Sequence record: PX441839.1 | From: a phage | DNA: 64,000 bases | Direction: 5' to 3' (one strand) | Shown: in pieces, positions 1 to 64,000 of the stretch | Layout of the letters: the number at the start of each line of letters is the position of its first letter | Numbering within the stretch: position 1 is the stretch's first letter | Program-made: the position numbers and the translations under genes | Notes under the pieces: generated by a model | What the model was told of the DNA's origin: nothing | Seen by the model: the letters and a program-made list of their open reading frames with translations, nothing else | Database searches by the model: none

Positions 1-768
1 CGCTTTGTCCTTTGTGCTGTTCAAACGTCGATAGCTCACCTGACCGCAACAAGAGGCAGAGATCCGCAGAGCTTCTTCCTCCGTCAGCATCACAGGGGTG
101 TCATTCTCATCAAGTACACAGTACCCTTCAAAGATGTGTTCATCCTCTCCCTCTCCGTCACCAAATCCGTAAACGTGGTCAACGTAAGGTGTGTGCCAAG
201 TACCCGTTTGTAGTAATTCAGGTTCGGAATTTTCCAGAGCCTCTTTCATGAGGCTAGCTAGGACCTCAATAGTTGGATCTGCATCTGCATCCACACGCAG
301 CCACAGGAAGTTATCCATTTCTGTTGTGGTCATCACAGTCTTCATCATCTGGAATGGCTCAATCAGTCGATTAGCGATCTGCTTGTGATACCCAGCATCA
401 TCAAAAGCTTGAGCAAAGTCACATGCTCGATATGCCGCCGCCGCCCATGCCTCTCGACCAGTTACCTTATTGCATCGATCGATTGTTACAAGAGAGTCGT
501 GCTCAACACCCTTGTCCTGCATACCTGGCTGGTTAGAACCAAAACGGACAGGCATTGCCATATTTTCTTTGATTAGCTTAATCATCGTTTTGATCGGCAC
601 AGCGCGGGATGACATAGCGTTACGACTGAATAAACGGTGCGTCATAAACTCACTGTGGATAATTCGAGGGTACGTTAACTCAAAAGTTGTAATTCGACCA
701 CCACGCTCTCCAATTGAATCAGCAATGATCTGAACTTTAATGTTTTCACGACTAAATACCTGACCCAT
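1..768 (-). CDS. thyX: flavin-dependent thymidylate synthase (ThyX-like), 3' end cut by window edge
   Basis: Open minus-strand frame from ATG at 766-768 to position 1 (no stop in window, so absent from ORF track); my translation MGQVFSRENIKVQIIADSIGERGGRITTFELTYPRIIHSEFMTHRLFSRNAMSSR contains a ThyX-type xHR-x7-S motif; start overlaps stop of upstream gene. Confidence 0.45.
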   Translation of the reverse strand, partial: MGQVFSRENIKVQIIADSIGERGGRITTFELTYPRIIHSEFMTHRLFSRNAMSSRAVPIKTMIKLIKENMAMPVRFGSNQPGMQDKGVEHDSLVTIDRCNKVTGREAWAAAAYRACDFAQAFDDAGYHKQIANRLIEPFQMMKTVMTTTEMDNFLWLRVDADADPTIEVLASLMKEALENSEPELLQTGTWHTPYVDHVYGFGDGEGEDEHIFEGYCVLDENDTPVMLTEEEALRISASCCGQVSYRRLNSTKDKA

Positions 769-1004
769 TATAACCCCTCTTCATTATATTTTAACATTTC
801 TGCCACAGTCGTTGGCAAACCACCGAGTTCAACTAACCAGTTTCCTCGTTCACCTACGCTTTTAACACTTTCAATACCTGTGTTACCTTGATCCTTAATT
901 TCCATAAGGACAGATAACACATCGAGTGAGTCACCTTCCATCCGTAACCAGCCATCGATGTATAAACCTTCCCACTCATCACCTTGGAAATATACGATCT
1001 TCAT
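768..1004 (-). CDS. hypothetical protein (78 aa)
   Basis: ORF track; co-oriented, stop overlaps thyX start. Confidence 0.4.
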   Translation of the reverse strand: MKIVYFQGDEWEGLYIDGWLRMEGDSLDVLSVLMEIKDQGNTGIESVKSVGERGNWLVELGGLPTTVAEMLKYNEEGL

Positions 1005-1186
1005 CTCATCTTCCTCATTCTGTAAGGAACCGCAACATTATGCCTTACTGCTAGGTATGTGTCAAACATTTCCTTACACATATCCCTTGTTACCTTAAAA
1101 GAGGCGAGGAGATCGCCACTCTCCTCACTATAAACCTCTACGTGTTCACCATACCTTACAACCCACCTTCCCTTTCCACACCTCAC
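1001..1186 (-). CDS. hypothetical protein (61 aa)
   Basis: ORF track; 4-nt overlaps with both neighbours. Confidence 0.35.
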   Translation of the reverse strand: MRCGKGRWVVRYGEHVEVYSEESGDLLASFKVTRDMCKEMFDTYLAVRHNVAVPYRMRKMR

Positions 1187-1791
1187 AGTGTTTCCTCAAG
1201 GAATTTTCCAATGTCTTCCCACTTGTAGCTTTCAAAATCGTACTTTACACGAGGGGCCACTTCCTGACTATACGGGGTCAAGAATTTAACTTTAATAACA
1301 TCATCACTAAACTGATTGAGGAAGTTATTACGGTCATCAATAATTACCCCTCCAGCAACACCAGCCTTAACCTTTGTGGCATAAAAACCAGACCCATCTG
1401 ATCCTTTGTCCAAGTCAAGGAACGGGAAGTGATATTTCAAGAATCTCACTTTACTGCTGAAATGGCCCTTTTTGCAGTAAGATACAAAACGGATCGGGTG
1501 CCCAGCGTCATGAAGGCGTTTTATTACCTCAACACAATTAGTGTACGGCTTTAACTTATCGTACAGGTACGGGTCTTCCCAAAACTCGTATGGCCCAATC
1601 TGCTTTTTACATGCCGATGGGAAGTATCGGGAAAGATTATAATCAAAGAACCCTTTTGTATCTCGGTCCTCTATCATCAATCCATAATCCGCCGGAGTCT
1701 TATACACATCTTCCATCCAATCCAGCCATGCATTACCAGAGTCAACTACCGTCAGATCCACGTCAACAAGAATGGCTACTTTATTTTGCAT
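1183..1791 (-). CDS. HAD-superfamily phosphatase, putative 5'-deoxynucleotidase
   Basis: N-terminal ILVDVDLTVVDS matches HAD motif I (DxDxT/V); 202 aa. Confidence 0.5.
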   Translation of the reverse strand: MQNKVAILVDVDLTVVDSGNAWLDWMEDVYKTPADYGLMIEDRDTKGFFDYNLSRYFPSACKKQIGPYEFWEDPYLYDKLKPYTNCVEVIKRLHDAGHPIRFVSYCKKGHFSSKVRFLKYHFPFLDLDKGSDGSGFYATKVKAGVAGGVIIDDRNNFLNQFSDDVIKVKFLTPYSQEVAPRVKYDFESYKWEDIGKFLEETL

Positions 1792-2428
1792 TTAGGGTGT
1801 CCTCCATGAAATTGATAATTTCTTGTGCCGTCTCTGACACTTGGCCTTCACAGTTAGTAATGTCTGTTTCGTAAGGCTGACATTTCCGAGGAAACTCGCT
1901 GGAATAGATATATCTCCGAGAGTCTCCAGAAAAATCATACTCAGTCCCATCCTCTTTGAAACGGTGGATTCGTACCAGGAGATAGTTATCGGCACCTACC
2001 TGATTTACAACTGGAACAGATTCTTCCACGAACCCACCATCAGATACTACAACTACAATCTTCCTCGTTTCTCCGTATAACTCTTTTGCTAAGTTTTCAA
2101 GTTTTTTGGCAAAAGCTTTACCAAAAACATCGTTTCCGAACATAGGCTTCATTACGTTCTCTGAACAGTGGATCATCCATTGCCGTGGGGAAACATTCTT
2201 TCCATTTATCTGCAAGAATGGAACAGGCGTCTCTTTGTATTCTCTCTCATATAAAGCATCCCACAGTTTTCGGGTGATACCAGAAATTCTAACAGCCGCC
2301 TCAAACAGAAGCTCTTTAAACTCCATGTGTACAACATGGTACTCATTTGGATCAAGAAGTTTTTCAATTTCCTGACAAATGGTGTCTTTACCTGCCTTAG
2401 GTGGTGCATTCAGGTTTACGATAATCAT
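1781..2428 (-). CDS. P-loop kinase, deoxynucleoside monophosphate kinase-like
   Basis: N-terminus MIIVNLNAPPKAGKDT resembles T4 gp1 dNMP kinase GVKRSGKDT P-loop. Confidence 0.5.
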   Translation of the reverse strand: MIIVNLNAPPKAGKDTICQEIEKLLDPNEYHVVHMEFKELLFEAAVRISGITRKLWDALYEREYKETPVPFLQINGKNVSPRQWMIHCSENVMKPMFGNDVFGKAFAKKLENLAKELYGETRKIVVVVSDGGFVEESVPVVNQVGADNYLLVRIHRFKEDGTEYDFSGDSRRYIYSSEFPRKCQPYETDITNCEGQVSETAQEIINFMEDTLNAK

Positions 2429-2489
2429 CTCTTTCTCCTCTCCAGAATGTGTTGACTATTATACGCAACTGTTGACATATGTCAATAAA

Positions 2490-2515
2490 AAACCGCCCCG
2501 AAGGGCGGTTAAAAT
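2490..2515 (-). terminator. rho-independent terminator
   Basis: hairpin ACCGCCC-CGAA-GGGCGGT followed by T-run on minus strand, just downstream of exonuclease gene. Confidence 0.55.
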
Positions 2516-3561
2516 TAGAGAATGTTCGCCAGCGTCTTTTTCATCGCTGCCTTCTCGCGAACGTTCTTACGATCACGGGCACAAGAACCGCAACCTTGAC
2601 AACGGTAAACCTTAAACTTAGACAGATAGGTCGTTGCAAATTTACCCTTCTCCTCAACCATCTGATCCGACCCACAACGAACACACCGCATTACTGACTG
2701 GTCAGGATGGAACAGAGAGATGTTCGGGTGCTTTTTCATCCAAGGACGAACAGTTAAATACAGTTCTTCCAGCGTTGGGATGTCACCAATGTTATATGTT
2801 TCCATCTCTTCAAATGCAGAAGGATCTCCCTCTACGCAACGTCGCCACAGGTTGAAACCCTCATGGGACAGTTTACGGCTATCCAGTTCAAAATAGTTAC
2901 AGGCGGCTTCCAGCGCATTAGAGGGTAATGAAAATGCCTCTTTAAGTGCTTTCAAAGTGTCAATAACAACATAAGGACTCGGTGGCTTCATGCCGTAAAA
3001 TGCGAAACGTTGGTTTGCCCAGCCTTGGTCAAATCGTGCATTATGGGCAATAAAGATATCACATTCGTCGAGAATCTTCCACAGGTCTTCAACAAGCTTA
3101 CGATCTGATCGATGATCTCGGCTAAACTCTTCTGGGTAATCTGTCAGCTTCCGGCTGAAAATTGAAGGGTTGTGCAACCATTTCCCCGCAAAGGTGAGCA
3201 TGTACGGTTCCATAATTACCTGCTTCGGCGCAATAAATTGCTTAAATCGTCCAAACGAGTAAGCGATAGATGGTGATGTTTCAACATCTCCCAAGAACAC
3301 TTTTGCACCTGCTGCCTTCTGCTTTACACTCTCGATAAACTCAAGATCCTCCGGCGCAAAAGAACTCTCCGCCGATCCCTCACTTACCTTTAAGAGATCT
3401 ACTACGTTGTCAACTTCATAACGGGCCATTTCCCGACGAAGCATGTTACGAACAGTTGATTCTTGGGATTCTTTACCCAAGGTACGGGCAACCTCACGCT
3501 GGGACAGGCCAGCCTTCATAAGTTCCAGGACCTGCTCAATAGTGAATGTTACATTTGCCAT
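2515..3561 (-). CDS. DEDDh-type 3'-5' exonuclease with N-terminal HTH and C-terminal zinc ribbon
   Basis: Exo I-like GDVETSP, Exo II-like IFIAHNARFDQGW; N-terminal LSQREVARTLG helix-turn-helix; C-terminal CVRCG...CQGCGSC. Confidence 0.5.
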   Translation of the reverse strand: MANVTFTIEQVLELMKAGLSQREVARTLGKESQESTVRNMLRREMARYEVDNVVDLLKVSEGSAESSFAPEDLEFIESVKQKAAGAKVFLGDVETSPSIAYSFGRFKQFIAPKQVIMEPYMLTFAGKWLHNPSIFSRKLTDYPEEFSRDHRSDRKLVEDLWKILDECDIFIAHNARFDQGWANQRFAFYGMKPPSPYVVIDTLKALKEAFSLPSNALEAACNYFELDSRKLSHEGFNLWRRCVEGDPSAFEEMETYNIGDIPTLEELYLTVRPWMKKHPNISLFHPDQSVMRCVRCGSDQMVEEKGKFATTYLSKFKVYRCQGCGSCARDRKNVREKAAMKKTLANIL

Positions 3562-3580
3562 GCTTTAAATCTCCTCGGTG

Positions 3581-3811
3581 TTATACAAACTCAATAATGT
3601 CCTTTACAGCATAATCACGCAGGTCTTGCTTATCTACGTCAAAAGCTTTTATGAACCACTGACTGCCTTTATGATACGGACTCTCTCCGTACCAAAACAT
3701 AGGAACTCCCTCAATTGTGCGGTATCCGCACTCCCCTTTCCAATTCCGATAAAAGAACCGAATGTTTGGGCTGTCCATACCTGAGTACAAACTTCGATCA
3801 ATGTTGCTCAT
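3581..3811 (-). CDS. hypothetical protein
   Basis: ORF track 3581..3850 begins at a TTG; first ATG (MSNIDRS) with upstream GGAGG taken as start. Confidence 0.35.
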   Translation of the reverse strand: MSNIDRSLYSGMDSPNIRFFYRNWKGECGYRTIEGVPMFWYGESPYHKGSQWFIKAFDVDKQDLRDYAVKDIIEFV

Positions 3812-4370
3812 ATAGATAGTTGTCCTCCAATTGTCTGATGAACTCAGCAAGGTATTGCTGGATCATTTCCACCTTTTCAAGATCTTCACTTATGCTAATC
3901 CCGAGATTATTCATGGCGTTTCTGGATATTGTTTCCTTGGTTCTTGACCGAAGGGCCTTTTTCAAATCCTTGAGTATATCGTCATGGAAAGGTTTGTCGG
4001 AATTGTCCTGCTCAAGATAGTCTGCCAGTCTACGAAGGGCTTCACTCATCGTGATTTCCGTTTTCCCCTCTAGATGTTTAGACCACAGCTTTTGAACACT
4101 TCCTTCAAACATGTTTAATTCGGAACCAATAACTCCTCTACACTTGCCATCGAAGTGGTCATGGTCCAAACAAGGCTTATCCATTGGCTCTTTTAGTATA
4201 GCACAAACACCGCCTTGTTCGTCAAGAAGTTTTTTACGGTATGCCGTAAGTTTTGCACCAGCAACCCAATTACTTCTGTCGTAATCAACCTTGATCGGCT
4301 TAGTTACCTTTTCCTTCGATGTAAACCTTCGCGTCGTTGATCGCCCTGATTTCCTCATTCGTCTTGCCAC
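3798..4370 (-). CDS. recombination endonuclease VII-like (T4 gp49 family) nuclease
   Basis: GGVCAILKEPMDKPCLDHDHFDGKCRGVIGSELNMFEG matches the T4 endo VII C..C...HLDHDH...G.VRGL.C..CN..EG signature. Confidence 0.55.
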   Translation of the reverse strand: MARRMRKSGRSTTRRFTSKEKVTKPIKVDYDRSNWVAGAKLTAYRKKLLDEQGGVCAILKEPMDKPCLDHDHFDGKCRGVIGSELNMFEGSVQKLWSKHLEGKTEITMSEALRRLADYLEQDNSDKPFHDDILKDLKKALRSRTKETISRNAMNNLGISISEDLEKVEMIQQYLAEFIRQLEDNYLYEQH

Positions 4371-4953
4371 CGATACCCTCCATCATGACAGCAAAAAGAA
4401 ATTCTTCCCTTGTTGGATTAAAGGGATCTTCAAAATACTCAACCATCCCCCTTCTGAAAAGGCTTATGGGGAAATTGAAAGAGTCTGTCAATGATCTGCT
4501 GTCGGGACTCACTTCCTCCAGAAAACGTGACCTGCCTCGTAGTGTAAAACTCAGGAGGTTCTTCTCAAAAACATCACAACCTTCTGCCCTGATCCTTCCA
4601 CGAAGTATATCTATCTCCTCGGTATCATTAAGATCCTTTAAAGATCTTGTTGTTGCCAACACCTCCGAGATTTCCAATCCTCTTAAACGAGAATACCAAC
4701 AATGAGATATTGTGCTTATTGTTTGTATTTCATACGCCTTGTTGAACAGTGTATCATGTACCCTAACAGAGTAGCTCGGTCCATTCATCCTGAACTTTAT
4801 TCCAATCTCCTTGTCAAATACACTGCTCAACTCCCAGAGAATACTTTTCCTCTCTGTTGAGTCACGACAGACGATGTACTTTAGGGATGCTTGATCTTTA
4901 ATGCTTTCCCAATTCAGTTCTGAATCCCATTCGCTCAATGAAACACCTCCCAA
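4300..4953 (-). CDS. hypothetical protein (217 aa)
   Basis: ORF track; overlaps both flanking genes by more than 50 nt. Confidence 0.4.
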   Translation of the reverse strand: MGGVSLSEWDSELNWESIKDQASLKYIVCRDSTERKSILWELSSVFDKEIGIKFRMNGPSYSVRVHDTLFNKAYEIQTISTISHCWYSRLRGLEISEVLATTRSLKDLNDTEEIDILRGRIRAEGCDVFEKNLLSFTLRGRSRFLEEVSPDSRSLTDSFNFPISLFRRGMVEYFEDPFNPTREEFLFAVMMEGIGGKTNEEIRAINDAKVYIEGKGN

Positions 4954-5497
4954 TCAAATAGGCATCTGCCAGATCTGTTGAACCACCGTTTTTACCGCTC
5001 TTGGTGTATCCGTCCAAAAAGCCAGGATTCAACATCTCGCAAACCTTCATCATCTCATCCTTACCCATTTTAATCTTTACCATCTTACCTTTTTCATTGA
5101 GGTATTCTTGGTCTTGACCGGGCAATTGGTTACGTGCCCAAGACTTAACAGATGTCGGGGCAACCGTGTGGATCTTGTCCATAGTAAAGCCACTGTTCAG
5201 CAATGTCAACTGAATAATGAAAAACAAACCTGCCAGATCGCGGGTAGCATTACCTGCTGAACCAAAGCTGAGAGATTCAAGGACGACATACTCAGCATTG
5301 AATGATTTAGCCACTCCTGCAATTTTATCTGCGATATACTGCATTTGTTGAACTGGGTGGTCAAACTTAATCTGCCACGGCTTCGGTGTTCCTGAACCTG
5401 TTGTGTGGAGAACCTCCTTGAAGATTGGGACACCGTCTTCAAGAATTGTATATGCACAGGATGCCATACTCTGATCTATTGATAATACTCTCATTTT
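4898..5497 (-). CDS. RuvC-like Holliday junction resolvase
   Basis: MRVLSIDQS... N-terminus after AGGAG RBS; C-terminal DLADAYLIG resembles RuvC DAADALAIA; start refined from track 5584 to internal ATG. Confidence 0.5.
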   Translation of the reverse strand, partial: KMRVLSIDQSMASCAYTILEDGVPIFKEVLHTTGSGTPKPWQIKFDHPVQQMQYIADKIAGVAKSFNAEYVVLESLSFGSAGNATRDLAGLFFIIQLTLLNSGFTMDKIHTVAPTSVKSWARNQLPGQDQEYLNEKGKMVKIKMGKDEMMKVCEMLNPGFLDGYTKSGKNGGSTDLADAYLIGRCFIERMGFRTELGKH

Positions 5498-5795
5498 ATT
5501 CTCCTGTGGAGTGATATTTTTCCAAAATAAACACGTACTGTACGTACCGTTTATCGATCTCGTCATAAATACCAAACATAGCATACTTATCCCCCTTTAC
5601 AGGGGGTTCCATCAAGTATATGGCGCACTCATTACCTTGTTCATTATTCCACACAACAACCCAAGGATCTTCTTTCATTGTCCAAGGCTTATCAATAATG
5701 TAGATCATCTTACGTTCCCCTGGAACAAGACTTGCTCGTACATCATCTGCACGAAGCATACTCTCAACTTGCTCGTCAAAACTCGGTAAGGCCAT
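5496..5795 (-). CDS. hypothetical protein (99 aa)
   Basis: ORF track; co-oriented in operon. Confidence 0.4.
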   Translation of the reverse strand: MALPSFDEQVESMLRADDVRASLVPGERKMIYIIDKPWTMKEDPWVVVWNNEQGNECAIYLMEPPVKGDKYAMFGIYDEIDKRYVQYVFILEKYHSTGE

Positions 5796-6904
5796 TATAT
5801 TGCTCCCACTCTCTTAAGTACACTTGAAAGGGTTGTTGGGTCATTATATTCCCTCTTCATGTATACCGATTGAAAAATAACAGATGCCCACTGACCTGCT
5901 GTAAACTTCCGATCAATACCCATGTGGTCTGTGAAATGAACACCATCAGGGAACCACATCTTATACTGATTGATTATTGTTGTCCACATTTCTTTTTCCG
6001 TTTTACACCCAGCAAGGAGCTTAAATGCGGACACTTCCCCAAATTTAATATCGAAGTTCTGATACGGCTTGACGTTATCTGCACTATCCCCAAACAACAT
6101 CTGATAGCCAAAGAACAGTTGGCCCCATCCTTTAACCTTGTTGTTGTCCATCCAAATCTCACCCATAGATTCATCGATCAACCAACACTCAGGGTGTTTC
6201 CAGGTTCTCTCGTTTGAGTCTCGCATGGAGTTGAACAGAAGAGACGGAACTTGAACTTGGTCTTTATCGAAGGATGCTACAATGTGACTGAACTTTCCAG
6301 TCTTTTTGTAATTCATATACCCCTTGTACCCAAGTATGGACAGGTAATCGTCTGCCTCGATACCGTCAATAACTACCGCCCCGTACTTACGAACAACATA
6401 ATCCCGAGTCTCTTGCAGTAGGAGTGGTCGAATAGAATCTTCTCGGTTCCCCTTATAGATCTCAGGTGTAGGCAATGCCAATCTGAAATTACCACTTCCG
6501 CCCAAAACCCCGTGACCATTTGGACATTCAAGATGTTCAAGAATTGCGTTAATCTTTATCTTCAAAAGGTGTAGGCAGTTTTCAACTGGTTCTGGTGTTT
6601 GCTTATCAAGGATTTCGAAATCATCCCTTGTCCAAGGTACAAATTTACGACCGGAAGCTAAACACTGAGCCTCTCGGTTAATATTCTGATCCTTTAACCA
6701 CCCACCAACAACATTCTTCTGACGACCCCAGAACTCGGTTTTATTTTTAAATTCCTTCTCAGCACCAGACTTCTTGTGTCGGGCAATGATAGTTCTTTTT
6801 TCTGCACCTGCCGCCGCAACATAACATGTTTGGTCAAGATCAAGTGCAACAACCACATCGTCTGTTACAATACTTTTAAGATCCTTCACTACGGGATAAC
6901 CCAT
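5795..6904 (-). CDS. 5'-3' exonuclease / flap endonuclease (FEN, RNase H-like)
   Basis: GIEADDYLSILG matches the 5'-3' exonuclease G.EADD motif; 369 aa. Confidence 0.6.
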   Translation of the reverse strand: MGYPVVKDLKSIVTDDVVVALDLDQTCYVAAAGAEKRTIIARHKKSGAEKEFKNKTEFWGRQKNVVGGWLKDQNINREAQCLASGRKFVPWTRDDFEILDKQTPEPVENCLHLLKIKINAILEHLECPNGHGVLGGSGNFRLALPTPEIYKGNREDSIRPLLLQETRDYVVRKYGAVVIDGIEADDYLSILGYKGYMNYKKTGKFSHIVASFDKDQVQVPSLLFNSMRDSNERTWKHPECWLIDESMGEIWMDNNKVKGWGQLFFGYQMLFGDSADNVKPYQNFDIKFGEVSAFKLLAGCKTEKEMWTTIINQYKMWFPDGVHFTDHMGIDRKFTAGQWASVIFQSVYMKREYNDPTTLSSVLKRVGAI

Positions 6905-7074
6905 TACTGACTCCCCCTCTGTTTCTTGATAAAATGTTCCAGCACAGAAATAACCTTGTTGGCGTCCTCTATGCTTTTTATGTATACAACGTCAACCTGA
7001 TCCTCATCTCTCTCCACAATCGAAACGTAATCCTTTCCTACCCCATTCTTCCGTATTTCTGCCTTAATGATCAC
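6904..7074 (-). CDS. hypothetical small protein (about 56 aa)
   Basis: Below ORF-track size cut-off; hand-translated GTG-start frame fills an otherwise empty 160-nt gap; stop overlaps FEN start. Confidence 0.25.
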   Translation of the reverse strand: MIIKAEIRKNGVGKDYVSIVERDEDQVDVVYIKSIEDANKVISVLEHFIKKQRGSQ

Positions 7075-7255
7075 TTCTCAACCCCCTTGCAACCTCTATA
7101 AACTCACTCGCTTTTCGGATGATCTCCTCAGCTTCCACAATGCAACTTATAAACACCGTGTCAGGGTTATCACCATAGTCTTGGGATATGCAAAGATAAA
7201 CATCATCCTTTCCGCAAACCTTTGTCTTAACCAACTCTACCTCTGTATAACTCAA
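7064..7255 (-). CDS. hypothetical protein (63 aa)
   Basis: ORF track. Confidence 0.35.
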   Translation of the reverse strand: MSYTEVELVKTKVCGKDDVYLCISQDYGDNPDTVFISCIVEAEEIIRKASEFIEVARGLRSDH

Positions 7256-7755
7256 AATGCATCCCCCATCTCATCTTCTGGTGCGGTAGGACGCTTGAAC
7301 TTAAAGTCAGGCCCCATGTACTCTGATAGATAGTCGATGTTCAGTGACCACTCCTGCTGGCTACGCCTACGCCACAATTCAAACTCACCTTTCATGTAGG
7401 AGATGGCCTGATCTCTAGTGATCCCGTTAACCTTCATGAACTGGCGCAGCATACGTTCAACTTTCCCGTTTCTTTCTGCCAAACCTGGGTGGTGAAATTC
7501 ATGACATGGTGGACAAAGACTCATTATCCCAACAAGTCTTACTTCACCATTTGCAAACTCCCAATCCTCGTGTGCTTCCACTGGGTGTTTTCTGCCGTTA
7601 CCGCCTTGTCCACCACAAATCTGACATTTGTAATTATTTTCTTGATAGCACTTTCTTCTGACCTTGTCCCACTGGGATGACGTAAGATAAGACCTAAGGT
7701 TGTTTCCCCACGCAGTCCGTGGGATAAGGCAAATTTTATGCTTTATGTTCACCAC
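7252..7755 (-). CDS. HNH-like zinc-binding nuclease (putative)
   Basis: CQICGG...HPVEAHEDW...LCPPCHEFHH resembles HNH C..C / H..H arrangement. Confidence 0.35.
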   Translation of the reverse strand: MVNIKHKICLIPRTAWGNNLRSYLTSSQWDKVRRKCYQENNYKCQICGGQGGNGRKHPVEAHEDWEFANGEVRLVGIMSLCPPCHEFHHPGLAERNGKVERMLRQFMKVNGITRDQAISYMKGEFELWRRRSQQEWSLNIDYLSEYMGPDFKFKRPTAPEDEMGDAF

Positions 7756-8023
7756 TTCCCCCTTTTACTTTATCAACTTCATCCAACAATTCAAGCATTC
7801 TCTTTTTCAAGGCTGCTTGTCCGTGCTTGTAGCAATTGGCGTCTATCTGGATCAGCTTGTTTTCTTTCTCCAAATGATCTATGTAATCTGCGGCAATAGC
7901 CAAACACTGCCTGTACACCAGATTTGCCCCTATCCCAGATGACAAGTCCCTAAGTACATCCTGTAATTTGTGAAACCCTTCTTTCATGGGGTGTCTGCAT
8001 ACGCAATTTGAACGAATATCCAT
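7736..8023 (-). CDS. hypothetical protein (95 aa)
   Basis: ORF track. Confidence 0.4.
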   Translation of the reverse strand: MDIRSNCVCRHPMKEGFHKLQDVLRDLSSGIGANLVYRQCLAIAADYIDHLEKENKLIQIDANCYKHGQAALKKRMLELLDEVDKVKGGSGEHKA

Positions 8024-8340
8024 CAGATCTTCCTAATAAGGTGGAAAGGAATATTAACTCGGCAATCTTTTGCCACCTTAAAGTCCAGAAAATGATCCAC
8101 CAAATAAATCAAGGACAGCCCGCTAAATTTATCGTCAAACACGGTAACATAATCGAACTCCGGCCCGAGAATATCTACCTTTTCGAAAATCTTATCCAGT
8201 GTGTCAATATTGTTGACTAATTCGCAAGACTCTGTTGGTAGATTTAGAGTCCATCGATTATTGATCGGCCCCTTCTCAAACTGAAAGAAGCCAGTTGCTT
8301 TTGCCATATCCACTGCACGAACCTCAAGAACATTTTTCAT
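8023..8340 (-). CDS. hypothetical protein
   Basis: ORF track 8023..8424; start moved to internal ATG that forms TAATG overlap with upstream stop. Confidence 0.35.
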   Translation of the reverse strand: MKNVLEVRAVDMAKATGFFQFEKGPINNRWTLNLPTESCELVNNIDTLDKIFEKVDILGPEFDYVTVFDDKFSGLSLIYLVDHFLDFKVAKDCRVNIPFHLIRKI

Positions 8341-8552
8341 TAGTTTCTCCAATAGATGTTTTGTCGTTTTATTTTTCTCTTCACCTCTTCGAGAGGCATT
8401 GCATAGAGTGTCCAAGATAACCATCTGTACTCTCCGCAGTTTACGTATGCGATAGTACCATCCTTACGCGGTTGAGAGTAGTATATGTTACCCTTTCTTA
8501 TCTCTTGTTGCAACCACTTATCATCTGCATTTCTAAGTTTGTAATATGCCAC
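8340..8552 (-). CDS. hypothetical protein (70 aa)
   Basis: ORF track. Confidence 0.35.
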   Translation of the reverse strand: MAYYKLRNADDKWLQQEIRKGNIYYSQPRKDGTIAYVNCGEYRWLSWTLYAMPLEEVKRKIKRQNIYWRN

Positions 8553-8926
8553 TAGTAGAGATCCTCACTATAAAGCTCATCCTTTGGACCACCCTTCTTA
8601 CGCCAGTGGTTCAACTGCCCAGAGTGCTCGGCGATGATAACAGCCTCTTCCCGAGTAAAGTAATTCCCCCATTGGTCGATGAAACCTTGGTCTTCTCCGT
8701 GAACATGATCCTTCACCAACTTGTCTCTGACTTGGTCAATAACCGCAGCCATATCCCTAGAGTAGTGACGAGCACCTGGGATGACTAGAGTACCACCCTC
8801 TTTAAGTTCAAACCTGTTTGCTGCACAAACGATCCGGCGCTGGAGTTTACGTCCGTCCCACCAGTGGGCTACCTGATAACAAATCTCTGGTAAGTCATCT
8901 CTAAGTTTTTCTTCGATAAAACTCAT
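8552..8926 (-). CDS. hypothetical protein (124 aa)
   Basis: ORF track. Confidence 0.4.
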
Positions 8927-8935
8927 ATCCTCACC

Positions 8936-9154
8936 TCACTCAAAGTATTTTTTAGATGGGCAAGAACCACCATATGATTTTTCAACAAATTCGGTATGGC
9001 GTCCGTTACTGTACACACAGACTTTGTGGTTTCCATCACGGTATTCGTCTTCCAGTGGAAGAGTGTTACCAGCATGAGCATCAGAAGATACAAACAGGAT
9101 GCACATAACGACGATTCCCGTAGCAACACCAAACAAGTAATTACGAATTTTCAT
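8936..9154 (-). CDS. small secreted protein with signal peptide
   Basis: N-terminal hydrophobic segment GVATGIVVMCILFVSSDAHA then AGN. Confidence 0.4.
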   Translation of the reverse strand: MKIRNYLFGVATGIVVMCILFVSSDAHAGNTLPLEDEYRDGNHKVCVYSNGRHTEFVEKSYGGSCPSKKYFE

Positions 9155-9221
9155 TTTTTATTTCCCCTTTGTTATCTTGTTGTAGATATTATACATATTT
9201 GTTGGAAGGAGTCAACTATTT

Positions 9222-9250
9222 TCACAAAAAGAAAACCGCCCCGAAGGGCG
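9222..9250 (-). terminator. rho-independent terminator
   Basis: same ACCGCCCCGAAGGGCGGT hairpin as at 2496, followed by T-run on minus strand. Confidence 0.55.
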
Positions 9251-9259
9251 GTATAAGAT

Positions 9260-9490
9260 TTAATATTTCTCAGAGTATGCTTTACTTAGAGTTTCAATCA
9301 TCACTTCTTGGCGAGTCCGAGGGATAATCTCAACACCTTCTGGAACAGTGTTCATAGTAAATGACACGTTTACCATCTGGCCTGTGTATTCATCCATCAG
9401 TTGTGCAACATATGCCGCAACAGATTTGCCTTCACTGGTAGCGAGGAATTTCAGTTTTTCGTAAGTAACTTCATTGAAATTAATGTTCAT
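9260..9490 (-). CDS. hypothetical protein
   Basis: ORF track 9260..9556; start at internal ATG (MNINFNEV) preceded by GGAGA. Confidence 0.4.
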   Translation of the reverse strand: MNINFNEVTYEKLKFLATSEGKSVAAYVAQLMDEYTGQMVNVSFTMNTVPEGVEIIPRTRQEVMIETLSKAYSEKY

Positions 9491-9525
9491 ATTATCTCCA
9501 TTTATTAGGCAAATTATTTTTCCAG

Positions 9526-9546
9526 ATAGCCGCCCTTCTGGGCGGC
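9526..9546 (-). terminator. stem-loop, possible terminator
   Basis: GCCGCCC-TTCT-GGGCGGC hairpin between two minus-strand genes. Confidence 0.35.
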
Positions 9547-9574
9547 AAAACAACATTACTCAGCAGATAAGGGA

Positions 9575-9883
9575 TTACCAATCCACGTTACGGCCCATCA
9601 GGATATCCAGTTCGTTCAGTTGCTCAATCTGGTCTTCCAGAGCGGCGCGTTTCTTTTCTGCGGCATCTTGCTTATCGTATTCACCATTGATCAGTGTACG
9701 CAGGAATTTAGGGTCAATGTTAAGGTCTTCTTTGGTGATTGCCAAGATATCTTTCAGATCCCGTGCTGCATCTTTCTGGCGACGAATCGCATCAACACCC
9801 TCCTGAACAATGTTAGCCAGGCGCTTGCGAGTTTCGATGTCGGAAGGCAGGGTGTTGAGTAATTCCACTTTTAATTTAGCCAT
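9575..9883 (-). CDS. hypothetical coiled-coil protein
   Basis: ORF track 9575..9928; ATG (MAKLKV) preceded by AAGGAG. Confidence 0.45.
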   Translation of the reverse strand: MAKLKVELLNTLPSDIETRKRLANIVQEGVDAIRRQKDAARDLKDILAITKEDLNIDPKFLRTLINGEYDKQDAAEKKRAALEDQIEQLNELDILMGRNVDW

Positions 9884-9959
9884 TGTAGTATCTCCTTTCT
9901 CAGTTAATGTGCGAGTATTATTACTCAATATGGAACTTCTGTCAACTACTTTTTAAAAC

Positions 9960-10136
9960 TTATCGGACAAACATTCTACCTTGCTCATAGTATCCGTTAC
10001 GAATACCCCTCGGAGCAGAAATAGACTTTACAGCAGTAGCACCGCAATTGCAAGGTGCATTTTCTCTCTCAGAGATCTTTCGGTTCTTATCAAACTCTGC
10101 CCCACATTTTGGACATTTGTAAGAGTATGTTGGCAC
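9960..10136 (-). CDS. FmdB-family zinc-ribbon protein (about 58 aa)
   Basis: Not in ORF track (under 60 aa); hand translation (GTG)PTYSYKCPKCGAEFDKNRKISERENAPCNCGATAV fits the Y.Y.C..CG..F...C.CG zinc-ribbon pattern; start abuts MazG stop. Confidence 0.4.
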   Translation of the reverse strand: MPTYSYKCPKCGAEFDKNRKISERENAPCNCGATAVKSISAPRGIRNGYYEQGRMFVR

Positions 10137-10952
10137 TTAATATTTCTCCAGATTCGGTTCAAAGAAGGTGCAAGGCTTCATGATCTTACCTTTATCATCC
10201 TTAAACACAACACGGTTTCCGAACACCTCTCCACGGATACCTTTGTATCTACCTGCATGGTGCTTATTAAGAGATTCTGCCTCGATACTGATCATGTCAT
10301 CAACAGAAAGACCTCCCTTAACAACCCCATATCGAGAAGAAATGAATCCCTCTTTGAATTGTTCAATAGTTGGAATCTTTGACTCATTGGATGACAGAAC
10401 TTCCTCCAATACCGCCTCAATATCCAAATCCATATTGTGGAGAATTGTGCATATCGCACGGAAAGCGAAATGACTCTCCCCGAAACTAATGATCGATGAG
10501 GACAAAATACGAACAAGATCAACCAGAGAGTCGTGTGCCCACGTACCTGGGTCAAGGGCGATCTCTGAGTAATCAACGGCAGCATCAATTGCATCTTCAA
10601 TATTATCAAGAATCTCTGCGTCAACCTTAAGCTTCTTAAGGAAATCCCAGTAAGATACCACAACAAAAAGATCTGCGAGCGCGTCGATGGTTTCTTTCCG
10701 ATCTTTATTCAAAAGAGCATCTTTAAGCTCGTTAAGTTCCTCAACACAGAACGATTTTTGACGATCGATCATCTCTTCACTGTAGTCGTGGTTTTTTCGA
10801 GCGGTTAAGTTAAACTCGCGGACTCGTGAAAAAGCACTTTTTAAAATGTCTCGTTTTTCTTTTTTGGCAAAAGATTCAATAAAAGAATATTCTTGTGTCA
10901 CTTGATTCTCCTCTTCTTTGAAAGTAGGGCCATTATACATGACCAATTCCAT
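10137..10952 (-). CDS. MazG-like nucleoside triphosphate pyrophosphohydrolase
   Basis: VEELNELKDALLNKDRKETIDALADLFVV matches the MazG/HisE EEL.E..DA....E..D.L all-alpha NTP-PPase motif. Confidence 0.5.
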   Translation of the reverse strand: MELVMYNGPTFKEEENQVTQEYSFIESFAKKEKRDILKSAFSRVREFNLTARKNHDYSEEMIDRQKSFCVEELNELKDALLNKDRKETIDALADLFVVVSYWDFLKKLKVDAEILDNIEDAIDAAVDYSEIALDPGTWAHDSLVDLVRILSSSIISFGESHFAFRAICTILHNMDLDIEAVLEEVLSSNESKIPTIEQFKEGFISSRYGVVKGGLSVDDMISIEAESLNKHHAGRYKGIRGEVFGNRVVFKDDKGKIMKPCTFFEPNLEKY

Positions 10953-10955
10953 ATG

Positions 10956-11411
10956 TCAACGATCTTCGTAAACTTTCTTAGCTTCATCTCTCCGCAAGCT
11001 GTTACGGGAATCCCTCAATGCCTCCTTTTTCTTCTGCTCATCCTTCATACGGGCACTCACTATACTTCGAACGGTGTAACCGACAAGCTTTTCCTCTGTC
11101 CCATTCATCCAGTCGAGATCACCAACAAATATGAAGCTATCATCCCACCAATGTTGAATCCAAGTGTATTTCCCAGTTACAGGGTCGTACAAGGTGAAGT
11201 CGGTATAGCAACGACTATCTTCTTCAATCTTAACCTGGTCTTCATCACCCTGTTTGCAGTAAAAACCATCATGGATCTCGATACTACCACTCTTCACCAA
11301 TTTCACAATCTTTTTTGTAGGCTCCTTTATCTGTAACCAATCGTGGAACCATGCCATCCCACAAAACAAGCTGAACAATACAAAAACGAAAACCAGAAAC
11401 GGATCAGACAT
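10956..11411 (-). CDS. membrane protein with N-terminal transmembrane helix
   Basis: ORF track 10956..11429; FLVFVFVLFSLFCGMAWF hydrophobic segment. Confidence 0.4.
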   Translation of the reverse strand: MSDPFLVFVFVLFSLFCGMAWFHDWLQIKEPTKKIVKLVKSGSIEIHDGFYCKQGDEDQVKIEEDSRCYTDFTLYDPVTGKYTWIQHWWDDSFIFVGDLDWMNGTEEKLVGYTVRSIVSARMKDEQKKKEALRDSRNSLRRDEAKKVYEDR

Positions 11412-12783
11412 TATCATTCTCCTCTGCAATAGTCATTAACAGGTCGAGTAAAGAGTCAGAGGCTGCGATAATCTCAGGAAGAGAGTTTGCCTGGCTCTTG
11501 TCTCTACGGATCTCTACAAACTTATAGTTCAGTCGAGGAAGGAACAGTGATGCAAGCTCCTTGGTCTCAGACTTCGTAATGTCGTTAGCCTTTCCTGTTA
11601 CAATCTGCCCAATAAAATATTCCCGAGGTTTCTTACGCAGCGCGTCTGTCAAACCGGAGCCAATACCAACCTCTAAAAGTCCATCACGGGATCGGCAAAT
11701 AAGAGCACCGACCAAGTTGGGGTTCTTCTTGTGTGGAATAACATCAACAACTTCGACCTCAAAATCAAACTCATTCTTAAGTTTGATCCCTTTCTTTGTC
11801 TTATTGTCTCCCCAAGGCATAGCTGCCTCTTTGATAACAGTACCTTCTTTCTTCTGCTTACGCATCTCCACAAAGTGTTCGATGGCTTCCCGCATATTGC
11901 TAATGCGACGTCCAGTGATCATCCTGAAATTATCAGGATTGCCAACACTGTTCACAACAATATGGGCAACCAGTCGGCGGTCTTCATAACGAGCTTTGCT
12001 CTTTCTGGCGACATACTCGTCCATGTCTACGCAATCCCAAACCACCAGGCGAACAAGTGCAGGATCGATACTCTCAGGATCTTGGTTAAGGTATCCATTT
12101 CCGATCTCCCGTGGTTGTACTCCGTTAGGATATGAATTGTCGATAACCAAGGCTTCTCCATGAAGAACATAAGGTCCATTCTCACGGGCCTTAAACTTAA
12201 GGCCATTCTCCACGTCAGGTACGCACCGGAAATTTAATTCCTTGCCAGATCGTGATCGATAAATCACCTGTTCAGGCCACACCATAATGTCCGCATACAA
12301 CCCATCCATTTTCTCATCTGAAAATGCACCATCGTAGTTAAACTTACGAAGCAGATCTGGTTTGAATAGCGTGTAGCTTTGATAAGGTGGCTCAGTAATA
12401 AGGTCCTTCCAAACCTTGTTTGTAAGCGTTGTCTGGATACCACACTCAAGATCACGGTTAATAACCTTTACCAGGGTCTCAGGTTCTTCGCATAAACCAA
12501 CCAACTGATCCATGTATGCCTTAGCATCATCTCCGGTATACCGACGACACGCAATGTTGTCAATTAAGTCCTTAATCGAGTCGATCAATGGTCGATTACC
12601 ACAAACCCCGTTTGATGAACAGACACTCTTGAAATTCCGAACAAAAAAGTTCAACTCTTTCGAGTAGGCTACACGAAAAACTTCACGAAGTACATCGTTG
12701 TCTTCATTCTCACGAAGAATGGCCTCTTTCTCTTTTGTAGATCGGGTGTTGGACAGCTTGTTTAAAATTTCAGTTACAGTCAT
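11404..12783 (-). CDS. ATP-dependent DNA ligase (T4-type)
   Basis: MTVTEILNKLSNTRSTKEKEAILRENEDNDVLREVF aligns with T4 ligase MILKILNEIASIGSTKQKQAILEKNKDNELLKRVY; KMDG adenylation lysine motif; start refined from track 12822. Confidence 0.7.
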   Translation of the reverse strand: MTVTEILNKLSNTRSTKEKEAILRENEDNDVLREVFRVAYSKELNFFVRNFKSVCSSNGVCGNRPLIDSIKDLIDNIACRRYTGDDAKAYMDQLVGLCEEPETLVKVINRDLECGIQTTLTNKVWKDLITEPPYQSYTLFKPDLLRKFNYDGAFSDEKMDGLYADIMVWPEQVIYRSRSGKELNFRCVPDVENGLKFKARENGPYVLHGEALVIDNSYPNGVQPREIGNGYLNQDPESIDPALVRLVVWDCVDMDEYVARKSKARYEDRRLVAHIVVNSVGNPDNFRMITGRRISNMREAIEHFVEMRKQKKEGTVIKEAAMPWGDNKTKKGIKLKNEFDFEVEVVDVIPHKKNPNLVGALICRSRDGLLEVGIGSGLTDALRKKPREYFIGQIVTGKANDITKSETKELASLFLPRLNYKFVEIRRDKSQANSLPEIIAASDSLLDLLMTIAEENDNV

Positions 12784-12961
12784 TCGTATCTCCTTTTGGT
12801 GGAATATTGCCGCTGTTGTCAATTGTTACAAAATCTCCCCTTGTTGTCCAGCAAATTTCACAAACCTCCGCACACAAGGTTATACTCCCATACATGCCCA
12901 CACTCTGCTTCGTATAAGTAAAACTCTCTGTATCTTCCTCACAGATATAACAATATGTCAT
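12770..12961 (-). CDS. small Cys-rich protein (63 aa)
   Basis: ORF track; CYICEE...CAEVCEIC. Confidence 0.3.
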   Translation of the reverse strand: MTYCYICEEDTESFTYTKQSVGMYGSITLCAEVCEICWTTRGDFVTIDNSGNIPPKGDTNDCN

Positions 12962-13052
12962 TAACCTCTCCTCAGTGCAGTAACTGTAAGTATAGCAACT
13001 ATCGCACCACCTAATGTAAGAAACATTGCCAAAAACTTGACAGCATCAACAA

Positions 13053-13529
13053 CTATTTCCATTTCTCTTTCAGAACCTCTCTGATCCTTTCAAATTCCTC
13101 AACGATCCAGTCAAACTGAGGAAGTTCTATAACTTTTGCATTGTCAGGTGAGCCATAGTAGTAATAATGGGTAAATGGAAGTTCAGATTTCCACAACTCC
13201 TCCACTATGTCTCTGTTCTGCCGAAGCTTACATCGTATAGCCTCAAGTATGACTTCCTTGTCTGAATCTGTCAACCCCTCTTTGTCGATTCTTTCGTGTT
13301 TAAGGCGATTGCCATACTTCTTGGCCTCAAAACCTTTCATTGTCCTAAGCTCATAGTGCTTACAACCTGTCAGGTAAAAATACCAAAATCCCTCCATACA
13401 CTTAAATGATCCGTACCCAGGGACGGTAAAATCCCTGTCGTACAAGTTTGTCAGCATCCTTCCAAGTTTTGTTGCTCCCTTGGTGTAGATGTTGATGTGG
13501 TTGTTTCCGTCATCTTCTGGCGAGAACAC
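13053..13529 (-). CDS. hypothetical protein (158 aa)
   Basis: ORF track. Confidence 0.45.
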   Translation of the reverse strand: MFSPEDDGNNHINIYTKGATKLGRMLTNLYDRDFTVPGYGSFKCMEGFWYFYLTGCKHYELRTMKGFEAKKYGNRLKHERIDKEGLTDSDKEVILEAIRCKLRQNRDIVEELWKSELPFTHYYYYGSPDNAKVIELPQFDWIVEEFERIREVLKEKWK

Positions 13530-13544
13530 TCATTAACCTCCTCT

Positions 13545-13934
13545 TTAAGATTTTTTCTTTTTGGTGGTTGAAGCAGATTTTTGAACTTTGGGTGATTTAA
13601 CCATTGGTCGATGAACTTGTTTCCCACGTCTTACCCCTTTCTTCGGTTTATAAGGCTCCTCCGGCTTTTCATACAACCCGAGGATTGCATTTTCAACGGC
13701 ACTTGTCGGAACAGTCGCCATTCCCCTTCGCTTGGCATCGGGAAGCTGTACCTCCCACACAGACAGCCAATATTTCAAGTCTTCTATACGGTCCTGTGCC
13801 CAAGGATCAGGTTCCTTGATCCCAATGAGTCGTTCAAGCTCATCATATCTCTCATTGAGGCACTTTTCAAGTTTTTCAATTGGCGTTGAAAATACAAACG
13901 CCTCCTTGTCGAAAGGTTGCGTCTTCTTTTGCAT
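13545..13934 (-). CDS. hypothetical basic protein
   Basis: ORF track 13545..13964; Lys-rich C-terminus. Confidence 0.4.
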   Translation of the reverse strand: MQKKTQPFDKEAFVFSTPIEKLEKCLNERYDELERLIGIKEPDPWAQDRIEDLKYWLSVWEVQLPDAKRRGMATVPTSAVENAILGLYEKPEEPYKPKKGVRRGKQVHRPMVKSPKVQKSASTTKKKKS

Positions 13935-13936
13935 AC

Positions 13937-14173
13937 CTACTCCTCCTCTTTGATCCTTACCCATCCCATCTTAAGCATGTGCTGTTCAGAGGTGGGCCAT
14001 TTATTATCAACCACAGCTTGTAGCCACTCATGGTCTATACCATCGTGAACATATTCACTGTACAAGGTGTCTAATGTTTCCACATGAGCAACAGATGCCG
14101 CCCCTGTCCTTACCAAATACTCCCTCAGTTCAGTGACACGTCTGCTTAGTTTACAGCTATCACAATTGCACAT
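13937..14173 (-). CDS. hypothetical protein
   Basis: ORF track 13937..14293 trimmed to internal ATG to limit overlap. Confidence 0.3.
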   Translation of the reverse strand: MCNCDSCKLSRRVTELREYLVRTGAASVAHVETLDTLYSEYVHDGIDHEWLQAVVDNKWPTSEQHMLKMGWVRIKEEE

Positions 14174-14492
14174 TATCCCACTCCAACACAATGAAATGAC
14201 TAAAACGAGAAGTGTGTGACCAACGCATGATGGTAGCATCTGCCCAAGCGATCTTGTCAGGATCTCCGCTGACTTTGATGTGTATGTTGTCACAGTTTTG
14301 TCTTACATCTACAACTTTGAATGTGTAATCCATCCAATTCAGGCGTTTACAGAGATATATTAATTGCTCATTCATCTCGTAAGAGAATTTGTAGAACCTA
14401 GGCTTCTCTTGGGCCTTGTAGATCTCCTCTAGCTTCTCTATCTGCTCATCTGTCATCTCCAGACGGTGCAGATGGTACAAAGTGTCTTCCAT
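14160..14492 (-). CDS. hypothetical protein (110 aa)
   Basis: ORF track. Confidence 0.4.
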   Translation of the reverse strand: MEDTLYHLHRLEMTDEQIEKLEEIYKAQEKPRFYKFSYEMNEQLIYLCKRLNWMDYTFKVVDVRQNCDNIHIKVSGDPDKIAWADATIMRWSHTSRFSHFIVLEWDNVQL

Positions 14493-14579
14493 ATTACCTC
14501 CAAATCGTTAGCAGAAAGCCCCACAATCGATTTTATGGGGTTCAGGTATGCGATGGTATTCCAAACACCACAGAAGTCC

Positions 14580-14792
14580 TTACAGAGCTTCCTGTGCAGT
14601 CGTCCCTTCCTTACATTCAGGACAATACCATACCCCAAGACCGGGGTGTTCTGGATCTTCCACAAAATTGTCAGGTTTCTCATGTAAGACGATTGATTGT
14701 CCAATCGCCGCACCTGGTATTTTGTAGAAGCAGATATGAGGACCAACACCGTAATGTGGGTACTCCCCATCTTTGCATGTCTCACACATCAA
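14580..14792 (-). CDS. zinc-ribbon protein (70 aa)
   Basis: CETC...CPEC paired CxxC motifs; preferred over overlapping 14453..14785 frame. Confidence 0.4.
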   Translation of the reverse strand: MMCETCKDGEYPHYGVGPHICFYKIPGAAIGQSIVLHEKPDNFVEDPEHPGLGVWYCPECKEGTTAQEAL

Positions 14793-15070
14793 ATCATCTC
14801 CATCGTTATAAGTACGTTATCCAGATCGTCGGTATTTAACTGTAGATCAGGATTAATACTATCCTCCACACGATGATAAATCAACCCCTTTTCCACATAC
14901 TGATAAACCACATCATGATATTTTCCCAACATGGTTAACCAGTCACATTCGTAAACAGTGACCACACATACCTTTAGTCCCATCTTTGCTGATCTCCAAG
15001 CTTCCCTCACAGCCATGAGGTGAGCTAATTCCAGATCATCCATCTTATTTTTATTCTTATTCAATAACAT
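14789..15070 (-). CDS. hypothetical protein, first gene of leftward operon
   Basis: ORF track; ATG preceded by AAGAGG. Confidence 0.45.
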   Translation of the reverse strand: MLLNKNKNKMDDLELAHLMAVREAWRSAKMGLKVCVVTVYECDWLTMLGKYHDVVYQYVEKGLIYHRVEDSINPDLQLNTDDLDNVLITMEMI

Positions 15071-15109
15071 TATATAAACCTCTTATGATATCTTCGTCTA
15101 GTGCTGTGC

Positions 15110-15138
15110 AGTATACACCCTGTAGATCAGATGTCAAG
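15110..15138 (-). promoter_or_regulatory. sigma70-like promoter for leftward operon
   Basis: minus-strand TTGACA, about 16-17 nt spacer, TATACT, roughly 35 nt upstream of gene start at 15070. Confidence 0.5.
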
Positions 15139-15164
15139 ACTACCAATTCAAAAAATTTTCAGAT

Positions 15165-15300
15165 AATCTATGTATAAGATCTAAAGATCTATTATAAAAA
15201 GTTATAAGATCTTATTGTTTTTATAATTATTATGAATATAATGAATAATAATTATGGTTTTTATAATTTATGAGTGAAACGAATAAATTATAAGATCAAA
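15165..15300. repeat. AT-rich region with repeated TATAAGATC motifs and 12-bp palindrome ATAAGATCTTAT
   Basis: motif seen at about 15173, 15203 and 15288; putative operator sites between divergent operons. Confidence 0.45.
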
Positions 15301-15340
15301 TGGGGTTCTTATGAGCGTAGCGAATGGGTATAATCTTAAT
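15300..15340 (+). promoter_or_regulatory. promoter for rightward operon (-10 TATAAT)
   Basis: TGGGTATAAT at about 15325-15334, about 60 nt upstream of first plus-strand gene. Confidence 0.4.
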
Positions 15341-15392
15341 ATAAGTATTGTGTGCCTTTTGAGGCAACGACGTAGGTTGTGTGGAGGTGAGG

Positions 15393-15809
15393 ATGATTTT
15401 TCAGTTTGGTAACAGTTCAGTGGAGATTTCAGAAGATAGCTTCATGCAGATTCCTACCCACTGGGTAATGAACTTAAGCGGAGATGACTTAAAGAGGGCT
15501 TGCCTTCTTCGGTGGAGGTTCACATTCTTTGCTGATACGGGACTTTTCCCAGATGCATCCCTATGCTTCTATGAGTCTCAGCAGTCATTGTGTGACCTGT
15601 TTGGGATGTCAAAGTCTAGCCGGACAAAGGTGAGTGCTTGTCTAAAGAGGTTGGAGGCTGCTGGGGTAATATTTATACGCAGGGGCAAGTCAAGGGAGAG
15701 TGGGGAGTTGAAGCCACGGCATTACATTGTCCCCAATGACTCACTGCTTATTGAGAAGTACGGTATACGACCAGACTTGTGGGATGATAAGGAAATAATT
15801 GAAAAGTAA
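15393..15809 (+). CDS. hypothetical protein, possible winged-helix DNA-binding
   Basis: ORF track 15381 is a GTG; ATG at 15393 follows GGAGGTGA. Confidence 0.45.
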   Translation: MIFQFGNSSVEISEDSFMQIPTHWVMNLSGDDLKRACLLRWRFTFFADTGLFPDASLCFYESQQSLCDLFGMSKSSRTKVSACLKRLEAAGVIFIRRGKSRESGELKPRHYIVPNDSLLIEKYGIRPDLWDDKEIIEK

Positions 15810-15867
15810 GTTGACATCCGGTGTGGTGTTTAGTACAGTTTCGACATTGAAAATGAGAGGAGAGAAG

Positions 15868-16158
15868 ATGAATATTCAAGAACAGGTTAAAATAACTTTC
15901 GAAGACCTTGTGGAACTACATAAGAAACGAAAATATCAAAAGGGCCGAGAAAAGAAGGCAATGGAGGATGTGGTATTCTTTTCTAAAGATGGTCATGGAC
16001 TTTCCAAGAAAGAGGCAAACAGGAAGGTTGATGCAGCGTGGGCTACACAACGGGACGCTGTGAACATTGTGTCAGGTATTGATAAGCAGATTGAATATGA
16101 ACTGAATGCCATAGGGCAGATTATCAACTTTGTTGCGGAAAAGGAGAGTGATAAATGA
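15868..16158 (+). CDS. hypothetical protein
   Basis: ORF track 15799..16158; ATG (MNIQEQ) after GAGAGGAGAG. Confidence 0.4.
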   Translation: MNIQEQVKITFEDLVELHKKRKYQKGREKKAMEDVVFFSKDGHGLSKKEANRKVDAAWATQRDAVNIVSGIDKQIEYELNAIGQIINFVAEKESDK

Positions 16159-17069
16159 TTTCTTTACATCTCGATAACTTTAAAAGGGTTAAGCTTGAGT
16201 TTATGACGTTCAGCGGTGGAGAGCGTAACGTCCGTATAGGTGGACTGGATGTCGAAAAAGATGGTGTTCTTGAGTTTGCTGGATATGGGGAGGTTGACCA
16301 TCTCTCTCAACGTAAGTGGGAAAATTATCGTGTAACAGCACATATTCAAAGCTCAGATGATATCATGGATCTGTTACTTCTAAAGGATGCCATTGATCGT
16401 GTGGGCAATGGATGTTTGCGACGTGTATACTCAATCCTGCATCTTCCGTATCTCCCATATGCTCGACAAGACCGTGCAATGGTAAACGGGGAGGCGATCT
16501 CTGTTGTCGTTATGGCAAACCTGATTAACTCTCTTGAGTTTGATGCCGTGTGGATTGATGACCCGCATTCTGATGTTGGTCCGTCGCATATAAAAAACGC
16601 CGTAATTACCCCTCAGCATGAGCTTTTGCTGGACATGTGTAACAAAGATGATGTTCTTTCCGATGGAACAATCATTGTTGCACCTGATGCAGGTGCCATG
16701 AAAAAGGCAAGCAAGTTGGCTGAACTCGCTGATTTACCTCTCGGGACTGGTGGTAAACACAGGGATGTCAAGACAGGTAAGATTACAGGAACAACTTACA
16801 CAGGGCCAGATGTAAACGGTAAACGATGCCTGTTGGTAGACGATATTGCGGATGGCGCTGCCACATTTGTGTGTCTTGCAGAGAAACTAAAATCCCTGGG
16901 TGCAAAACAGGTTGATCTGTATGTAACGCACGGCATTTTCTCAAAAGGGATTGATGACCTTGAGCATATCGATAAGATTTATTCGGCATACCCCTGGAGA
17001 AAGAACGTTAAGTGGAAAAATGGAAAAGGTAAGCTAAATACGGTTGACATCGTAAGCTGGTTCGAGTAA
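16155..17069 (+). CDS. ribose-phosphate pyrophosphokinase (PRPP synthetase)-like enzyme
   Basis: YARQDR and LLVDDIADGAAT match Prs catalytic and PRPP-binding motifs; 304 aa; ATGA overlap with upstream gene. Confidence 0.65.
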   Translation: MISLHLDNFKRVKLEFMTFSGGERNVRIGGLDVEKDGVLEFAGYGEVDHLSQRKWENYRVTAHIQSSDDIMDLLLLKDAIDRVGNGCLRRVYSILHLPYLPYARQDRAMVNGEAISVVVMANLINSLEFDAVWIDDPHSDVGPSHIKNAVITPQHELLLDMCNKDDVLSDGTIIVAPDAGAMKKASKLAELADLPLGTGGKHRDVKTGKITGTTYTGPDVNGKRCLLVDDIADGAATFVCLAEKLKSLGAKQVDLYVTHGIFSKGIDDLEHIDKIYSAYPWRKNVKWKNGKGKLNTVDIVSWFE

Positions 17070-17125
17070 AGTACATTTTATCGGGAGGCGTGTTGCCTCC
17101 CACATACAACGAAGGAGAGTTACAT

Positions 17126-24559: not shown

Positions 24560-26044
24560 ATGTCAGCTACTTTCGCACCTGCGAGCCGTAAGCAGCAAAT
24601 GGTTCTCGAATCTCAGGCACAGATCATGGTCATTGGTGGCGCAGCAGGTTCAGGTAAATCATACCTGCTCCAGCTTATGCCTCTCTTGATCGTAGACGAC
24701 CCCAGAACAGCATGTATCATGTTCCGTCGAACTGTCCCGCAGATTCGAGGACAAGGTGGTCTATTTGATAAGGCGAAGGATATTTACAATCAACTTCCTC
24801 CGCAAATCAAGCCAAAATTTAAAGAGAATGAGATGACTGCCACATTCCCTAACGGAGCTACCGTTAAGTGGCAATCCATGCAGCACGTTTCCGACAAATT
24901 CAACATTCAGGGTCTTGAATTTACATTTATAGGTGTAGATGAAGGAACCCAATTCGAATGGGAACAGTTGGAATACATGATGTCTCGTTTACGTTCCAAC
25001 TCGAAATACCCTTCTCGTATGGTTATTTCTTGTAACCCCGATCCTGACCACCATCTTCGTCAGATGGTTGATTGGTATCTTGATGAAGATGGCTATCCTA
25101 TTCCAGAACGAGATGGTGTTCTACGGTATTTTGTCCGTGTAGAAGATAACTACATGTGGGGTGATTCGGTCGAAGAACTGAAAGCCAGATTTGGAAGAAG
25201 ATGTAGACCTGTATCATTTACATTTATATCTTCCACGATCAAAGACAACCCACCGATGATGATCAACAACCCTGAGTATTTGGCACAGTTGGAAGGTCTT
25301 AATGACGTTGACCGTGCTAGACTTCTTCACGGCAACTGGGATGCTCGTCCAGAAGGTGCAAACTACTTTAAGAGATCTTATCTGACAGAGGTTGATGTTC
25401 TACCTATAGGATGTACAAAGGTTAGGTCTTACGATAAGGCGGGTACTGAAAGATCTACGGGTAATAAAACACCTGACTTTACAGCAGGTATTGGTGTAGC
25501 TCGTGATCAGGATGGTTTTTACTACCTTTACGGTAACTACCATGATGAGTTTATAGATGATGGTGAGTGGTCAACGATGACTATGGGCCGATTCTGTAAA
25601 AAGGTTGGAAAAAGAGACACTATCATTAAGAAACAGGCTCATATGGATGGAGATGACACGATCATTATCTTCTCCGTTGACCCTGGACAAGCAGGTTTGT
25701 CAGAATTCATGACTTCTTCAAGAGATCTTATCTCTGAGGGATTCATTGTAGAGAAAGACCCTACACCGGGCAACAAGTCAAAATTGACTCGTTTCTCACC
25801 ATTCGCCCAGCTTGCAGAGAACGGATTTGTAAGGATCGTCAAGAAGTCTTTTCCTATTGACACTTACAATGCCCTAATGAAAGAGTTGGAGCAATTTGAC
25901 GGACAGCGTTCATCCGGTACAAAAAAGGATGACTGGGCAGATGCCGTAGCCTCTGGGATAAACTACCTAGAAAAGCACGACATTGTCAGAGCCGTTGCAA
26001 TCCCCCGTCCTAATGCACCAACCATGTATTCGAGACGAAGATAA
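24560..26044 (+). CDS. terminase large subunit
   Basis: Walker A MVIGGAAGSGKSYLL near N-terminus; 494 aa; immediately precedes portal. Confidence 0.7.
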   Translation: MSATFAPASRKQQMVLESQAQIMVIGGAAGSGKSYLLQLMPLLIVDDPRTACIMFRRTVPQIRGQGGLFDKAKDIYNQLPPQIKPKFKENEMTATFPNGATVKWQSMQHVSDKFNIQGLEFTFIGVDEGTQFEWEQLEYMMSRLRSNSKYPSRMVISCNPDPDHHLRQMVDWYLDEDGYPIPERDGVLRYFVRVEDNYMWGDSVEELKARFGRRCRPVSFTFISSTIKDNPPMMINNPEYLAQLEGLNDVDRARLLHGNWDARPEGANYFKRSYLTEVDVLPIGCTKVRSYDKAGTERSTGNKTPDFTAGIGVARDQDGFYYLYGNYHDEFIDDGEWSTMTMGRFCKKVGKRDTIIKKQAHMDGDDTIIIFSVDPGQAGLSEFMTSSRDLISEGFIVEKDPTPGNKSKLTRFSPFAQLAENGFVRIVKKSFPIDTYNALMKELEQFDGQRSSGTKKDDWADAVASGINYLEKHDIVRAVAIPRPNAPTMYSRRR

Positions 26045-26059
26045 CACTTAGGAGAGGCT

Positions 26060-27571
26060 GTGTCAAGACGCAACAAAGCAAATGTAGTTAAGGCTACAAG
26101 TGAGCAAATGGCAGTTTCACGCATGAGAATGAGTGAAATGGGTACAATTGCCATGTCAAAAATTCAGATTGACTCTGAACGAATGAAAGCCGAAGAGGTG
26201 CGTTGGCCCCAGCTTATCGGTACTGTAGAATCTATGAAACAAGATGCTACTGTGGCGACGGGTCTTGACGCCCTCTACATGTTCGTAGAAAAAGCTTTTA
26301 AGGAACACAAGGTAATTCCTGGCGAGTCCGAAGAAGCAAAAGAGGCCGCGAAGTTTATTGATTACCTCCTTAAAAACATGGACGGTCAAACACTTCGTCA
26401 GTTTGCAAGGGATGCAGCCACATTCAGCGAATATGGGTTCTCTGTTTTTGAAAAGGTGTATACCCCAGTAAAAACTGGAAAGTATGCAGGAAGATTTAAA
26501 ATCAAGAAACTCGCTTTCCGACCACAAGCTTCTCTTAACAAGAGCAACCCGTTTGTTTATGGGGAGGATGGTCAGGAAGTTATTGGGGTTAAACAATCCC
26601 TAAGTGCATTCCAAAACTATACCAAAGCAGATTTCGGTATTGCCACTGAAATTAGTCGTGCAGGTGACGTAACCATTCCAGCAAACAAGCTAATGATTAT
26701 GACCACCGGAGGTACGGCCTCAGCAGCTATGGGTGTTTCACCACTGGTAGGCTGTTATCGAGCATGGCGAGAGAAGATTCTTATTGAGAACCTTGAAGTT
26801 GTAGGGGCCACTAAGGACATGGGTGGGGTAATAGAGTTAAAGATTCCTTCCCAAATCCTCAACAAGGCAGCTATAGACCCAACATCAGCAGAAGCTGAAA
26901 TGGTTAAGGGTTTGATGGAAGACGCAGCCAATGCCCACTCTGGGGAGCAATCTTTCTTCATGTTACCATCAGACATGAAGGACAACGCCCCTCAGTATAG
27001 CATGACCCTAAAGGGGATTGATGGTGTTGGTAAGCAGTATAGCACCCAAGACCTGATCAATGCACGTAAGAAATCCATACTGGATAGATTGGGTGCAGGG
27101 TTCCTTAACGTAGGTAATGATGAACAAGGTTCTTATAACCTGTCTGAATCAAAGCAGACTATTCATACTCAATATGTTCAACGAGTAAATGACATCATCC
27201 TTGAATGTATCAATGAAAACCTTATCCCTCAGGTACTGGCACTTAACGGAATAAGACTTTCCGAAGAAGATATGCCTAAAGTCAAGGCTGGCCTAATTGT
27301 AGATATCGATATGGAAGGCTTTTCAAAAGCTATCCAACGTATTGGCGCTGTAGGTTATTTGCCTAAGACACCTGAGGTAATTAACAAGGTTCTTGAGGTT
27401 CTGGGGATCGATATGGAAATTGACCAAAACATCTCGCAGGAAGAATTGATGAGTATGTTGGGTCAAGATATTAGCAGATCTGGTGACGGAATGACTCCAG
27501 GTTCTTCTGGTAACGGGACATCAAAAGTTTCGGGAGTGAGAGACAATTCTACAGCTAACTTGGATAATTAA
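26060..27571 (+). CDS. portal protein
   Basis: 503 aa directly after terminase, before scaffold/capsid; GTG start after AGGAGAGG. Confidence 0.6.
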   Translation: MSRRNKANVVKATSEQMAVSRMRMSEMGTIAMSKIQIDSERMKAEEVRWPQLIGTVESMKQDATVATGLDALYMFVEKAFKEHKVIPGESEEAKEAAKFIDYLLKNMDGQTLRQFARDAATFSEYGFSVFEKVYTPVKTGKYAGRFKIKKLAFRPQASLNKSNPFVYGEDGQEVIGVKQSLSAFQNYTKADFGIATEISRAGDVTIPANKLMIMTTGGTASAAMGVSPLVGCYRAWREKILIENLEVVGATKDMGGVIELKIPSQILNKAAIDPTSAEAEMVKGLMEDAANAHSGEQSFFMLPSDMKDNAPQYSMTLKGIDGVGKQYSTQDLINARKKSILDRLGAGFLNVGNDEQGSYNLSESKQTIHTQYVQRVNDIILECINENLIPQVLALNGIRLSEEDMPKVKAGLIVDIDMEGFSKAIQRIGAVGYLPKTPEVINKVLEVLGIDMEIDQNISQEELMSMLGQDISRSGDGMTPGSSGNGTSKVSGVRDNSTANLDN

Positions 27572-27605
27572 TCCATAAGCTGAAATTGACTACTTGCAAA
27601 ACGAA

Positions 27606-28217
27606 ATGAAGGGTGTTAAAATAAATATCACGGAGCAATTGATGGAAACCATTTATTTTTCTGACCTGCCTAAACAGTCATCTCTGACTCTTATTCAAAA
27701 GAGTCGGGCTGTTAAGAAGGCCAACGAGCTTTTAGCAAAAGGATCTTCTAAAGAGGATGCAATTGCTGGAGCCGTTGGCTCCATCCAAATTCATAAATCT
27801 GCTGAACCAGTAGAGCAAATGATTTCTTACGATATCATTTATGAACCGGATGTAAGGGATGCCCACAATCAGTGGATGTCCAAAGAAACGCTTGTTAAAG
27901 CACAAGCTGATTTTAAAAAGGCACAGGAGATAGGGGCAGTTACCGAAAACCTGTATCACCTTTTTGACACAGATTCTTTCAAGATCGTTGATCACTGGAT
28001 TCAACCAGAGTTCGATGTCACAGTTTCCGAGACAGGCGAAGTAATTAAGGCTGGCTCTTGGGTAGCGAAGGTCCAGTATTCTCCAGAAGTATGGGAATTG
28101 AAGAAAGCCGGAATCGTAGGCGGTCTGTCGTTACAGTGCGGCGGTATGTTGAACGAAGAAACTGGTGAACTTTACGACCTTGATTTCAGCATTTCACTGG
28201 AGGATGAAGAGGAATGA
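27606..28217 (+). CDS. head morphogenesis protein (possible prohead protease)
   Basis: position between portal and scaffold; acidic C-terminus; no protease motif verified. Confidence 0.4.
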   Translation: MKGVKINITEQLMETIYFSDLPKQSSLTLIQKSRAVKKANELLAKGSSKEDAIAGAVGSIQIHKSAEPVEQMISYDIIYEPDVRDAHNQWMSKETLVKAQADFKKAQEIGAVTENLYHLFDTDSFKIVDHWIQPEFDVTVSETGEVIKAGSWVAKVQYSPEVWELKKAGIVGGLSLQCGGMLNEETGELYDLDFSISLEDEEE

Positions 28218-29281
28218 TCGAAGTCCAAAAAGGCCGCACAGTAAAGAGTCGCGGTATTGCACTTACTCATAAAGATCAGGGCTACAGCGCCAACCAGCGA
28301 CCAGTTAGCCTCCTGATGAAGTCAGATATTGATCCTGAAAATCTGACAGTGGATATTATTAAGAACCTAGAGCAGGTTCAGTTGAAGATCAGTATGCAGG
28401 AATTTCTGCGTAAATTCTTCGATATGTGGTCAAGTGACGCAGAGATGCTCACTAAGCTGCTAGGATTCCAGACAGAACTGGAATATGAGGCGGAAACCAA
28501 CCCCACCGACGAGTGGTTGCAGCAATGGAACGAGGAACGTCAGGAGTACCTCGAAAGCAAGCTTACCTCCATGACCATTATCAAGAAAGCTCGGGATGGT
28601 GAAGAATTAACTCTCCAAGAGCAATTTGAACTGATCAAAACTCGCAAAGCATTTGAAGATGGTTGTATTGAGCACGGTATTCAACTGAGTGAAGAAAAAC
28701 CATCCGTACAGAAAGCCGTAGAGAAATCTTCTGAGAAGCCAGCAACTACAGTAGCTACTCCTCCAGTAGAAGTTTCTACACCTGCCGAAAGCTCCGTTGG
28801 AGCACAACCCACACCAAGCGAGGAACCTCCCGTGGAGAAAGAAGTAGACGTAACCAAGTCTGCTGCGTTTATTGAAATGCAGAAGCAACTTGAAGCAATG
28901 AAAGCCGATGTAGCTGCCGCACAAGAGATCATTAAAGCTAAGAAAGCTGCTGATCGTCAGGTTGCTGTAACAAAAGCTGCTGGAATGACCTTCGTTGCTG
29001 ATGAACAACGTGAAGCTGTTGCTGACGTTATCTTGAATCCTGAAATGGCTACCCTGGTTGCTGTTCTGGAAAAAGCTGCCGAAGTAATTAAAGCTAAAGA
29101 TGAAGCTCTGGCTGCTAAAGATGCCGAAGTTGAAGAAATTAAAAAGTCTTTCGCTGATGGCAAAGAAGTTGGTGCTCAGGGCGACCTGACCCCAGAAGCA
29201 AAAGGTGAAGAAGATGCTCAGGCCGCTCTGGACCGCATCATCAAAGCTCGCGCTGCTGCACTCGCAAACCCTACTGCCTAA
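28214..29281 (+). CDS. scaffolding protein
   Basis: Ala/Lys/Glu-rich predicted coiled coil immediately upstream of decoration and capsid genes. Confidence 0.5.
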   Translation: MIEVQKGRTVKSRGIALTHKDQGYSANQRPVSLLMKSDIDPENLTVDIIKNLEQVQLKISMQEFLRKFFDMWSSDAEMLTKLLGFQTELEYEAETNPTDEWLQQWNEERQEYLESKLTSMTIIKKARDGEELTLQEQFELIKTRKAFEDGCIEHGIQLSEEKPSVQKAVEKSSEKPATTVATPPVEVSTPAESSVGAQPTPSEEPPVEKEVDVTKSAAFIEMQKQLEAMKADVAAAQEIIKAKKAADRQVAVTKAAGMTFVADEQREAVADVILNPEMATLVAVLEKAAEVIKAKDEALAAKDAEVEEIKKSFADGKEVGAQGDLTPEAKGEEDAQAALDRIIKARAAALANPTA

Positions 29282-29297
29282 TTGAGGACTAAACAAA

Positions 29298-29732
29298 ATG
29301 GCTAAAGCATACGTTGCCACCCTTGAGGGTGATTACTCTGATATCGTTCTGGGCCGTGTTGTTGCCTTTGGTGACACTGGTTGGAACTTCAAAGAAGTTG
29401 AGATGGCTTGGAGCGACACCCTGGTAGCAGGTCTGGTTGTTAAAGCTGATGGTACACCTCTGGCTACTGCCGCTGACGCTGCTGACGCTTACGGCGTTCT
29501 GGTTGACCGTAAAGTTCTGCCTGGTGTTGAGCAGTTCAGCAACGGCGCACTGGCTGATGGTGAGAAAGTTCCTATGGTACTGGCTGTACGTGGCCTGACC
29601 CTGAACTTCCACAAGCTGGTAACAGCAGATGGTGTTGCTATTAATGATGCAGTTGCAGCGCAACTGGAAAAGAATGGCAACCAAGTAACCAAATATGTAG
29701 TCGGCACTGACTTCCTGCCGTCAATTCTGTAA
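29298..29732 (+). CDS. head decoration protein (gpD-like position)
   Basis: 144 aa Gly/Ala/Val-rich protein immediately upstream of major capsid gene. Confidence 0.45.
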   Translation: MAKAYVATLEGDYSDIVLGRVVAFGDTGWNFKEVEMAWSDTLVAGLVVKADGTPLATAADAADAYGVLVDRKVLPGVEQFSNGALADGEKVPMVLAVRGLTLNFHKLVTADGVAINDAVAAQLEKNGNQVTKYVVGTDFLPSIL

Positions 29733-29755
29733 TTTTTAGTAGGAGATATTTTAAC

Positions 29756-30748
29756 ATGCGTAACGGCGATTTTCAGATCCTTGACTACTCTGGCCTGATC
29801 ACCACGATTCCTCGTCAGGACCGTCTGATCACTAACATGAACCTGTTTACCGAGAAATTCGGTCGTACCACCATTGCTCAGATTGAGCGTGTTGATGATG
29901 GTGCAGGTCGCATCGAAGCCCGTCAGCGTGGCGGTCAGCGTAACCACCTGGCAAGCGAACGTGCTAAACTGATCAACCTGAACATTCCATTCTTCCCTCT
30001 GGACCGTTCAATTGATCGTGCAGATATCCAGAACTTCCGTGAGTACGGTAGCGAAAATGCACCGAAATCTGTACAGGAAGAAGTTAACCGTCACATGCTG
30101 CGTATCCGCAGATCTCACGCCAACCTGAAAGAGAAGGCGATGTTTGAAGCGGTCAAGGGTCAGTCCTGGGCACCGGGTGATGCAACATCTCAGTATGACT
30201 ACTACGATGTTTGGGGTGTTACCCAGCAGCGAGCAGATATTGACTTTACCGCACTGGCAATCGACCCGATTGAAGTTCTGGAAGCAGAAGCTCGTGCCCA
30301 CATCATCGATTGGGCTGGAGATGACGGTGATAACTACGAGATCGTTGTTCTGGCTTCTCGTCAGTGGTTCTCTGCTCTGACCTCTCACCCGCAGGTAACT
30401 GGTGCATACTCTCAGTATCCATCAACTCAGGAAATGCTGCGTCGTCGTCTGGGTGGTAACTCAAACAACCGTATCTTTGAACACAAAAACATCCTGTTCA
30501 TCGAAGACATTTCTGGTAACATTCCAGCAGGTGAAGCATATATCTTCCCTCGTGGTATTACCCGTATGTTCGAACTGTACTACGCTCCGTCAGATACTCT
30601 GGCAGGTGCTAACCAGGTAGCTCAGGAAATCTACGTGTGGTTCAAAGAATCTGCTTACCTGCGTGAAGCTAAGATTGAATCTGAAACTTCCTTCCTGGCA
30701 GTTAACAACCGTCCAGAACTGGTAGTTAAGTCAGTCGGAACTTTCTAA
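29756..30748 (+). CDS. major capsid protein
   Basis: 330 aa, follows decoration protein, strong terminator downstream; lambda E-like head gene order. Confidence 0.6.
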   Translation: MRNGDFQILDYSGLITTIPRQDRLITNMNLFTEKFGRTTIAQIERVDDGAGRIEARQRGGQRNHLASERAKLINLNIPFFPLDRSIDRADIQNFREYGSENAPKSVQEEVNRHMLRIRRSHANLKEKAMFEAVKGQSWAPGDATSQYDYYDVWGVTQQRADIDFTALAIDPIEVLEAEARAHIIDWAGDDGDNYEIVVLASRQWFSALTSHPQVTGAYSQYPSTQEMLRRRLGGNSNNRIFEHKNILFIEDISGNIPAGEAYIFPRGITRMFELYYAPSDTLAGANQVAQEIYVWFKESAYLREAKIESETSFLAVNNRPELVVKSVGTF

Positions 30749-30754
30749 TAAACA

Positions 30755-30779
30755 GGCCACCTTCGGGTGGCCTTTTTTA
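30755..30779 (+). terminator. rho-independent terminator
   Basis: GGCCACC-TTCG-GGTGGCC then TTTTTT. Confidence 0.7.
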
Positions 30780-30868
30780 TGCCTTAAATACAATACTGTA
30801 CAATCAAAGCGAAATAGTGTACCATTATAAGATAACCTTTCTAAAAACCCCCGAAGGAGTATTCTATA

Positions 30869-31441
30869 ATGGCTAAACCACACTTGGAAGTATTTGCAAG
30901 TGAATTCCACATGCTACAGTTCTTCGGCAAGTACCTGCCAAAGCTAGATGTTCATACCTCTGGCAGACTGGCACCGTTCTTGTACGTATATGACAACAAA
31001 CAGGTCCTTGCTCGAAACTTCTTTGAATTTTTAACTCATATGGAAGAATTAACTGCTCTGAATATTGACACACGAGCATCAGTACAGAAAAATAGAGCAT
31101 TTATGGTTTTCTTCAATGAACAGTTAAAAGACCCTGCTAAATTTGTAGCTAACGTTTCTGCAAAAGTTCGTGCAGCAGAGGTAACTGGTGAAGAAGTTCA
31201 GAAACATGAACCTATCGTTTCCTCTGAGGTTGTTGAAACTGTAACTGAAACCAAGGAAGAAGTCAAGGAGTCGTCTAAAGATAAAGAGGAAATCTTAGCC
31301 AAGGCTGAATCTTTACGTGATGACTCCAAGAAGGCCGCTGCCAAGGCTGCACTGGAAGCGTTTGCAATGGAGCACGGCGTGTCTCTGAGCAAGGCTAAGA
31401 CTTTCGACGCAATGTTGGAAGATCTGAAAGCTGCACTGTAA
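30869..31441 (+). CDS. hypothetical structural protein (190 aa)
   Basis: ORF track; acidic Lys/Glu-rich C-terminus. Confidence 0.45.
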   Translation: MAKPHLEVFASEFHMLQFFGKYLPKLDVHTSGRLAPFLYVYDNKQVLARNFFEFLTHMEELTALNIDTRASVQKNRAFMVFFNEQLKDPAKFVANVSAKVRAAEVTGEEVQKHEPIVSSEVVETVTETKEEVKESSKDKEEILAKAESLRDDSKKAAAKAALEAFAMEHGVSLSKAKTFDAMLEDLKAAL

Positions 31442-31447
31442 TCCATT

Positions 31448-31471
31448 AGCCCCGAAAGGGGCTTATTATTT
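31448..31471 (+). terminator. rho-independent terminator
   Basis: AGCCCC-GAAA-GGGGCT then T-rich tail. Confidence 0.55.
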
Positions 31472-31481
31472 GGAGATCTAA

Positions 31482-34400
31482 ATGGAATATCAAGATAAGG
31501 TCGTTGAGGTTCTGGTAACGGCTCCTGTAGCTGACGCAGGTCAGACTGCTGGTTCCGGTGGCGGAAACTTCACTGGCATTGAAACCCTCAACACGCCTTC
31601 CACATCCCTTGTTGGTAAAGGCACCCCTTCTTCACCCCTTCAATCAAACGTCAATATCTCTCGTCGTACAGGTAACAGATTAACTGTAGTTAACGATCAG
31701 AATGAGACGGGTCTTTTCGTAGGCTCTGCTGAAACAAAGATTTCAAGCAAAGCTGGAAATACGATCAAGGAAATCACCCGTACAGAAGCAGAAAACGCAG
31801 GGGACCCTTCCTTAGAGGGAATTTACTCTGCCCCGGTTAGTGAGTCTGTATCTTCCCCTAACAAGACTGTCAAGATTGCACAAGTTGCATCTGACAATTC
31901 AAAGTCTACCATTGAAGTTGCTGTTTCTGCAGCAGATAACAATGCCCTCGTTGTTGGTGAAGACGGTCTGAGTGTACCAGTGTCTAAGTCTCTTGACAAC
32001 ACACTGGAAATTCGGCAAGGTGCTCTGTATGTGCGCCCACAAGAGACCCAGATCTCTCAAGATCCTGCAAACAAGATTGAACTGAAACCTGACGGTATCT
32101 TTGTAGAAACCGTAAAAGGTGATAAGGGAGATACAGGTGAGCAAGGACCAGCAGGTCCAGAAGGTCCTCAGGGTCCAGCAGGTAAAGACGGCGCACCTGG
32201 TGTAGAAGGTCCTCGTGGACCAGAAGGTGAAAGAGGTCCGGCTGGAATCGGCATCAATGTTATTGCTCAGTTGGCAACTGTTGATCAGCTTCCTCCTGTA
32301 GAGAACTACGAAGATGGTGACACCTTCGTTATTGATGGTCACTTCTGGACTAAAACTACAGTAGGTGATACATCCCAGTGGACTGATGTCGGATCTTTCA
32401 TTGGACCAGAAGGTCTGGATGCCTATGAGGTTGCTGTACAAGATGGTTTCGAAGGTACAGTTGATGAATGGTTGGCAAGCCTTCGTGGTGCTGACGGTAT
32501 CGGTCTGCAACTCTTAGGTTCATTCAGAAGCGTTGATGACCTCCCAATGGAAGATAACAAGGCAGGTGATGCCTATATCGTCCAAGAGCAGATGTGGGTT
32601 TGGGACACTGTTCAGTGGGCACCTGTTGGACAGGTTGGCCCAGAAGGTAAGTCAGCGTATCAAGTTTGGTTGGCTAATGGTAACACTGGTTCGCAGAATG
32701 ACTTCTTGGCATCCTTAAAAGGAGAGAAAGGAGACAAGGGCGATAAAGGTGATAAAGGAGACAAGGGTGAAGACGGTAAGAACGCCAACGCCGTAAACAT
32801 TCTTGGATCTGTTGAAACCGAGGCTGACCTTCCTGACGGTGCTGATGCCGGGGACGCATACCTGATCGGAGAGAACGTATGGGTATCCGATGGCGCAGGT
32901 AAATGGACAGACCTTGGCTCTTTCCGTGGTCCAGAAGGTCCTCGTGGAGTACCTGGTGAAAAGGGTGACAAGGGCGATACTGGTGCTCAAGGTGGTACAG
33001 GTAAGAGCAACTATGACCTCGCTGTAGAGGAAGGATTCACTGGAACTGTTGCCGAATATTTGGAATCCATCAAGGGTGAAAAAGGAGACCAAGGTCCACA
33101 AGGTCCTCGTGGACTGACCGGACCTAAAGGCGACAAAGGTGACACTGGAACAGGACTTACAGTTAAAGGATCTGTTGCATCTGTAGAAGACCTACCTGCT
33201 GCTGGAAATGCAGAAGGTGATGCCTATTTCGTTGGTACTCATATGTATGTTTTCCTGTCTGGTGCATGGGAAGATGTCGGTGAGTTGAAAGGTGAAAAAG
33301 GCGATAAGGGTGACACAGGACCTAAGGGAGATACAGGCCCACAGGGTCCAGCGGGTGAGCGTGGTCCTCAGGGTGTTCAAGGTCTTAAAGGCGACACTGG
33401 CCCAGTGGGTCCTCAAGGACCAGCAGGTAGGGACGGTGTAGACGGTACAAACGGAACCGATGGTAAAGACGGAACAGGTCTGATGCCAAAAGGCACCGTT
33501 GCAACTCAGGCGGATCTCCCTGCAACTGGTAATTCTATCGGTGATTTTTATACGGTAGAAGAGGAAGGAAGGGGTTACGCTTGGAACGGAACAGAGTGGA
33601 TCTACTCCGGTGTGGCTCAGGGTCCTCAAGGACCAGCGGGTGAAAACGGTGCTGATGGTGCTACAGGTCCTCAAGGCCCACAGGGTCCTAAGGGTGACAA
33701 AGGAGACATGGGGCAAGGTATTCTGCCGAAGGGAACTGTCCCGACTCAGGCTGACCTTCCTACCGAAAACAATGAAATTGGTGACTTCTATGTTGCTGAT
33801 GACACTGGAATCGGTTACGCTTGGAATGGCACAACCTTCATTAACTCTGGGATTTCTCGTGGTAAAGACGGGGAACAAGGTCCACAGGGTGAACAGGGTA
33901 TTCAAGGTGAGCAGGGTCCTGCTGGTCCTAAGGGAGATACGGGGGATACTGGTCCTCAAGGCCCACAGGGGGATATTGGCCCAGGTGTAGAAATCATCGG
34001 TAAGCTGAATGATCCTTCTGAACTTCCGGCAACCGGAGAACTTGGTCAAGGATACCTGATCGAGGGTGACTTCTGGGGTTGGACAGGTCAAGCTTACGAG
34101 AACTTGGGACAGATTCGCGGACCTGCGGGTCCGGTTGGTCCACAAGGGAACCCAGGTCCTGTAGGTGAGCAGGGTGTTCGTGGTGAGAAGGGTGATCAAG
34201 GCTCCTTATGGATCGTCTTTGGTAGAGAACCTACTCCTGCTGATGGTCGCGTAGGTGACTACTTCATGAACTCTTCCACTCTGGAGTTCTTCCGTAAGAC
34301 TTCTGCAACCAACTGGGCATCTCTTGGTTACATGGGTGGCGGTAACGTCTACGATGCACCTAAAGATGGGAAGCAGTACACCCGTTTAGATGGTGATTGG

Positions 34401-34769
34401 GAAGTTCTTTCTGTTACTGAGGCACCTGAGGACGGTGGGTACTACATCCGTACCAATGGTCAATGGCAAAAATTAGATCGTTACGACCTCCGTGTTGTTG
34501 AAACTACAGGTGCTATGGACGTATCTGTGAGTAACTGCTTCAAGGTTGACGGGACGGCTAATAAAACCATGTCTCTCACAGGACTCCCTCCTGACAGGGC
34601 GATGACTATTGTTATTCGCTTCTTGGGTAAAGGGGCGCAGTTGACTTGGCCTTCAAACCTTGCTTGGTCAAATGGTACACCTCCTGCTCTTGGCACAACC
34701 CGTACAGTGGTAACTCTGTTCTGGGACGGTGAATTCCTGACTGGGACTCAGGCGATGACTGTTGACTAA
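31482..34769 (+). CDS. collagen-like repeat fibre protein (1095 aa)
   Basis: multiple Gly-X-Y runs (e.g. [43 protein letters not shown]) alternating with a repeated module of the form LP..N..GD.Y.V....W.W.G..W..G. Confidence 0.7.
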   Translation: MEYQDKVVEVLVTAPVADAGQTAGSGGGNFTGIETLNTPSTSLVGKGTPSSPLQSNVNISRRTGNRLTVVNDQNETGLFVGSAETKISSKAGNTIKEITRTEAENAGDPSLEGIYSAPVSESVSSPNKTVKIAQVASDNSKSTIEVAVSAADNNALVVGEDGLSVPVSKSLDNTLEIRQGALYVRPQETQISQDPANKIELKPDGIFVETVKGDKGDTGEQGPAGPEGPQGPAGKDGAPGVEGPRGPEGERGPAGIGINVIAQLATVDQLPPVENYEDGDTFVIDGHFWTKTTVGDTSQWTDVGSFIGPEGLDAYEVAVQDGFEGTVDEWLASLRGADGIGLQLLGSFRSVDDLPMEDNKAGDAYIVQEQMWVWDTVQWAPVGQVGPEGKSAYQVWLANGNTGSQNDFLASLKGEKGDKGDKGDKGDKGEDGKNANAVNILGSVETEADLPDGADAGDAYLIGENVWVSDGAGKWTDLGSFRGPEGPRGVPGEKGDKGDTGAQGGTGKSNYDLAVEEGFTGTVAEYLESIKGEKGDQGPQGPRGLTGPKGDKGDTGTGLTVKGSVASVEDLPAAGNAEGDAYFVGTHMYVFLSGAWEDVGELKGEKGDKGDTGPKGDTGPQGPAGERGPQGVQGLKGDTGPVGPQGPAGRDGVDGTNGTDGKDGTGLMPKGTVATQADLPATGNSIGDFYTVEEEGRGYAWNGTEWIYSGVAQGPQGPAGENGADGATGPQGPQGPKGDKGDMGQGILPKGTVPTQADLPTENNEIGDFYVADDTGIGYAWNGTTFINSGISRGKDGEQGPQGEQGIQGEQGPAGPKGDTGDTGPQGPQGDIGPGVEIIGKLNDPSELPATGELGQGYLIEGDFWGWTGQAYENLGQIRGPAGPVGPQGNPGPVGEQGVRGEKGDQGSLWIVFGREPTPADGRVGDYFMNSSTLEFFRKTSATNWASLGYMGGGNVYDAPKDGKQYTRLDGDWEVLSVTEAPEDGGYYIRTNGQWQKLDRYDLRVVETTGAMDVSVSNCFKVDGTANKTMSLTGLPPDRAMTIVIRFLGKGAQLTWPSNLAWSNGTPPALGTTRTVVTLFWDGEFLTGTQAMTVD

Positions 34770-34775
34770 TAAGCT

Positions 34776-34797
34776 GGGGGCTTCGGCCCCCTTTTTA
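34776..34797 (+). terminator. rho-independent terminator
   Basis: GGGGGC-TTCG-GCCCCC then TTTTT. Confidence 0.7.
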
Positions 34798-34810
34798 AAA
34801 GGAGATTTAA

Positions 34811-35461
34811 ATGGCAGTAGATCCAAACAGCAAGATTGAAGCTTGGACACCCATGATCAGAATTTCTGACATGAAATATCCAGTTTACCTGCGTGACTAT
34901 CTTGAGGAGTACAAAAACGTCAGTATCGGGTCTTTCGTGTGGGAAAGCGGGATGCGTGAGGTTGGATACTTTAAAGTCCACGATGTAGAAATCCCTATTG
35001 GGGATGTAGTCGTAGAAGGTGAACCAGCCTATAACGAGGAAGATGAACTTTGGTATAAGACTTGGATTGTCAGGGATTTCACCGAAGAGGAGATTGCTCA
35101 CAATCTCTATATGGCAAAAGAGGACGCTAAGTCTCAAGCTTATCGAATTTTTACCAATGATCAATCTTCCGGTGTTCTGGTAGATGGAGATCAGTTTAAT
35201 GTTGAGCCTCGTGAGATTACCAACTTAAGAGGTACACTCGAACTTGCCAATTTAGCAGGTGATGAGGAGAAGTTTCTTGTTCGCAAGGCAGACTTTTCAA
35301 TTCTGGAGCTTACTGCAAAAGAGACTGTTGAAAAGGTCACAAAAATAATTCTAGAGCAAGGAAAGTTACACCAAGCCCTTCTGAGCCATGTAAAAGAAAT
35401 CATGGATGCGGAAGACAGTGATTTAATCCCACCAACCCCACACACTTTCTTAGGAGAATAA
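34811..35461 (+). CDS. hypothetical protein (216 aa), possible fibre accessory protein
   Basis: ORF track; position after fibre gene. Confidence 0.45.
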   Translation: MAVDPNSKIEAWTPMIRISDMKYPVYLRDYLEEYKNVSIGSFVWESGMREVGYFKVHDVEIPIGDVVVEGEPAYNEEDELWYKTWIVRDFTEEEIAHNLYMAKEDAKSQAYRIFTNDQSSGVLVDGDQFNVEPREITNLRGTLELANLAGDEEKFLVRKADFSILELTAKETVEKVTKIILEQGKLHQALLSHVKEIMDAEDSDLIPPTPHTFLGE

Positions 35462-35462
35462 T

Positions 35463-35813
35463 ATGTCTGCAATCGGCGGAACATCTTTAGGTCTGATTAC
35501 TGGCTATGCGATCATGGATCAGTCAACTGGTGAAACAAAAACCATCTCCGAGTTACTCAGTGGTGCTGGGGGCGGCACACCGGGTCCTGTTGGACCTAAG
35601 GGAGATCAGGGTGAAGTTGGACCTCAAGGACCTAAGGGCGACACAGGCCCTGCTGGACCGCAGGGTCCTCAAGGGGAGCAGGGTGTAGGTATTGCACATG
35701 CCAATACAAAAATTGATGGACGTAATGTAACCATTATGTTTACGATGACGGATAACACAGTGAAAGAAGTTGTTTTCACAATTCCTGAACCAACCCCGAC
35801 CCCCTCTGCCTGA
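35463..35813 (+). CDS. small collagen-like protein (116 aa)
   Basis: [34 protein letters not shown]; N-terminus paralogous to next gene. Confidence 0.5.
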   Translation: MSAIGGTSLGLITGYAIMDQSTGETKTISELLSGAGGGTPGPVGPKGDQGEVGPQGPKGDTGPAGPQGPQGEQGVGIAHANTKIDGRNVTIMFTMTDNTVKEVVFTIPEPTPTPSA

Positions 35814-35825
35814 TATATTTACACC

Positions 35826-35848
35826 ACCGCCCTTCGGGGCGGTTTTCT
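35826..35848 (+). terminator. rho-independent terminator
   Basis: ACCGCCC-TTCG-GGGCGGT then TTTTCTT. Confidence 0.6.
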
Positions 35849-35870
35849 TGTATCTGCTTAAGGAGAAATT

Positions 35871-36545
35871 ATGGCAAAGCTTAAGGGTATTACTGGAAAT
35901 CAAAATGGGGTATTCTATGGTTATGCCCTCTATGATTTAAAATCTGAGAAGCTTATTCCTTTTAATGAGATTGGGGTAGGAGGCGGAGAAGCAGAGCAAG
36001 GTCCGGTAGGTCCTGTTGGACCACAAGGACCTAAAGGTGACAAAGGTGATCCTGGACCTCAAGGTTTGAGAGGTCCTCAAGGTCCTCAGGGACCTAAAGG
36101 TGATCCTGGCGCAAAGGGTGATGAAGGGATCGATGGTGCTGTTGGACCACAAGGTCCAAAAGGGGATAGGGGAGAACCAGGACCAGAAGGACCACAAGGT
36201 CCAATCGGACCCCGTGGACCAGTGGGACCTGCGGGAGCGACGGGTCTTAACTGGAAGGGACAGTATTCTGACTCTGTTACTTATCTTCTTGACGACGCTG
36301 TCGCGTTTAATGGTGCAACCTACTTTTCTGTCAAGGAGTCAACAGGGATAAGCCCAGCGGAAGATACAGTTCAAGAATACTGGGCTGTAATGGCAGCTTC
36401 TGGGGTAAAGGGAGACCAAGGTCCACAAGGTCCCGTGGGACCAGTGGGTCCTCAAGGTGAAAGAGGTGAACAGGGTATTCAAGGACCGAGAGGTCCAGTT
36501 GGAGAGACAGGACCTGCTGGACCTCGCGGACCGGAAGGGATTTAG
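35871..36545 (+). CDS. collagen-like protein ending at an in-frame amber codon (224 aa)
   Basis: long Gly-X-Y runs; TAG at 36543-36545 sits in the Y position of a GXY triplet (...GPEGI*GPQGPQG...). Confidence 0.55.
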
Positions 36546-36860
36546 GGACCACAGGGACCTCAAGGTATTCAGGGTCCTCAAGGTAAAAAGGGAGTTAATT
36601 GGAGGGGGAACTGGTTTAGAAACACCACATACACGAAAGATGACGCTGTTTATTTTGAAGGTACGAGTTGGATTTGCGATATAGACCATTCCTCGTCAGA
36701 TGACAATAAACCGGGAAGCCCTCAAAGATTTAAGTGGGCAGTTTTCGCCAAGAAAGGGGAAGACGGTCCTCAAGGACCTGCGGGAGAGCCAAAGAAAATC
36801 AACCATGTACTTCGGAATTGCTCCTGGAAATGGGGTGACATCATTCCTTGGACTTCCTAA
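36546..36860 (+). other. possible amber-readthrough extension of collagen-like gene (about 104 codons)
   Basis: same frame stays open to TAA at 36858-36860 and encodes a second copy of the upstream module (GVNWRGNWFRNTTYTKDDAVYFEG...FKWAVFAKKGEDGPQGPAG versus [24 protein letters not shown]...[20 protein letters not shown]). Confidence 0.4.
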
Positions 36861-37203
36861 TTCACCTACCCTTATGTTGGCGATACGGGGATTGGCGGAT
36901 AAGAATATTTCCGTAGGGCTTGTCTCTGGCGGTGCAGACAAGAGAGTTTCTTACAGATTTAGCTCTTTGTATGGTGGAGGTGGTGTTGATGGTCAATTTA
37001 ACCAATCTTACAACTTAACAAATGGTCTTCCTTTTATGGTTGACACACTCTATTACATGGACTCTCAAGAGAACCAAGTGATACTTATAAGTGATCTTGA
37101 AACTGGACAGGTATGGAGAGCGGATATGTGGGGAATAAACAGAAGATATTTTGTCGAGGTCTTTGAATTGACCGATGGCCCACAAGAGTACAAAATATAT
37201 TGA
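36700..37203 (+). CDS. hypothetical protein (167 aa), +1 frame relative to collagen frame
   Basis: ORF track; no clear RBS at 36700; C-terminal part looks globular; may be a separate gene or joined to the collagen frame by recoding or an indel. Confidence 0.35.
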   Translation: MTINREALKDLSGQFSPRKGKTVLKDLRESQRKSTMYFGIAPGNGVTSFLGLPNSPTLMLAIRGLADKNISVGLVSGGADKRVSYRFSSLYGGGGVDGQFNQSYNLTNGLPFMVDTLYYMDSQENQVILISDLETGQVWRADMWGINRRYFVEVFELTDGPQEYKIY

Positions 37204-37208
37204 TAACT

Positions 37209-37236
37209 AGCCACCTTCGGGTGGCTTTATTTTTTA
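37209..37236 (+). terminator. rho-independent terminator
   Basis: AGCCACC-TTCG-GGTGGCT then TTTATTTTTT. Confidence 0.65.
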
Positions 37237-37253
37237 TGACTTTCGTAACGATA

Positions 37254-37264
37254 TGTGGTAATAT
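37254..37264 (+). promoter_or_regulatory. extended -10 promoter element (TGTGGTAATAT)
   Basis: same sequence as upstream of terminase. Confidence 0.45.
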
Positions 37265-37289
37265 GTAATCTAACAATAATGGAGGTTAT

Positions 37290-37820
37290 ATGACCAACGA
37301 AGAACTGATTGAACTGGTCAGGGCTTTCCTCGGCAACGCTGATTCAGAAACCCTGCCTGATAACATAATCCTTCTGTTTTACAATAAGTGGGGGTTGTCT
37401 ATGGATCTAGACAATCACCCAGAAAGATTTCCAAACGTGCTATACAATACGGTTGTAGACTGCGTAAGATGGTTAATTGCTCAAGAGGTTTCAAGTGGTG
37501 CATCCTCAATAACTGAGCGATTTGAAAAGATAGGTGATGAAACTATCTCTGTGAAGGGAGGTTCATCCTGGAAATCGTGGCAAGACTTCCTTGAATGGCT
37601 TCTTCTGAACCCTGATTACATAGATCCCTCATTGGCTATGAACTCCTCGCTGGTGATCATAGGTGGTGTAAGAAAGGACAGATTCATGTCTGTTAAGAAC
37701 AACCCCAATTCTTATAATGGGTTTATGGAACAGGGGGTTTTCCCTACTCCAGCGATACCGAAGAAGGCTAAATGGCCCGGAGGCGGTGGAGGTTATCGCA
37801 GTAGCCCGTGGCTTCGATAA
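37290..37820 (+). CDS. hypothetical structural protein (176 aa)
   Basis: ORF track; AGGAGGT RBS-like sequence upstream. Confidence 0.45.
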   Translation: MTNEELIELVRAFLGNADSETLPDNIILLFYNKWGLSMDLDNHPERFPNVLYNTVVDCVRWLIAQEVSSGASSITERFEKIGDETISVKGGSSWKSWQDFLEWLLLNPDYIDPSLAMNSSLVIIGGVRKDRFMSVKNNPNSYNGFMEQGVFPTPAIPKKAKWPGGGGGYRSSPWLR

Positions 37821-37851
37821 ATAATTGACTTTGTTGATTTTGCAAAGCTAT

Positions 37852-37863
37852 TGTGGTAAAATA
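37852..37863 (+). promoter_or_regulatory. extended -10 promoter element (TGTGGTAAAATA)
   Basis: motif family; TTGACT about 20 nt upstream. Confidence 0.4.
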
Positions 37864-37882
37864 ACTTTCATGAGGTAATTCT

Positions 37883-38344
37883 GTGGGTTATAAGTCCAAA
37901 CAAGACCTTTCTGAAATGGAAAGATACTTCGGGCAACTCACTGATTTGGCGGACAAAGAGGTTGAGTATGGCTTTTATGATGAGCAACATTACTCGGGCC
38001 TGAATATGGCAACTCTTGCCGCCATCCATGAGTATGGGTGGAATAAGCTTCCCGAACGTAACTTTATATATTCAACATCTATCCATTACAAGCAAGGATT
38101 GCAGAAGCATATAAGGAATATGCACACTGCAATTATCCAAGGGAAGTCTTTTGACAGTCACCTGAACAAGATTGGAAAGGATGGTGCCGACAGCATCAGA
38201 ATGACTATCCAACAAGGAGGATTTTCCAATCCTAAGGTATCAAAAGACTGGGCGCGTGTAAAAGGATTCGATGACGCAATGATTCACTATGGAGATTTGG
38301 CTTCCGCAGCAACTTACAAGGTTGTCAAATACCAAGGTAAATAA
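37883..38344 (+). CDS. hypothetical structural protein (153 aa)
   Basis: ORF track; GTG start. Confidence 0.4.
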   Translation: MGYKSKQDLSEMERYFGQLTDLADKEVEYGFYDEQHYSGLNMATLAAIHEYGWNKLPERNFIYSTSIHYKQGLQKHIRNMHTAIIQGKSFDSHLNKIGKDGADSIRMTIQQGGFSNPKVSKDWARVKGFDDAMIHYGDLASAATYKVVKYQGK

Positions 38345-38357
38345 ATAAGGGGTGAGT

Positions 38358-38798
38358 ATGGCTAGGCGATACCTCTTGTTGAGCAACAGGAACCGACTAA
38401 TCCCCCGTATTGAAGTGACGTGCCGCAGAAGATCTGCGGTAAAGACTGATCCAGACAACCCATTTGAAAATGGCTCCTTGGTAATGCAGTATGAGGAGTT
38501 CACCGCAGTGGAGTGTACTGTTCAGCCAATGCGTGGTAAGGCGGCTCGTGATCAGAACAACCAGTTACAGGTGGAAGGTGAAGTTGATTATGATTCCTAC
38601 ACCGTATACTCGGAAACCATTCTGCATCGTGCTCAAGAAGGTACGAACGAGTATTCTGACCAAATGTTACTTCCTGACTCTGTTGGGAAAGATACTTGGT
38701 TCACAGTCATGAAGGCAGATAGGTTTATAAGTTCAGGCGTTTCACGATACAGATACTATCTTATCGCTGTTCCTGAGGGAACAGAGGGAGGAATGTGA
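38358..38798 (+). CDS. hypothetical protein, possible head-tail connector component
   Basis: ORF track 38352..38798; ATG after AAGGGG. Confidence 0.4.
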   Translation: MARRYLLLSNRNRLIPRIEVTCRRRSAVKTDPDNPFENGSLVMQYEEFTAVECTVQPMRGKAARDQNNQLQVEGEVDYDSYTVYSETILHRAQEGTNEYSDQMLLPDSVGKDTWFTVMKADRFISSGVSRYRYYLIAVPEGTEGGM

Positions 38799-39376
38799 TG
38801 AGTGATGTACCTATCACAGGACTTCCCTTTACAAATTCCGACGAGGTTATGGACTCGCTTACCAAAACCATTGGTAGGTTATGTGCCCAAGTGACAAACT
38901 ACAAAGTTGTTGAGGCAGATGATACACTACCTAAGGTGGATGGTCCATTCATTCTTGTAGATCTTTCATCTTTAGATCCCCTCGACTGGAAATCCGCAGA
39001 ATTGGTAGATGAGCAGGGTAGATATCATGCTGTTCATAACTACCAAGCGACATACACACTTACAGCTTATCGTGGAAAACCACATTGGGCCTTGTCAAGG
39101 GTTATGCAATCTTTCGGCTTGCAATTCATCTATGATAAGTTTTTCCCTTACGGGTCCCCTTATGCATATTCATCGTCTTCAACTATTGCACGGTTGCGTA
39201 TTCCGTTGAATGCCCAATATTTTGAAAATAGGGCACGAGTTCAGATTACCTTCAACGTAGCATTTGTGGAAGGCGATTTTGGTCTGTTTGAGGATCTGGA
39301 AGGAATTAGCATTGACATGGGTGTTGAATACCCAGGCGGGAAGTTGGAAGTTCCTGTAGAGGTGGAGACGGAGTAA
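38798..39376 (+). CDS. hypothetical protein, possible neck/tail completion protein
   Basis: ORF track 38795..39376; overlapping stop/start. Confidence 0.4.
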   Translation: MSDVPITGLPFTNSDEVMDSLTKTIGRLCAQVTNYKVVEADDTLPKVDGPFILVDLSSLDPLDWKSAELVDEQGRYHAVHNYQATYTLTAYRGKPHWALSRVMQSFGLQFIYDKFFPYGSPYAYSSSSTIARLRIPLNAQYFENRARVQITFNVAFVEGDFGLFEDLEGISIDMGVEYPGGKLEVPVEVETE

Positions 39377-39479
39377 TCCGGTTATTGATAGGCATTGCTT
39401 ATCAGTGACAAATCAAGGGGCTTCGGCCCCATATTGGCACAGAAGTGCTTAGTCAATAATCGTTCAAGTAGAGGACAAC

Positions 39480-40895
39480 ATGGCTTATAATGATAAGGTA
39501 GTTGAAGTTGAGGTCAACCTCGGCACCCAGCCTATTAGCACGGCAGGGTTTGAAACTCCGATGTTCCTTGCAATTCACAACGTATTCCCAGAGCGTGTGA
39601 GATTCTATATCTCCACGGAATCTATGGTGGAAGATGGTTTTGCAGTTGGATCTCCGGCACACCAGTTTGCAACAAACGCATTCATGGGTAACTTCAAGCC
39701 AAGCATGATTGCTATTGGTAGAATGGCTCAGTCTGCTGTCAAGGTAGATTTCACTGGCACAACCAACACTGATCGGGTTGTTGTTAACCTGACTGTAAAC
39801 AGGGTTGTAAAAGCTGTTCAGTTAACTCCGGCACCTGGTTCAACACCAGCGGCAATTGCAACTGCATTGGCAACTGCAATTACAGAAGACCAAGACCTCC
39901 CAACCATTACCGCAGTTGCTAACGGAACTTCTGTTACCATCACCGCAGGTGAAGGTGATGTGATGAGTGTTGGTAAGGGAGAGGGAAATTACAAGGTAGT
40001 TTCTGAATCACCGGAGACTGTGGCAACTGCACTTCCTCAAGTAATGGCAGAAAACCACGACTGGTATTTCCTGTCAACAGAGGCACGATCTGATGCAGAT
40101 ATTGTTGCAGCGGCGGAGTTCGCACAGGCAAACTACAAGCTACATGTTTTCAACAGTTCAGACCCCGATGCCTATGCACCGATGAATGTCAGTGCTTCTG
40201 TTTTTGACACCCTGAAAGCTCTGAGCTACACTTCTTTAGGAACAACTGATGCTGATGCGGATGTTGAGTTCACAGAAGGTTCAGTTGTTGGTGCGATGGC
40301 AGGTAATGACCCATCATATGGTGATTCTCTGCACCTGAAAACCATGCCTGGTATGAAGCCTTTCCAAGGTTCAGAAACCCAGCGTATGAATGCTTGGAAT
40401 AGGAACGCAAACACGTATCGTGCCATGTATGGCGGTAACAGCTACATCGAGGGTCGTGTTTCAAACTCTCAGTATGTTGACGTTATTCGCTTCTCACACT
40501 GGGTTAAATTCCGTATGGAAGAGTCCCTGTTTGCGTACATGAAGCGTCGTTCCGATATGGGTCTGTCAATGAAGATGTCAGACGCAGATCTTCCAGTAAT
40601 TAAATCTGTTCTGATGAACAACCCGATCAACATCGGTATCCGTAATGGCGGGATCTTGACTGGCTATGACTCTGTGAATAAGGTCATGTATGACCCGATT
40701 ATCACTGTGCCACGTCGAGCAGAGATCCCAACCAACGATCTTGCTAACCGTATCCTGCGTGATGTTAAAGTTGACTTAGTTTACAACAACTCACTGCATT
40801 ACGTCAAGATTCGTGCTTCTGTGGTTCTCGACCGTCCAGCAGGTCAAGGCACTAATGCCCAGACCCCTATGACCTCTTCCGCTGTAGGAGTGTAA
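39480..40895 (+). CDS. tail sheath protein
   Basis: 471 aa immediately upstream of a 160-aa tube-sized gene, chaperone and tape measure; call is positional. Confidence 0.5.
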   Translation: MAYNDKVVEVEVNLGTQPISTAGFETPMFLAIHNVFPERVRFYISTESMVEDGFAVGSPAHQFATNAFMGNFKPSMIAIGRMAQSAVKVDFTGTTNTDRVVVNLTVNRVVKAVQLTPAPGSTPAAIATALATAITEDQDLPTITAVANGTSVTITAGEGDVMSVGKGEGNYKVVSESPETVATALPQVMAENHDWYFLSTEARSDADIVAAAEFAQANYKLHVFNSSDPDAYAPMNVSASVFDTLKALSYTSLGTTDADADVEFTEGSVVGAMAGNDPSYGDSLHLKTMPGMKPFQGSETQRMNAWNRNANTYRAMYGGNSYIEGRVSNSQYVDVIRFSHWVKFRMEESLFAYMKRRSDMGLSMKMSDADLPVIKSVLMNNPINIGIRNGGILTGYDSVNKVMYDPIITVPRRAEIPTNDLANRILRDVKVDLVYNNSLHYVKIRASVVLDRPAGQGTNAQTPMTSSAVGV

Positions 40896-40898
40896 TGA

Positions 40899-41381
40899 AT
40901 GAGCACGAACGCATCTAAGATTATTACGTTTAATGCGTATGACCCAGAGAAAACTTTTCTCTACATGTTCGGTCAGAGAGTCAGCGGCTTCGCTGCTGAC
41001 ACCAAGATCGTCATCACCCGTAACAATGATAACATCATCCCCCATGTTGGTGTAGACGGAGAGATCAGTAACGCACTGGTACGTGACCGTTCTGGTGTGC
41101 TTACTGTTTCCTTACAGAACACTGCGCCGTGGAATGGTTATTTTGCACAATGGCAGAAACAGGCTGATGTGACAGGTCAGATTTATTTCCCTGTCCAGGT
41201 GGAAGGTTCACAGGGCCTGTCGATGAACACAATTGGGTGGATTCAGCGCCAACCTGACTTAACTTATGGTCAGGAAGTTGGGCAGATGGATTGGGAGATT
41301 GGTGTTCTTGACGCATGGCTGGCACCGGACAATATCCAAGGTGCTGCATTCGGACTCGCAGGTCTGATGGGCGTTATGTAA
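40899..41381 (+). CDS. tail tube protein
   Basis: 160 aa immediately after sheath candidate; positional. Confidence 0.5.
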   Translation: MSTNASKIITFNAYDPEKTFLYMFGQRVSGFAADTKIVITRNNDNIIPHVGVDGEISNALVRDRSGVLTVSLQNTAPWNGYFAQWQKQADVTGQIYFPVQVEGSQGLSMNTIGWIQRQPDLTYGQEVGQMDWEIGVLDAWLAPDNIQGAAFGLAGLMGVM

Positions 41382-41457
41382 TAACTCGTGAGCCACAAGG
41401 ATGTGGCCTTTATTCACAGAAGGATTTAGCTACTTATCTGACACAGGAGTGTACACG

Positions 41458-41931
41458 ATGATTAAGTTTAAGAAGTCCACAGAGATTACTCTGTGTGGTG
41501 GAAAGAGATTTACAATTTATCACTGGTCGCCTAGCCAGGTTATCAGAAACATGCCGAAGATTGGGCGATTGGTTGCTGTACCTATGGGGACCATGGCAGG
41601 TTCTGCCCTCACTGGTGGGGAAAACTTCCAAGATGCTGTTCCAACAGCTATCCTCTACATCCTCGACCAAATTGAAGACGGCGGTGATGAGATTATTAAG
41701 CTGATGCTTGAAGGTGTCGAGGTTGACGGAATGGGCGGTCAAATCGATATTGACGAAGTGTTTGATGGTCATGTTAACGATCTGTTTACCCTGTTGCAGA
41801 AAGTCATTGAAGTGAACTACGGCTGTTTTTTCGGCCAGGGCGGTTTCGGGGCACTGACAGGACTGTTCCAAAAAATGGGACTGGTGAAGGCAGTGGAAGA
41901 ACTGGATCAGACTCTGGAAACGGAAGCCTGA
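41458..41931 (+). CDS. tail assembly chaperone
   Basis: between tube and tape measure; ATG after AGGAG; A6 slippery run near 3' end. Confidence 0.5.
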   Translation: MIKFKKSTEITLCGGKRFTIYHWSPSQVIRNMPKIGRLVAVPMGTMAGSALTGGENFQDAVPTAILYILDQIEDGGDEIIKLMLEGVEVDGMGGQIDIDEVFDGHVNDLFTLLQKVIEVNYGCFFGQGGFGALTGLFQKMGLVKAVEELDQTLETEA

Positions 41932-42197
41932 GACCGCTGAGTACGGTAGAGAAAGCAATAGAGTTCACGAGAAAGAACTCATCTCTTAAGTGGTTCGACT
42001 ACCTGTACCTTAGAGTTATGGAACGCTTCAACGTTGATGAGTTGTCAATAGAGTCTGGAGACATGGAGGACCTTCTCAAGAAGAATGAATATCTTGATAT
42101 GAAGGACTACATAGAGGAAGCGAACCATAAGGAGCAGGAAGAACAGCGGAAACGCGCTCAGGCCGAAGCCGACGCCCGTAGGCGAAGAGGCTGGTAA
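41870..42197 (+). other. candidate -1 frameshift extension of tail assembly chaperone
   Basis: CCAAAAAATGG A-run at about 41870-41875; -1 frame is open from there to TAA at about 42195-42197, covering an otherwise non-coding 265-nt gap. Confidence 0.4.
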
Positions 42198-42203
42198 AAC
42201 ATA

Positions 42204-42238
42204 GGCCACGGTCGAAAGACCCTGGCCTTTTTCTTTTT
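42204..42238 (+). terminator. possible terminator
   Basis: imperfect hairpin GGCCA...TGGCC then TTTTTCTTTTT. Confidence 0.35.
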
Positions 42239-42248
42239 GGAGGGTATA

Positions 42249-44726
42249 ATGGCTTCGAGCAACCAGATCGTAACTAAAACGGTCAACAGGACTACGTTTG
42301 AAGTTGATAAGGCTTCATATAATAGTACGATCAAGAAAATACGCAGCGTCAAGAAGGAATGGGAAAAGGCAGGTGAGCCTATCTCAAAACCTAAGAATGA
42401 CCCTGCAAAGCAGTACAGTAGATCTGCCGAACAGATCAAACTTGTGAATAAGCGTCTCATGGAGACCCGCAAGAGAGAAGAAGAACGTGCAGTTGCTCAT
42501 AGCCTTGCCCTCGCTAAGAAAGAGGCTCGTGCCAAAGAGCAGATTCAGAAGCAGTCTGCGGCTCGTATCCGTCAAACTATGAATCAGATGACTGCAAAGA
42601 ACCCGCAAGCCGCTGAAATGAGGAAGTTTTATCAGCAGCAGGAGAGGGAGGCCAAGAAAGCCAGTCGTCGTATGCAGAATACCTCTCCAACTCCACTTGG
42701 ACCAATGAATATTCAGCGTATGAACTCTGTTCAGCTTCCTCCTAGGGGTGGTGCTGGAACAGGTATGATTGGGAATCCTAACAAGCCATATTCTCCAGAG
42801 ACGATAGCCAGGCAGAACGCAGAAATGGCAAGAGCTATTCGTCAGCAATCCAAACAAAAAGATAAAGCTACAGCAGAGCAGACAAGAAAGGCAAGGATCG
42901 AAGCAAACAGGCAAGCACGTATTCAGGACGTGATGGCACAGCAAAGGATCAGACTGTCTAGCAAGTACGGAAGCACATACAACTCAACACTTGGAAGGGA
43001 TAGCGCTGGAAGAGGTATCCAAGACCTTAACAGACAGTTTAAATCCGGCGCTCTGTCGGCTGGACAGTATAGACAAAGCATACAAGCACTTGAACGCCAG
43101 TTTAGGGCATCTCAAGGTGCAGCAATGTCTTTCGGTAGTGTCTTGGAGAACGTCAGAACAGGACTTGTTAGTGTTGGTGCCGCATATGGGGTATTCAACT
43201 CTGGTGCCGCTGTTCTTCAACAAGGTCAGTTCTTCCAGGGGCTTGAGGCATCCATGCTTATGGTGTCTAACTCCTCAGAAGAGGCTGCGGGAAGAATACA
43301 GTTTGTCCGTGATGAGTCCTACAGATTAGGTCTTTCTCTTAAAGAAGCTTCTCAGGGATATACCCAGATGGCTATCGCGGGTAAAGAACTGATGAGCGGA
43401 GATCAGTTGAACAGTTTGTTCTCTGCGTACTCTGAATACTCAACAGCCTTGCAAGTTGACCCTGTAAGATTCCAGCGCGGTATCATGGCTATCCAGCAGA
43501 TGATGGGTAAAGGCCAGGTAATGGCGGAAGAATTGAAGGGGCAGTTGTCAGAAGCAATACCTGGTTCACTGGACATCTTTGTTAAGGCGGCACAGGAGGC
43601 ATTTAACGATACCTCTATAGATACTGCCAAATTCATGAAGATGATGGAAAAAGGTGAAATCACGGCTAAAAAGCTTATGCCTCTGATCGGCAAGTATTTC
43701 AGCGAAGCAGCTAACCGTGGTGGTGCTCTGGAGAAAGCCTTGCAGGGGAACCGTGTTGCTATGCAGCGTATGCAGCAGTCATGGGTTAACATGCAGAACG
43801 CTATCTTCATGGGTGGATTCGGCGATGCAATGACTAAGATATTCAACGACCTCTCTCGTCTCATGGAAACAAACATGGACACTGCAAAGAGTTTCGGTGA
43901 AATACTCGGTCAATTAATCACTGGTGCCTGGGATGCCGCAACCGCAGTATACAACGCATTCGTGTTCATGGGCAGGGCAATTGAATACTTTGCGGAGAAG
44001 CTGGGTTACGAGGGCGACATACTCTCTGAAATGTTCGACTGGGCAGCGTATGTTGCAGGTGTCGGTCTGTTTATCATGGCCCTTAAGAAGGTGTACGGGA
44101 TTGTCTCATCAATCGCGGGACTGAGAGGAGCATTAGGCGGAGTCCGAGACGCATTGGGCGGAGACTTGGCGTCGGGAGGCAGAGCAGGAGGTCCAAATAC
44201 CGGAGGAAGAGGAGGAAGTCCTTGGGGAAGACCTTCTGGAGGCAGCGGAGGAGGCTGGCTTGGTAAGATCGGGGGAGGTCTAAAAGGACTTGGTGGATTT
44301 GCTCTGAGAAGAAACCCATATGTTACCGCAGCGATGATCGTCGGTGGTGAACAGCTTCTCAGTGAGGAGGGCCAGGCCAGAGGAAAGGCAATAGCTGATG
44401 CTATGGCACCGTCAAGGGATCTTCAAAACCCACTTGCGGCTGCAACTGGCGGTGACATGTCAACTCTTATGGCCCTAGCGTGGAACAGCTTGTCAGGTGG
44501 AGGATCTAAACCATCTCCTAACATAGACCCAGACAGGTTAGCGCAGAACGCTGTAGTTCAGACTAACCCGTTCCCATACCCACTCCCGCTTGCGGCACAG
44601 CAACAGCAAGAAGGTAAGATTACGGTTGAAATCAAGGCTGGTGATCTTAAGCAGTATATTCGTGCGGTTGTTGATGAGAATAACATGATGAACTTTAACT
44701 TGTTAACTCAAGGTGGTCAAGGATAA
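42249..44726 (+). CDS. tail tape measure protein
   Basis: about 825 aa, Ala/Gln/Arg-rich N-terminal helical region, Gly-rich C-terminal stretch, position after chaperone; ORF track start 42237 is a TTG. Confidence 0.65.
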   Translation: MASSNQIVTKTVNRTTFEVDKASYNSTIKKIRSVKKEWEKAGEPISKPKNDPAKQYSRSAEQIKLVNKRLMETRKREEERAVAHSLALAKKEARAKEQIQKQSAARIRQTMNQMTAKNPQAAEMRKFYQQQEREAKKASRRMQNTSPTPLGPMNIQRMNSVQLPPRGGAGTGMIGNPNKPYSPETIARQNAEMARAIRQQSKQKDKATAEQTRKARIEANRQARIQDVMAQQRIRLSSKYGSTYNSTLGRDSAGRGIQDLNRQFKSGALSAGQYRQSIQALERQFRASQGAAMSFGSVLENVRTGLVSVGAAYGVFNSGAAVLQQGQFFQGLEASMLMVSNSSEEAAGRIQFVRDESYRLGLSLKEASQGYTQMAIAGKELMSGDQLNSLFSAYSEYSTALQVDPVRFQRGIMAIQQMMGKGQVMAEELKGQLSEAIPGSLDIFVKAAQEAFNDTSIDTAKFMKMMEKGEITAKKLMPLIGKYFSEAANRGGALEKALQGNRVAMQRMQQSWVNMQNAIFMGGFGDAMTKIFNDLSRLMETNMDTAKSFGEILGQLITGAWDAATAVYNAFVFMGRAIEYFAEKLGYEGDILSEMFDWAAYVAGVGLFIMALKKVYGIVSSIAGLRGALGGVRDALGGDLASGGRAGGPNTGGRGGSPWGRPSGGSGGGWLGKIGGGLKGLGGFALRRNPYVTAAMIVGGEQLLSEEGQARGKAIADAMAPSRDLQNPLAAATGGDMSTLMALAWNSLSGGGSKPSPNIDPDRLAQNAVVQTNPFPYPLPLAAQQQQEGKITVEIKAGDLKQYIRAVVDENNMMNFNLLTQGGQG

Positions 44727-44729
44727 CAA

Positions 44730-44752
44730 GGGGGCTTCGGCCCCCTTTTTTA
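44730..44752 (+). terminator. rho-independent terminator
   Basis: GGGGGC-TTCG-GCCCCC then TTTTTT. Confidence 0.7.
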
Positions 44753-44764
44753 TTGGTCGGCTTC

Positions 44765-44775
44765 ATGGTAAAATA
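44765..44775 (+). promoter_or_regulatory. extended -10 promoter element (ATGGTAAAATA)
   Basis: motif family, about 20 nt upstream of gene start. Confidence 0.4.
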
Positions 44776-44793
44776 CCACAATAGGAGGGTATT

Positions 44794-45675
44794 ATGCAAC
44801 CAGGAACTTACAAGATGGGGACTTATTCTCCAGAGCAGATTGCTGCTATTGACAAGGCTTACAAAGAGGGTCAGGCAGAGGAAGCAAGAAAGAAGCAAGC
44901 TGTTGACGTACAGAAATCCAAAGAGGGTGTCAGGTACACAATATTTGCATCGGGATTAAGGAATGGACGGTTCAGTGAGCTAGAGGGGAAGAACTCTACC
45001 ACAGATATCGCAATTATTTTCGACGCTGTTGAAAACCACACCTACGGAAAGTCTTACAATAAGACAAGTTATGCAGTAGAATCCAGAGTAAAGGCTTCTG
45101 ATCATGTGGTAACTCAGGATGGGACTTTCTCTTTTACGGGAAGGATAACTTCCAGCCCATATTTCATTGATAACCGTAATATAATTGATGTGGATACGGA
45201 TTGGGAACACCCAATGGAGGCCAAGAGGCCAGAAAAGGCCCTTGAAATACTTCAAAGGGTTGCCGACTCTCATCAACTTATTTCCTTGGTCACTGAGGAT
45301 AATATTTTATCTGGCTATGTGATAACAAGGTTCACAGTAACAAGAACAACAAGCGAAGGTGCAGCCATTGTTGTCAGTGTGGAACTTGAAGAGTTTAGAT
45401 TTAAGCAGGTTGGGAGAACTGTTCTTGCCAGAACCGCAGATCCTAAGAAGGCAGGAAATAAAAACTCAGGATCTAAACAGACAGCCGCAGGTGGTGCTGC
45501 TGACGATGCAGCAAAAGGAAAAAGGCAATCACCTTACTTAGGTGGTTCAAGGGAAGCCTATGAGTACATGGAGAATAAGGGATTTGGCACAACAGACTTC
45601 TCGGGCAAAGCTGGGGCACAAATAAAACCAACCGTTAAGTTTGACCCAGCTTCCCTTCAAAGACCGGGGGCATAA
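44794..45675 (+). CDS. tail/baseplate protein (293 aa)
   Basis: first gene after tape measure; position corresponds to Mu gpN-type slot. Confidence 0.4.
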   Translation: MQPGTYKMGTYSPEQIAAIDKAYKEGQAEEARKKQAVDVQKSKEGVRYTIFASGLRNGRFSELEGKNSTTDIAIIFDAVENHTYGKSYNKTSYAVESRVKASDHVVTQDGTFSFTGRITSSPYFIDNRNIIDVDTDWEHPMEAKRPEKALEILQRVADSHQLISLVTEDNILSGYVITRFTVTRTTSEGAAIVVSVELEEFRFKQVGRTVLARTADPKKAGNKNSGSKQTAAGGAADDAAKGKRQSPYLGGSREAYEYMENKGFGTTDFSGKAGAQIKPTVKFDPASLQRPGA

Positions 45676-46031
45676 TGGCAGATTTTACTCGCACATACGA
45701 TTTCGAACTTGATGGCTACCCTGATCAGAGTTTCAGGGTTGTTTTAGACTCCGCAACCTACGAAGTTAGATTTATCTGGAACGAGAGGGACGAGTCTTGG
45801 CTTTTTGCGATGGGTGACGTTGGGGCTGCGCCAACATTCACCTGTAAGTTAACCTGTTTTGTTGATCTGCTTGCACCATACAGGTACAAGGATAACGTCC
45901 CTAGGGGAAACCTTTACCTATTCCCTTCCCGAGATGTTAGGGAAAGAGCAGGGAGATATAATATTGGTCCTATTTCTGGCGTAGAGATGGCATATGCTTC
46001 AAGAAATGAGGATATTGAGGAGATTGAATAA
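45675..46031 (+). CDS. hypothetical tail/baseplate protein (118 aa)
   Basis: ORF track; ATGA overlap. Confidence 0.4.
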   Translation: MADFTRTYDFELDGYPDQSFRVVLDSATYEVRFIWNERDESWLFAMGDVGAAPTFTCKLTCFVDLLAPYRYKDNVPRGNLYLFPSRDVRERAGRYNIGPISGVEMAYASRNEDIEEIE

Positions 46032-47000
46032 ATGAGAGCGATGGAGAGGACATATACACTGGTTGTTGGTAGGCCAGTATATATCGGAGAGAAGCCTGTC
46101 AACATTGAAAAATATGTCAATACAAATACAGGCGATGCCTATAAGATTACAGACCTCCATATTGAATTTGAGGTTAAGAAGGACAACTCCAAGGAACCAA
46201 ACAAGGGGTATATTACTGTTTACAACTTGTCAGATGAGATGGTAAACTACCTAGATCAGAACCAAAGGGAATCCCTTGCAGTGATGCTCCATGCAGGATA
46301 CAATGGAGATGAGAAGTTAATATTCTCAGGGACTGTTGAGTATGTTCAGGACAGATTTGATGATGAGACAAGAGAGACCAAAATGATACTTGGTGACGCA
46401 ACCCTTAATCTCATGACGGCTCAAACTGCAAGGTCTTACCGTAAAGGGACTAACCTGAATGTTGTTCTTAATGACCTTATTTCTGATCTTAAGTTGCCGA
46501 AGGGGAGGGTTGTAAATTTCTCCGGTCAAACACTTCAACACTCTATGGCATTCTCTGGCACCGCATCACAAAACCTAGAAAATCTGGCGAGAAACACAGG
46601 ATCTACCTTCTCTGTACAAGATGGGGCGGTATACTGGACAAGAGAGGGTTCCAGATTTGAAAGCACGATGTTTGAGATATCCGAAGATGGCGGGATGGTT
46701 GGATCGCCAACACCAAAAAACCCCAAAACGGGCAAAAGAAGATTGGCACAAAGATCTGGAAAAGAGACCGTTGCCGATGCAAGTGAGAAGAAAAAGGCAG
46801 AGGTTAAGGAAGATGCTGGCCTATCTGTGACCACGCTCCTAAACGGAGCTATTCTCCCTGAGTCAACAATATACCTCAAGAGTAGAAGGTACACAGGGTT
46901 TTATAAGGTGGTGTCTTTGAGACATAGGGGTGGTTTTGAGTCAGGAGATTGGATCACTGAAATGGATCTTTCAGAAACCCGTGGGGAATTAATTAAGTAA
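46032..47000 (+). CDS. baseplate hub protein candidate (gpD/gpP-like position)
   Basis: 322 aa immediately upstream of central spike. Confidence 0.4.
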   Translation: MRAMERTYTLVVGRPVYIGEKPVNIEKYVNTNTGDAYKITDLHIEFEVKKDNSKEPNKGYITVYNLSDEMVNYLDQNQRESLAVMLHAGYNGDEKLIFSGTVEYVQDRFDDETRETKMILGDATLNLMTAQTARSYRKGTNLNVVLNDLISDLKLPKGRVVNFSGQTLQHSMAFSGTASQNLENLARNTGSTFSVQDGAVYWTREGSRFESTMFEISEDGGMVGSPTPKNPKTGKRRLAQRSGKETVADASEKKKAEVKEDAGLSVTTLLNGAILPESTIYLKSRRYTGFYKVVSLRHRGGFESGDWITEMDLSETRGELIK

Positions 47001-47009
47001 GGTTACTTT

Positions 47010-47657
47010 ATGGCTTCCGTAGATCGTTATGATGCTGCATATAATGTGTTTATCAGCAGGTATGTTAGAAACAACCTTCATACAAACATACGTGGAAAGG
47101 TTGTTGGGGTAGATTACAGTGGACCATCAGTAGATGTTCAACCAATGACCTATACCCAATTCCCATCAGGGACAAAAGATTCCTATCCTGTTATTTATGA
47201 TGTCCCCATTCTCCTTCCTTCTGGGGCAAATGGAAAGGCCAGGTTGACAATGCCTATCAAAGTTGGGGATATAGTTGGCCTGTCGTTTTCAGAGAGAAAC
47301 GAGAGCGATGTCATGGATATGAACACCCACCAGCTATTCCCAGGTTGGGCAGTGACTCAAATATTCACAGACGGGAACAGGAAACCAATAGACCCTGATA
47401 ACGTTGTCCTTGAGAACGATAAGTCGATTATGACCTATAAGCCAGATGGGACTATGACATTCAAAAACCCTTCTGTCAACATCGAGGCAAAACCAAACGG
47501 CCAGGTCTTTGTGAATGGCTGTGAGATAACCCCTGACGGAAACGTGATAACCAGGGCTGGTGTGAACCTTAATGAATTTTGGCAGAAATATGTATCTCAC
47601 GTCCACCCAGGTGTCCAATCAGGCGGGTCTTCAACTCAGCCAACAACACAAGTTTAA
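47010..47657 (+). CDS. baseplate central spike protein (gpV-like)
   Basis: 215 aa with C-terminal HVHPG (HxH) motif as in P2 gpV-type spike tips. Confidence 0.5.
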   Translation: MASVDRYDAAYNVFISRYVRNNLHTNIRGKVVGVDYSGPSVDVQPMTYTQFPSGTKDSYPVIYDVPILLPSGANGKARLTMPIKVGDIVGLSFSERNESDVMDMNTHQLFPGWAVTQIFTDGNRKPIDPDNVVLENDKSIMTYKPDGTMTFKNPSVNIEAKPNGQVFVNGCEITPDGNVITRAGVNLNEFWQKYVSHVHPGVQSGGSSTQPTTQV

Positions 47658-47666
47658 GGAGATTAT

Positions 47667-48191
47667 GTGGCTACAAATTTCGTCGATTTTGCTCTGGACC
47701 CTTTGACAGGGGATCTTGATTTCTCAGGACAGGCTATCAACCTAATTGAGTCCAATCAGTTGTCCCTGAGGCAGAGGCTGTACCTCAGGTTTGCGGTATG
47801 GGCAGGAGATTGGTGGTTTGATGAAACTTTCGGATTTCCATATAGAGCCTTTATTTCGAAAAAGACCATCAAATCAGTTCTTGACGGCAGAATAAAATCT
47901 GAGGTGAGAATGGAACCTGATGTCATGGAGATATCTGAGTTCCGGTCTGAGATGGACGTTGTCAACAGGACATATCAATGTTTCTTCACTGTCGTTACCC
48001 AAGAAGGTATTGAGGTGAATATGGCCTTTATGGGCCAAGACAACTTCGAATACCCAACACCTCCAGAAAGTAACGTATCTCTGTGTGGTGATGAGGGAGT
48101 TGTAATCCAGTTCAAGAATAAACTGTACTACTTAATAAACTTCCGTTTACCATCCTATGGTGATGCCACTTGGGTAAATACTTGGAAATAA
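47667..48191 (+). CDS. baseplate wedge protein (gp25/gpW-like, putative)
   Basis: GTG start after AAGGAG; LRQRLYLRFAVWAGDWWFDETFGFPY resembles gp25-like core. Confidence 0.4.
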   Translation: MATNFVDFALDPLTGDLDFSGQAINLIESNQLSLRQRLYLRFAVWAGDWWFDETFGFPYRAFISKKTIKSVLDGRIKSEVRMEPDVMEISEFRSEMDVVNRTYQCFFTVVTQEGIEVNMAFMGQDNFEYPTPPESNVSLCGDEGVVIQFKNKLYYLINFRLPSYGDATWVNTWK

Positions 48192-48198
48192 TAATAAA

Positions 48199-48224
48199 GG
48201 GAGCTTCGGCTCCCTTTTCTTTTA
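48199..48224 (+). terminator. rho-independent terminator
   Basis: GGGAGC-TTCG-GCTCCC then TTTTCTTTT. Confidence 0.6.
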
Positions 48225-48285
48225 ATTCGTATCTGAATATGATAAAATACGACTATCGCCTAATTTAGGAGCACAGGAGGAGACT

Positions 48286-49773
48286 ATGGCTTCCAATTAC
48301 GGCTTGACAAGCAGCGGATTCAACCTCCCGGCTCTTGATGACCTGACGGAGGAAACCAAGAAGGCTTTCCGCCAGGCTTTCGGAGAAAACTTCAATACCG
48401 GAAGTAACTCAGTTGCTGACAAGCTGATCTACATTCTCAACGAGAGAGAATATCAACTTTATCTTTTAATGGCCTCTGTTTATTCTGCTCAAACAATGCA
48501 GGGTGCCGAGGGAATCTATCTTGACGATTTGCTGGGTAAAAGAGGTATTTACCGCTTAGGCAAAACAAGAAGTACCGGGACAGCAGTTCTTACTGTTGAC
48601 GCTTCCGTTCCCTACAATATGATCTATAACGCTTCCAGTTACAGCATTGACGGTGGAAACTACGAACTGGCAACTGATGTTCAAGTAGCAGGGAACATCA
48701 TAGCACAGGTGATCAGAGGAACTGATCTGGTTGTTGGTAATTATAGATTAACAATTCAAAACGTCAATGATCAATCTCAAAGGACAGTGACCCACAACCT
48801 CACCGCAACGAGCGGTGCCCCTCTGACAGTTTTCTTTAACGTCATAAAAGATTTCATTGTCACAAACACCATTTTGTCCAACCAAGACCGAATTGTCATT
48901 GATTCGGTAGAGGGTGCCATCTACATTGGATACAACACCAGCAAGGAGATGATTGGACTTTCAAGCCGTGTTGATTTCAGAACATCACCGCTGGCAGGGA
49001 ATAAGACAATCCTTATTGATGTAAGATCGGTAGAGCCAGGTGCAATATCACGAGAGGCACACAGTATTAGGTCGATCTCTCCAACCCCTAGTGGTTTTGT
49101 TGCTATAGATAACCTGAGTGCATTTACCGATGGTTCAGACGTAGAGTCAGATAACGAGTACAAGCTTCGTGGGGCCATGTCCGTTAACTCAGGGAAGGCA
49201 ACCCGACCTGCTATCCTCTCTGCCCTTTTGAACGGAGTGGAAGGGATAGAGAAGGTTCGCATATTCAACAACAATACGGATAAGACTAACGCACTAGGTA
49301 TCCCACCTTATCGCTTTCAGGTTGTTGTTTATGGTGGCACAACAGAACAGATCAGTCAAGTCCTTTATGATACGATAGCGGCATCTAATAATACCTTTGG
49401 TACAACTTTCCACGACATCACTACAGAGGATGACCAGGTGGAAAGAATATGGCACACAAAGGCATCAGAAAGAAGGTTAGCTATTCGAGTACGCTACAGA
49501 GGACGACCGTTGTCTATGACTGAGGAGACAGCCATTGCAAACGGGTTGGTCACGATAGTTAACGGATCTAATATCGCAGACACGATCTACAACGTTCAGT
49601 TGGTAGGTACAGTAATGAGTTCCACAACACCGGGTAGATTCACCCAAGTGTTTGTAGATATTAAGAATAAAGGGGCACCTGATTCGGAATTTGTAAACTC
49701 TGACATAACAGCAGGTGTTACCGAGGTATTCAACCTTGAACCGGAAGATGTCCAGTTCAGCCAAGTTGTGTAA
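48286..49773 (+). CDS. baseplate J-like protein
   Basis: GAEGIYLDDLLGKRGIYRLGKTRSTGTAVLT matches Baseplate_J pattern G..Ld.l....G..R..a..A.g.v.f; 495 aa. Confidence 0.55.
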   Translation: MASNYGLTSSGFNLPALDDLTEETKKAFRQAFGENFNTGSNSVADKLIYILNEREYQLYLLMASVYSAQTMQGAEGIYLDDLLGKRGIYRLGKTRSTGTAVLTVDASVPYNMIYNASSYSIDGGNYELATDVQVAGNIIAQVIRGTDLVVGNYRLTIQNVNDQSQRTVTHNLTATSGAPLTVFFNVIKDFIVTNTILSNQDRIVIDSVEGAIYIGYNTSKEMIGLSSRVDFRTSPLAGNKTILIDVRSVEPGAISREAHSIRSISPTPSGFVAIDNLSAFTDGSDVESDNEYKLRGAMSVNSGKATRPAILSALLNGVEGIEKVRIFNNNTDKTNALGIPPYRFQVVVYGGTTEQISQVLYDTIAASNNTFGTTFHDITTEDDQVERIWHTKASERRLAIRVRYRGRPLSMTEETAIANGLVTIVNGSNIADTIYNVQLVGTVMSSTTPGRFTQVFVDIKNKGAPDSEFVNSDITAGVTEVFNLEPEDVQFSQVV

Positions 49774-49781
49774 GGTGAATT

Positions 49782-50432
49782 ATGGCAGAAGAAGTAGATA
49801 ACGTCACGGTGAAAGACGTTAACCACATCCACCCTCTGCCCAATTTCGTCCAAGAGGGTATAGATTACATACCCTCTAATCTTTTCGAAGGAAAAGAAAA
49901 CTTCCTTAAAACATTGACCATCTTTCTTGAAAGGCTGGAGAGCATAGATAAGAAGATGGTTGAGATGGCAGAAATGAGGACGATCCTCAATGCCGAAGGG
50001 GAGAACCTGGATGAGATAGGCAGACAACTGGGGATCTTTAGAAACGGCCTCAACGACCCTGAGTACAGGGCAGTTATCATGATTCTTACAGGTAACAACT
50101 CTAAGAGTGGGACCAGAGCCGATATTATTGCAACTTTGAAGCAACTATTCGGTGATGAGGGCGTTACAACATACAAGGGTCATAATTACAGGCTGGATAT
50201 AAATATATTCAACACCTGTATGGAAGTCACTGACATACTTCCGCAAATATTGGATATGTTGCCCCTTGTCACCCACCTCCGAGTTGTAGAAAACAACGGA
50301 TATCCTTTTGGGTTTGAGGGCGACAACCAATCTTTTGGTTGGTCGTCAGTTTGGGATGAAAGGCCAACAGGCGCGGGTGGAATGGCATCACTGATCTATG
50401 TGTCCGATGATGAAGACCCTTTCTTTTCTTGA
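49782..50432 (+). CDS. baseplate protein (gpI / Mu gp48-like position)
   Basis: 216 aa directly after J-like gene. Confidence 0.4.
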   Translation: MAEEVDNVTVKDVNHIHPLPNFVQEGIDYIPSNLFEGKENFLKTLTIFLERLESIDKKMVEMAEMRTILNAEGENLDEIGRQLGIFRNGLNDPEYRAVIMILTGNNSKSGTRADIIATLKQLFGDEGVTTYKGHNYRLDINIFNTCMEVTDILPQILDMLPLVTHLRVVENNGYPFGFEGDNQSFGWSSVWDERPTGAGGMASLIYVSDDEDPFFS

Positions 50433-50445
50433 GGAGATTTTATAA

Positions 50446-51936
50446 ATGGCTAAACCACGCAGCCAGCTTGTCGTTTGGGCAAGACAAGATGTTGCTTTGC
50501 CAAACACTGGCAGGATCAACAAAGTAAAACCTATTGATGACCTGTTGAATAAGGGTTATGATAAAGGTCAGAAGCCAGCGGCAGAAGAATTCAACTACAT
50601 CTTGAACATGTGTACCGATTGGGTACGATACATGCACGATGAGAAATTTCCAGAGTTTGAGAGGCAGATAGAAGAGAAGCTTGAAGCCTTCAAAGACGAG
50701 ATGGAAAAGGAGATGGACAAGGTCCGTGGGGAAATGGACCAATTGGAAGCCTCTGTTAATAATAAACTGGCGGCTTTTGAATCTTACCTTGTTCCAGTAG
50801 GGGCGGTTATTGCTTGGCCCTCTACAACAATACCGAAGGGTTGGTTAGAGTGTAACGGACAAGGTTTCAATATTGGTCAGAACCCCCGTCTGTATGCGGC
50901 ACTCGGAAGAGGTAACGTACCGGATTACCGTGGATTGTTCTTGCGAGGATGGGCACACGGTTCTGGTGAATATGATCCTGATGCAGGAAGGACTCTTGGC
51001 TCCATTCAGGGTGATGCCATTAGGAACATCACAGGTCGATTCGCTGCTGACCACGGTGAAACATGGATCATTGGTGCCTACAACGAGGGGGCCTTTTATG
51101 ATGCAGGTGTTGCTGGGTCTGGTGACAAGGGCGGGAAGGCAAACGAAACCCGTCAGATCCGATTTGATGCCAGTCGTGTTGTACCAACTGCGCCGGAAAA
51201 CCGACCTAAGAACATCGCAGTAATGTACATCATAAAGGCAGATGCTGCAACGGCAACTGGTGGTAATGTCCCAACAGGACTGGAAGTGACACCTGAAACA
51301 TTTGAGGGCCTTGTAGGTTCTACTTTCAGAGCCTCTGCTCAAGTTCTTCCAACGAACATGGCTCCTCAGTATCCTGTATCGTGGACCAGTCAAAACCCAG
51401 CAGTGGCAACTGTGGACGCCCAAGGTAATGTAAGAATTGTTGGTCAGGGGACAACAAGCATTATCGCATCAATATCTTCTGGGATGAACTCTAGGATCTC
51501 CATTGTGGGTCACAAACCTCTTACTGGCCTCTCTATCGCCCAGTTTGAAAATTTAGAGGTCGGTGGGAGCATAAGGACGACTGTAGCAAGAATACCATCT
51601 GATTCAACAGAACCCTTAATCTTCTCCACTGGCAACACAGGGATCGCCAACGTAACTCAAGATGGGGATGTTGTTGGGGTTGCAGAGGGAACAACTACCA
51701 TTTCTGCAAGGGGTCGGTTCACAGGGATAACTGCCAGAGCAAGCATAACCGTTGTTCCAGAAGAGGTTGTGACAACTGTTGAAGACATTATGCTGGGTAT
51801 TGAACAGCAAGCTCCAAACGCTGCACCAAAAGGATGTGTAATAACATACGTCGATGGTGGTGAAAACATGGAGTATGTCAGATATAAGCCCATCCAGAAG
51901 AAGGTAAATGGGGTGTGGGTAACTATTGAGGGTTAA
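50446..51936 (+). CDS. tail fibre protein with tail-collar domain and Ig-like (Big_2-type) repeats
   Basis: GAVIAWPSTTIPKGWLECNGQGFNIGQNPRLYAALG...PDYRGLFLRGW matches phage tail collar motif; two ...ATVDAQGNVRIVGQGTTSI... style Ig-like repeats. Confidence 0.6.
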   Translation: MAKPRSQLVVWARQDVALPNTGRINKVKPIDDLLNKGYDKGQKPAAEEFNYILNMCTDWVRYMHDEKFPEFERQIEEKLEAFKDEMEKEMDKVRGEMDQLEASVNNKLAAFESYLVPVGAVIAWPSTTIPKGWLECNGQGFNIGQNPRLYAALGRGNVPDYRGLFLRGWAHGSGEYDPDAGRTLGSIQGDAIRNITGRFAADHGETWIIGAYNEGAFYDAGVAGSGDKGGKANETRQIRFDASRVVPTAPENRPKNIAVMYIIKADAATATGGNVPTGLEVTPETFEGLVGSTFRASAQVLPTNMAPQYPVSWTSQNPAVATVDAQGNVRIVGQGTTSIIASISSGMNSRISIVGHKPLTGLSIAQFENLEVGGSIRTTVARIPSDSTEPLIFSTGNTGIANVTQDGDVVGVAEGTTTISARGRFTGITARASITVVPEEVVTTVEDIMLGIEQQAPNAAPKGCVITYVDGGENMEYVRYKPIQKKVNGVWVTIEG

Positions 51937-51938
51937 TT

Positions 51939-52454
51939 ATGAAGATGGAAAACTTTGAAGTTTACTCTCCAGAATTTAAAAGGTTTGGAGAGGGCGTCCA
52001 ATATTTTAGGGATGCAGAAGGAAGAGACTTCTATGAGAGTCGTGATCTTTTCACCAAGAAGTATTGCGTGTTCTACGACGAGCATGGGGTTGTAAGGGGT
52101 ATCTGCAAATCAGTGGAGGTTACGAGGGGGAACCCTAACGGTCTATCTATTGCAGATCTCAACTCCTTGCCCAGAGGGTTTGAGATGTTCAAGGGTATCT
52201 GGAAATTCGACGGAAAGAGGATAATTCCTTGTGATTTTGACCCTGCCATAACAACCAAGATGCGGAAGGATAAGTTATTCAAAGCTCTTGCCTCACGACT
52301 TGCCCCTCTTCAAGATGCTGTTGAATTGGAGGAAGCCACAGAGGAAGAGACCTTGGAATATAAAAGGCTCCGTTCATTAAGGGTTAAGCTTCTCCGAGTC
52401 CCAGATGACGAGTCCCCTAGTAATGTAGCTTGGGAAGATTTCTCGGGTATTTAA
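51939..52454 (+). CDS. tail fibre assembly protein (Tfa-like)
   Basis: follows fibre gene; C-terminal EEATEEETLEYKRLRSLRVKLLRVPDDESPSNVAWEDF resembles Tfa chaperone tails. Confidence 0.5.
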   Translation: MKMENFEVYSPEFKRFGEGVQYFRDAEGRDFYESRDLFTKKYCVFYDEHGVVRGICKSVEVTRGNPNGLSIADLNSLPRGFEMFKGIWKFDGKRIIPCDFDPAITTKMRKDKLFKALASRLAPLQDAVELEEATEEETLEYKRLRSLRVKLLRVPDDESPSNVAWEDFSGI

Positions 52455-52494
52455 TAGCTGCCAGTGCCGACCCTGTCGGCACATAGGAGATAAA

Positions 52495-52833
52495 ATGATT
52501 CTTGATATAATGGCAGTTCTTAAAGCACTCTGGGGATTTGCCACTTTTATTTTGTTGGGGATTCTCAAAATTACGTATTCTGACTTCAAAAAGATGCAGG
52601 AACGTCAGGACACTCTTGAGAAAGATATTATCCGACTCAGGAGTGAGATGGTTACTAAGGACAGTCTTGATGATATTTTTGATCGGAAGATGAAACATAT
52701 TCAAGACACTATCCAGGATATACGTGGGGATCTCGCAGACATGCGAGGAGAAACAAAGGACGAGGTTACTGCCTTACGTAATGAAATCAGGACTGTTTTG
52801 AATGTAGTTTTGGAGAGAAGCAACAGACAATGA
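52495..52833 (+). CDS. membrane-anchored coiled-coil protein (112 aa)
   Basis: N-terminal transmembrane helix LKALWGFATFILLGIL then charged helical region. Confidence 0.4.
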   Translation: MILDIMAVLKALWGFATFILLGILKITYSDFKKMQERQDTLEKDIIRLRSEMVTKDSLDDIFDRKMKHIQDTIQDIRGDLADMRGETKDEVTALRNEIRTVLNVVLERSNRQ

Positions 52834-53291
52834 TATCTTCCCTGTTCTACGGGATGTGCTTCCTGATTGTCCTTATGAACCCTTGCGTTCGTACAAAAAT
52901 AATGGCGGGGCTATGCCTCGCCTATATTGTAATAGAGAATATGATGCTTTGGTACACAATAACCAATGTTATCCATTTCGATATTACCCTTTATCATACC
53001 CTCGGGTGGATATTGGATTCAACTCTTTTGTTTGCAGTGGGTTGTGTTTTAAGAGGAAAGAGGCAGATCCTCATCATAGCTTCCGCAATACCCCTTATGG
53101 TGTCTCAAGTGTTAGCAATCCAATATCCTTCTATGTTCCCACCTGATGTATACCAGTGGGTAATTAAAGATGCTCACATGTATTTTATTGAGATGTTTAT
53201 CTTCGCTCATTCTTGGAAAGACAACACAGTAAAAGAGTGGTTAAAGACAGGAACAGTGTTGGGCCTTGTTGTTGCTGCACATTTAGTTTGA
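52830..53291 (+). CDS. polytopic membrane protein (153 aa)
   Basis: several hydrophobic segments; ATGA overlap. Confidence 0.4.
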   Translation: MISSLFYGMCFLIVLMNPCVRTKIMAGLCLAYIVIENMMLWYTITNVIHFDITLYHTLGWILDSTLLFAVGCVLRGKRQILIIASAIPLMVSQVLAIQYPSMFPPDVYQWVIKDAHMYFIEMFIFAHSWKDNTVKEWLKTGTVLGLVVAAHLV

Positions 53292-53310
53292 TTGATATTA
53301 CAGGTGGTAT

Positions 53311-53583
53311 ATGTTAAAATTCCTAAAGGACTTGATCCGGTCCACAACCGACCCTGCCAAGGCTTCACATACAAAGCTTTGGTCGAATATCGGTATGGCT
53401 TCAATGACTGCGGTGTTTCTCTGGTATGGTTTCAAAGGAACCCTCCCTGAGTGGTATTTGTGGGTTTATGCCCCTTCCGTTGCTGCACCACAGTTATTTA
53501 GCAAACTGATCGCCCTTCGTTGGGGAATAAACCCCAACCAGAAGAATACAGAAGATGAATTAAAAGGAGATCCTCGTGGCTGA
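53311..53583 (+). CDS. small membrane protein, holin-like (90 aa)
   Basis: two hydrophobic segments (IGMASMTAVFLWYGF, YLWVYAPSVAAPQLFSKLIAL), charged C-terminus. Confidence 0.35.
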   Translation: MLKFLKDLIRSTTDPAKASHTKLWSNIGMASMTAVFLWYGFKGTLPEWYLWVYAPSVAAPQLFSKLIALRWGINPNQKNTEDELKGDPRG

Positions 53584-56500
53584 TGATATTATTCAACTGA
53601 TCAGTGCAGAAGCTGACGCCGCTGTTGACCAAATCATTGAAGACTCTGTAAGGCTTCATAAAGTTGTAAATGGAACTGGAGTTGAGACAGTTGTAACAGA
53701 AGATGGTAGCATAATCCCTTCTGTTCGAAAAGCCCTGATTGACAACTTGTATTTTAAGACCCCTCCAATTCCTTGGAGACAAGGAACACAGGTAAGAGAG
53801 TTTAACCAACTTTATTCCTTTACCGATGTAAACGGAAAAGCCACTTGGTGGTATGCACCAGGAGCTACAAACAGTTCACCAGTGACGCAAGGTGATCAGC
53901 CAGCTACGGATACAAGATGGAGAGTGTTCTTAGATGCTGGGAATATGGATGGGATCTATGCTCCGATCCTGTCTCCAGATTTCAAGGGAAATCCGAGAGT
54001 ACCCACCCCTGCGGAAGGTGATGAGAGCACCTCAATTGCAAACACACTGTGGACAAAAAATGCGATAGCAAAAGCTATTGACATTGCACTTCCTAACTGG
54101 GATGATGCAATTTTTAACAACATCACTGTTAAAAATAATTCGGTGCTCAATAATCTCAGAGCAGACGGGCAGGTAACTTTTACTGGTCCGAAGGTCGATG
54201 CTGTTGATTCAGAGTTCAACCTTAAAAAGATCAATCTCGTCGGGGAAGATGCAGAAATAAATTTCCTTTGGTCTGATGGATCAGGTTACAGAACAAACCT
54301 GACACCCAACAAGATCTTCACTGCGGAAATGACGGCAAACAGGGTCAAAGGTTCGTATGTTGAATCAGGAGAACCTCGTGCTGTTGGAACAACTATGCGT
54401 GGGCATGGAGAGGCAATCTTTGATACTGTGCATATCTCAAAAAACGAAAGACAGCCAGTGGATGCAGACACATTATCTGTCACTGGGATAACCCGTGTTC
54501 AAAACCTCATTGTAGAGGGAGAGGCAGTAGGGATCAAGTCTAACGTAGATGGAACAACCATCGCACCGAGCAACATAAACAATGATGGGCATATTAATAC
54601 CAAATCCCTGTATGTCTCCGAAGAGACTCAATTGGATGGTATTACAAGGATCGGTGATGTAGAATTCTTAGGGACTGTCAAGGGACTTGATATGAATATC
54701 GAGTTCGACGAGATGAACCTTAAGAGTTTAAATGTCGCAGAATCCCTTGTTGTTGGTGGACAAACAACAATGTCTGCCGCTGTTATCGGAGATGTTGTTT
54801 TCACTGGATCTGTGGCGGGTATCGTATTGCCACCTGCCAATGTCGATGGACAGGAAATAAAACCTGCCTCTGTTGAGACAGAAACTCTCGATGTGTTGGG
54901 AGAGACCGTTCTTGAGAACCTGACAGTAAATGGAACGGTGACTGGCATTGACATGTCTGTAGATGGAACAGACATATCCCCATCAAATGTTACGACAGGA
55001 AACTTAACCGTTAATGGACAGCTTACCATGAACGGGGCTATCCAAATTAACAATATTGATGGTGACTCTGTCAAGACGAAAACGTTAGAGGTCTCCAACT
55101 TAGCAACTGTTCAGAATCTGACTGTTCCAGAGGAAGGGACTATAACGGGTTTTGGAAAGGTTGTCAATGAGCAAGATATCCTTCCAAACTCTGTCTCTGT
55201 AAAAGAGGGGTTGTCTGTAGGAGGAACTACTAACCTGAGAGATGTGAACATCTCTGGGAAAGTAACTGGACTCAATCCCGATTTCGGGCCTGGTTCAACG
55301 ATTACCTCTGACACGGTAAATGCTAAAACGGTAAATGCTGATACTGTCAATGCAACTACTTCCAGGACTGGGAACATAACGGTTACTGGAAGGATCTTAG
55401 ATGCAGAAGGAAATGATTTTGCTCTCCGTGTAAGTCCAGAACAGATTGGTGAAGCTATCAAGGTTCTTGATATCCAGCCAAAAACCATTGTTACTAAAGT
55501 CAGTGATGAGGATAAAGGATCTGTAACCACAGGTACAATCACGGCTGATAATGGAAACATTGGAACTTTAGGGACCAGCAACCTCACCATGCAAAATGGT
55601 ACGGTAAACGGATCTTTGAAGGTGATGGGAGAGATCCTGGACAAGGATGGAAACCCTGTTGCAATTATGGACATTCCGAGCATGATTGCTGGGAAGGACA
55701 TCGCACCGAAGGACGTTAGATCCTCTGGCTCTGTAACTGCCGCTGTGGACCTTACCGTCAATGGAAAGGCCAAGGTAGGTGGAACCTTAGAAACAGGCTC
55801 TGTGACCGTTACAGGAGGTCTCAGCACAACAGGCAGTGTCACTGTAACTGAGCAGCTATCTGTTCTTGGCAACGCTGTTGTTTCTGGAAGTCTACAGTCA
55901 ACAGGTGCGGACATTGGAGGAACGACCTCTGTTGACAATCTGATTGTAGCTGGAACCCTTACAGATGCACAAGGGAACCCAATTGGATCTGTCGAGTCAA
56001 TCACAGGGAAGGATATCAATCCTCGTGCTGTAACTGCAACTGGTAATATTTCCACAACAGGGACTATTACCGGACAGTCTGGTAGAGTAGATGAATCATT
56101 CACTGTAGGAACTGACCTTGGGGTTTCAGGTAAGTTGTCAGCAGGAGAGACAACACTTGGAGTCACAAAAACATCTTCTCTGGAAACAGGTCCAATAAAG
56201 ACATCTGGAATATCTGTCCTTGAGGGTAGTATTTCGACAGGCAAAGCTGTGACTGTAGGAACTGACCTTACTGTAACAGACAATGCCGTCATCGGTCATG
56301 TAGATATGGATTTTGACGGTGATCGGTTGAAGGTTGTGGGGAACCAACGGGTAGAGGGGAACCTGTATGTAACTGGAAACATCAACGGGAACGTAGATAT
56401 TTCTGGGCAGGATATTAACCCGAGATCTGTAACTGCCTCTGGTAATATTTCGGTTGCAGGTACAATTAGCTCCGACATTGGAGATTTCAACTCTGTCGAG

Positions 56501-57064
56501 ATTGGTGTTTCTGGAACTGCGGTTGGCCTCAGGGTCCTCAATAATGCAACTTTTGCTGGAGATCTCACTGTCTCAGGAAAGGTCAATGCAACTATTGACC
56601 AATCCGAGCAAGATGTAGTGACAAAGAACCTGCAAACTGGTAATATAACTGCAACGGCTATAACTGCTGGAAGTTTAAATGTTACTGGTGCTCTTAAGGC
56701 CCCGACTTCGGATGTTGAGGCAAACAGTGTCACTGCAAACAAGTTCATGGTCACACCTCAAGAAAGAACGCTAGATACTGGGGCATTTATCCCTGATGGA
56801 ACAACCAATATCTACAATATTGTATTGACACAGAATACAAGAATTGAGGCCCCTAGTCAACTTATTCAAGGTGGCAAGGGTGGTTCTATCATTATCTACT
56901 TGAACCAGGATGCAACTGGTGGTAGGGAGGTAACATTCTCCACAGAGTATCAAGCTCTTAATGATGGTGAAATAAATATGAACCCTAGTGGTGTTACTGT
57001 GGTCCAGTTGATGTATTCTGGACATGGAAGCATCATTGATACACTTATCCTTCCTAGAGTGTAA
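53576..57064 (+). CDS. long tail fibre / tail needle protein (1162 aa)
   Basis: GTG start after AAAGGAG; highly repetitive beta-rich sequence with recurring V.G.L.V.G and T.GNIT.TG units. Confidence 0.6.
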   Translation: MADDIIQLISAEADAAVDQIIEDSVRLHKVVNGTGVETVVTEDGSIIPSVRKALIDNLYFKTPPIPWRQGTQVREFNQLYSFTDVNGKATWWYAPGATNSSPVTQGDQPATDTRWRVFLDAGNMDGIYAPILSPDFKGNPRVPTPAEGDESTSIANTLWTKNAIAKAIDIALPNWDDAIFNNITVKNNSVLNNLRADGQVTFTGPKVDAVDSEFNLKKINLVGEDAEINFLWSDGSGYRTNLTPNKIFTAEMTANRVKGSYVESGEPRAVGTTMRGHGEAIFDTVHISKNERQPVDADTLSVTGITRVQNLIVEGEAVGIKSNVDGTTIAPSNINNDGHINTKSLYVSEETQLDGITRIGDVEFLGTVKGLDMNIEFDEMNLKSLNVAESLVVGGQTTMSAAVIGDVVFTGSVAGIVLPPANVDGQEIKPASVETETLDVLGETVLENLTVNGTVTGIDMSVDGTDISPSNVTTGNLTVNGQLTMNGAIQINNIDGDSVKTKTLEVSNLATVQNLTVPEEGTITGFGKVVNEQDILPNSVSVKEGLSVGGTTNLRDVNISGKVTGLNPDFGPGSTITSDTVNAKTVNADTVNATTSRTGNITVTGRILDAEGNDFALRVSPEQIGEAIKVLDIQPKTIVTKVSDEDKGSVTTGTITADNGNIGTLGTSNLTMQNGTVNGSLKVMGEILDKDGNPVAIMDIPSMIAGKDIAPKDVRSSGSVTAAVDLTVNGKAKVGGTLETGSVTVTGGLSTTGSVTVTEQLSVLGNAVVSGSLQSTGADIGGTTSVDNLIVAGTLTDAQGNPIGSVESITGKDINPRAVTATGNISTTGTITGQSGRVDESFTVGTDLGVSGKLSAGETTLGVTKTSSLETGPIKTSGISVLEGSISTGKAVTVGTDLTVTDNAVIGHVDMDFDGDRLKVVGNQRVEGNLYVTGNINGNVDISGQDINPRSVTASGNISVAGTISSDIGDFNSVEIGVSGTAVGLRVLNNATFAGDLTVSGKVNATIDQSEQDVVTKNLQTGNITATAITAGSLNVTGALKAPTSDVEANSVTANKFMVTPQERTLDTGAFIPDGTTNIYNIVLTQNTRIEAPSQLIQGGKGGSIIIYLNQDATGGREVTFSTEYQALNDGEINMNPSGVTVVQLMYSGHGSIIDTLILPRV

Positions 57065-57074
57065 TGTAAACAAT

Positions 57075-57103
57075 AGCCCCTACTAAGGGGCTATTTTACT
57101 TTT
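57075..57103 (+). terminator. rho-independent terminator
   Basis: TAGCCCC-TACTAA-GGGGCTA then TTTTACTTTT. Confidence 0.6.
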
Positions 57104-57114
57104 GAGGAGACAAA

Positions 57115-59613
57115 ATGATACCTTTCCCATTATTAGGTGGAAAATCACCAACTCCACCACCGCCACTTCCAAAGGGCGTTTCTGGGTACTCAGGAACTAC
57201 CTACATAGGTGAAGATGGTGAAACTTGGTCTTGGAACAGGCAACTGGAGAGATGGATTAAAAAAGATCCGTTTCCAGTTGACGAAGGGCATCCTGAACAC
57301 TTCATGGTGGGGCCTGCAAAGATAGGCACAGATGGTTCTTTCCGATACTTCAATACTGTAACCAACGCTTGGGAAGATGTTCCTAACGGGAGCACCTTGG
57401 GGATGGTCCCTCTGACCCTGACAGATGAAGGCGTAAACATAGGGACATCGGTATTTGTAGAGTATCCCATTTATCAATCCGCTGGGTATGCCGTAGGTCT
57501 TGGAGGGTTCGCAAGACTGCTTGGGACGGAGGTACTGGGAAGACCAGATCTTATGGACCTGTACCTTATAGGAAGAAGAGGGGATTTCTTTTCACCTTCT
57601 CCTGCAAACCCTGACTCCACCAACGCAATTCTCGTAATTCGAAATGTTAAAAGGGATAGGGTGTGGAATACTTACCTGAACATGGTTGTGGAAACAAGTG
57701 ATGGGGAGATGTGGGCTTGGGGAATGAACTTCTATAATCAGTACGGCCCTTGGATAAGAAGCGGAGTAACAAGTTCCAGTCAACCACACATGAAGATAAA
57801 CCCATTCTCTAAAATATCTGATTTTCCAGTACCACCTGAGAAAATAAAAGATATCTTCCCCGGTGTAACAATGGTCATAGTTGCAGACACTGACGGGAAA
57901 TTCTGGTCCAAAGGGATTAACATTGGTCAGTTTAACGATATTGATGACCAAATTAGGACAGCCTGGGTAGAGATACCCGCAGATAGGTTCCCAGGGTTTA
58001 AAAAGTTTTATCGGAGTCTTAACGGAACAGGTGCCGCCAATGATCTTGCTTACACCAACTGCGTTTGGTATTTGACAGATACAGGGATAAGACATTTTGG
58101 AAATGTGTATGGAGTGATGGACGGTTCCCCACTTGTATCTGCAACAACTAGGGATCTCCCTGACAGTAAAGTTCACTCAGCCCCTGTAGGATTGCCTGAA
58201 AGGAATGATGAGCCTAAAATAGTGAGTTTTTCACTGGCCAGATCTTCTGACTATATCCTTATTGCTGTTTGGTATGATGACCCCGAAGAGATGTATGTTG
58301 CCTATCCTACTTCTGGACTTATTTGGGACCACGCAGATGGAGTAACGTATGGGAGGAGATTCAATAAATCCTCAGCCCCTGTAGGGAAGCATAGGAACCC
58401 CATACTGGACTTCAATAAAGAGGCCACCCTTATAACGGGGTTTGATGGAAAATTCTATGCTTCTGGGACCCCAAGTGTAAATAACGGGCTATACTCAAGA
58501 ACCAGCCCAACCACTTTTATCGACCAGAAGATGCCATCCTCTCTCGTTTATCAGGTTGAGCTATCCGACTCTGTAAACGGAAAAACTCAACTGTTGAGAA
58601 ATGATAGGCGTTCTTTAATGATAGCCGACCTTTCGGGAGGAAGCAACTACTTTGGAAATGGAACTTTCTGGAAACCAACTGCAACGATTAAGTGGCCTGA
58701 CTATCCAGACGCAATTCCAATAGTGTTCAAGAATGATGGTGTCACTATCTCGGGATCTGCTGAAAGGGTAGATACGTTTTGGGGGTGGAATGTTAGCAAC
58801 TACAACACTGTCAGCAGTACAGCCGGAGACCAGTACGGTGCTCCCAGTGGGGATGCTGTGCATGTCTCAGGGGAAGGGCACCTTACAATCTGGAAAGATG
58901 ATAGCAGTATCCTTGTTGGTGGTTACAACATAGGTGGAGTGTTTGGTGCTTTTAACCAGTGGAAGCAACCACAAGGTGCTGGAAGGTGGGTAGGCACAGT
59001 AAGAGAGTCTTTTACTGGCACATCGACAGTAAGCTGCGGAACCACTATTGCTTGGGATGGAAAAGATCATTACATATTTGGCAAAAACTACTGGGATGTT
59101 GCAAACGGACAACCAGTAATAAAGTTCAGTTCCTCTGCACCTGTAAAATGGAACAGTAAACAGGGATACCCGAACCTCCCTAATTTTATAAAATGGATTC
59201 CTGCAATTATGGGATATTCTGATGACGAGGGTTCTTTGCAACAACCCTTCTTTATGTATCGGGGTACTGACGGTCTGTTTTATGCTGCGGGTAGCAATAC
59301 AACAGGTGCCTTGGCGACAGGGACCCCACCTGAGACAAGGGATGAGCAAAGATGGACTTTTGAGGTAATGAAGGGATCTGAGGTGTTTGTTGGTAAAAAT
59401 GTTAAGGTTTACCACGGACACGGAAATACCTCTTGTTTGTTGTTCGCTTGCGAGGGAAAGGTGTACGGTGTTGGATTACCTAACAGTATGAAATGGAATG
59501 ACACCGGAACCATCCCTGACCCGTTCTTCCCTGGTTTCAACAGAAGGCTTAATGAAATCACCTACCTGATGGATTTGCCGGATGTTATCTATACCCGACC
59601 AATAGAAGAATAA
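57115..59613 (+). CDS. RCC1-like beta-propeller repeat protein, probable tail protein (832 aa)
   Basis: repeated RCC1-type motifs GEMWAWGMNFYNQYG, GKFWSKGINIGQFND, GLFYAAGSNTTGALATG, GKVYGVGLPNS; AGGAG RBS. Confidence 0.5.
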   Translation: MIPFPLLGGKSPTPPPPLPKGVSGYSGTTYIGEDGETWSWNRQLERWIKKDPFPVDEGHPEHFMVGPAKIGTDGSFRYFNTVTNAWEDVPNGSTLGMVPLTLTDEGVNIGTSVFVEYPIYQSAGYAVGLGGFARLLGTEVLGRPDLMDLYLIGRRGDFFSPSPANPDSTNAILVIRNVKRDRVWNTYLNMVVETSDGEMWAWGMNFYNQYGPWIRSGVTSSSQPHMKINPFSKISDFPVPPEKIKDIFPGVTMVIVADTDGKFWSKGINIGQFNDIDDQIRTAWVEIPADRFPGFKKFYRSLNGTGAANDLAYTNCVWYLTDTGIRHFGNVYGVMDGSPLVSATTRDLPDSKVHSAPVGLPERNDEPKIVSFSLARSSDYILIAVWYDDPEEMYVAYPTSGLIWDHADGVTYGRRFNKSSAPVGKHRNPILDFNKEATLITGFDGKFYASGTPSVNNGLYSRTSPTTFIDQKMPSSLVYQVELSDSVNGKTQLLRNDRRSLMIADLSGGSNYFGNGTFWKPTATIKWPDYPDAIPIVFKNDGVTISGSAERVDTFWGWNVSNYNTVSSTAGDQYGAPSGDAVHVSGEGHLTIWKDDSSILVGGYNIGGVFGAFNQWKQPQGAGRWVGTVRESFTGTSTVSCGTTIAWDGKDHYIFGKNYWDVANGQPVIKFSSSAPVKWNSKQGYPNLPNFIKWIPAIMGYSDDEGSLQQPFFMYRGTDGLFYAAGSNTTGALATGTPPETRDEQRWTFEVMKGSEVFVGKNVKVYHGHGNTSCLLFACEGKVYGVGLPNSMKWNDTGTIPDPFFPGFNRRLNEITYLMDLPDVIYTRPIEE

Positions 59614-59619
59614 CAACCA

Positions 59620-59654
59620 ATAAAAAGGCTCCCGAATGGGAGCCTTTTCTTTTA
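59620..59654. terminator. bidirectional rho-independent terminator
   Basis: AAGGCTCCC-GAAT-GGGAGCCTT flanked by A-run and T-run between convergent genes. Confidence 0.65.
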
Positions 59655-59658
59655 TGTA

Positions 59659-60858
59659 TTACAGGACATAAATCACGTGGTTAGGATATTGAAGCCCTAC
59701 CGGAGCGAAGGGGATGTCATCATCGAAATCCATAACATCTGGGGTGTAGTCCAGATGACCATCATCGCTTACCGGAACTTGAGGATTAGTATCCTGAGGT
59801 TTTTGTTCCAGTTGAGGTTCAGGGGCTTTTTCTGGAGACGCGTCTTTCCGAACAAGGTCTTCTGTCGCATTGATGAATCGGAAGGTTGTTTCCACATTCT
59901 CAATAAACTGATCAATACCTTCTTGACTGTGTCGAGCAGCCAAGATACCGGATTGGCCCAGACGAGCACCAAACGCATAATCATCCATACCTTTGAACTC
60001 TTCCCGCAGCTTGGCCTTGATGGTATCCATAGCTTTCAGAACCTGCACCACAATAATTTGCTGATCGACGATAGCTGCATTTGGGAACATTGCATCTGTG
60101 ATAGTCAGTGCGTTGCCTAAACGAATCGGCAAGTCATCCTTTCCACCTTTACGGGAACCACCTGCACCACCTGCACCTTTTGGACCATAAGCCTTGAAAG
60201 CACTGATTGAACCATCAGCCGCCCGCTGACCAGCCAAACGACCACCCTCTTGGATCTGGGAGAGTTGCTCGTCTGACAGCTTAACGGTAACATCGCCATT
60301 ATCTGTCTTCACTACAACGTCTGAGCCGCTCACAGAGACGATTTCTCCGTAAACCTTAGTGGTTGCACCACCTGCACCTTGAGAGCCTCCCTGAGGTGTC
60401 TGAGAGCCTTGCGGAGCTACATCTCGAGCACCAGATGCATCGGTAATTTTAATTTTGTTCTTTTTACCCTCGGTGGAGGTTCGTTCATTACCCTCTCGGT
60501 CTTTGTAATATTTAACCTGCACTGGTAGACGAATCTTCATGCCTGGTTTAAGGCTTACATATTTGTCACCTTCTTTGATCTGGAACTGATCTTCGTATTT
60601 CAAGTTCTTAACTTCACCTTCTCCAAAAGAGATCCAAGCTGAATCTTCACCTTCTTTCAACAGGATAGAATAGCGATGGGTAGACTTGATAGTCTTACCT
60701 GCATTTGGACCCTTGTTGATGTGGGTGATTTTAGGACTACCGTCCTCATTGATACGTTTGATATTGATACGTTCAATTGTTCCAGCGGCGACGTGTACAG
60801 TCACATCATTAACAGCATCATAAACAGAGTTAACAACTTGAATTTTAACTTCGGACAT
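59659..60858 (-). CDS. SSB-like protein with acidic MDFDDDIPF motif
   Basis: near-C-terminal DVMDFDDDIPF identical to the E. coli SSB acidic tip, preceded by Gly/Gln-rich linker, but followed by 15 more residues (APVGLQYPNHVIYVL). Confidence 0.45.
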   Translation of the reverse strand: MSEVKIQVVNSVYDAVNDVTVHVAAGTIERINIKRINEDGSPKITHINKGPNAGKTIKSTHRYSILLKEGEDSAWISFGEGEVKNLKYEDQFQIKEGDKYVSLKPGMKIRLPVQVKYYKDREGNERTSTEGKKNKIKITDASGARDVAPQGSQTPQGGSQGAGGATTKVYGEIVSVSGSDVVVKTDNGDVTVKLSDEQLSQIQEGGRLAGQRAADGSISAFKAYGPKGAGGAGGSRKGGKDDLPIRLGNALTITDAMFPNAAIVDQQIIVVQVLKAMDTIKAKLREEFKGMDDYAFGARLGQSGILAARHSQEGIDQFIENVETTFRFINATEDLVRKDASPEKAPEPQLEQKPQDTNPQVPVSDDGHLDYTPDVMDFDDDIPFAPVGLQYPNHVIYVL

Positions 60859-60931
60859 TTATTTCTCCTTCGGAATTAAGCCTCGTTTGAGGCCGGAACA
60901 ACATATTATCACAAATACTTAGATTTGCAAC

Positions 60932-61306
60932 TTACAAGTAGACACGTTGGACTTCTTTGTCTGCCTTTTCGAACATCATGTTTGCCATGTTAATATCCTT
61001 GATCACCACCTCTGTAATCTCGTCCGGACGAAAAGCCTTAAGTGACCGTTTAAAGATGATAGTCGGATCTTCACATGGATCACCTGATGTGTCAAACAAT
61101 TTCACCAGCATCTTAACAGGAACTTGACAAGACACCTTTCCCCCATAGTTGATTGCATACGCTGCGCCGACCTCTGCCTGACGGTCTCCCAGTTCATACA
61201 CCAAATTCAGGTTTACATATTTACAACCTTGACCTGCCGTTATGTTCTTTGTTGCAGAGATGCAGTTCCAACCTGGTTCAATAAAGGTGTTGTCAAAAAT
61301 GCTCAT
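60932..61306 (-). CDS. hypothetical protein
   Basis: ORF track 60932..61324. Confidence 0.4.
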   Translation of the reverse strand: MSIFDNTFIEPGWNCISATKNITAGQGCKYVNLNLVYELGDRQAEVGAAYAINYGGKVSCQVPVKMLVKLFDTSGDPCEDPTIIFKRSLKAFRPDEITEVVIKDINMANMMFEKADKEVQRVYL

Positions 61307-61371
61307 GGTGAAATCTCCTTTCATTAAGTTATGGGTCTATTATATAAGACCCACCTCAATTAAGTCAACAC

Positions 61372-61728
61372 TTAAATACTTTTCTCAAAGCCTTCCGCTT
61401 GGAAGTAGGCTGTTTTCTCAGAGGTCTCAATTGAGAAACTTACCTGGGACAGTTCAGCAGCCAAGTGAGCAGCAATCTGTTTTGCCATGTGGACAATCAT
61501 ACCTTCTTCTTTTGGGAAGCGAGGGTACTGGATAAGTCGCACAGTAAACCCCTTTTCCATCCCTCCCGTATAGATATAGTCAGTTTTAGTAAGCTGAATA
61601 CATCCTCGCTCCGCATGGGTAAGGTACTTCCTAAGAATATGACGAGCAAAGTCAATATCCCCTGCCATGTGGATCGTCACATAGAATGTTTTCTCGGTTG
61701 CCTTTTGAACGAAATTTACATTAGCCAC
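61372..61728 (-). CDS. hypothetical protein (118 aa)
   Basis: ORF track. Confidence 0.4.
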   Translation of the reverse strand: MANVNFVQKATEKTFYVTIHMAGDIDFARHILRKYLTHAERGCIQLTKTDYIYTGGMEKGFTVRLIQYPRFPKEEGMIVHMAKQIAAHLAAELSQVSFSIETSEKTAYFQAEGFEKSI

Positions 61729-62112
61729 TTATTTTCTCCCCTTCTTACGGTGATAAACTCCACGTTTGGACAGAGGAATTTCCTCTGCATCTCTTCCATC
61801 AACACCATCTTCACCAGGTTCACCTTGAGGACCCATTGGACCTGCTGGTCCCATTGGCCCCATAGGTCCTACAGGTCCAGTGACAACACGAATGTCTTTA
61901 GGTTTGTACAGAGAATAACCCAAGCATCCAAACCAACCGATAAGTGTAATTACGCTCGGAGGCAAAAGGAAGAAGATAACAGTAAAGACAGAGATCATCC
62001 ACTTATTCCTGTGATCCTTCTTCCATGCGATAATTATTGGGGAAAAACTAATTGCCAATAAAATTAACAGAAAAACAAGACCGAGAGTGATGGCAGCTTC
62101 TGCAATTATCAT
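61729..62112 (-). CDS. membrane protein with short collagen-like segment
   Basis: two hydrophobic segments followed by TGPVGPMGPMGPAGPMGPQGEPGEDGVDG. Confidence 0.4.
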   Translation of the reverse strand: MIIAEAAITLGLVFLLILLAISFSPIIIAWKKDHRNKWMISVFTVIFFLLPPSVITLIGWFGCLGYSLYKPKDIRVVTGPVGPMGPMGPAGPMGPQGEPGEDGVDGRDAEEIPLSKRGVYHRKKGRK

Positions 62113-62390
62113 TAACGAAGACCCTCTTTGATTTTAAGTTCAATCAACCCTGCATCCAGGGTATACATGTATCCAGTGTTATCCCGAAAGTAACAAAGGA
62201 CTCCCTTGGGTTCGGATTTTCTTACTATGACCCGACCCCTTTGATAACCAGGTTGTGTTTCACAAACCTTGTACAGTTCCTGAATACGGGAAGGCAGAAT
62301 AGTATGAGAATTCTTGTACTTATCCTCACCTTCTTCCAGACACCCTGTCAAAAGTACAGAGCACAGTAGTGCAATAATTAACTTTTTCAT
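62112..62390 (-). CDS. lipoprotein
   Basis: MKKLIIALLCSVLLTGC signal peptide with lipobox; ORF track 62112..62426. Confidence 0.45.
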   Translation of the reverse strand: MKKLIIALLCSVLLTGCLEEGEDKYKNSHTILPSRIQELYKVCETQPGYQRGRVIVRKSEPKGVLCYFRDNTGYMYTLDAGLIELKIKEGLR

Positions 62391-62563
62391 GCGCAGAATG
62401 CCGCCACAATTAGTGAAAAGGGCCACACGATCCCGAAAATTACAGAGGGTCCTTTGTCAATTCTGCAAAATCGACGATAGAATAGTCGCCCTGCTCCAAC
62501 ACTGATCAGGATATAGAGTAAAGATACAAGTAACTCAAGTGCATATAATGTTAAAAAATTCAT
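62387..62563 (-). CDS. small membrane protein (about 58 aa)
   Basis: Not in ORF track (under 60 aa); hand translation MNFLTLYALELLVSLLYILISVGAG...IVWPFSLIVAAFCA; stop overlaps lipoprotein start (ATGA). Confidence 0.3.
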   Translation of the reverse strand: MNFLTLYALELLVSLLYILISVGAGRLFYRRFCRIDKGPSVIFGIVWPFSLIVAAFCA

Positions 62564-62565
62564 AA

Positions 62566-62943
62566 TCAGATTCCTTTTCTTTCTCTGCGTTTACGGCGGA
62601 TATCCTCTTCAACCTCTACCTCAGCCTTGTCGATAATCTCGTATACGGACGGAACTGATTCAGATGGGGAAAACATCTTGTGCAGGTTCCTGACCATCAT
62701 TACCAACTTCCCCCTTACCTTGAAATCATATCTCCAAGATCTAAAGTGGAAGCAATCATGACGCCATTGGAACATATAGCATATCTCTTTTGCACGGTTA
62801 CGAGTAACACCCAGTAAGTTTGCAAACTCTCCATGAGGATCTCCATTTGGATCTCCAAGAATATATGCTGTTGCCCAATGCTTCTTCGCCAAGTTGTACT
62901 CTTCAACCGTCATGTTTACTTTCGTGTTCATATTGCCCTCCAA
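62566..62943 (-). CDS. hypothetical protein (125 aa)
   Basis: ORF track. Confidence 0.4.
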   Translation of the reverse strand: MEGNMNTKVNMTVEEYNLAKKHWATAYILGDPNGDPHGEFANLLGVTRNRAKEICYMFQWRHDCFHFRSWRYDFKVRGKLVMMVRNLHKMFSPSESVPSVYEIIDKAEVEVEEDIRRKRRERKGI

Positions 62944-62995
62944 GATACTCTACTCCAAGATTATGGGGAGTATAACGCCCCTTGTCAACAATTAC

Positions 62996-63592
62996 TTAAT
63001 CACAACTGCAAGATGACCCTGAGTCACAGGAAGAATAGCTGTCTGAACCACCGTAGCTGGACGAAGAACTATACGATGAAGTGTAGTTGCAATTGTCATC
63101 ACTGCGGTAAGAACTTGAACCAGACGTCACGATTGCAGTGGAAATACCTGCAACGGTGGCGATATTCAAAATATCATCACTATCCTGGTGAACTGGACGA
63201 GATGGACTTGAAACCGACATTGGACGACCATTTGATCGTGACCGCTTAATGAACTCTTTCTTCGCCTTAGGTGGTAATTTACGACCTTTGGCGTAAGCTG
63301 GGAGTTCAACTTCTTTCAGTTTATCATTCAGAGTCTTACCCTGTTTAATTACAACTTTGGAATCATCCTGTACGATCTCCGCGACCTTGACAGTGTTCTC
63401 TTTGGTATTGACTGCTGTGACCACCTCTTTGTCACCCAGAGGCTTGTCGATAGGTTTGGTTCCCACTTCAACCATTCGAACATTAACATTGGTAGGTTGT
63501 TTACTGATGTATTCATCAACCTTCACTTCGTCAATTTCAACCTTGGAGGAAGAGAACAGACCTTTAAACCAAGATACCAGCTTCTTAAACAT
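62996..63592 (-). CDS. hypothetical protein with Ser-rich C-terminus (198 aa)
   Basis: ORF track. Confidence 0.4.
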   Translation of the reverse strand: MFKKLVSWFKGLFSSSKVEIDEVKVDEYISKQPTNVNVRMVEVGTKPIDKPLGDKEVVTAVNTKENTVKVAEIVQDDSKVVIKQGKTLNDKLKEVELPAYAKGRKLPPKAKKEFIKRSRSNGRPMSVSSPSRPVHQDSDDILNIATVAGISTAIVTSGSSSYRSDDNCNYTSSYSSSSSYGGSDSYSSCDSGSSCSCD

Positions 63593-63602
63593 ATTGTTTC
63601 TC

Positions 63603-63824
63603 CTATTCGCTAATGACTACTAGTTGAGTAATTCCGATCAGACCTGCACTAAACAGATCGTCAATTGCAGCTTGCCCGTCAAGACCTTCTTCATAACATT
63701 CTTTGAGGGTATCATTGTCAAGCAGCCATTTGTTTGCCACGTCCTCTGACGTGAAGACCAAATCTTGCTGACCAATATCCCATTCAGACCAAATAGAGTA
63801 CATTATTTTGCACTCCCGTTCCAC
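63603..63824 (-). CDS. hypothetical protein (73 aa)
   Basis: ORF track. Confidence 0.35.
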   Translation of the reverse strand: MERECKIMYSIWSEWDIGQQDLVFTSEDVANKWLLDNDTLKECYEEGLDGQAAIDDLFSAGLIGITQLVVISE

Positions 63825-63997
63825 ACTGCGTCCACAACACCCTTGAGTCCAACACTATCTACAGCTTGGATAAGCTCAACAGCGCCCCAAATCATCACAC
63901 CAATACCTACAACGGTCATCGCAAAAACAATACCGATACCGATCTTGATTGCATTTTTTGTCCGGTTAAAGGATTTGTTGAAATCTGAACTAATCAT
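63803..63997 (-). CDS. small membrane protein (64 aa)
   Basis: ORF track; hydrophobic IGIGIVFAMTVVGIGVMIWGAV. Confidence 0.35.
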   Translation of the reverse strand: MISSDFNKSFNRTKNAIKIGIGIVFAMTVVGIGVMIWGAVELIQAVDSVGLKGVVDAVWNGSAK

Positions 63998-64000
63998 TTA

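Follow-up and report, generated by a model that had tools for sequence, protein, structure and literature searches.

We found that a variable locus of this phage genome, between the gene for a 216-aa structural protein and the gene for the head-to-tail adaptor, carries two adjacent collagen-like fibre genes with related N-termini, and that the second of these is one modular gene at 35871..37203, not a row of separate small ORFs, which is interrupted by an in-frame amber codon and by a frame change. The window, meaning the whole stretch of 64,000 nucleotides analysed here, belongs to a Vequintavirinae myophage close to Salmonella phage SSBI34. In our preferred reading, to which we give a probability of roughly 0.6, the locus is a hypervariable head-module cassette, in which ORF1 encodes a short fibre with the anchor of the phiTE Pagoda protein and the paralogous gene downstream encoded a long, glycan-binding fibre that was lost recently through two lesions. 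The features of the locus are the following:

34811..35461, plus strand: 216-aa structural protein (phrog_4998, by PHROG match), immediately upstream of ORF1
35463..35813, plus strand: ORF1, 116 aa, from the ORF list (anchor aa 1-37, 13 triplets, C-terminal knob of ~40 aa)
35826..35843, plus strand: terminator-like GC hairpin followed by a T run, between ORF1 and ORF2
35871..37203, plus strand: whole interrupted fibre gene, conceptual product 443 aa, from reading frames and homologue alignment
35871..36545, plus strand: ORF2, 224 aa, the only piece sure to be translated, from the ORF list and domain scans
36543..36545, plus strand: amber TAG at the Y position of triplet 16 in the second collagen run (GPE GI* GPQ)
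36546..36798, plus strand: continuation in the ORF2 frame, with six triplets, a second CBM5/12-like module (~36591-36755) and four triplets ending in GEPKK
36795..36798, plus strand: A4 run with the frame change (cca aag aaa A tca acc atg)
36799..37203, plus strand: C-terminal tip in frame +1, 134 aa plus TGA stop
37209..37226, plus strand: terminator-like hairpin closing the ORF2 transcription unit
37290..37820, plus strand: head-to-tail adaptor, the downstream boundary of the variable locus (homologue in L021 with PF26075, Phage_Adaptor_PhiTE)

Variability of the locus among relatives

The 216-aa protein diverges jointly with ORF1 and ORF2, with about 75-76% amino acid identity to SSBI34, its nearest allele; the flanking structural genes have 93-98% amino acid identity to those of SSBI34, and the adaptor is 98% identical to that of SSBI34 and 64-72% identical to Certrevirus adaptors. 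CB7_11, a homologue of the 216-aa protein, has been confirmed in virions by mass spectrometry (PMC7344957). The cassette itself is variable, with at least seven unrelated tip types. SSBI34, the closest genome, has the same cassette (QYC52518, QYC52519 and QYC52520), and there too an in-frame TAG, at a Glu codon, splits the ORF2 homologue, which is annotated as two CDSs. However, the two cassettes share only 73-78% amino acid identity, and SSBI34 differs in having its TAG 38 codons further downstream, an unchanged frame and a tip of an unrelated type. Besides the window, SSBI34 is the only genome in which the long-fibre gene is interrupted, by this different TAG, and the orthologues are intact single ORFs in 13 relatives (CR3, PBES 02, P7_Pc, POP15, L008/L017, L009, L016, L018, L019, L020, L021, L022 and L024). 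POP15 was considered as a third damaged copy with a lost start and rejected, as it has a TTG start with a good Shine-Dalgarno (SD) sequence.

Exact look-ups of ORF1, ORF2a, the adaptor and MCP found no identical copy, and IMG/VR peptide patterns taken from the 216-aa protein gave no match. The structure of phi92 has no counterpart of the cassette, and nothing useful on cryo-EM of collagen-like fibres in Vequintavirinae came out of a literature search.

One long fibre gene, interrupted twice

The initial annotation described two small collagen-like genes, the second ending at 36545. ORF1 and ORF2 do lie where it placed them and encode the peptides that it quoted, but the second is not a small protein: ORF2 makes up only the 5' part of a fibre gene for 443 residues, which an amber codon and a change of frame have broken. 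The TAG at 36543-36545 is in frame and inside a Gly-X-Y run, and coding goes on to 37203; since the real unit is 35871..37203, the earlier end coordinate halves the gene.

Translation would start at the ATG at 35871, which has the SD sequence AAGGAG 7 nt upstream. ORF2 comprises an anchor (aa 1-43), 28 triplets (36000-36251), the first CBM5/12-like module (~36243-36401) and 15 complete triplets of a second run, whose Gly-X-Y register is kept across the TAG (GPEGI*GPQGPQ); the SSBI34 codon at this position is GAG (Glu). After the TAG the same frame is open for 104 codons and frame +1 for 172 codons, and coding potential lies in frame 0 up to ~36800 and then in frame +1. Removal of one A from the A4 run yields ...GEPKKSTMYFGIAP..., matching the junction GTPGKTSQKLFGLVP of intact homologues. 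The 443-aa protein rebuilt in this way, in the order anchor, collagen (28 triplets), CBM5/12-like module, collagen (22), CBM5/12-like module, collagen (4) and beta-sandwich tip, aligns end to end with the intact single-ORF homologues P0006, P0007 and P0002. These combine an ORF2-type N-terminus, collagen and the window-type tip in one ORF, which in P0006 and P0007 also includes the CBM. In addition, the rebuilt fibre matches phrog_5073, the family of CR3 gp011-type fibres, at E=7e-74, and has its N-terminal KGITGxQNGVYYGYALYD..IPF motif, collagen and CBM-like module; the single uninterrupted ORF ending in a globular tip, as in CR3 gp011-type fibres, was not found in the window, where the TAG at 36543 and the frame change at 36795-36798 break it. 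No terminator was found between 35843 and 37209. In phage P7_Pc, the equivalent intergenic site between ORF1 and ORF2 is annotated as a terminator.

Predicted glycan-binding modules and tip of the long fibre

Neither the two CBM5/12-like modules nor the distal beta-sandwich tip appeared in the initial annotation. The second module (aa 247-280) scores 26.4 bits with PF02839 (CBM_5_12), borderline against the cut-off of 26.2. Among nine copies of this CBM5/12-like family, eight match at E<=1, the best at 1.6e-5, and the copy without such a match is the window's own first one. The family profile matches the chitin-binding domains of 3wx7 (E=1.2e-4) and 1ed7 (E=1.5e-3), and we infer that the modules bind glycans.

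The tip, predicted to fold as a 9-strand beta-sandwich, keeps all 17 invariant positions of its family. An exhaustive HMMER search found eight tip homologues (E from 3e-26 to 2e-16), in which the domain is always C-terminal. The tip had no match by word-indexed protein search, in PHROGs or Pfam, or by tblastn against phages, and BLASTP of the window tip with the CR3 or L008 tips was not significant. That the tip is translated on its own from the ATG at 36805 was considered and is unlikely, as the nearest GGAG is 16 nt upstream; in the alignment with the homologues, the Met at this ATG falls on a K/R/V residue internal to them.

Related N-termini and the putative capsid-decoration relatives of ORF1

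That the two N-termini are related, as proposed initially, was borne out by the pairwise alignment, in which 38-41 residues align co-linearly with the collagen left out (BLASTP E=8e-5), and by hhalign of 11-sequence family profiles (E=2.5e-5, probability 75%). The similarity is short, with 29% identity over 35 columns; the whole proteins give a BLASTP E value of 2e-12. The Gly-X-Y runs reported earlier are present as well, 13 uninterrupted triplets in ORF1 (nt 35574-35690), and 28 in ORF2 with 15 complete triplets later, before the stop. Pfam Collagen (PF01391, cut-off 27.2 bits) scores 77.9 bits for ORF2, with runs of 28 + 22 triplets, and 24 bits, slightly below the cut-off, for ORF1 despite its 13 triplets. 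The genome does carry four collagen-like genes, namely 31482..34769, ORF1, ORF2 and 61729..62112 (minus strand), as had been counted. The placement of the pair downstream of the large fibre is correct by position, but the 216-aa structural gene lies between, and no functional link was shown.

The ATG of ORF1 has a strong SD sequence, TAGGAG, 6 nt upstream. Residues 1-108 match positions 1-101 of the 103 in the profile of phrog_21621, the CR3 gp010 family (E=3.3e-32), and ORF1 has the full architecture of this family, with anchor, short collagen run and C-terminal knob. Moreover, residues 1-39 match phrog_20253, the family of phiTE Pagoda and CB7_12 (E=2.6e-12), whose motif MAAIGGxSLGxxTGYxIMDQxTGExKTISELFxGG is present in ORF1, and the N-terminus is 79% identical to that of phiTE_217 over 34 aa. 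The match ends at residue 39, and the globular body (pTE217 aa 40-164) was not found in ORF1. MS/MS of purified virions identified CB7_12 (8 peptides, 47% coverage; PMC7344957). In phiTE, pTE217 has the fifth highest abundance in the virion and is provisionally the hexamer-centre "Pagoda" capsid decoration density of the cryo-EM map, assigned on MS abundance to a density without a model (PMC11972413).

Like ORF1, pTE217 and CB7_12 are encoded in the slot between the 216-aa structural gene and the adaptor, and their first 34-39 residues are nearly identical to those of ORF1. In contrast, residues 40-164 of pTE217 are globular and non-collagen, and their place in ORF1 is taken by 13 Gly-X-Y triplets and a 40-aa knob. 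ORF1 would be a short trimeric fibre, with the conserved anchor of the Pagoda / CB7_12 virion protein in its first ~35 residues and with the globular body of that protein replaced by the 13 collagen triplets and the small C-terminal knob. "Fibrous decoration proteins", as the pair had been tentatively called, is a good guess for ORF1, whose N-terminal 34-39 residues are those of phiTE pTE217 and CB7_12. Virion proteomics and cryo-EM, the checks proposed for this idea, are answered in part and in relatives only (CB7_12, PMC7344957; pTE217, PMC11972413).

Probable location of the fibres on the virion

In the head-module reading, the cassette, which in this SSBI34-like Vequintavirinae myophage lies between the genes for the 216-aa structural protein and the adaptor, encodes ORF1 and the long fibre, and both would trimerise through their collagen runs. 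The N-termini of both would dock on one kind of site on the virion, most likely the capsid hexamer centres, and both fibres would extend outward and act as adhesins with reversible binding to surface glycans. The long fibre would be accessory and recently lost, its repaired product having a related anchor motif and a swappable tip. We think that the fibres are probably anchored on the capsid, which for the collagen forms is extrapolated from relatives, whose homologues were found in virions; the trimeric state and the triple helix of the collagen runs are likewise predicted.

Alternatively, ORF1 and ORF2 could be tail or neck fibres on the baseplate or collar, ORF2 being a host-range receptor-binding protein, which we regard as possible but unlikely. 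The ORF2 family is annotated as "tail fiber protein" in RefSeq and PHROG, but such labels on collagen-containing phage proteins are usually automatic. A collagen stalk with CBM modules and an exchangeable tip is the classic architecture of a receptor-binding fibre. In SSBI34 and L024, the same position is occupied by an unrelated tip of a different type, which we take to resemble the C-terminal domain of prophage tail fibres (gp53-like), and L022 has a translationally coupled downstream gene that is fibre chaperone-like. However, the genes are in the head module, upstream of the adaptor and away from the baseplate genes. In phiTE, a third baseplate-associated fibre was left unmodelled, but the STF and LTF were modelled from other gene products, and the abundance of pTE217, which has the same N-terminus as ORF1, fits at least ~120 capsid sites and not 6-12 tail sites (PMC11972413).

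Nature of the two lesions

Under the head-module reading, the long-fibre gene would have suffered a GAG-to-TAG nonsense mutation at 36543 and the gain of one extra A in the A-run at 36795-36798, so that a 224-aa tip-less stub is the only product expected in quantity. We infer that the lesions are real mutations, although either or both may be sequencing or assembly errors. The long fibre appears to have been inactivated or truncated recently, since dN/dS relative to SSBI34 is equal, at 0.07, on both sides of the TAG (0.069 downstream, over 36546..36798, and 0.070 upstream), and the invariant residues of the tip are all kept. The closest relative, SSBI34, also has an in-frame TAG, at another Glu codon, an odd coincidence for random decay.

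If both lesions were sequencing or assembly artefacts, the phage would make the full 443-aa fibre from an intact 35871..37203. Every Certrevirus-type relative has an intact ORF, the downstream sequence is without any decay, and the frame change falls in a homopolymer (A4), a classic error site on some platforms. However, A4 is short for a homopolymer error, a G-to-T change creating TAG is untypical of platform errors, and the remaining window is nearly free of frame disruption relative to SSBI34, with one other genuine coding ORF changing frame among 66 SSBI34 ORFs compared. Moreover, SSBI34, assembled from about 500x Illumina data, also has a TAG in its long-fibre gene, so nonsense alleles of this gene do occur (PMC8879037). 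We consider an artefact distinctly unlikely.

Another explanation is that the interruptions are used, by low-level amber readthrough with or without +1 slippage on AAA-A, to make a few long chains with CBM and tip, so that most fibres on the virion would be short and a few long, by analogy with T7 capsid protein 10A/10B or Q-beta A1. The alleles of the window and SSBI34 each have one TAG in the distal half, both replacing a Glu codon before GG, and dN/dS downstream equals that upstream. The TAG at 36543 is the sole ORF-ending TAG among the plus-strand structural genes, and AAA-A, as read from the sequence, permits tRNA-Lys re-pairing in the +1 frame. Fraser et al. (2006, cited in PMC7344957) reportedly described that C-terminal Ig-like domains of phage structural proteins are often added by programmed frameshifts. 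All the same, we judge such use very improbable. No position-conserved recoding site was found, the TAGs of the window and SSBI34 being 38 codons apart and the 13 other orthologues having neither TAG nor frame change, and sites that differ in this way rule out a conserved stimulatory structure. In SSBI34 the reading frame does not change, the codon after the A-run (ATC) is not a slow one, and the yield would be negligible if two inefficient events had to follow one another. The search for a suppressor tRNA was negative as well: the 11 tRNA or tRNA-like genes include none with a CUA anticodon, and neither phage's tRNA cluster has one (ARAGORN and Rfam, 64 kb of each genome). An odd tRNA-like element that ARAGORN missed reads UCU. 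Genome-wide TAG recoding was excluded by a six-frame scan for one-stop ORF pairs in the window and 64 kb of SSBI34, which returned only the long-fibre gene; in the rough ORF call, four further ORFs end in TAG, and these look like ordinary stops.

A broader variant, which we regard as a long shot, is that SSBI34-like phages and Certrevirus share a modular capsid adhesin system, with collagen trimers at the Pagoda site and recurring ambers at Glu codons that tune the long fibre. One or two trimers would dock by a common ~35-residue motif and carry CBM5/12 modules and freely exchanged tips, and in the SSBI34 lineage the ambers at varying Glu codons would hold the long fibre at a low dosage or turn it off, as leaky termination or a reversible point-mutation on/off switch, not decay.

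Implications

For annotation, the gene is one that gets split: the SSBI34 copy is deposited as two "hypothetical proteins", and the family is labelled "tail fiber". The N-terminus ties this fibre family to the unmodelled hexamer-centre density of phiTE. If the capsid location is true, a trimer on a six-fold site would explain why that density is disordered, and the collagen-stalked homologues would be natural variants for identifying it. The long fibre, predicted to be accessory and to bind glycans, is broken in both of two related isolates and may be a trait lost on propagation, and this trait may affect adsorption, plaque size or host range, which is relevant to phage therapy and biocontrol. 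Overall, these results offer a useful correction and a testable lead and do not overturn current understanding.

Comparison with known systems

CR3 gp010/gp011, PBES 02, P7_Pc and POP15 share with the window the two-gene arrangement, the N-terminal motifs, the collagen runs, a CBM5/12-like module and a terminator between the genes. In contrast, the 456-aa ORF of CR3 gp011 is intact, has a single CBM module and ends in an unrelated tip, whereas the window gene has two CBM modules, another tip and two interruptions. Among more distant systems, the head fibres T4 Hoc, T5 pb10 and phi29 gp8.5 are dispensable, project from capsomers and are thought to be weak glycan or surface adhesins. They are built from Ig-like domains or coiled coils, not collagen triple helices, and have no sequence relationship to the fibres of the window, for which the capsid location is deduced. 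For the lesions, a parallel is the side tail fibre gene stf of phage lambda, reportedly compared between lambda PaPa and Ur-lambda by Hendrix and Duda in 1992: there too, an accessory fibre gene is split by a single-base frameshift in a propagated isolate, with the downstream part still perfectly coding. However, the lambda fibre is tail-attached and not collagen-like, and the gene in the window has an added nonsense codon.

A collagen-like fibre gene with two interruptions

The window covers 64 kb of a large myophage genome. Within the phage collection only one genome is closely related to it, that of Salmonella phage SSBI34 (Vequintavirinae, 141 kb), and the flanking structural proteins of the two phages (large fibre, adaptor, Neck1, head completion protein, tail terminator and sheath) are 93-98% identical. 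Certrevirus phages CR3, CR8, CR9, PBES 02, phiTE, CB7, and POP15 are remoter relatives. The relevant features are as follows:

20.2-22.4 kb, tRNA cluster
~24.5 to 59.6 kb, plus strand, structural module
31482-34769, plus strand, large fibre, 1095 aa
34811-35461, plus strand, 216-aa structural protein (phrog_4998; CB7_11 homologue confirmed by MS)
35463..35813, ORF1, 116 aa
35826-35843, terminator-like hairpin 3' of ORF1
35871..36545, ORF2, 224 aa
37209-37226, terminator-like hairpin 3' of 37203

Both ORFs lie where the initial annotation placed them and carry the sequences it quoted, with 13 uninterrupted Gly-X-Y triplets in ORF1 and, in ORF2, 28 and then 15 complete triplets before the stop. 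Its count of four collagen-like genes in the window is also correct; the one at 61729-62112 (minus strand, within a minus-strand block beyond the tail genes) encodes 127 aa, with two hydrophobic segments, then 10 Gly-X-Y triplets and a basic tail. However, the second gene had been called small, and here both size and integrity need correcting: ORF2 is half of a longer gene.

The ORF2 stop is a TAG at 36543-36545, in the Y position of a Gly-X-Y triplet, beyond which the frame stays open for a further 104 codons, which encode 6 triplets, a repeat of the internal domain, and 4 triplets ending in GEPKK. A +1 frame shift follows (cca aag aaa a tca acc atg, 36789-36807); with one A taken out of the A4 run (36795-36798), GEPKK is followed directly by STMYFGIAPGNG, from which a frame +1 piece of 134 residues runs to a TGA at 37201-37203. 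Codon-usage log-odds support exactly the ORF2 frame and then frame +1, and no terminator-like hairpin follows the TAG. With the frame +1 piece as query, exhaustive HMMER searching gave eight homologues (E 3e-26 to 2e-16), each matched at its extreme C-terminus. Three of these proteins (P0002, P0006, and P0007) are single ORFs with an ORF2-type N-terminus (KGITG..GVYYGYALYD..IPF) and align end to end with the repaired 443-aa window protein (35871..37203). P0006 and P0007 run from collagen through a CBM-like module and collagen to a window-type tip, and in P0002 the tip directly follows collagen; L021, the environmental contig carrying P0006, has the gene order of the window. Since the collagen-to-tip junction of the homologues (GTPGKTSQKLFGLVP) matches GEPKK/STMYFGIAP in the window, the ATG at 36805 is an internal residue and no start. 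The 224-aa stub comprises the anchor, a single collagen segment, a single CBM, and a portion of the second segment.

ORF2 belongs to phrog_5073 (E=7e-74). Its second internal domain scores 26.4 bits against the Pfam carbohydrate-binding module CBM5/12 (PF02839; cut-off, 26.2), a model that matches 8/9 internal-domain copies across the ORF2 family, the exception being the first copy of the window gene. Combined in a profile, the copies match chitin-binding domains in 3wx7 and in chitinase A1 (1ed7) with E=1e-4 to 1e-3. The C-terminal tip (36799..37203) is predicted with confidence to be a nine-strand beta-sandwich (pLDDT 87, pTM 0.82), and its matches are generic Ig-like only.

Age and nature of the interruptions

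The orthologous gene is intact as one ORF in CR3, PBES 02, P7_Pc, and POP15, where annotators missed its TTG start, and in nine environmental contigs (L008/L017, L009, L016, L018, L019, L020, L021, L022, and L024). The single exception among the orthologues compared with the window is SSBI34, which has one in-frame TAG, 38 codons beyond the position of the window TAG (FF*GTSW where the window reads GAA), and has GAG at the window's TAG site. After its own TAG the SSBI34 gene continues in frame to a different tip, which L024 carries fused within an intact 410-aa ORF. This TAG is probably real, because the assembly is of ~500x Illumina data (PMC8879037). The gene occupies L001 7166-8455 (MZ520832 56372-57661), with the TAG at L001 7952; the deposited annotation gives it as two "hypothetical proteins" (QYC52519 and QYC52520), the second CDS beginning at a Met that lies inside the tip domain.

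Comparison of the two genes gives a dN/dS of 0.070 over the 224 codons before the window TAG and 0.069 over the 71 alignable codons after it. The window tip keeps 17/17 invariant positions of its family, and open runs of 104 and 133 codons have, by our own arithmetic, chances of ~0.007 and ~0.002. These observations suggest that the lesions are young relative to allele divergence, the alternatives being continued translation of the downstream part or lesions that are not real.

Functional recoding of the TAG and frame shift could draw on AAA-A, which permits tRNA-Lys re-pairing at +1, but the codon after the A-run (ATC) is not slow and the SSBI34 gene has no frame shift. In-frame TAGs interrupt no other gene across the window or across 64 kb of SSBI34. 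Rough ORF calling on the window gave 48 TAA, 27 TGA, and 5 TAG stops, and 4/5 of the latter are ordinary ends of minus-strand ORFs. A CUA anticodon occurs in none of the 11 tRNA or tRNA-like genes detected by ARAGORN and Rfam. Because the TAGs of the two phages lie at different positions, there can be no conserved stimulatory element, and two inefficient events in series would leave nearly zero full-length product. Lacking other split genes, a CUA tRNA, and conserved sites, and burdened by serial inefficiency, recoding is unlikely, although amber codons do occur in two alleles of one lineage. That the window lesions are an assembly artefact is also unlikely: a frame difference from the window affects just one other genuine coding ORF out of 66 compared in SSBI34. 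We prefer young lesions in a gene that is intact in the relatives other than SSBI34. The other ORF with a frame difference is HNH-endonuclease-like (20451-20966, plus strand) and changes frame relative to SSBI34 at ~20715; a second flagged difference fell in a spurious minus-strand ORF.

ORF1 and the anchor of the putative Pagoda protein

The initial annotation also saw related N-termini in the two proteins, and this holds with collagen removed: BLASTP aligns residues 1-38 with 1-41 (E=8e-5), and the family profiles (11 members each) align over 35 co-linear columns (E=2.5e-5, probability 75%). Paralogy is therefore probable from sequence comparison, on a short aligned signal. ORF1 matches two families: that of CR3 gp010, phrog_21621, along the whole protein (E=3.3e-32) and, over residues 1-39 only, phrog_20253 (E=2.6e-12), to which phiTE_217 and CB7_12 belong. 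phiTE_217, which begins MAAIGGTSLGLVTGYAIMDQETGQVKTISELFEGG, shares 79% identity with ORF1 across 34 residues. Purified CB7 virions yielded CB7_12, with 8 unique peptides and 47% coverage, and likewise the CB7 homologues of the large fibre, 216-aa protein, and adaptor (PMC7344957, Table 4). In a cryo-EM study, pTE217 (phiTE_217) is the fifth most abundant protein of the phiTE virion and is provisionally assigned to the unmodelled "Pagoda" density at the capsid hexamer centre, whose contact region "lacks symmetry and order" (PMC11972413). The anchor common to this family lends indirect support, for ORF1, to the earlier proposal of fibrous decoration proteins. pTE217 and CB7_12 have this anchor in common with ORF1, but where pTE217 has a globular body, ORF1 has a collagen stalk and a knob of ~40 residues.

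A variable cassette between the 216-aa gene and the adaptor

The number of genes between the 216-aa gene and the adaptor gene is none in L010; one in phiTE, CB7, DU_PP_I, and F1M1E; two in CR3, PBES 02, P7_Pc, POP15, SSBI34, the window, and L008-L021; and three in L022. In Logan contigs L022 (5809-6594) and L023 (4354-5139), a 261-aa gene absent from the window follows a 426-aa ORF2 homologue, translationally coupled through a TGATG overlap; its product could be a fibre chaperone or second tip subunit. Both families keep a constant N-terminus. The distal part is of three kinds in the ORF1 family (collagen plus knob, Pagoda body, or, in L009, a fibre-repeat-like segment), with collagen ranging from almost none (PBES 02, 82 aa) to ~20 triplets, and the ORF2 family has at least seven unrelated tips. 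Relative to SSBI34, the window is 97-100% identical in nucleotides upstream of 32.5 kb, 59-85% over 34.84-36.76 kb, and 82-95% downstream, with no similarity in the tip.

The 216-aa protein is 75% identical in amino acids to that of SSBI34, against 93-98% for the flanks, and its divergence in step with ORF1 and ORF2 hints that it works with them. It is conserved in >100 phages, Erwinia jumbo phages included, and could be a partner or docking factor for the fibres. The large fibre has 8 separate Gly-X-Y runs alternating with repeated ~60-aa domains and a weak Fibritin_C (foldon-like) match at aa 944-976 (E=0.0011, under cut-off). As a protein it is 97% identical to that of SSBI34, nucleotide identity falling to 73-88% over 32.5-34.25 kb, and may be the third, unmodelled fibre of phiTE.

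Variation is also seen in the tRNA cluster. A slot with tRNA-Gln(UUG) at window 22205-22279 holds an unrelated tRNA-Met(CAU) in SSBI34 (L015 43286-43360), next to a near-identical tRNA-Gly, and looks like cassette-like replacement. A tRNA-like gene at 20348-20426 (plus strand; Rfam, 38.4 bits), missed by ARAGORN, has an identical copy in SSBI34 (L015 41427-41505), a D-arm of only 4 nt, and a long variable arm. Its anticodon loop, CUUCUAA, gives UCU (Arg), which rules it out as an amber suppressor; the SSBI34 paper claims "selenocysteine tRNAs" for that phage, and this gene may be among them.

A model for the two fibres

The ORF1 and ORF2 families are known already from sequenced phages, though uncharacterised; new here are the link of collagen-stalked forms to the Pagoda anchor, the reconstruction of the broken ORF2 gene, and the observation that amber codons recur within the SSBI34 lineage. 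The observed gene structures, domains, lesions, virion presence of homologues, and cassette variability are consistent with a model in which the collagen runs of each product would form trimers, and the ~35-residue N-terminal motif would dock both proteins at one kind of site on the virion, capsid hexamer centres being the most probable. A collagen trimer on a six-fold site could take more than one rotational setting, which would fit the disordered Pagoda contact. The outward end, a knob in ORF1 or CBM modules with an exchangeable tip in ORF2, would bind surface glycans reversibly.

The main rival for location is that both products are baseplate or neck fibres, as database labels suggest and as the one unassigned fibre of phiTE would allow (PMC11972413), but gene position and the abundance of pTE217 favour the capsid. 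The long fibre would be an accessory, because it is missing from several relatives, and in the window it would be reduced to the 224-aa stub. Laboratory lambda carries a frameshift in stf, which may be the closest parallel for the loss of the window's long fibre.

Follow-up and report, generated by a model that had tools for sequence, protein, structure and literature searches.

A collagen-like gene on the plus strand of the phage DNA analysed here (a stretch of 64,000 nucleotides, called the window below) stops in the middle of a collagen repeat, and coding sequence continues behind the stop. The question raised by this locus is whether the phage bypasses the stop to make a longer fibre or whether the gene has been broken. 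As read from the window sequence, the open reading frame at 35871..36545 starts with the ATG at 35871, has 224 sense codons and ends at the TAG at 36543-36545. This amber codon is codon 225 and takes the Y position of a G-I-Y collagen triplet. Past the TAG, another 104 codons (36546-36857) follow in the same frame before a TAA at 36858-60; this extension encodes further collagen, the NW(K/R)G...DAV.F.G...W...KG module in a second copy and a short collagen stretch. Another ORF, in the +1 frame, runs from 36700 to 37203 and overlaps the extension. An earlier note had described the stop, the open extension with its second module and the +1 ORF, and had proposed three explanations: programmed readthrough or suppression giving two isoforms, a recent nonsense mutation plus an indel, or assembly errors. 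The coordinates were confirmed, and the +1 ORF proved to be the C-terminal head of the same gene family. The nonsense mutation plus indel is the best supported of the three. The locus is probably one accessory collagen-like fibre gene carrying two real, evolutionarily recent disabling mutations, not a case of programmed readthrough.

The window comes from the genome of E. coli phage CF01 (PX441839; 142,427 bp, ten tRNAs, 96% ANI to SSBI34, MiSeq/Unicycler; PMC13031394). Among sequence records, Salmonella phage SSBI34 (MZ520832, Vequintavirinae) is nearest; it was sequenced by MiSeq at ~500x (PMC8879037). Look-ups of the exact products of the window proteins returned nothing on record, and a scan of genome contigs returned no relative. 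About 75 annotated SSBI34 coding sequences are collinear on the window, most of them with 94-100% amino-acid identity. For the three genes at 34811-37203, identity drops to 76-78%; they form a mosaic patch, similar to the tail-fibre genes at 50446-59610. The 5' neighbours of the gene are the major capsid gene and then the gene for a 1095-aa collagen-like structural protein, and its direct 3' neighbour encodes a head-tail adaptor (PF26075, Phage_Adaptor_PhiTE; 'Ad1' in rV5 records). The window gene matches the 'tail fiber protein' family PHROG 5073 with E 1e-57, and its product is most likely a virion-associated, accessory collagen-like fibre of a Vequintavirinae (rV5/phiTE-like) phage. The annotation reads 'tail fiber', but the position of the gene suggests a head or neck fibre, since it adjoins the capsid and adaptor genes.

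The signals around the locus are those of a single gene on the plus strand. A terminator-like hairpin at 35826..35843 closes the preceding unit, a gene for a 116-aa collagen-like protein, and a Shine-Dalgarno sequence (AAGGAG, 35860..35865) can be read 5 nt 5' of the ATG. The head ends with two stops, TGA at 37201-03 and TAA at 37204-06, and directly after them is another terminator-like hairpin (37209..37226), which is also present in SSBI34. These hairpins bracket exactly 35871-37203, and no terminator-like sites were found inside that interval. Separate expression of the distal pieces was considered and rejected: the ATGs at 36700 and 36805 both lack a suitably spaced Shine-Dalgarno sequence, and no in-frame start codon follows the TAG.

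Between the hairpins, the domains follow one another across both interruptions. The N-terminal non-collagen domain (aa 1-40, 35871..35990) has the motif KGITG.QNGV.YGYALYD...IPF in common with orthologues, has a paralogue at the N-terminus of the 116-aa protein (35463-35813) and is presumed to be the virion anchor. It is followed by a first collagen Gly-X-Y region (35997..36245; Pfam PF01391, E 2.9e-21), a first CBM5/12-like module (GLNWKG...YF..., 36246..36404; PF02839 in homologues, PHROG 5073 match) and a second collagen region, assigned from Pfam and from reading the sequence, which ends at the stop (36405..36542). This collagen region resumes past the stop at 36546..36590. The second CBM5/12-like module (GVNWRGNWF...FKWAVFAKK, 36591..36755) matches PHROG 5073 with E 1e-14 and PF02839 with E 2.4e-4, the latter CBM_5_12 match being below the gathering score. 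A short collagen linker, GEDGPQGPAGEP, then KK as the last codons of the original frame (36756..36797), lead to an A4 run at 36795..36798, the inferred site of a one-base insertion that makes the +1 frame break. The C-terminal beta-sandwich head, 134 codons in the +1 frame, occupies 36799..37200; its assignment draws on HMMER homologues, an AF2 model and fibre-tip matches in BFVD.

The 224-aa ORF, the open extension and the +1 ORF are pieces of one ancestral gene of ~443 codons. Its order was N-terminal anchor (as presumed), collagen, CBM5/12-like module, collagen, second module, short collagen and beta-sandwich head. An exhaustive HMMER search with the +1 ORF against 1.84 billion representatives gave eight homologues at E<1e-10, in all eight of which the domain is C-terminal; the head matches range from E 1e-18 to 1e-26. 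The 224-aa N-terminal query likewise has two of these homologues, P0001 (374 aa) and P0004 (324 aa), as its top matches; both are single ORFs in fully syntenic loci, in the slot upstream of the PF26075 adaptor gene. Cronobacter phage CR3 (CR3_011, 456 aa), Pectobacterium phage POP15 (POP15_012), Escherichia phage LTH01 (a gene of 565 aa) and several metagenomic relatives also fill the slot with a single unbroken ORF, the lengths ranging from 374 to 770 codons. When frame 0 through 36797 is joined to the +1 frame from 36799, the conceptual 443-residue product aligns end to end with P0001 and P0004. With A36798 skipped in this way, the junction becomes GEPKK|STMYFGIAP, in agreement with the junctions of intact homologues, GEPTVQKYYGLVP and GAPGRVSEKVFGLIP (GEPTVQKYYG, GRVSEKVFG). 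Codon-usage scoring, which is independent of the homologue junctions, places the frame switch at ~36786. A frame shift at the terminal TCC TAA T (36855-61) was rejected because codon usage and homologue alignment put the change about 60 nt earlier.

Other searches with the pieces found little. The +1 ORF had no matches in the word-indexed protein search and none by tblastn in the phage collection or IMG/VR, and the 43-aa N-terminus was without matches in the word-indexed protein search. With the 224-aa query, the word-indexed search returned mostly collagen proteins, the two top matches being the true orthologues P0001 and P0004, and the IMG/VR scan returned generic collagen genes only.

Compared with SSBI34, synonymous differences are saturated and nonsynonymous ones are few in every segment of the gene (pS 0.72-0.74, pN 0.15-0.16). 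The dN/dS ratio is 0.05-0.07 upstream of the window TAG, between the TAGs of the two phages (SSBI34 has one of its own, described below) and downstream of both; it is 0.06 for the resumed collagen and 0.05-0.06 for the second module. The distal part was thus formerly under purifying selection, and the equal ratios across segments imply that it was translated for essentially the whole divergence of the two alleles. The earlier note was therefore right that the sequence downstream of the stop is real coding sequence, as dN/dS, the codon-usage frame switch and the full-length homologues all indicate. Constraint past the stops means that the breaks are either young or bypassed, and sequence alone fits both.

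The window gene has two lesions, the TAG at codon 225 and an added base at or close to the A4 run at 36795-98. The comparison with orthologues proposed in the earlier note did find a sense codon at the TAG site: in the alignments, codon 225 is GAG (Glu) in the closest relative, SSBI34, and Lys in P0001. Past the TAG there are 80 codons to the frame break and 134 after it without a further stop. One possible explanation for the lesions is an error of sequencing, assembly or consensus, with a true genome that has GAG at 36543, AAA at 36795-97 and an intact gene. Each lesion is a single-base change, one of them in a short homopolymer, and the region is rich in imperfect repeats. This explanation would require two independent errors within 255 bp of one gene, against none in about 75 others. 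A four-base homopolymer is short, and such indels are rare in MiSeq data (CF01: PMC13031394). Repeat-driven misassembly is unlikely as well: no second copy of the 41 nt surrounding the TAG exists in the window, and DNA identity among the collagen repeats is only 60-76%. Moreover, SSBI34 (~500x) and four identical metagenome contigs show that such lesions occur in this gene. We consider an artefact, including the assembly error suggested in the earlier note, quite unlikely.

Among the ~75 genes shared with SSBI34, no other disrupted gene was found in the window; apart from the fibre gene, the frames differ only in an HNH gene, by a 2-nt indel, and there the window copy is the intact one. A single 1.3-kb gene holds three lesions, two of them in the window and the third in SSBI34, against only the HNH indel in the ~75 others. 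This concentration argues for an unusual tolerance of the gene to loss or for selection of tip loss on propagation hosts.

Independent lesions are present in two other lineages. SSBI34 has GAG at the site of the window TAG and its own in-frame TAG 38 codons 3' of it (AVFF-TAG-GTSW), where the window has GAA. Past its TAG, the SSBI34 frame is open for 166 codons and leads to a different head type. The metagenome contigs L090, L091, L092 and L095 (the L091 group) are identical across this gene, and their adaptor is 60% identical to that of the window. Their orthologue is split at ...GAC AAA GGG TGA TGA..., and skipping one base there restores a perfect Gly-X-Y register. Since this parallel case comes from metagenomes, laboratory passage is not the sole possible cause of the breaks. 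The gene is absent from phiTE and ABPH49 and, by coordinates, also from KaOmega and the F1M1E group. By lineage, it is intact in at least seven and broken in three, and at least four lack it. Relatives can do without the gene, which is presumably dispensable in the window phage as well. Interruption at a single site in each of three lineages, with the distal ORF intact, is more than would be expected from random loss, and bypass or selection could account for it.

The TAG could also be decoded as an amino acid, either by a suppressor tRNA of the phage or host or by reassignment of amber codons in late genes, which occurs in some crAss-like and Lak phages. In-frame TAGs are found in the same late gene of two related phages, and TAG is rare as a terminator, ending 3/75 window genes and 4/81 in SSBI34. 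The scan for in-frame stops used the annotated SSBI34 coding sequences. However, a low share of TAG terminators is normal in enterobacteria and their phages. Three other window genes end in TAG, two of them as TAG-G, and no other in-frame TAG was found among the ~75 shared genes. ARAGORN found no tRNA with a CUA anticodon among the 10 in the window (20173-22361), as the earlier note had reported, and there is none among the 10 in the complete SSBI34 genome. Suppression of the TAG would in any case leave the frame break unrepaired. Decoding of the amber codon is thus very improbable.

The distal head was modelled by AF2 as a beta-sandwich (pLDDT 86, pTM 0.81); its sequence includes VSYR... and YFVEVFELTDGPQEYK. 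In BFVD, the model resembles the C-terminal domains of phage 'tail fibre-like' and collagen-like proteins (TM 0.6-0.78), and no solved structure was found to match it. Three head types occupy this slot: that of the window, P0001 and P0004; that of CR3 and LTH01; and that of SSBI34 and the L091 group. The window head was also compared with the CR3 head, and a BLASTP E of 0.42 showed them to be different types. The SSBI34 and L091-group heads are 59% identical (E 7e-57). Within its family the window head has diverged most, with changes in 9/26 family-invariant columns. This is not evidence of relaxed constraint because P0001 has changes in 8/34. The undecayed distal sequence and the confident head fold would also fit continued translation.

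Such translation could result from recoding that is exploited or programmed: low-level readthrough of the amber codon at 36543, combined with slipping of tRNA-Lys by +1 at AAA-A (36795-98), would make a minority of the chains full-length. Short fibres would then predominate on virions, with only a few bearing the tip, and SSBI34, with its other TAG, and the L090 group, with GGG-UGA, would reach the same end by other routes. We think this unlikely, although several observations are in its favour. The distal ORFs are intact and were formerly under purifying selection, the 59% identity of the SSBI34 and L091 heads is about that of the adaptors of the same lineages (60%), and one gene is interrupted independently in three lineages. 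Both stops, in the window and in SSBI34, are amber, and the GGG UGA of L091 looks like a +1 shift site next to a stop. AAA-A permits perfect re-pairing after a +1 slip, and a slip is mechanistically conceivable at either of these sites. The window also encodes a tRNA-Gln(UUG), which is near-cognate for UAG via a first-position G-U pair. On the other hand, the stop lies at different positions in the two closest relatives. The SSBI34 genome has no tRNA-Gln gene and so shares no recoding mechanism with the window. A proposed link between the window tRNA-Gln and the SSBI34 tRNA-Met at the same position was rejected, as the genes are unrelated. Readthrough and the +1 shift would have to coincide, with an expected yield of the order of 1e-4 or less, and for a trimeric fibre three such chains would have to come together, unless the trimers were mixed.

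The signals expected of recoding were also looked for. No suppressor tRNA and no stimulatory structure accompany the stop: the fold of 36530-36650, 3' of the TAG, has z = +2.0 and is less stable than shuffles. The sequence after the A-run folds no better than shuffles (z = +1.15), and Rfam gave no matches. At the frame break, AAG AAA ATC, there is no stop, rare codon or Shine-Dalgarno-like element at the right spacing. The base after the TAG is G, a context that Poole and colleagues reportedly described in 1995 as terminating comparatively efficiently in E. coli. Searches of the literature returned no account of readthrough in fibre genes of this kind. The proposal of programmed readthrough or suppression with two isoforms is therefore disfavoured by the GAG in SSBI34, the lack of a CUA tRNA, the ordinary use of TAG as a terminator, the lack of RNA structure 3' of the stop and the frame break between the stop and the head.

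Known recoding systems resemble the window gene in part. Like that for A1 of Q-beta, the coat protein extended by readthrough and the textbook example of programmed readthrough in phage structural genes, it is a structural gene with an in-frame stop and a long open coding extension. The leaky stop of Q-beta A1 is a UGA that is fixed and conserved, and the extended protein is essential; the window gene, by contrast, is dispensable, its stop is not shared even by the nearest relative and a frame break lies behind it. Stop-adjacent +1 frameshifting is known from prfB (CUU UGA C) and from cps/tsh of Listeria phage PSA. The ...AAA GGG TGA TGA... of the L091 group resembles these sites in having a P-site codon followed by a stop. 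The break in the window differs in that it is not at a stop codon and has neither a spaced Shine-Dalgarno-like stimulator nor RNA structure.

A convergent form of recoding has also been considered, in which the breaks would be a recurrent dosing of the fibre tip, with one recoding site per lineage in three lineages of one phage clade keeping the receptor-binding head sub-stoichiometric. The means would be readthrough of an amber codon, at a different position in each of two lineages, and a +1 shift at GGG-UGA or at AAA-A. We doubt this strongly. If true, tip dosing would account for the intact, conserved distal ORFs.

The preferred explanation remains two recent disabling mutations in one fibre gene. 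A G-to-T change would have converted the Glu codon to TAG at codon 225, and a one-base insertion would have occurred in the A-run at 36795-98, just 5' of the C-terminal head. The lesions are probably not bypassed, so that the phage would make essentially only a 224-residue fragment with the anchor, collagen, the first CBM-like module and part of collagen region 2. The second module and the beta-sandwich tip would be an untranslated, undecayed remnant. This 224-residue stump, once made, would presumably be anchored by its N-terminal domain, and we infer that a truncated fibre is assembled. Loss of the tip may be tolerated, or even selected, on the propagation host, by analogy with the stf frameshift of lambda PaPa.

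Lambda PaPa stf, from a phage propagated in the laboratory, is the closest precedent, as an accessory fibre gene split by a point lesion with intact alleles in relatives. Hendrix and Duda are said to have reported in 1992 that this side tail fibre gene is split by a frameshift. The lesion is a single-base frameshift that leaves two ORFs, the downstream one still recognisable; relatives are intact, and the phage is fully viable. The window gene differs in having two lesions, an amber codon and an insertion, in encoding a collagen-like fibre and in lying between capsid and head-tail adaptor genes instead of in the tail-fibre cluster. With the PHROG 5073 orthologues (CR3_011, LTH01, P0001 and P0004) it shares the N-terminal motif, collagen, the CBM5/12-like module and the slot before the PF26075 adaptor gene, and with the P0001/P0004 type also the head. 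The window copy differs from them in being interrupted twice and in having a duplicated module.

The mosaic patch (~76%), the heads swapped between lineages like host-range cassettes and the at least three independent breaks together mark the tip as dispensable and fast-changing. The fibre tip of these phages may be selected against, which is relevant to choosing or engineering phages for biocontrol. If recoding did occur, the gene would add a rare example of readthrough of a stop codon in a structural gene of a dsDNA phage. For annotation, 35871-37203 is best described as one disrupted fibre gene rather than a 224-aa gene and an orphan 167-aa hypothetical protein. The same applies to the SSBI34 record, in which QYC52519 and QYC52520 are listed as two separate hypothetical proteins and are halves of one gene parted by a TAG.

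The annotation of SSBI34, a Salmonella phage (MZ520832, Vequintavirinae) and the closest relative of the window phage, lists two separate hypothetical proteins, QYC52519 (262 aa) and QYC52520 (105 aa). Together they are a single 429-codon collagen-like fibre gene with one in-frame TAG inside it. This gene occupies 5467-6756 of the SSBI34 stretch L001 (56372-57661 of the SSBI34 record), and its TAG is found at L001 6253-55. Downstream of the TAG lies the SSBI34 head, the C-terminal domain of the fibre. It shares 59% identity with the head of the L091 group, four metagenome contigs (L090, L091, L092 and L095) that carry an orthologue of the fibre gene.

The orthologue in the L091 group is itself broken, at GAC AAA GGG TGA TGA (about L091 3285-3305), and the gene sequence is identical in the other three contigs. 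If one base is skipped after GGG, a perfect Gly-X-Y register is regained. An AAGGAG is present 5 nt upstream of this GGG. Two readings fit the break: one base was inserted, or this is a +1 shift site next to a stop codon.

Three genes at window 34811-37203, including the fibre gene (35871-37203), share just 76-78% amino-acid identity with SSBI34, compared to 94-100% for most other shared proteins. The region is a mosaic patch. The fibre head in the window and the SSBI34 head belong to different families and, therefore, the cassette has been exchanged. Homology between the two phages picks up again at the terminator hairpin after the fibre gene. Just downstream is the gene for the head-tail adaptor, a PF26075-type protein of 176 aa (window 37290-37820, L001 6842-7372), which has no annotation in the SSBI34 GenBank record (gap 57661-58340) and is included in the table of the SSBI34 paper (PMC8879037).

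Two other collagen-like genes are located upstream. One (window 35463-35813) encodes a 116-aa protein whose N-terminus and that of the studied fibre are paralogous. The other (window 31482-34769) encodes a 1095-aa protein, in which several collagen blocks alternate with a repeated LP..G..GD.Y....W.W module. The collagen-like genes, including the studied one, lie between those for the capsid and the adaptor and encode a virion fibre family.

At window 50446-59610, the genes for tail fibres and their assembly have diverged from their SSBI34 counterparts far more than the backbone has, with amino-acid identities of 79%, 74%, 73% and 39%, which is consistent with differing host ranges of the two phages. 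An HNH endonuclease ORF (window 20451-20966) is intact, at 171 aa; relative to it, the SSBI34 copy has an indel of 2 nt near window 20714, and its annotation gives a truncated protein of 119 aa. A tRNA-Gln(UUG) is present at window 22205-22279, and the counterpart position in SSBI34 holds an unrelated tRNA-Met(CAU). Through a G-U pair at the first position, the tRNA-Gln(UUG) would be a near-cognate of UAG/UAA. The remaining 9 tRNAs have identical anticodons and order in both phages.

Follow-up and report, generated by a model that had tools for sequence, protein, structure and literature searches.

The window analyzed here, a stretch of 64,000 nt of sequence record PX441839.1 (one strand, 5′ to 3′), comes from a large myovirus of the Vequintavirinae type. 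On its + strand a tail sheath gene (39480–40895, 471 aa, taken from the ORF list; PHROG 205 'tail sheath', E 4.7e-105) is followed by a tail tube gene (40899–41381, 160 aa; Pfam PF11681 KPP10_Orf10, E 2.4e-9; PHROG 280), whose homologue in phage 4MG is annotated as tail tube, and then by a 157-aa ORF, an apparently empty 317 nt, and the gene for the tape measure protein (ATG 42249 to 44726, 825 aa; Pfam PF20155 TMP_3, E 8.9e-19; PHROG 5255, E 4.6e-280), which has the ribosome-binding site GGAGGG at 42239–42244. The 157-aa ORF runs from ATG 41458 to 41931, with TGA at 41929–41931, and has a ribosome-binding site, AGGAG (41445–41449), that can be read from the sequence 8 nt before the ATG. Its translation matches Pfam PF21822 Phage_TAC_15 over residues 14–126 (E 1.7e-20, 74.3 bits, gathering cut-off 22) and PHROG 3840 'tail assembly chaperone' (E 1e-55), which marks it as the short, G-like chaperone (TAC-N) in what we call the 0 frame. 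The first-pass annotation of this DNA had placed a chaperone gene between tube and tape measure, and ORFs, Pfam and PHROG all bear this out. By megablast against a phage collection, the 1.4 kb from 40899 to 42300 are 90% identical to Salmonella phage SSBI34 and match nothing else.

We compared the locus with 49 related loci, comprising 20 annotated phage genomes and 29 viral metagenome contigs; together with the window these make 50 sequences, 39 of them distinct around the slip site proposed below. The set covers Vequintavirinae, Stephanstirmvirinae (phi92 type), Felix O1-like phages, Plateaulakevirus, Barbavirus, and Vibrio and Pseudaeromonas phages, and chaperone identity to the window falls to about 25% within it. 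One of the two patterns used in the search for loci contained a Phe-Phe motif, which biases the amino acids recovered, not the choice of codons. Within this set, Rheinheimera phage Barba8S carries an HNH endonuclease gene on the minus strand between the chaperone locus and the tape measure gene (L020:2105–2743), the gap there being 965 nt, and the RefSeq record of Escherichia phage V18 gives the tape measure as two overlapping CDS (gp052 and gp051; L004:2283–3462) where relatives have one, a split that may come from a frameshift in sequencing or be a true break in the gene.

The −1 frame of the window is free of stop codons from 41811 to a TAA at 42195–42197, a run of 128 codons that ends 266 nt beyond the 0-frame stop. 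This confirms the claim of the first-pass annotation that the −1 frame is open across the apparent gap to a TAA at about 42195; that annotation, which had placed the shift at a run of six A residues, had missed that the open frame extends a further 59 nt upstream of it. The interval in which a shift from the 0 frame into the −1 frame is possible, where the two frames overlap, is 41811–41931 (121 nt). An open −1 frame of this length is beyond chance, since only 9 of 20,000 shuffles of 41811–42194 keep it free of stops. Other ways past the chaperone stop are closed: the +1 frame terminates after 58 nt in the window and after 4–61 nt across all 50 sequences, and the 0 frame of the window has a second stop two codons past the first, so that neither a +1 frameshift nor stop-codon readthrough is possible, and we rejected both. 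Conservation of the −1 frame in related phages, which had been named as a check on the frameshift reading, is found in all relatives that reach the −1 stop: the −1 extension past the chaperone stop measures 176–296 nt in these 48 of the 49 related loci, and in the remaining one (L022) the contig ends with the −1 frame still open. The window thus has, between its tube and tape-measure genes, the overlapping pair of ORFs of a G/GT-type locus.

Substitutions within the gap follow the −1 frame. Relative to SSBI34, the gap has 24 substitutions, 21 of which fall on third positions of −1-frame codons; only 2 of its 87 residues differ in this frame, as against 22–23 residues and 6–8 stops when the same alignment is read in the other two frames. 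An alignment of 39 of the −1-frame products shows a short basic/aromatic motif, a variable linker, a conserved domain and a basic tail. The motif is R-F-R in the window (CGG TTT CGG, 41841–41849, between heptamer and A6 run), where it overlaps a 0-frame G-F-G. It is kept as RFR, takes the form RYW in distant metagenomic relatives (L045–L049), and is departed from in the Vibrio, Barbavirus, Plateaulakevirus (L016), KLEP7 and Felix O1-like (FG1m) sequences. In V18-like phages, 0-frame TTC GGG has become TTA GGA, changing Phe-Gly to Leu-Gly, while the −1-frame Arg is kept (CGG to AGG). The linker (41850–41936) comprises about 30 residues rich in Gly, Ser, Thr and Pro, and the conserved T-like C-terminal domain, with its basic tail, occupies 41937–42194 (about 80 aa). 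Residues 166–245 of the fused translation match PHROG 10409 and PHROG 8811, both listed under 'unknown function'. The conserved −1 ORF, the conserved protein and the third-position substitutions uphold the claim that the gap is coding, and, as judged from sequence, the coding frame is −1.

A coding gap could also be a small gene with a start of its own, which would need no frameshift. The window does contain an ATG-started ORF of 59 aa (42018–42197), and small gap ORFs have been called in public records, among them CR3_019 (L002:2064–2246), phi92 gp133 (L005:1974–2201), 4MG_056 (L011:2097–2252) and FG1m CDS_0070 (L018:1896–2135); PHROGs 10409 and 8811 were evidently built from such mis-called small ORFs. 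However, conservation of the protein begins about 23 residues before ATG 42018, and the Met there is not conserved, relatives having Leu, Val or Lys in its place; the annotated gap ORFs have differing starts and lengths (33–82 aa); the −1 ORF overlaps the chaperone gene in every relative, by 79–247 nt and always with an in-phase slippery heptamer inside the overlap; and a separate gene would leave unexplained the suppression of synonymous change in the chaperone 3′ end that is described below. What the relatives share is a second ORF in the −1 frame that overlaps the 3′ end of the first and has no conserved start, as is characteristic of G/GT-type pairs. We consider a separate gene extremely improbable, and we read the small gap ORFs, on their sequences, as fragments of the C-terminal domain of a long chaperone.

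Beyond the −1 stop and ahead of the tape-measure ribosome-binding site lies a terminator-like hairpin with a GAAA loop (42203–42228), followed by TTTTTCTTTTT, the whole element spanning 42203–42238 on the + strand. It folds at −19.1 kcal/mol (z −3.36; 0 of 200 shuffles fold as well) and was partly detected in a terminator scan. A hairpin at this place, with differing stem sequences, is present in other Vequintavirinae and in phage 4L372D, and phi92-like and Felix O1-like phages lack one; the hairpin may set the level of the tube/chaperone transcript relative to that of the tape measure. Terminator-like GC hairpins with T-runs also follow the tube gene (41392–41407) and the tape-measure gene (44728–44747).

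The overlap of the window contains exactly one canonical slippery heptamer in phase, T TTT TTC at 41826–41832, read in the 0 frame as TGT TTT TTC (C123, F124 and F125); it had gone unnoticed in the first-pass annotation, and we propose it as the site of a −1 slip. Canonical in-phase heptamers occur at 0.0034 per codon in the genes of the window, so that about 0.14 would be expected by chance in an overlap of 40 codons; finding a heptamer is weak support when taken alone, and the argument depends on how the site compares among relatives. Elsewhere in the window, TTTTTTC occurs on the + strand at 6796, 10792 and 13551, in no instance inside a long + strand ORF. Among the 39 distinct sequences, which are relatives and therefore do not give independent counts, T TTT TTC is identical in 35 (Vequintavirinae, Stephanstirmvirinae, Felixounavirus, Plateaulakevirus and metagenomic), and the other four have sites of their own near the 3′ end, namely in-phase T TTT TTT, C CCT TTT, A AAT TTT or G GGA AAG. 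An in-phase heptamer is kept in 50 of 50 sequences, and the arrangement and the slip site are thus retained despite the divergence of the sequences around them. The base preceding the two Phe codons is always T, whatever the codon (TGT, CCT, AGT or TCT), and in the same sequences synonymous variation is seen in the Gly, Tyr, Val and Asn codons on either side. Elsewhere in these genes Phe is encoded by TTT and TTC at 138:96. The short protein also keeps Phe-Phe as residues, so selection on the protein accounts for part of the conservation. What stands out is that the heptamer is held strictly at the nucleotide level over deep divergence.

The position at which synonymous change becomes constrained coincides with the heptamer. 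In 27 Vequintavirinae sequences, synonymous differences, counted between pairs sharing the amino acid in a contrast that is not phylogeny-aware and in which the segments of one alignment serve as an internal control that is only partial for kinship, amount to 0.536 for codons 2–119, upstream of the heptamer, to 0.003 (3/961 pairs) for codons 123–125, the heptamer itself, to 0.288 for codons 126–137, between the heptamer and the position of the A run, and to 0.344 for codons 138–157, from the A-run position to the stop. At codons 128–130 (GGC GGT TTC), which specify R-F-R in the −1 frame just past the shift point, the difference is 0.00. Because the value is 0.003 at codons 123–125 and 0.288 before the A-run position is reached, suppression begins at the heptamer and not at the A run. 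We conclude that −1-frame coding constraint applies to the chaperone 3′ end from the heptamer onward.

The A run to which the first-pass annotation had assigned the shift is present exactly where it was reported (41870–41875, within CCAAAAAATGG at 41868–41878), 44 nt downstream of the heptamer. A −1 shift there would move a single tRNA-Lys from AAA 41872–41874 to AAA 41871–41873 and would likewise yield 246 aa, with the junction GLFQK-NGTGEG. The run lies inside the overlap at a point where the −1 frame is open, and A_AA.A is measurably shift-prone in E. coli given a strong stimulator (PMC4066793), so that it could offer a minor second route into the −1 frame. Of the six tetramers found to be shift-prone in E. 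coli, however, A_AA.A is the weakest, and tetramers hardly shift without a stimulator (PMC4066793); for the A6 run we found no stimulator structure. Read in the 0 frame the run is CAA AAA ATG, which contains no X XXY YYZ and has only the A_AAA tetramer (41871–41874) in phase. Such a run is limited to the window and SSBI34 among the 39 distinct sequences, relatives having, for example, AAA CGT, AAC TTC or CAG CAG at the same position. The synonymous suppression of codons 126–137 and the RFR motif that is conserved in the −1 frame are both found 5′ of the run. In the centroid fold, and in the window only, the run also makes up the loop of a small hairpin (GGACUGUUCC AAAAA UGGGACUGG, 41860–41883). 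The outer stem of this hairpin starts about 19 nt beyond the heptamer and the inner hairpin (41862–41885) about 29 nt beyond it; that start is too far from the heptamer for a typical stimulator, and the hairpin is not conserved in relatives. That ribosomes enter the −1 frame principally at the A run is, on this evidence, barely credible; the run is at most a trace side route and cannot be the selected site. The first-pass annotation had therefore mis-assigned the slip site by 44 nt, and its general interpretation was right: a G/GT-type −1 frameshift in the tail assembly chaperone is supported by the gene order, by the conserved −1 frame and by the heptamer at 41826–41832.

The heptamer contains a homopolymer run of six T residues, and a shift in frame could in principle arise there during transcription, by RNA polymerase adding one U to the run and the edited mRNA then being read normally; one extra U would give an identical protein. 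E. coli genes contain fewer A7/U7 motifs than expected, possibly as a result of transcriptional slippage (PMC4066793). Yet the T run here is only six long and is always in X XXY YYZ phase. Slippage by bacterial RNA polymerase usually needs a homopolymer of about 8–9 nt. The mixed heptamers of relatives (C CCT TTT, A AAT TTT and G GGA AAG) would be poor substrates for polymerase stutter and good ones for tandem tRNA slippage; that the four exceptional sequences preserve X XXY YYZ using other bases argues for tandem tRNA slippage and not for a homopolymer effect. We infer that the slippage is ribosomal, and we judge transcriptional slippage a very unlikely source of the long form.

Sequence elements that could stimulate slippage were sought on both sides of the heptamer. 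Downstream, the 99 nt after the heptamer of the window fold no better than shuffled sequences (z −0.81), and RNAalifold applied to 17 sequences returned a consensus structure of 0 pairs; the window shows no hairpin or pseudoknot a few nucleotides downstream of the kind found in dnaX-type sites. Of the slippery site and downstream structure that the first-pass annotation had proposed to look for, the former is thus present as a canonical heptamer, and a conserved structure is not found. Upstream, most relatives have a GGAGG-type element 11–13 nt before the heptamer that pairs with the anti-SD sequence at −6 to −10.6 kcal/mol. This GGAGG(T) element is the best anti-SD match of each gene (for example L004:1841–1848, and also in L012, L014, L018 and L045–L048). 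In the CR3/phiTE group, AAGGTGGT is found instead, 18 nt before the heptamer. The Glu codon at the SD-like site is GAG in most relatives, whereas GAA predominates elsewhere (221:115). At the equivalent site of the window (41806–41815), the window and SSBI34 have a degraded GAAGTG, at 41809–41814 in the window, where phi92 has GAGGTG; it pairs at −1.9 kcal/mol, which equals background: the best SD-like match of the window, GAAGTGAA, reaches the same −1.9 kcal/mol, and 36% of upstream 8-mers equal it. The window accordingly has no SD-like element at the distance of about 10–14 nt that is typical of dnaX-type sites. The ten tRNA genes of the window (cluster 20173–22361, + strand: Thr, Met, Tyr, Ser, Asn, Asp, Ile, Pro, Gln and Gly) include none for Phe or Lys, and a role for phage-encoded tRNAs was rejected.

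In E. coli, heptamers of the H_HH.U_UU.Y type rank with the most efficient ones, and IS elements make use of U_UU.U_UU.C (PMC4066793). Since no stimulator was found in the window, the heptamer there probably acts alone at a low level, and, with the SD-like element missing, the efficiency of shifting could be very low; low-level shifting on the bare heptamer is what we would probably expect in this phage. In relatives, the SD-like element may act as a dnaX-like stimulator. Tentatively, and with some doubt, we entertain the possibility that the GGAGG of the relatives sets the ratio of short to long product in the manner of dnaX and that the lineage of the window and SSBI34 has lost it and uses the bare heptamer; if so, closely related phages would tune the same frameshift to different levels.

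Taken together, the data lead us to propose that a short and a long chaperone are, very probably, made from one gene through a −1 slip at T TTT TTC 41826–41832. Most ribosomes would read 41458–41931 and produce the 157-aa G-like chaperone. A minority, on reaching the heptamer with one tRNA-Phe on TTT 41827–41829 in the P site and another on TTC 41830–41832 in the A site, would undergo a tandem −1 slip in which both tRNAs move back one base onto TTT TTT, and would resume at CGG 41832 in the −1 frame, reading on to the TAA. The −1-frame part (41832–42197, + strand) adds 121 codons and the stop, and the predicted full product, join(41458..41832,41832..42197), is a GT-like protein (TAC-NC) of 246 aa with the junction NYGCFF-RPGRFR, consisting of the chaperone domain (residues 1–125), a flexible Gly/Ser-rich linker, a C-terminal domain of about 80 aa and a basic tail. 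The shift would fall at the end of a folded domain, given that the Pfam match ends at residue 126 and that AlphaFold confidence is lost from residue 126: in a model of the short form with mean pLDDT 67, values are below 50 for residues 126–131 and 140–157. If the two products work as lambda G and GT do, the N-terminal part common to both would coat the tape-measure protein, tube subunits would be recruited by the C-terminal domain that only the rare long form has, and both forms would be missing from the virion.

The long chaperone is unannotated here and apparently across Vequintavirinae and Stephanstirmvirinae (hundreds of genomes), where a fragment of it is entered as a small hypothetical protein. 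No join annotation is found in any of the Vequintavirinae or Stephanstirmvirinae records inspected, the fused protein has 49 database homologues, every one a short form (152–162 aa) with PF21822, and a literature search returned no report specific to this frameshift in rV5, Vequintavirus, phi92 or Certrevirus. The corrected slip site gives the right 246-aa product and a definite junction peptide. The finding adds one more clade to a very well-known rule and will not surprise a specialist; its value is for annotation, and the only mildly new thread is the candidate SD-like element, present in most relatives and lost in the lineage of the window.

The frameshift in tail chaperones is conserved in tailed phages, and in lambda the ratio of G to GT is about 30:1 (PMC5009743, from which we take the lambda work of Levin et al., 1993, and of Xu, Hendrix and Duda, 2004, 2013, 2014, as summarized there). 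Like lambda G/GT, the locus in the window has two overlapping ORFs just upstream of the tape measure, the second in the −1 frame and without its own start; the predicted long form likewise combines the N-terminal part of the short form with an extra C-terminal domain; and the shift would likewise fall at the end of a folded domain. Unlike in lambda, where the heptamer is G GGA AAG, the heptamer here is T TTT TTC, and the phage is a contractile-tailed myovirus in which the upstream tube gene is preceded by a sheath gene. Lambda G/GT is not known to need a downstream structure either.

Similarity searches with the short chaperone gave no link to families beyond its own: against Pfam, only TAC_15 matched, with no detectable similarity to other chaperone families; NCBIfam gave no match; phmmer against the PDB gave nothing below E 0.38; and Foldseek of the AlphaFold model, a model of only moderate confidence (pLDDT 67), gave a best E of 2.1 against the PDB. 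Phage P2 is a myovirus with the order sheath, tube, small chaperone ORFs, tape measure, in which E is much shorter. Its E/E+E′ pair reportedly arises when ribosomes shift by −1 at the T-rich heptamer T TTT TTG (Christie et al., 2002). P2 would thus resemble the window in gene order and in the kind of shift; the Pfam search detected no sequence relationship to P2 E.

The GGAGG at 11–13 nt in relatives resembles the signal of E. coli dnaX, whose SD-like element has a similar spacing. Unlike dnaX, the window has this element degraded to GAAGTG and has no conserved downstream hairpin.

Close parallels come from neighboring phage groups. A 2025 paper on phage Adele describes a −1 frameshift at a conserved GTTTTT in the tail chaperones of Vandenendeviridae and Andersonviridae, remarks that the chaperone gap is routinely given a hypothetical protein in databases, and treats Vequintavirinae as a related clade, its TAC section covering Vandenendeviridae and Andersonviridae only (PMC12846349). 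The window shares with these two families the chaperone family, the layout of the locus and the GTTTTT/T TTT TTC motif near the 3′ end. For the Felix O1-like phage Moogle (KM236239), a chaperone 'with translational frameshift' was published in 2015 (PMC4319497), and its record gives, at the homologous locus, a two-piece join that fits a shift at the in-phase T TTT TTC.

Follow-up and report, generated by a model that had tools for sequence, protein, structure and literature searches.

A conserved trio of membrane-protein genes among the tail-fibre genes of an rV5-like phage as a possible lysis-control module with a candidate holin

In bacteriophage T4, a virulent myovirus of large size whose lysis genes are scattered, the holin gene t comes last in the late long-fibre operon, immediately behind the fibre-assembly gene 38 (37-38-t). 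Its product, T, has 218 aa, one transmembrane domain (TMD) and a large periplasmic domain, and accessory membrane or cytoplasmic proteins (the antiholins RI and RIII) tune the timing of lysis. Class II holins, e.g., S68 of phage 21, are small and have two TMDs with weakly hydrophobic helices. Phage Mu carries the releasin gp25, a member of DUF2730, the proteins of which are predicted to be oriented N-out, C-in (PMC9239132). According to the same work, lethal hole formation and early triggering by membrane depolarisation are the definitive criterion for a holin, and the example of Mu indicates that the position of a gene within a lysis cassette is no proof that it encodes a holin (PMC9239132). 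[quoted passage not shown] Here, we describe three adjacent genes for membrane proteins in an rV5-like myovirus (Vequintavirinae), one of which is a candidate for this holin.

All coordinates refer to the window, i.e., the whole 64,000-nt stretch of phage DNA that was analysed. The three consecutive open reading frames (ORFs), here called gA (52495-52833, 112 aa), gB (52830-53291, 153 aa) and gC (53311-53583, 90 aa), are all on the plus strand and have exactly the coordinates given in the first-pass annotation, which had also placed them correctly in the tail-fibre region. Upstream of the trio are a collar/Ig tail-fibre gene (50446-51936) and a tail-fibre assembly gene (Caudo_TAP; 51939-52454, plus strand; phrog_136, E 2.7e-33, and PF02413, E 5e-7), the latter being the conserved upstream neighbour of gA; downstream follows the gene of a long tail fibre of 1162 aa (53576-57064, plus strand; phrog_4549, E 2e-194). 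The start of gB overlaps the stop of gA (ATGA), and the GTG start of the long-fibre gene lies within the end of gC and overlaps its stop. Comparison with Salmonella phage SSBI34 gave dN/dS values of 0.004 for gA, 0.086 for gB and 0.069 for gC, which indicates, at the level of sequence evolution, that all three are genuine genes under strong purifying selection. In the case of gA, all 112 of the 112 residues are identical at 88% nucleotide identity (dS about 1), a constraint that matches in strength that on baseplate proteins, while the fibre-assembly protein and the fibres show only 74-82% identity in the same comparison.

Relatives of gC were found in 374 phage records, of gA in 222 and of gB in 107. 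The trio is an ancestral block rather than an insertion; it does not differ from the surrounding sequence in G+C content and is conserved across these 107 to 374 records. Its earlier description as "inserted" was misleading. Three gene-order types occur among the relatives, and gA follows the fibre-assembly gene in every one of them; gC precedes a fibre gene in types I and II and lies between the gp25-like and wedge genes in type III. The T4-like L067 has a gC-family gene between its sheath-stabiliser and neck genes, and in large myoviruses the family is always found among baseplate, fibre or neck genes. gB is absent from Vequintavirus, with a fibre gene in its place, and would be an accessory component that can be lost. 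A search covering 185,579 species of bacteria and archaea, with a single representative genome per species, returned no relatives of gC or gA; hence, the family is not prophage cargo in those genomes, which thus offer no prophage or tailocin context for it.

The gene context of the trio is late, and its expression would be part of that of the baseplate and fibre operon; the scan for sigma-70-like promoters found no more matches for the trio than expected by chance, the first convincing terminator downstream is at 57072 and a late-promoter-like motif lies upstream at 48240. The terminator is a bidirectional terminator-like hairpin in intergenic DNA (57072-57095), with a 10-bp stem and T-rich flanks on both strands. 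The motif, TGGTAAAATA, originates from the rV5 paper; its nearest copy upstream of the trio (48240-48249, plus strand, one mismatch) is located 37 nt before a baseplate wedge gene, and the next copy follows only at 56638. TGGTAAAATA is enriched in the window (15 matches vs. 5.3 expected, with none of 100 shuffles reaching 15), and no promoter or terminator was found that separates the trio from the late baseplate and fibre genes. A private promoter of the trio was considered and rejected: one sigma-70-like match (53292-53320) would start transcripts inside gC, and the number of such matches does not exceed chance. A GC-rich stem-loop, GTGCCGAC-CCT-GTCGGCAC (52464-52482, plus strand), which has no U-tract, is located between the fibre-assembly gene and gA, just upstream of the gA ribosome-binding site AGGAG (52485-52489). 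Folding of the corresponding regions revealed a hairpin kept in position, with differing stem sequences, in SSBI34, CB7 and UPEC06, and no such hairpin in PVP-SE1, Murica and L026. The terminator scan also returned weaker terminator-like matches within gB.

gC consists of a basic amphipathic N-terminus, a hydrophobic helix (residues 23-41), a weaker, proline-containing helix (residues 48-69) and a charged C-terminal tail that is not net basic, and carries the conserved motif SHTKLWSNIG at residues 19-28 (nt 53365-53394). The hydropathy sum of helix 23-41 is comparable to that of the TMDs of lambda S. TMD status is nonetheless marginal: the homologous gp42 of PVP-SE1 is annotated with one TMD and gp29 of rV5 with none (TMHMM, Phobius). 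The description of gC as a two-helix protein holds at the level of the family only; gC itself has one clear helix and a weak second one. gC matches phrog_1322 (E 1.3e-29, residues 1-82 on profile positions 3-83 of 87), which PHROG labels "membrane protein" and files under "moron, auxiliary metabolic gene and host takeover". Seven remote gC-like proteins match the same profile (E 1e-12 to 4e-21), and a profile made from Vequintavirinae-type gC only scored the remote members at 31-47 bits over a noise of at most 6 bits. The holin models in Pfam, NCBIfam and PHROG matched none of gA, gB and gC; the NCBIfam scan of the trio gave nothing useful, sequence searches of solved structures returned no match for gB or gC, and the predicted structures of gB (pLDDT 53) and gC (pLDDT 58) were too poor for fold searches. 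A literature search found no experimental study of any phrog_1322 member.

The evidence for a role of gC comes from the gene order around its remote relatives. In L065, the gC-like gene is followed by a Phage_lysozyme gene (E 5e-46) and a gene for a protein with an N-terminal TMD; in L071, by a coiled coil with a C-terminal TMD and then Phage_lysozyme (E 9e-39). L066 has the order Peptidase_M15_4, gC-like, Rz-like protein, N-TMD coiled coil, terminase, and Pseudomonas phage Bise has the order Mor, Peptidase_M15_4, gC-like, Rz-like protein, N-TMD coiled coil, TerS. In Ralstonia phage RS138, an endolysin gene (phrog_873, E 4e-63) precedes the gC-like gene, which is followed by an "Rz protein". 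At least five unrelated phages thus have a phrog_1322 member in the holin position of a lysis cassette, and members of the family overlap endolysin genes of three enzyme classes and adjoin Rz-like spanin genes, the usual location of holins. The endolysins next to gC-like genes show no N-terminal membrane or signal segment and therefore need a hole-former. In these five phages, the gC-like gene overlaps a neighbouring gene by 4-8 nt. gC-like genes recurrently adjoin genes for single-pass coiled-coil membrane proteins (L069, L070, L071, L066 and Bise), and no relatives of gA or gB were detectable in the lysis cassettes examined. In Stenotrophomonas phage Mendera, a gC-like gene stands alone beside a DNA polymerase gene.

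It is this position of the relatives in lysis cassettes, not the shape of the protein, that leads us to read gC as a candidate holin, which would be a new member of this class. The suggestion of the first-pass annotation that the trio could be a holin/antiholin set is favoured by these cassettes, although gA, gB and gC all lack a match to the characterised families of holins. Our preferred reading, to which we assign a probability of roughly 0.45, is that the trio may be a lysis-control module within the late baseplate/fibre operon, with gC most likely as the holin or a holin-like timing protein. Further support comes from the late gene context, the T4 precedent, the non-detection of the CB7 homologues in the virion and the recurrence of gC-like genes beside those of single-pass coiled-coil membrane proteins. 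Against this reading, both a polar motif as strongly conserved as SHTKxWSN and the 100% conservation of gA are unusual for holins and antiholins. The other holin candidates of relatives, the weak second helix and the tail of gC, the lack of gA and gB relatives in the lysis cassettes examined, and the constant location of the family among structural genes in large myoviruses also weigh against it.

gA has the single-pass, coiled-coil architecture that had been attributed to it, with one hydrophobic helix (about residues 5-24) at the N-terminus followed by a coiled coil, and gB was likewise correctly described as polytopic, having four clear hydrophobic segments and about four predicted transmembrane helices. 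The PVP-SE1 record agrees, with one, four and one TMDs for gp44 (gA), gp43 (gB) and gp42 (gC), respectively (Octopus, Phobius), and the rV5 listing gives one TMD for gp31. gA matches phrog_5345 (E 4e-39) and gB matches phrog_7451 (E 8.5e-57), the latter with invariant D51 and D63. The helix of gA is preceded by an acidic N-terminus (D4) and contains invariant K10 and W13; all 29 family members examined have an acidic N-terminus before the TMD and basic residues after it. Owing to the invariant K10, the orientation of gA in the membrane is ambiguous and may be N-out, C-in or the reverse. At the start of the stalk, gA carries the motif M-V-T-K-D (residues 52-56, nt 52648-52662), which HMMER aligns to MATKED of 6h9l (E 5.6e-4) and to the GCN4-MATKDD constructs (MATKDD of 5apx) and which conforms to the beta-layer motif typical of trimeric coiled coils (PMC4786415). 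Searching solved structures with the gA sequence gave coiled-coil and beta-layer matches only. A profile search of 1.8 billion representative proteins found only about 15 full-length relatives of gA, all of them N-TMD coiled coils of 92-112 aa; the remaining matches were repetitive coiled coils, and, judged by appearance, none of the matches was DUF2730-like. We conclude from these sequence features that gA is probably a trimeric, membrane-anchored coiled coil; if right, it would be the first coiled coil of the membrane-anchored beta-layer type from a phage.

The spanin genes of this phage are far from the trio, as had been noted before: an i-spanin (23240-23608, plus strand) with a basic N-terminus, a TMD and a coiled coil, and an o-spanin (23608-23928, plus strand) with the lipobox IIMGC, lie 29 kb from gC and adjoin the large terminase gene (24560-26044), in agreement with the CB7 paper, which places the spanins next to the terminase. 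The lysin gene is outside the window. An i-spanin role of gA was rejected, given that gB and gC have no lipobox, that the real spanin pair is located elsewhere (23240-23928) and that gA has an acidic N-flank, opposite to the K-rich flank of the true i-spanin. Other holin candidates occur in relatives, beside lysins: a 76-aa, two-TMD ORF that overlaps the SleB-like lysin gene in SSBI34, CB7_82, rV5 gp129, and peg.280 and peg.320 of KP12. If the trio does control lysis, gC would accumulate in the inner membrane during late gene expression and permeabilise the membrane at a set time, after which the muralytic enzyme and then the spanins would complete lysis; gA and gB may act on gC as antiholin- or releasin-like partners or regulators. 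We infer that gC forms holes, that gA and gB take part in lysis, and how each of the three proteins is arranged in the membrane.

A different role in late infection, which we consider unlikely, is that the trio might form a platform, anchored in the membrane, on which the trimeric fibres or the baseplate are assembled. gA would then be a trimeric coiled coil on the cytoplasmic face of the inner membrane that stays out of the virion; with gB and gC as its partners, it would bring assembly intermediates of the fibre or baseplate into register or tether them. Such a platform would fit the invariable position of gA behind the fibre-assembly gene and the persistence of gC within structural genes in types I-III and in the T4-like L067, although in Mu-like and other small phages the gC family is found between endolysin and spanin genes and not among tail genes. 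Tail fibres are trimers, and the beta-layer motif of gA is known from trimeric coiled coils; the acidic N-terminus of the 29 gA family members fits a cytoplasmic coiled coil, an argument that is weakened by the ambiguity arising from K10. The constraint on gA is as strong as that on baseplate proteins; gB, however, is dispensable in Vequintavirus, and no tail fibre or baseplate is known to us to depend on an integral membrane protein of its own for assembly. Virion proteomics (which concerns CB7 homologues, i.e., another phage than the one studied here) is also compatible with a non-virion platform: MS/MS did not confirm the trio homologues CB7_33-35 in the virion, and the assembly chaperone CB7_32 was likewise undetected, while CB7_29-31, CB7_36 (the homologue of the long fibre encoded at 53576-57064) and CB7_37 were confirmed. 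The same data bear on the proposal that the three proteins are virion-borne injection accessories, which would be packaged in the tail or baseplate and insert into the host inner membrane to aid genome delivery. The genes do lie among tail genes, and small hydrophobic proteins readily escape detection in mass spectrometry, but the soluble domain of gA offers many tryptic peptides and CB7_33-35 were nevertheless absent from a virion proteome in which CB7_31, 36 and 37 were present; the gC family, moreover, also occurs within lysis cassettes. This role, although put forward in the first-pass annotation, is extremely improbable in our assessment.

The other candidate raised there, a superinfection-exclusion or membrane-targeted anti-defence module, is disfavoured as well, and we regard it as quite improbable. 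Under this hypothesis, the trio would confer exclusion or immunity by stopping a superinfecting phage at DNA entry or by inhibiting its tail lysozyme, as T4 Imm and Sp do, and the sizes and architectures of the three proteins resemble those of Imm and Sp. The PHROG category of phrog_1322 (host takeover, among others) and the solitary gC-like gene of Mendera would agree with it. The trio, however, sits in an operon that is late by context and has no recognisable promoter of its own, no early sigma-70-like promoter being nearby, does not co-diverge with the fibres, and has no match to Imm or Cor profiles (phrog_1039, phrog_1119); gA and gC, moreover, gave no relatives across the 185,579 species representatives. 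A variant, receptor-masking exclusion tied to the receptor-binding protein, was rejected given the 100% conservation of gA vs. 74-82% for the fibre-assembly protein and the fibres. Elsewhere in the window, ORFs in the leftward-transcribed region 61729-62426 show weak matches to Imm/Cor profiles. Finally, lysis control and assembly could be joined if the three proteins formed one device of the inner membrane by which lysis is coupled to morphogenesis: the coiled coil of gA, on the cytoplasmic face, would detect or bind trimeric intermediates of the fibre or baseplate and, via gB, restrain the gC holin until assembly is complete. This is a long shot; if true, it would constitute a checkpoint between fibre assembly and lysis timing, which has been described for no phage so far.

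Few virulent phages of enterobacteria are isolated as often as the Vequintavirinae and the related phi92/phAPEC8-like phages, which are also common components of cocktails for therapy and biocontrol. For the holin of these phages, which has never been identified, gC is a specific candidate. It has relatives in 374 phage records, and its family includes genes that occupy the holin position in Mu-like phages, so that the holin question is directly testable. If gC is confirmed as a holin, it would define a new family in which the juxtamembrane motif is unusually conserved, and the annotation "membrane protein" could be corrected in hundreds of genomes.

With the DUF1640/CCDC90-like proteins, which are membrane-anchored trimeric coiled coils with beta-layers, gA shares a single sequence feature, the [aliphatic]-[A/V]-T-K-[polar] beta-layer motif; it scores 15 bits against the DUF1640 model (PF07798), for which the cut-off is 33.5, and has its TMD at the N-terminus, unlike DUF1640, in which the TMD is C-terminal. 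One nr record names a gC homologue DUF2644, and the L067 member, aligned along almost the entire model, scores 20.8 bits and so falls just short of the gathering cut-off (22 bits); gC and about 15-16 close relatives, however, gave no hmmscan match at E up to 10, so that the assignment of gC to DUF2644 was rejected, and a literature search on DUF2644 found nothing. Mu gp25 (DUF2730) is an analogue of gA, which resembles it in size, in the short acidic N-terminus, N-terminal TMD, basic residues and C-terminal coiled coil, and in being a late gene (by context) whose product is not a virion protein (according to the CB7 homologue). Further, in Bise and L066 a protein of this gp25/gA architecture is encoded two genes after the gC-like gene. 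Homology was nonetheless rejected and only an analogy retained: BLASTP gave no match, hhalign a probability of 10.8%, and Pfam no match of gA to DUF2730 (PF10805) at E up to 0.1, compared to E 2.5e-13 for Mu gp25 itself. A further difference from Mu gp25 is that no endolysin gene lies within five genes of gA, and no lysin gene was found among the genes examined near gA.

gC resembles the class II holins, represented by S68 of phage 21, in its small size, basic N-terminus, two weakly hydrophobic helices and charged C-terminal tail, and in that members of its family adjoin endolysins. It differs from them in having no holin profile match, a dual-start motif that is not conserved and a tail that is not net basic, and its juxtamembrane SHTKxWSNxG is far more conserved than is usual for holins. 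The nearest parallel to the gene arrangement is provided by T4, likewise a large and virulent myovirus whose lysis genes are scattered, in which the holin gene also directly follows a fibre-assembly gene at the end of the late long-fibre operon. The two loci differ in that three adjacent membrane proteins are encoded here, between two fibre genes, and the holin T of T4, with its single TMD and large periplasmic domain, shows no sequence relationship to gC (hhalign probability 0.2-0.5%), a protein of 90 aa with two short helices. Should gC prove to be a holin, it would be the second one, after that of T4, to be encoded behind a fibre-assembly gene.

Our analysis points to a role in lysis, with a probability of about 0.6, for gC, the last of three small membrane-protein genes (gA, gB and gC) in the tail-fibre region; judged by where its relatives lie, gC is a probable new member of the holin kind, and as such a candidate only. 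The window spans the late structural region, with the spanins at 23240-23928, the large terminase gene at 24560-26044, the tape-measure and baseplate genes at 42-50 kb, a collar/Ig fibre at 50446-51936 and a Caudo_TAP fibre-assembly protein at 51939-52454, after which come gA (52495-52833, 112 aa), gB (52830-53291, 153 aa), gC (53311-53583, 90 aa), a long fibre of 1162 aa (53576-57064) and an RCC1-like protein (57115-59613). By sequence comparison, the 51.9-53.7 kb stretch shares 83% identity with Salmonella phage SSBI34 and also matches Escherichia phage UPEC06, both Vequintavirinae myoviruses of ~140 kb. The three ORFs that the first-pass annotation had called at 52495-53583 were found at precisely those coordinates and are real genes, with gA identical to its SSBI34 counterpart at 112/112 amino acids and 88% nucleotide identity (dS about 1, dN/dS 0.004), and with dN/dS values of 0.086 for gB and 0.069 for gC in the same comparison.

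The proposed topologies, i.e., single-pass, polytopic and two-helix, held for gA and gB but were marginal for gC. Hydropathy gives a single N-terminal helix for gA, four clear segments for gB, and one clear helix plus one weak, proline-containing helix for gC, while the PVP-SE1 record (Octopus and Phobius) lists one TMD for gp44, four for gp43 and one for gp42, and the rV5 table one for gp31 and none for gp29. Outside annotation supports the membrane calls for the first two proteins, with more caution over gC. AlphaFold models were of low confidence (pLDDT 58 for gC and 53 for gB) and served for helix positions only.

A few features elsewhere in the window were also recorded. The RCC1-like product directly after the long fibre (832 aa, weak beta-propeller repeats) shares 43% identity with its SSBI34 counterpart vs. 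96-97% for the baseplate proteins, and CB7_37, in the same position, is a virion protein in phage CB7; the 832-aa protein may bind receptors as a hypervariable component. Upstream of the packaging genes, at 16155-18916, are genes of NAD salvage (ribose-phosphate pyrophosphokinase and nicotinamide phosphoribosyltransferase), and an HNH-like ORF of 171 aa (20451-20966) is followed, before the spanin/terminase region, by a ~1 kb ORF-poor stretch (21400-22400), a possible site of tRNA genes or a mobile element.

The trio had been described as inserted, but it is no insertion: the flanking DNA has equal G+C, and the genes occur widely in related phages, where "membrane protein" is already their annotation throughout. 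By tblastn, gC was found in 374 phage records, covering all Vequintavirinae genera, phi92/phAPEC8-like Stephanstirmvirinae and Aeromonas Plateaulakevirus phages, gA in 222 and gB in 107. The loci compared (46 from IMG/VR, together with a number of annotated genomes) show three gene orders: type I, that of the window (wedge, baseplate protein, fibre 1, fibre-assembly gene, gA, gB, gC, fibre 2); type II, in Vequintavirus, with a fibre gene in the place of gB; and type III, Stephanstirm-like (gp25-like gene, gC, wedge, baseplate protein, fibre 1, fibre-assembly gene, gA). While gA is invariant relative to SSBI34, the fibre-assembly protein has diverged to 74% amino acid identity and the two fibres to 82% and 75%, and the trio thus serves a core rather than a receptor-specific function. 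[quoted passage not shown]

With respect to expression, the stop of gA overlaps the gB start and the GTG start of the long fibre overlaps the gC stop. A scan of the window found no sigma-70-like promoter for the trio above chance, and the Certrevirus early-promoter consensus has a single match in the window, on the minus strand (61339-61370). Copies of the rV5 late-promoter-like motif TGGTAAAATA are in excess, with 15 matches at <=1 mismatch vs. 5.3 expected (15 was reached in 0/100 shuffles); sites include 22529, 37854, 44766 and 48240, and exact copies sit just upstream of late plus-strand genes. The nearest copy upstream of the trio is that at 48240, the next lies only at 56638, and the first convincing terminator 3' of the trio is at 57072-57095. 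Virion MS/MS of CB7 found CB7_29-31, 36 and 37 and did not find the trio homologues CB7_33, 34 and 35. By gene context, gA, gB and gC are thus predicted to be late proteins, and their counterparts in CB7 appear to be absent from the virion. The fibre-assembly gene and gA are separated by a GC-rich hairpin that lacks a U-tract (window 52464-52482; about 12565-12585, 3132-3152 and 7971-7990 in retrieved loci L001, L027 and L002); in this phage, SSBI34, CB7 and UPEC06 its position and structure are kept while the stem sequences differ, and it is missing in PVP-SE1, Murica and locus L026. The hairpin could act in mRNA processing, stability or attenuation and so set the level of membrane-protein expression.

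The case for lysis comes from remote gC relatives (27-42% identity) retrieved from IMG/VR with a gC alignment. The motif SHTK[FLV]W[SN]N[IV]G is present in every one, each matches phrog_1322, the "membrane protein" family of gC (E 1e-12 to 4e-21), a profile made from Vequintavirinae-type gC proteins alone scores them at 31-47 bits vs. <=6 bits for every other ORF in the same loci, and phage-collection searches with them as queries recover the Vequintavirinae gC genes; these similarities mark them as true family members. Their genes stand in lysis cassettes whose neighbouring genes overlap by 4-8 nt: gC-like, Phage_lysozyme (E 5e-46) and an N-terminal-TMD protein in locus L065; gC-like, a coiled coil with a C-terminal TMD and Phage_lysozyme (E 9e-39) in L071; Peptidase_M15_4, gC-like, an Rz-like protein, an N-TMD coiled coil and terminase in the Mu-like L066; Mor, Peptidase_M15_4, gC-like, an Rz-like protein, an N-TMD coiled coil and TerS in Pseudomonas phage Bise; and endolysin (phrog_873, E 4e-63), gC-like and "Rz protein" in Ralstonia phage RS138. 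The endolysins of all five are without an N-terminal membrane or signal segment, and each therefore needs a hole-former. According to PMC6658697, no holin had been positively identified in rV5-like phages; the link from phrog_1322 to the holin slot is new and supplies a concrete candidate. In other large myoviruses the family again lies within late structural operons, e.g., between the sheath-stabiliser and neck genes in L067. Stenotrophomonas phage Mendera gp032 (4851-5234 of its locus) is a lone gC-like gene on the opposite strand of the replication module, adjoining the DNA polymerase gene and with its own terminator, a context unlike lysis cassettes and tail operons alike. At 4940-5721 of L065, ahead of the gC-like gene, are two further small membrane proteins (one of 112 aa with a match to DUF5658, the other polytopic and of 148 aa) and a short ORF with a C-terminal TMD, a layout loosely parallel to gA and gB with no sequence similarity detected.

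Beyond its TMD, the best-conserved feature of gA is M-V-T-K-D (residues 52-56), which HMMER aligns with MATKED of PDB 6h9l (E 5.6e-4) and with the MATKDD beta-layer constructs 5apx and 5apw. Beta-layers are trimeric coiled-coil elements with the consensus [aliphatic]-A-T-K-[polar]-[DE] (PMC4786415), and gA is thus probably a trimer. No gB relatives were detected outside the clade, and no gA or gB homologues were found in the lysis cassettes examined; in L069, L070, L071, L066 and Bise, the gC-like gene does have a single-pass coiled-coil membrane protein as its neighbour or close by. Because of linkage, translational coupling and this recurring pairing, we infer that gA and gB may be regulators or partners of gC. 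We offer the full model, with gC as the holin and gA and gB as its partners, tentatively, at slightly under even odds.

The proposal of a holin/antiholin set placed away from the spanins thus stands insofar as gC relatives occupy the holin slot of lysis cassettes, but none of the three proteins matched a characterised holin profile, and the roles of gA and gB are proposed from context. Further, a literature search gave neither a tested member of phrog_1322 nor papers on the family, gC is marginally hydrophobic with a C-terminal tail that is not net basic, its polar motif is conserved to a degree unusual for a holin, and a lysis cassette may have no holin at all, as in phage Mu (PMC9239132). 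Relatives also have rival candidates beside their lysins (the SSBI34 76-aa ORF, CB7_82, rV5 gp129 and two in KP12). The unannotated SSBI34 ORF (MZ520832; locus L025, 9117-9347, minus strand) has two hydrophobic helices and overlaps the stop codon of the gene (9344-9865) for a SleB-like lysin with a signal peptide. As the equivalent of CB7_82, this class II holin-like candidate competes with gC for the role. For these reasons, gC could instead be an antiholin or other lysis factor, or its steady residence with baseplate, fibre and neck genes could point to a part in assembly.

Among explanations outside lysis, the strongest, although unlikely, is that the trio forms a membrane assembly platform for trimeric fibres. 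This would account for the synteny and the trimer motif, but it leaves the family members in lysis cassettes unexplained. Superinfection exclusion, suggested earlier, fits neither the late context nor the finding that the genes have not co-diverged with the fibres, and we consider it improbable; the virion-borne injection accessory, also suggested, conflicts with the CB7 proteome and is the least credible by far. Separately, two other minus-strand ORFs in the leftward-transcribed region (61729-62112 and 62112-62426) gave weak hits, one to phrog_1039 "immunity to superinfection" (E 1e-7) and collagen-like fibre repeats, the other to phrog_1119 "Cor superinfection exclusion" (E 9e-4).

In each of the 29 gA family members examined, the extreme N-terminus holds an acidic residue and lacks basic ones, and basic residues follow the TMD, a charge arrangement opposite to that of the window's true i-spanin; this pattern would fit an N-out, C-in topology, with the invariant K10 allowing either orientation. 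The Mu releasin gp25 is predicted to be N-out, C-in (PMC9239132), and its likeness to gA is one of architecture only. In T4, the holin gene t closes the fibre operon, following 37 and 38, and the gC genes of large myoviruses are similarly found in late structural operons.

Follow-up and report, generated by a model that had tools for sequence, protein, structure and literature searches.

An enlarged RCC1-like protein with two predicted propellers at the end of the tail-fibre cluster of a Vequintavirinae phage

What does a protein resembling the RCC1 beta-propellers do as the last gene of a phage tail-fibre cluster? The question is raised by a 64,000-nucleotide stretch of phage DNA (record PX441839.1; the window hereafter), in which an earlier note, made from the letters alone, had recognized such a gene and suggested for its product either receptor or glycan binding or an enzymatic activity. 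We show below that the fold and the locus are known from relatives and that what is new is an enlarged form with two predicted propellers; a surface or receptor-binding role would be its most plausible function.

The gene and its setting

The open reading frame was found exactly where it had been placed, at 57115..59613 on the + strand, with an ATG start and 832 codons followed by a stop, for a product of ~92 kDa. The sequence GAGGAG (57104..57109, +) provides a Shine-Dalgarno element 5 nt before the ATG, and this start is confirmed by the near-invariance of the MIPFPL N-terminus among full-length homologues. Two minus-strand ORFs inside the gene (57592-58176 and 58867-59421) were rejected as real genes for want of support. 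The gene has a GC content of ~0.45, as do its neighbours, and its base composition displays no anomaly pointing to a recent foreign origin.

Its assignment to the end of the fibre cluster likewise holds, as the tail module ends, on the + strand, with this gene, which is preceded by baseplate genes, a collar/Ig short fibre, a separately encoded fibre chaperone of the Caudo_TAP type (51939-52454) and, directly upstream, a long tail fibre of the phiTE_241 type with 1162 aa (53576..57064, +). The last ~120 aa of this long fibre (56702-57061) are conserved throughout the subfamily and its middle is hypervariable. Between the long-fibre stop codon and the propeller gene lies a terminator-like hairpin with a 10-bp stem and a T-rich tail (57072..57095, +), at a place where phiTE has an annotated terminator; it probably attenuates read-through, with the propeller being made in smaller amount than the fibre. 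On the other side, a bidirectional intrinsic-terminator hairpin (59622..59649) separates the gene from a conserved, convergent gene of phrog_4477 (59659..60858, -), which begins 45 nt beyond the propeller gene, is 97.5% identical to its counterpart in the nearest relative, SSBI34, and forms the constant flank of a variable locus. The layout of long fibre, propeller, module end and convergent phrog_4477 gene recurs in POP15, SSBI34, CR3, UPEC06, phiTE, CB7, KaOmega, F1M1E and the metagenomic contigs L008-L011, and the propeller gene is immediately 3' of a phiTE_241-type long fibre in every relative examined.

RCC1 resemblance and predicted domain architecture

The RCC1-like propeller fold claimed in the earlier note is borne out by profile homology and by structure prediction. 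A profile HMM constructed from 12 genuine RCC1 propellers recovered the 832-aa ORF at E 4.9e-13 and no other of the 152 ORFs that a six-frame translation of the window gives at a minimum length of 100 aa, placing the resemblance above chance. In the reverse direction, the HMM of the long-form family, searched against a library of 1.84 billion proteins, retrieved RCC1 proteins that pass the Pfam cut-offs at E values of 1.2e-15 to 1e-9, with almost all library matches confined to aa 185-285. The profile-level homology to genuine RCC1-repeat proteins is significant, mainly across aa 174-285, the span aligned to an RCC1 alignment by hhalign (95.7%, E 8.9e-9). This region includes two clear RCC1-signature blades (aa 185-285; 57667..57969, +) with the motifs GEMWAWGMNFYNQYG and GKFWSKGINIGQFND, which are picked up by Pfam, hhalign and a single-blade HMM alike.

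None of the Pfam RCC1 models reaches its curated gathering cut-off with the 832-aa protein: PF25390 scores 36.1 bits against a cut-off of 150 over aa 191-270, PF13540 18.1 against 22 and PF00415 16.8 against 21.7, and the homologues P0001, P0006 and P0011 are likewise below the cut-offs; RCC1 families are nonetheless the sole Pfam matches at E up to 10. The single-blade HMM did not find the repeat signature in every blade, being positive at only about four positions (about 190, 245-288, 585-608 and 718-740) and near zero at three further ones; the four motifs quoted in the earlier note map to aa 197-211, 261-275, 720-736 and 781-791. Direct sequence searches of solved structures with the single protein or the family profile returned nothing useful, the solved RCC1 structures included, and no NCBIfam family was matched. 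The PHROGs gave marginal matches only, and the long form lacks representation there: phrog_4219 aligns to the 832-aa protein at E 0.016 (14.5 bits, restricted to aa 187-269), as against E 1.5e-14 for CR3_034 and E 1.1e-40 for PVP-SE1 gene 40. A megablast search of phage genomes found no near-identical gene, and scanning the viral contigs of IMG/VR by pattern brought up no relatives. In comparison to the seven-bladed propellers of RCC1, UVR8 and the HERC2-RLDs, the present protein falls below all of the PF00415, PF13540 and PF25390 cut-offs and has a tandem arrangement and extra terminal peptides; a Ran-GEF or UV-sensing function is not to be expected of it.

Structure prediction upheld the propeller and altered the count, yielding two propeller domains in place of one. 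The predicted fold has the seven-bladed form with four-stranded blades, at moderate model confidence (pLDDT 67-70), and the models indicate an N-terminal peptide, two propellers (A and B) and a conserved C-terminal tail. The presence of two propellers is deduced from the strand count, from tandem-propeller Foldseek matches and from the folding of the N-terminal half when modelled alone (pTM 0.76, ~27 beta-strands). As segment-to-segment hhalign comparisons of the family alignment uncovered no significant internal repeats, the tandem reading rests on structure prediction and the homology of the C-terminal half to single propellers, and not on a detectable duplication.

The N-terminal peptide MIPFPLLGG and the proline-rich linker that follows it (aa 1-20; 57115..57174, +) constitute a candidate docking anchor: residues M1, I2, P3, F4, P5, L6, G9 and P17 are each at least 90% conserved among full-length homologues, and the segment has a pLDDT <50 in both the full-length and N-half models. 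A signal peptide or lipoprotein N-terminus was rejected, there being neither a hydrophobic core nor a cysteine. Propeller A (aa 21-398; 57175..58308, +) bears the strongest RCC1 signature of the protein and is an extra domain, absent from the short forms of ~413 aa described below. It is followed by an inter-domain segment (aa 399-431; 58309..58407, +; pLDDT <50 in the N-half model) and by propeller B (aa 432-788; 58408..59478, +), which is homologous to the one propeller that the short positional equivalents possess, has weak RCC1 blades at ~585-608 and 718-740 and contains the most variable stretch (aa 521-640). Further variable positions lie at aa 81-140 and 361-420. The C-terminal tail (aa 789-832; 59479..59610, +), with GTIPDPFFPGFNRRLNEITYLMDLPDVIYTRPIEE, is the most conserved part of the family, with a mean pairwise identity of 0.67-0.81; despite this conservation, aa 788-832 have a pLDDT <50 in the monomer model, and we regard the tail as a candidate interface segment.

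Relatives at the same locus and exchange between phages

The earlier note considered RCC1 propellers uncommon in phage tails, which is wrong for this lineage: a propeller gene occupies this position in all eleven other Vequintavirinae loci that we compared, from six named phages (phiTE_242, CB7_37, CR3_034, UPEC06/W70_106, PVP-SE1 gene 40 and EmilHeitz bas49_0041) and five metagenomic contigs. The 832-aa protein is a rare, enlarged version of what related phages carry at the same spot. The short propellers of Certrevirus and Septuagintavirus (phrog_15692: phiTE_242, CB7_37, CR3_034, W70_106 and UPEC06 QUL77298; ~411-422 aa) share the slot directly after the phiTE_241-type long fibre and the M-[IY]-P-F-[PA] N-terminus; they differ in being half the size, with a single propeller and no counterpart of aa ~21-430, and in having a sequence identity to the 832-aa protein of only 11-17%. 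Searched with the 832-aa protein, phrog_15692 gave no direct match at E up to 1; compared as profiles by hhalign, the long and short families align over aa 586-817, the C-terminal 204 columns (95.7%, E ~1e-8, precisely 9.8e-9). The two are further linked by P0012, a 413-aa protein of intermediate sequence from the metagenomic Vequintavirinae contigs L008-L010 (E 5.7e-22 with the family HMM, BLASTP 7e-16), which has the MIPFP start and the same synteny. Its blades match aa 713-823, including the conserved tail, at 36% identity (BLASTP E 7e-16) and aa 444-519 weakly (BLASTP E 0.002); it has a single propeller and nothing corresponding to propeller A.

A further group comprises PVP-SE1 gene 40 and the phAPEC8- and rV5-type equivalents, each of which closes the fibre cluster and runs convergently to the phrog_4477 gene. 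Their products open with M-[YL]-P-I-P and an RCC1-like propeller, and the group includes a structural match to the 832-aa model in BFVD (E 6e-8); unlike the present protein, they have one propeller followed by Ig-like (Big_2) domains, reaching up to 1877 aa, and PVP-SE1 gene 40 passes the Pfam RCC1 cut-off that the 832-aa protein fails. This gene is assigned to phrog_11922, "tail protein", and its product includes a Big_2 domain; the rV5-type EmilHeitz bas49_0041 is annotated as "lateral tail fiber protein with intimin domain".

The N-terminal peptide extends still further. The 832-aa protein has the M-[ILY]-P-[FI]-[PA]...G-G...P peptide of the tail-locus propellers, the only occurrence of the pattern among the real ORFs of the window, and an M-x-P-[FI]-...-G-[GN]-..-P start is common to the short forms, PVP-SE1 gene 40, EmilHeitz bas49_0041 and an array of genes in the jumbo phage 121Q, in which it is found on ~12 RCC1 paralogues and on one non-RCC1 protein. 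The RCC1-like virion proteins of Asteriusvirus and Rak2-like phages (phrog_4219: 121Q gp234-248, phAPEC6, GAP32 gp1; also W70_237-239) are single propellers of ~370-400 aa with a conserved M-L-P-F N-terminal peptide; they have been detected in virions of GAP32 and W70 and are among the structural matches to the 832-aa model in BFVD, but unlike the window gene theirs are arrayed in tandem at a distance from the baseplate and fibre genes.

The propeller locus is also a recombination hot spot. Relative to SSBI34, the propeller gene is the most diverged of the region, with 39% amino acid identity as against 93-100% for its non-fibre neighbours, and the DNA identity jumps from ~50% to 99-100% at its terminator, the hairpin at 59622..59649 being a mosaic breakpoint; on the downstream side the flanks of the two phages are 97-100% identical. 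Similarly, between phiTE and CR3 the propellers are 30% identical, most flanking genes 92-99% and the N-terminal 528 aa of the long tail fibre 86%. Three "alleles" (phiTE-type, CR3-type and long type) can thus be recognized in similar backbones, and allelic variation at the rV5 gp27 locus was remarked upon by the authors of the BASEL study. One observation speaks against a straightforward role in host range: the short phiTE-type propeller is 93-96% identical across phages isolated on Pectobacterium, Klebsiella aerogenes, Enterobacter and Pantoea. What differs among these phages is the fibre shaft and the chaperone, and in them, at any rate, the propeller is not the main host-range determinant.

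Role in the virion and alternative explanations

Short homologues are virion components: CB7_37 was detected by mass spectrometry in virions with 4 peptides and 19% coverage (PMC7344957), and W70_106 with 115 spectra, its spectral counts per kDa being ~0.3 of those of the fibre (PMC11370258). By remote homology and synteny, virion presence may be carried over to the 832-aa form. The W70 counts and the hairpin upstream of the gene fit a sub-stoichiometric partner of the fibre.

We propose that the 832-aa protein is most likely an exchangeable cell-surface-binding module. The best specific explanation, which we hold with belief and doubt evenly balanced, is a virion accessory adhesin of the tail-fibre apparatus, whose conserved terminal peptides would attach to a conserved site within the fibre network and whose propeller faces would bind a host-surface structure, perhaps a polysaccharide, LPS/ECA or a flagellum; propeller A would then add a second binding surface. 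The likeliest docking site would be the conserved C-terminal head of the upstream long fibre: its conservation, together with the observation that its identity tracks the propeller class, leads us to propose docking on the long-fibre tip, although this co-variation could be plain genetic linkage. In rV5-like phages, cryo-EM revealed an unassigned density on the C-terminal head of the Vequintavirinae fibre class TC8, which the authors took for a possible adaptor to an adhesin at the tip (PMC12143355); this would bear on the long fibre of the window only if TC8 is its homologue. The cryo-EM study of phiTE assigned phiTE_242 to no part of the structure. A functional precedent is offered by the gp38-type tip adhesins of T2, T6 and S16, small separate proteins whose genes lie immediately 3' of the long-fibre gene and which confer receptor specificity from the fibre tip. 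The likeness is functional and positional only, fibre-tip attachment of the propeller being our proposal: gp38 is not a propeller and has no sequence or fold relationship to the 832-aa protein, and a Pfam search at E up to 10 detected no homology between them. Neither was sequence homology detected to the seven-bladed propeller lectins PLL (Photorhabdus) and BP39L (Burkholderia), nor was a sugar-binding motif identified in the 832-aa protein.

The likeliest of the alternatives, though in our view rather an unlikely one, is that the protein serves the fibre network purely as a structural brace or connector and binds no receptor; it might, for instance, join the long fibre to the third, collagen-like fibre or keep the fibres stowed. 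Propellers are classic protein-protein interaction platforms, but the gene for a brace in contact with conserved phage components alone should not have diverged further than all others between backbones that are nearly identical, and neither three unrelated-looking alleles nor the gain of Ig-like arrays in PVP-SE1 and rV5-like phages would be expected of it. An improbable alternative is a non-structural protein at the module boundary, for example a factor for fibre assembly or a late-expressed protein for host interaction or anti-defence. Such boundaries frequently gather morons, a terminator-flanked unit of its own would permit separate regulation, and the virion detections so far concern short homologues and not the long form; against this, two phages have those homologues in their purified virions, fibre chaperoning has a dedicated gene of its own and the position is kept throughout the subfamily. 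A virion-borne propeller enzyme (glycosidase, sialidase or esterase) degrading capsule or LPS, the enzymatic option of the earlier note, gained no support and is marginally more improbable still; the 832-aa protein yielded no catalytic-family match, nor Asp-box motifs with glycosidases as closest folds. A DNA-condensing or internal head protein, as the authors of the phAPEC6, CBB and W70 papers proposed from the domain name, is highly improbable, given that the gene lies in the fibre cluster and not in the head module, that its positional equivalents, which are classed as tail proteins, have surface domains of the Ig-like type, and that the protein is not basic in composition. RCC1, the eukaryotic protein from which the name derives, is an exchange factor for Ran, and the packaging of DNA is not an intrinsic role of the propeller fold.

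The shared N-terminal peptide suggests that numerous phage proteins named for "regulator of chromosome condensation" or DNA condensation are mis-named surface modules. As a doubtful but wider extension of the adhesin proposal, the M-x-P-[FI] peptide with an RCC1-like propeller might define a widespread, unrecognised class of plug-in adhesins, monomeric propellers fastened by the short peptide to a conserved socket of the fibre network, in all Vequintavirinae and in the arrays of the 121Q/phAPEC6 type; instead of condensing DNA, the arrays might supply repertoires for recognizing hosts, perhaps as the "hairy" appendages, and the double-propeller form might be bivalent, engaging two surface structures from one docking site.

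Host recognition has been mapped only in part in the Vequintavirinae: according to the authors of the BASEL study it is unclear which genes build which fibre, and cryo-EM leaves the fibre-tip density of rV5-like phages and the third fibre of phiTE unassigned. Were the protein only a brace, the finding would be an ordinary one. As a gene that is always last in the fibre cluster, is represented in virions by its short homologues and is swapped between near-identical genomes, it is a concrete candidate for the missing piece, and would offer a handle for host-range engineering of therapeutically used phages.

The gene and its surroundings

The open reading frame at 57115-59613 (+) encodes the 832-aa protein described in the earlier note, from an ATG start, and the four RCC1-type motifs to which that note pointed lie at aa 197-211, 261-275, 720-736 and 781-791. 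A ribosome-binding site, GAGGAG, is found 5 nt 5' of the ATG on the same strand. The gene does close the plus-strand series of a myophage tail module and is preceded by genes for baseplate proteins, a collar/Ig-domain short fibre, a fibre chaperone, three small ORFs and a 1162-aa long fibre (53576-57064, +). A terminator-like hairpin stands at 57072-57095, ahead of the propeller gene, and phiTE also has one annotated there. The next gene, 45 nt downstream (59659-60858, -), invariably runs convergently to the propeller gene and is separated from it by a bidirectional terminator (59622-59649). Its conserved 399-aa product (phrog_4477) matches no Pfam family; homologues occur in 249 phage records, Aeromonas and Campylobacter phages included. 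Two antisense ORFs inside the gene (57592-58176 and 58867-59421, -; 194 and 184 aa, GTG starts) have no support and are probably due to chance. In every relative the conserved small ORFs at 52495-53583 (112, 153 and 90 aa; phrog_5345, phrog_7451 and phrog_1322 'membrane protein') separate the fibre chaperone from the long fibre; in phiTE and PVP-SE1 they are annotated as membrane proteins. Elsewhere in the window, 31482-34769 encodes a 1095-aa homologue of CB7_10 that contains seven stretches of collagen triple-helix repeats and has a weakly fibritin-C-like end; it probably corresponds to the 'third putative fibre' for which the phiTE cryo-EM structure has no model.

Fold and domain architecture

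Among the 152 six-frame window ORFs of at least 100 aa, an HMM of twelve genuine RCC1 propellers matched this one alone (E 4.9e-13), and the RCC1 resemblance is therefore no artefact of reading. A profile of twelve family sequences, run against the whole library, matched unambiguous RCC1-repeat proteins (E 1e-15 to 1e-9), profile-profile comparison with an RCC1 alignment gave 95.7% probability over aa 174-285, and a single-blade RCC1 HMM was positive at about four positions across both halves (around 190, 245-288, 585-608 and 718-740). Fold matches of the predicted model include the seven-bladed lectins PLL (12.3) and BP39L (11.5); in the viral structure library the list is led by phage proteins named 'regulator of chromosome condensation', by 'DNA condensation' proteins of GAP32 and CR9, and by PVP-SE1 protein 40. 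The Pfam RCC1 matches are all sub-threshold (36 bits for PF25390, where the cut-off is 150; 18.1 for RCC1_2, cut-off 22; 16.8 for RCC1, cut-off 21.7), and by Pfam's own rule the protein does not belong to these families. On the HMM, profile and predicted-fold evidence, the RCC1-like beta-propeller call of the earlier note holds.

The single propeller envisaged there has to be corrected to two. Modelled at full length, the protein shows about 53 strands, leaving room for 13-14 four-stranded blades; this full-length model is matched best in Foldseek by tandem propellers of Utp, IFT-A and Elp2 type; the first 431 residues modelled alone yield about 27 strands (pTM 0.76), with residues 1-13 and 399-431 disordered; and P0012, a metagenomic relative, carries the same N-terminal peptide followed directly by equivalents of residues 444-519 (weak, E 0.002) and 713-823 (E 7e-16). 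Together these point to a layout in which aa 1-20, a proposed docking peptide with a proline-rich linker, are followed by propeller A (about aa 21-398), a second linker, propeller B (about aa 432-788) and a C-terminal tail (aa 789-832), where conservation within the family is highest but confidence in the monomer model is low. The strand list suggests seven blades per domain, and no sequence-level duplication between the two propellers was detected.

The propeller slot in the Vequintavirinae

The phage is a member of the Vequintavirinae, its closest record being Salmonella phage SSBI34, followed by the Pectobacterium phages POP15, POP17 and POP18 (Certrevirus). Eleven other Vequintavirinae loci were examined, six in named phages and five on metagenomic contigs, and in every one a propeller gene lies directly 3' of the long fibre and is convergent with the phrog_4477 gene. 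Its products include the short forms of phrog_15692 (about 411-422 aa; phiTE_242, CB7_37, CR3_034, QUL77298 and W70_106), which occur in phiTE, CB7, CR3, UPEC06, W70, KaOmega and F1M1E; PVP-SE1 gene 40 (604 aa; phrog_11922 'tail protein'), which exceeds the Pfam RCC1 and Big_2 cut-offs; the metagenomic P0012 and P0007 (413 and 810 aa); and bas49_0041 of the rV5-like EmilHeitz (1877 aa; L016 7001-12634), annotated as 'lateral tail fiber protein with intimin domain', so that protein lengths at this slot span 411-1877 aa within the subfamily. The EmilHeitz protein begins MLPIPLL and continues into a propeller-like and then a long Ig/intimin-like region. [quoted passage not shown] Mass spectrometry of purified virions has detected CB7_37 (4 peptides, 19% coverage; PMC7344957) and W70_106 (115 spectra; PMC11370258). 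In light of the propellers at every locus examined and these two short forms in virions, the earlier view of RCC1 propellers as uncommon in phage tails fails for this subfamily; of that interpretation the fold and a likely role at the surface stand, and the architecture and rarity claims have to be corrected. It is the double-propeller form that stands out here, a new and rare variant of a kind already known as a Vequintavirinae tail/virion component: full-length relatives occur in only four phage records, eleven were found in a collection of 5.8 billion proteins, clustering at 50% left three representatives among 1.84 billion, and an IMG/VR pattern scan found none.

The locus is a recombination hot spot. 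Protein identity to SSBI34 is 93-100% for non-fibre neighbours (11 of 12 tail-module genes, 8 of 8 minus-strand genes), 73-79% for the two fibres and the chaperone, and 39%, the region's lowest, for the double-propeller protein; the DNA of its gene is about 45-55% identical (65% in the last 300 nt) and identity climbs to 99-100% just past the stop, at the intergenic terminator. A sharp mosaic breakpoint, from about 50-65% to 99-100% DNA identity, falls within 59576-59725, the plus-strand structural module being about 83% identical overall and the minus-strand early module 96-100%. The POP15 copy is closer (63%) despite the more distant backbone of that phage. Similarly, phiTE and CR3 propellers are 30% identical, against 92-99% for most flanking genes. 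Host change does not always go with propeller change: the phiTE-type propeller is 93-96% identical among phages isolated on Pectobacterium, Klebsiella aerogenes, Enterobacter and Pantoea, in which the differences fall in the long-fibre shaft and chaperone.

Proposed role and attachment

We propose that the double-propeller protein is a virion accessory adhesin, docked by its N-terminal peptide and perhaps also its C-terminal tail, whose propeller surfaces would bind a host-surface structure, propeller A contributing a second binding face. That it is a tail-associated virion propeller is probable; receptor binding is a tentative assignment, somewhat short of even. It might instead be a non-binding structural brace in the virion, which we consider rather unlikely. 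A non-structural gene merely sited at the module boundary is improbable, given the short forms in virions. Slightly less probable still is the enzyme offered as an alternative in the earlier note, which lacks support because sequence searches, Pfam among them, returned no catalytic families, no Asp-boxes are visible, and the top fold matches include no sialidase, the lone glycosidase (GH74) standing at rank 46.

The most likely docking site for the adhesin would be the long-fibre tip, although this specific placement is itself doubtful. The N-terminus of the fibre, which is the baseplate attachment in phiTE, is conserved, its middle (aa 500-900) is hypervariable, and its last 120 or so residues (56702-57061; YL.QD.TGG..VTF ... 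VT..Q..Y.G.G..ID) are conserved in all Vequintavirinae examined, PVP-SE1 included. The usual variable-tip pattern is reversed here, and such a C-terminus, odd for a receptor-binding tip, would be sensible for a docking head, a circumstantial argument. Between phiTE and KaOmega both fibre ends are 99-100% identical and the propeller is kept, with about 290 aa of the fibre middle swapped. Identity in the fibre C-terminus tracks propeller class (long, intermediate, short), a co-variation that genetic linkage could also produce. In independent cryo-EM of rV5-like phages, unassigned density was attached to the C-terminal head in one class of Vequintavirinae fibres, which may or may not be homologous to the fibre here; the authors raised the possibility that a tip adhesin uses this head as its adaptor (PMC12143355). 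Spectral counts of W70_106 per kDa are about 0.3 of those of the fibre (PMC11370258); these and the hairpin between the two genes fit, circumstantially, a partner that is outnumbered by the fibre.

Alignments of the short forms and of PVP-SE1 gene 40 with RCC1-like proteins of jumbo phages begin at residue 1. These jumbo-phage proteins have been discussed in the literature as possible DNA condensers on the domain name alone; for the double-propeller protein we regard DNA condensation as very remote. In 121Q (L012 4170-18336) an array of about 12-13 tandem RCC1-like paralogues all start MLPF-x-RM-x-x-YGN, as does the non-RCC1 gp243 (phrog_4474) within it. Variable bodies behind a constant N-terminal peptide are characteristic of modules with one attachment site; that different 121Q modules carry the same peptide suggests a single such site on the virion. 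A broader possibility is that the M-x-P-F peptide plus an RCC1-like propeller is a common plug-in adhesin format and that the 'DNA condensation' annotations are mistaken; if experiments bear it out, this idea would be of greater interest than the protein described here alone.
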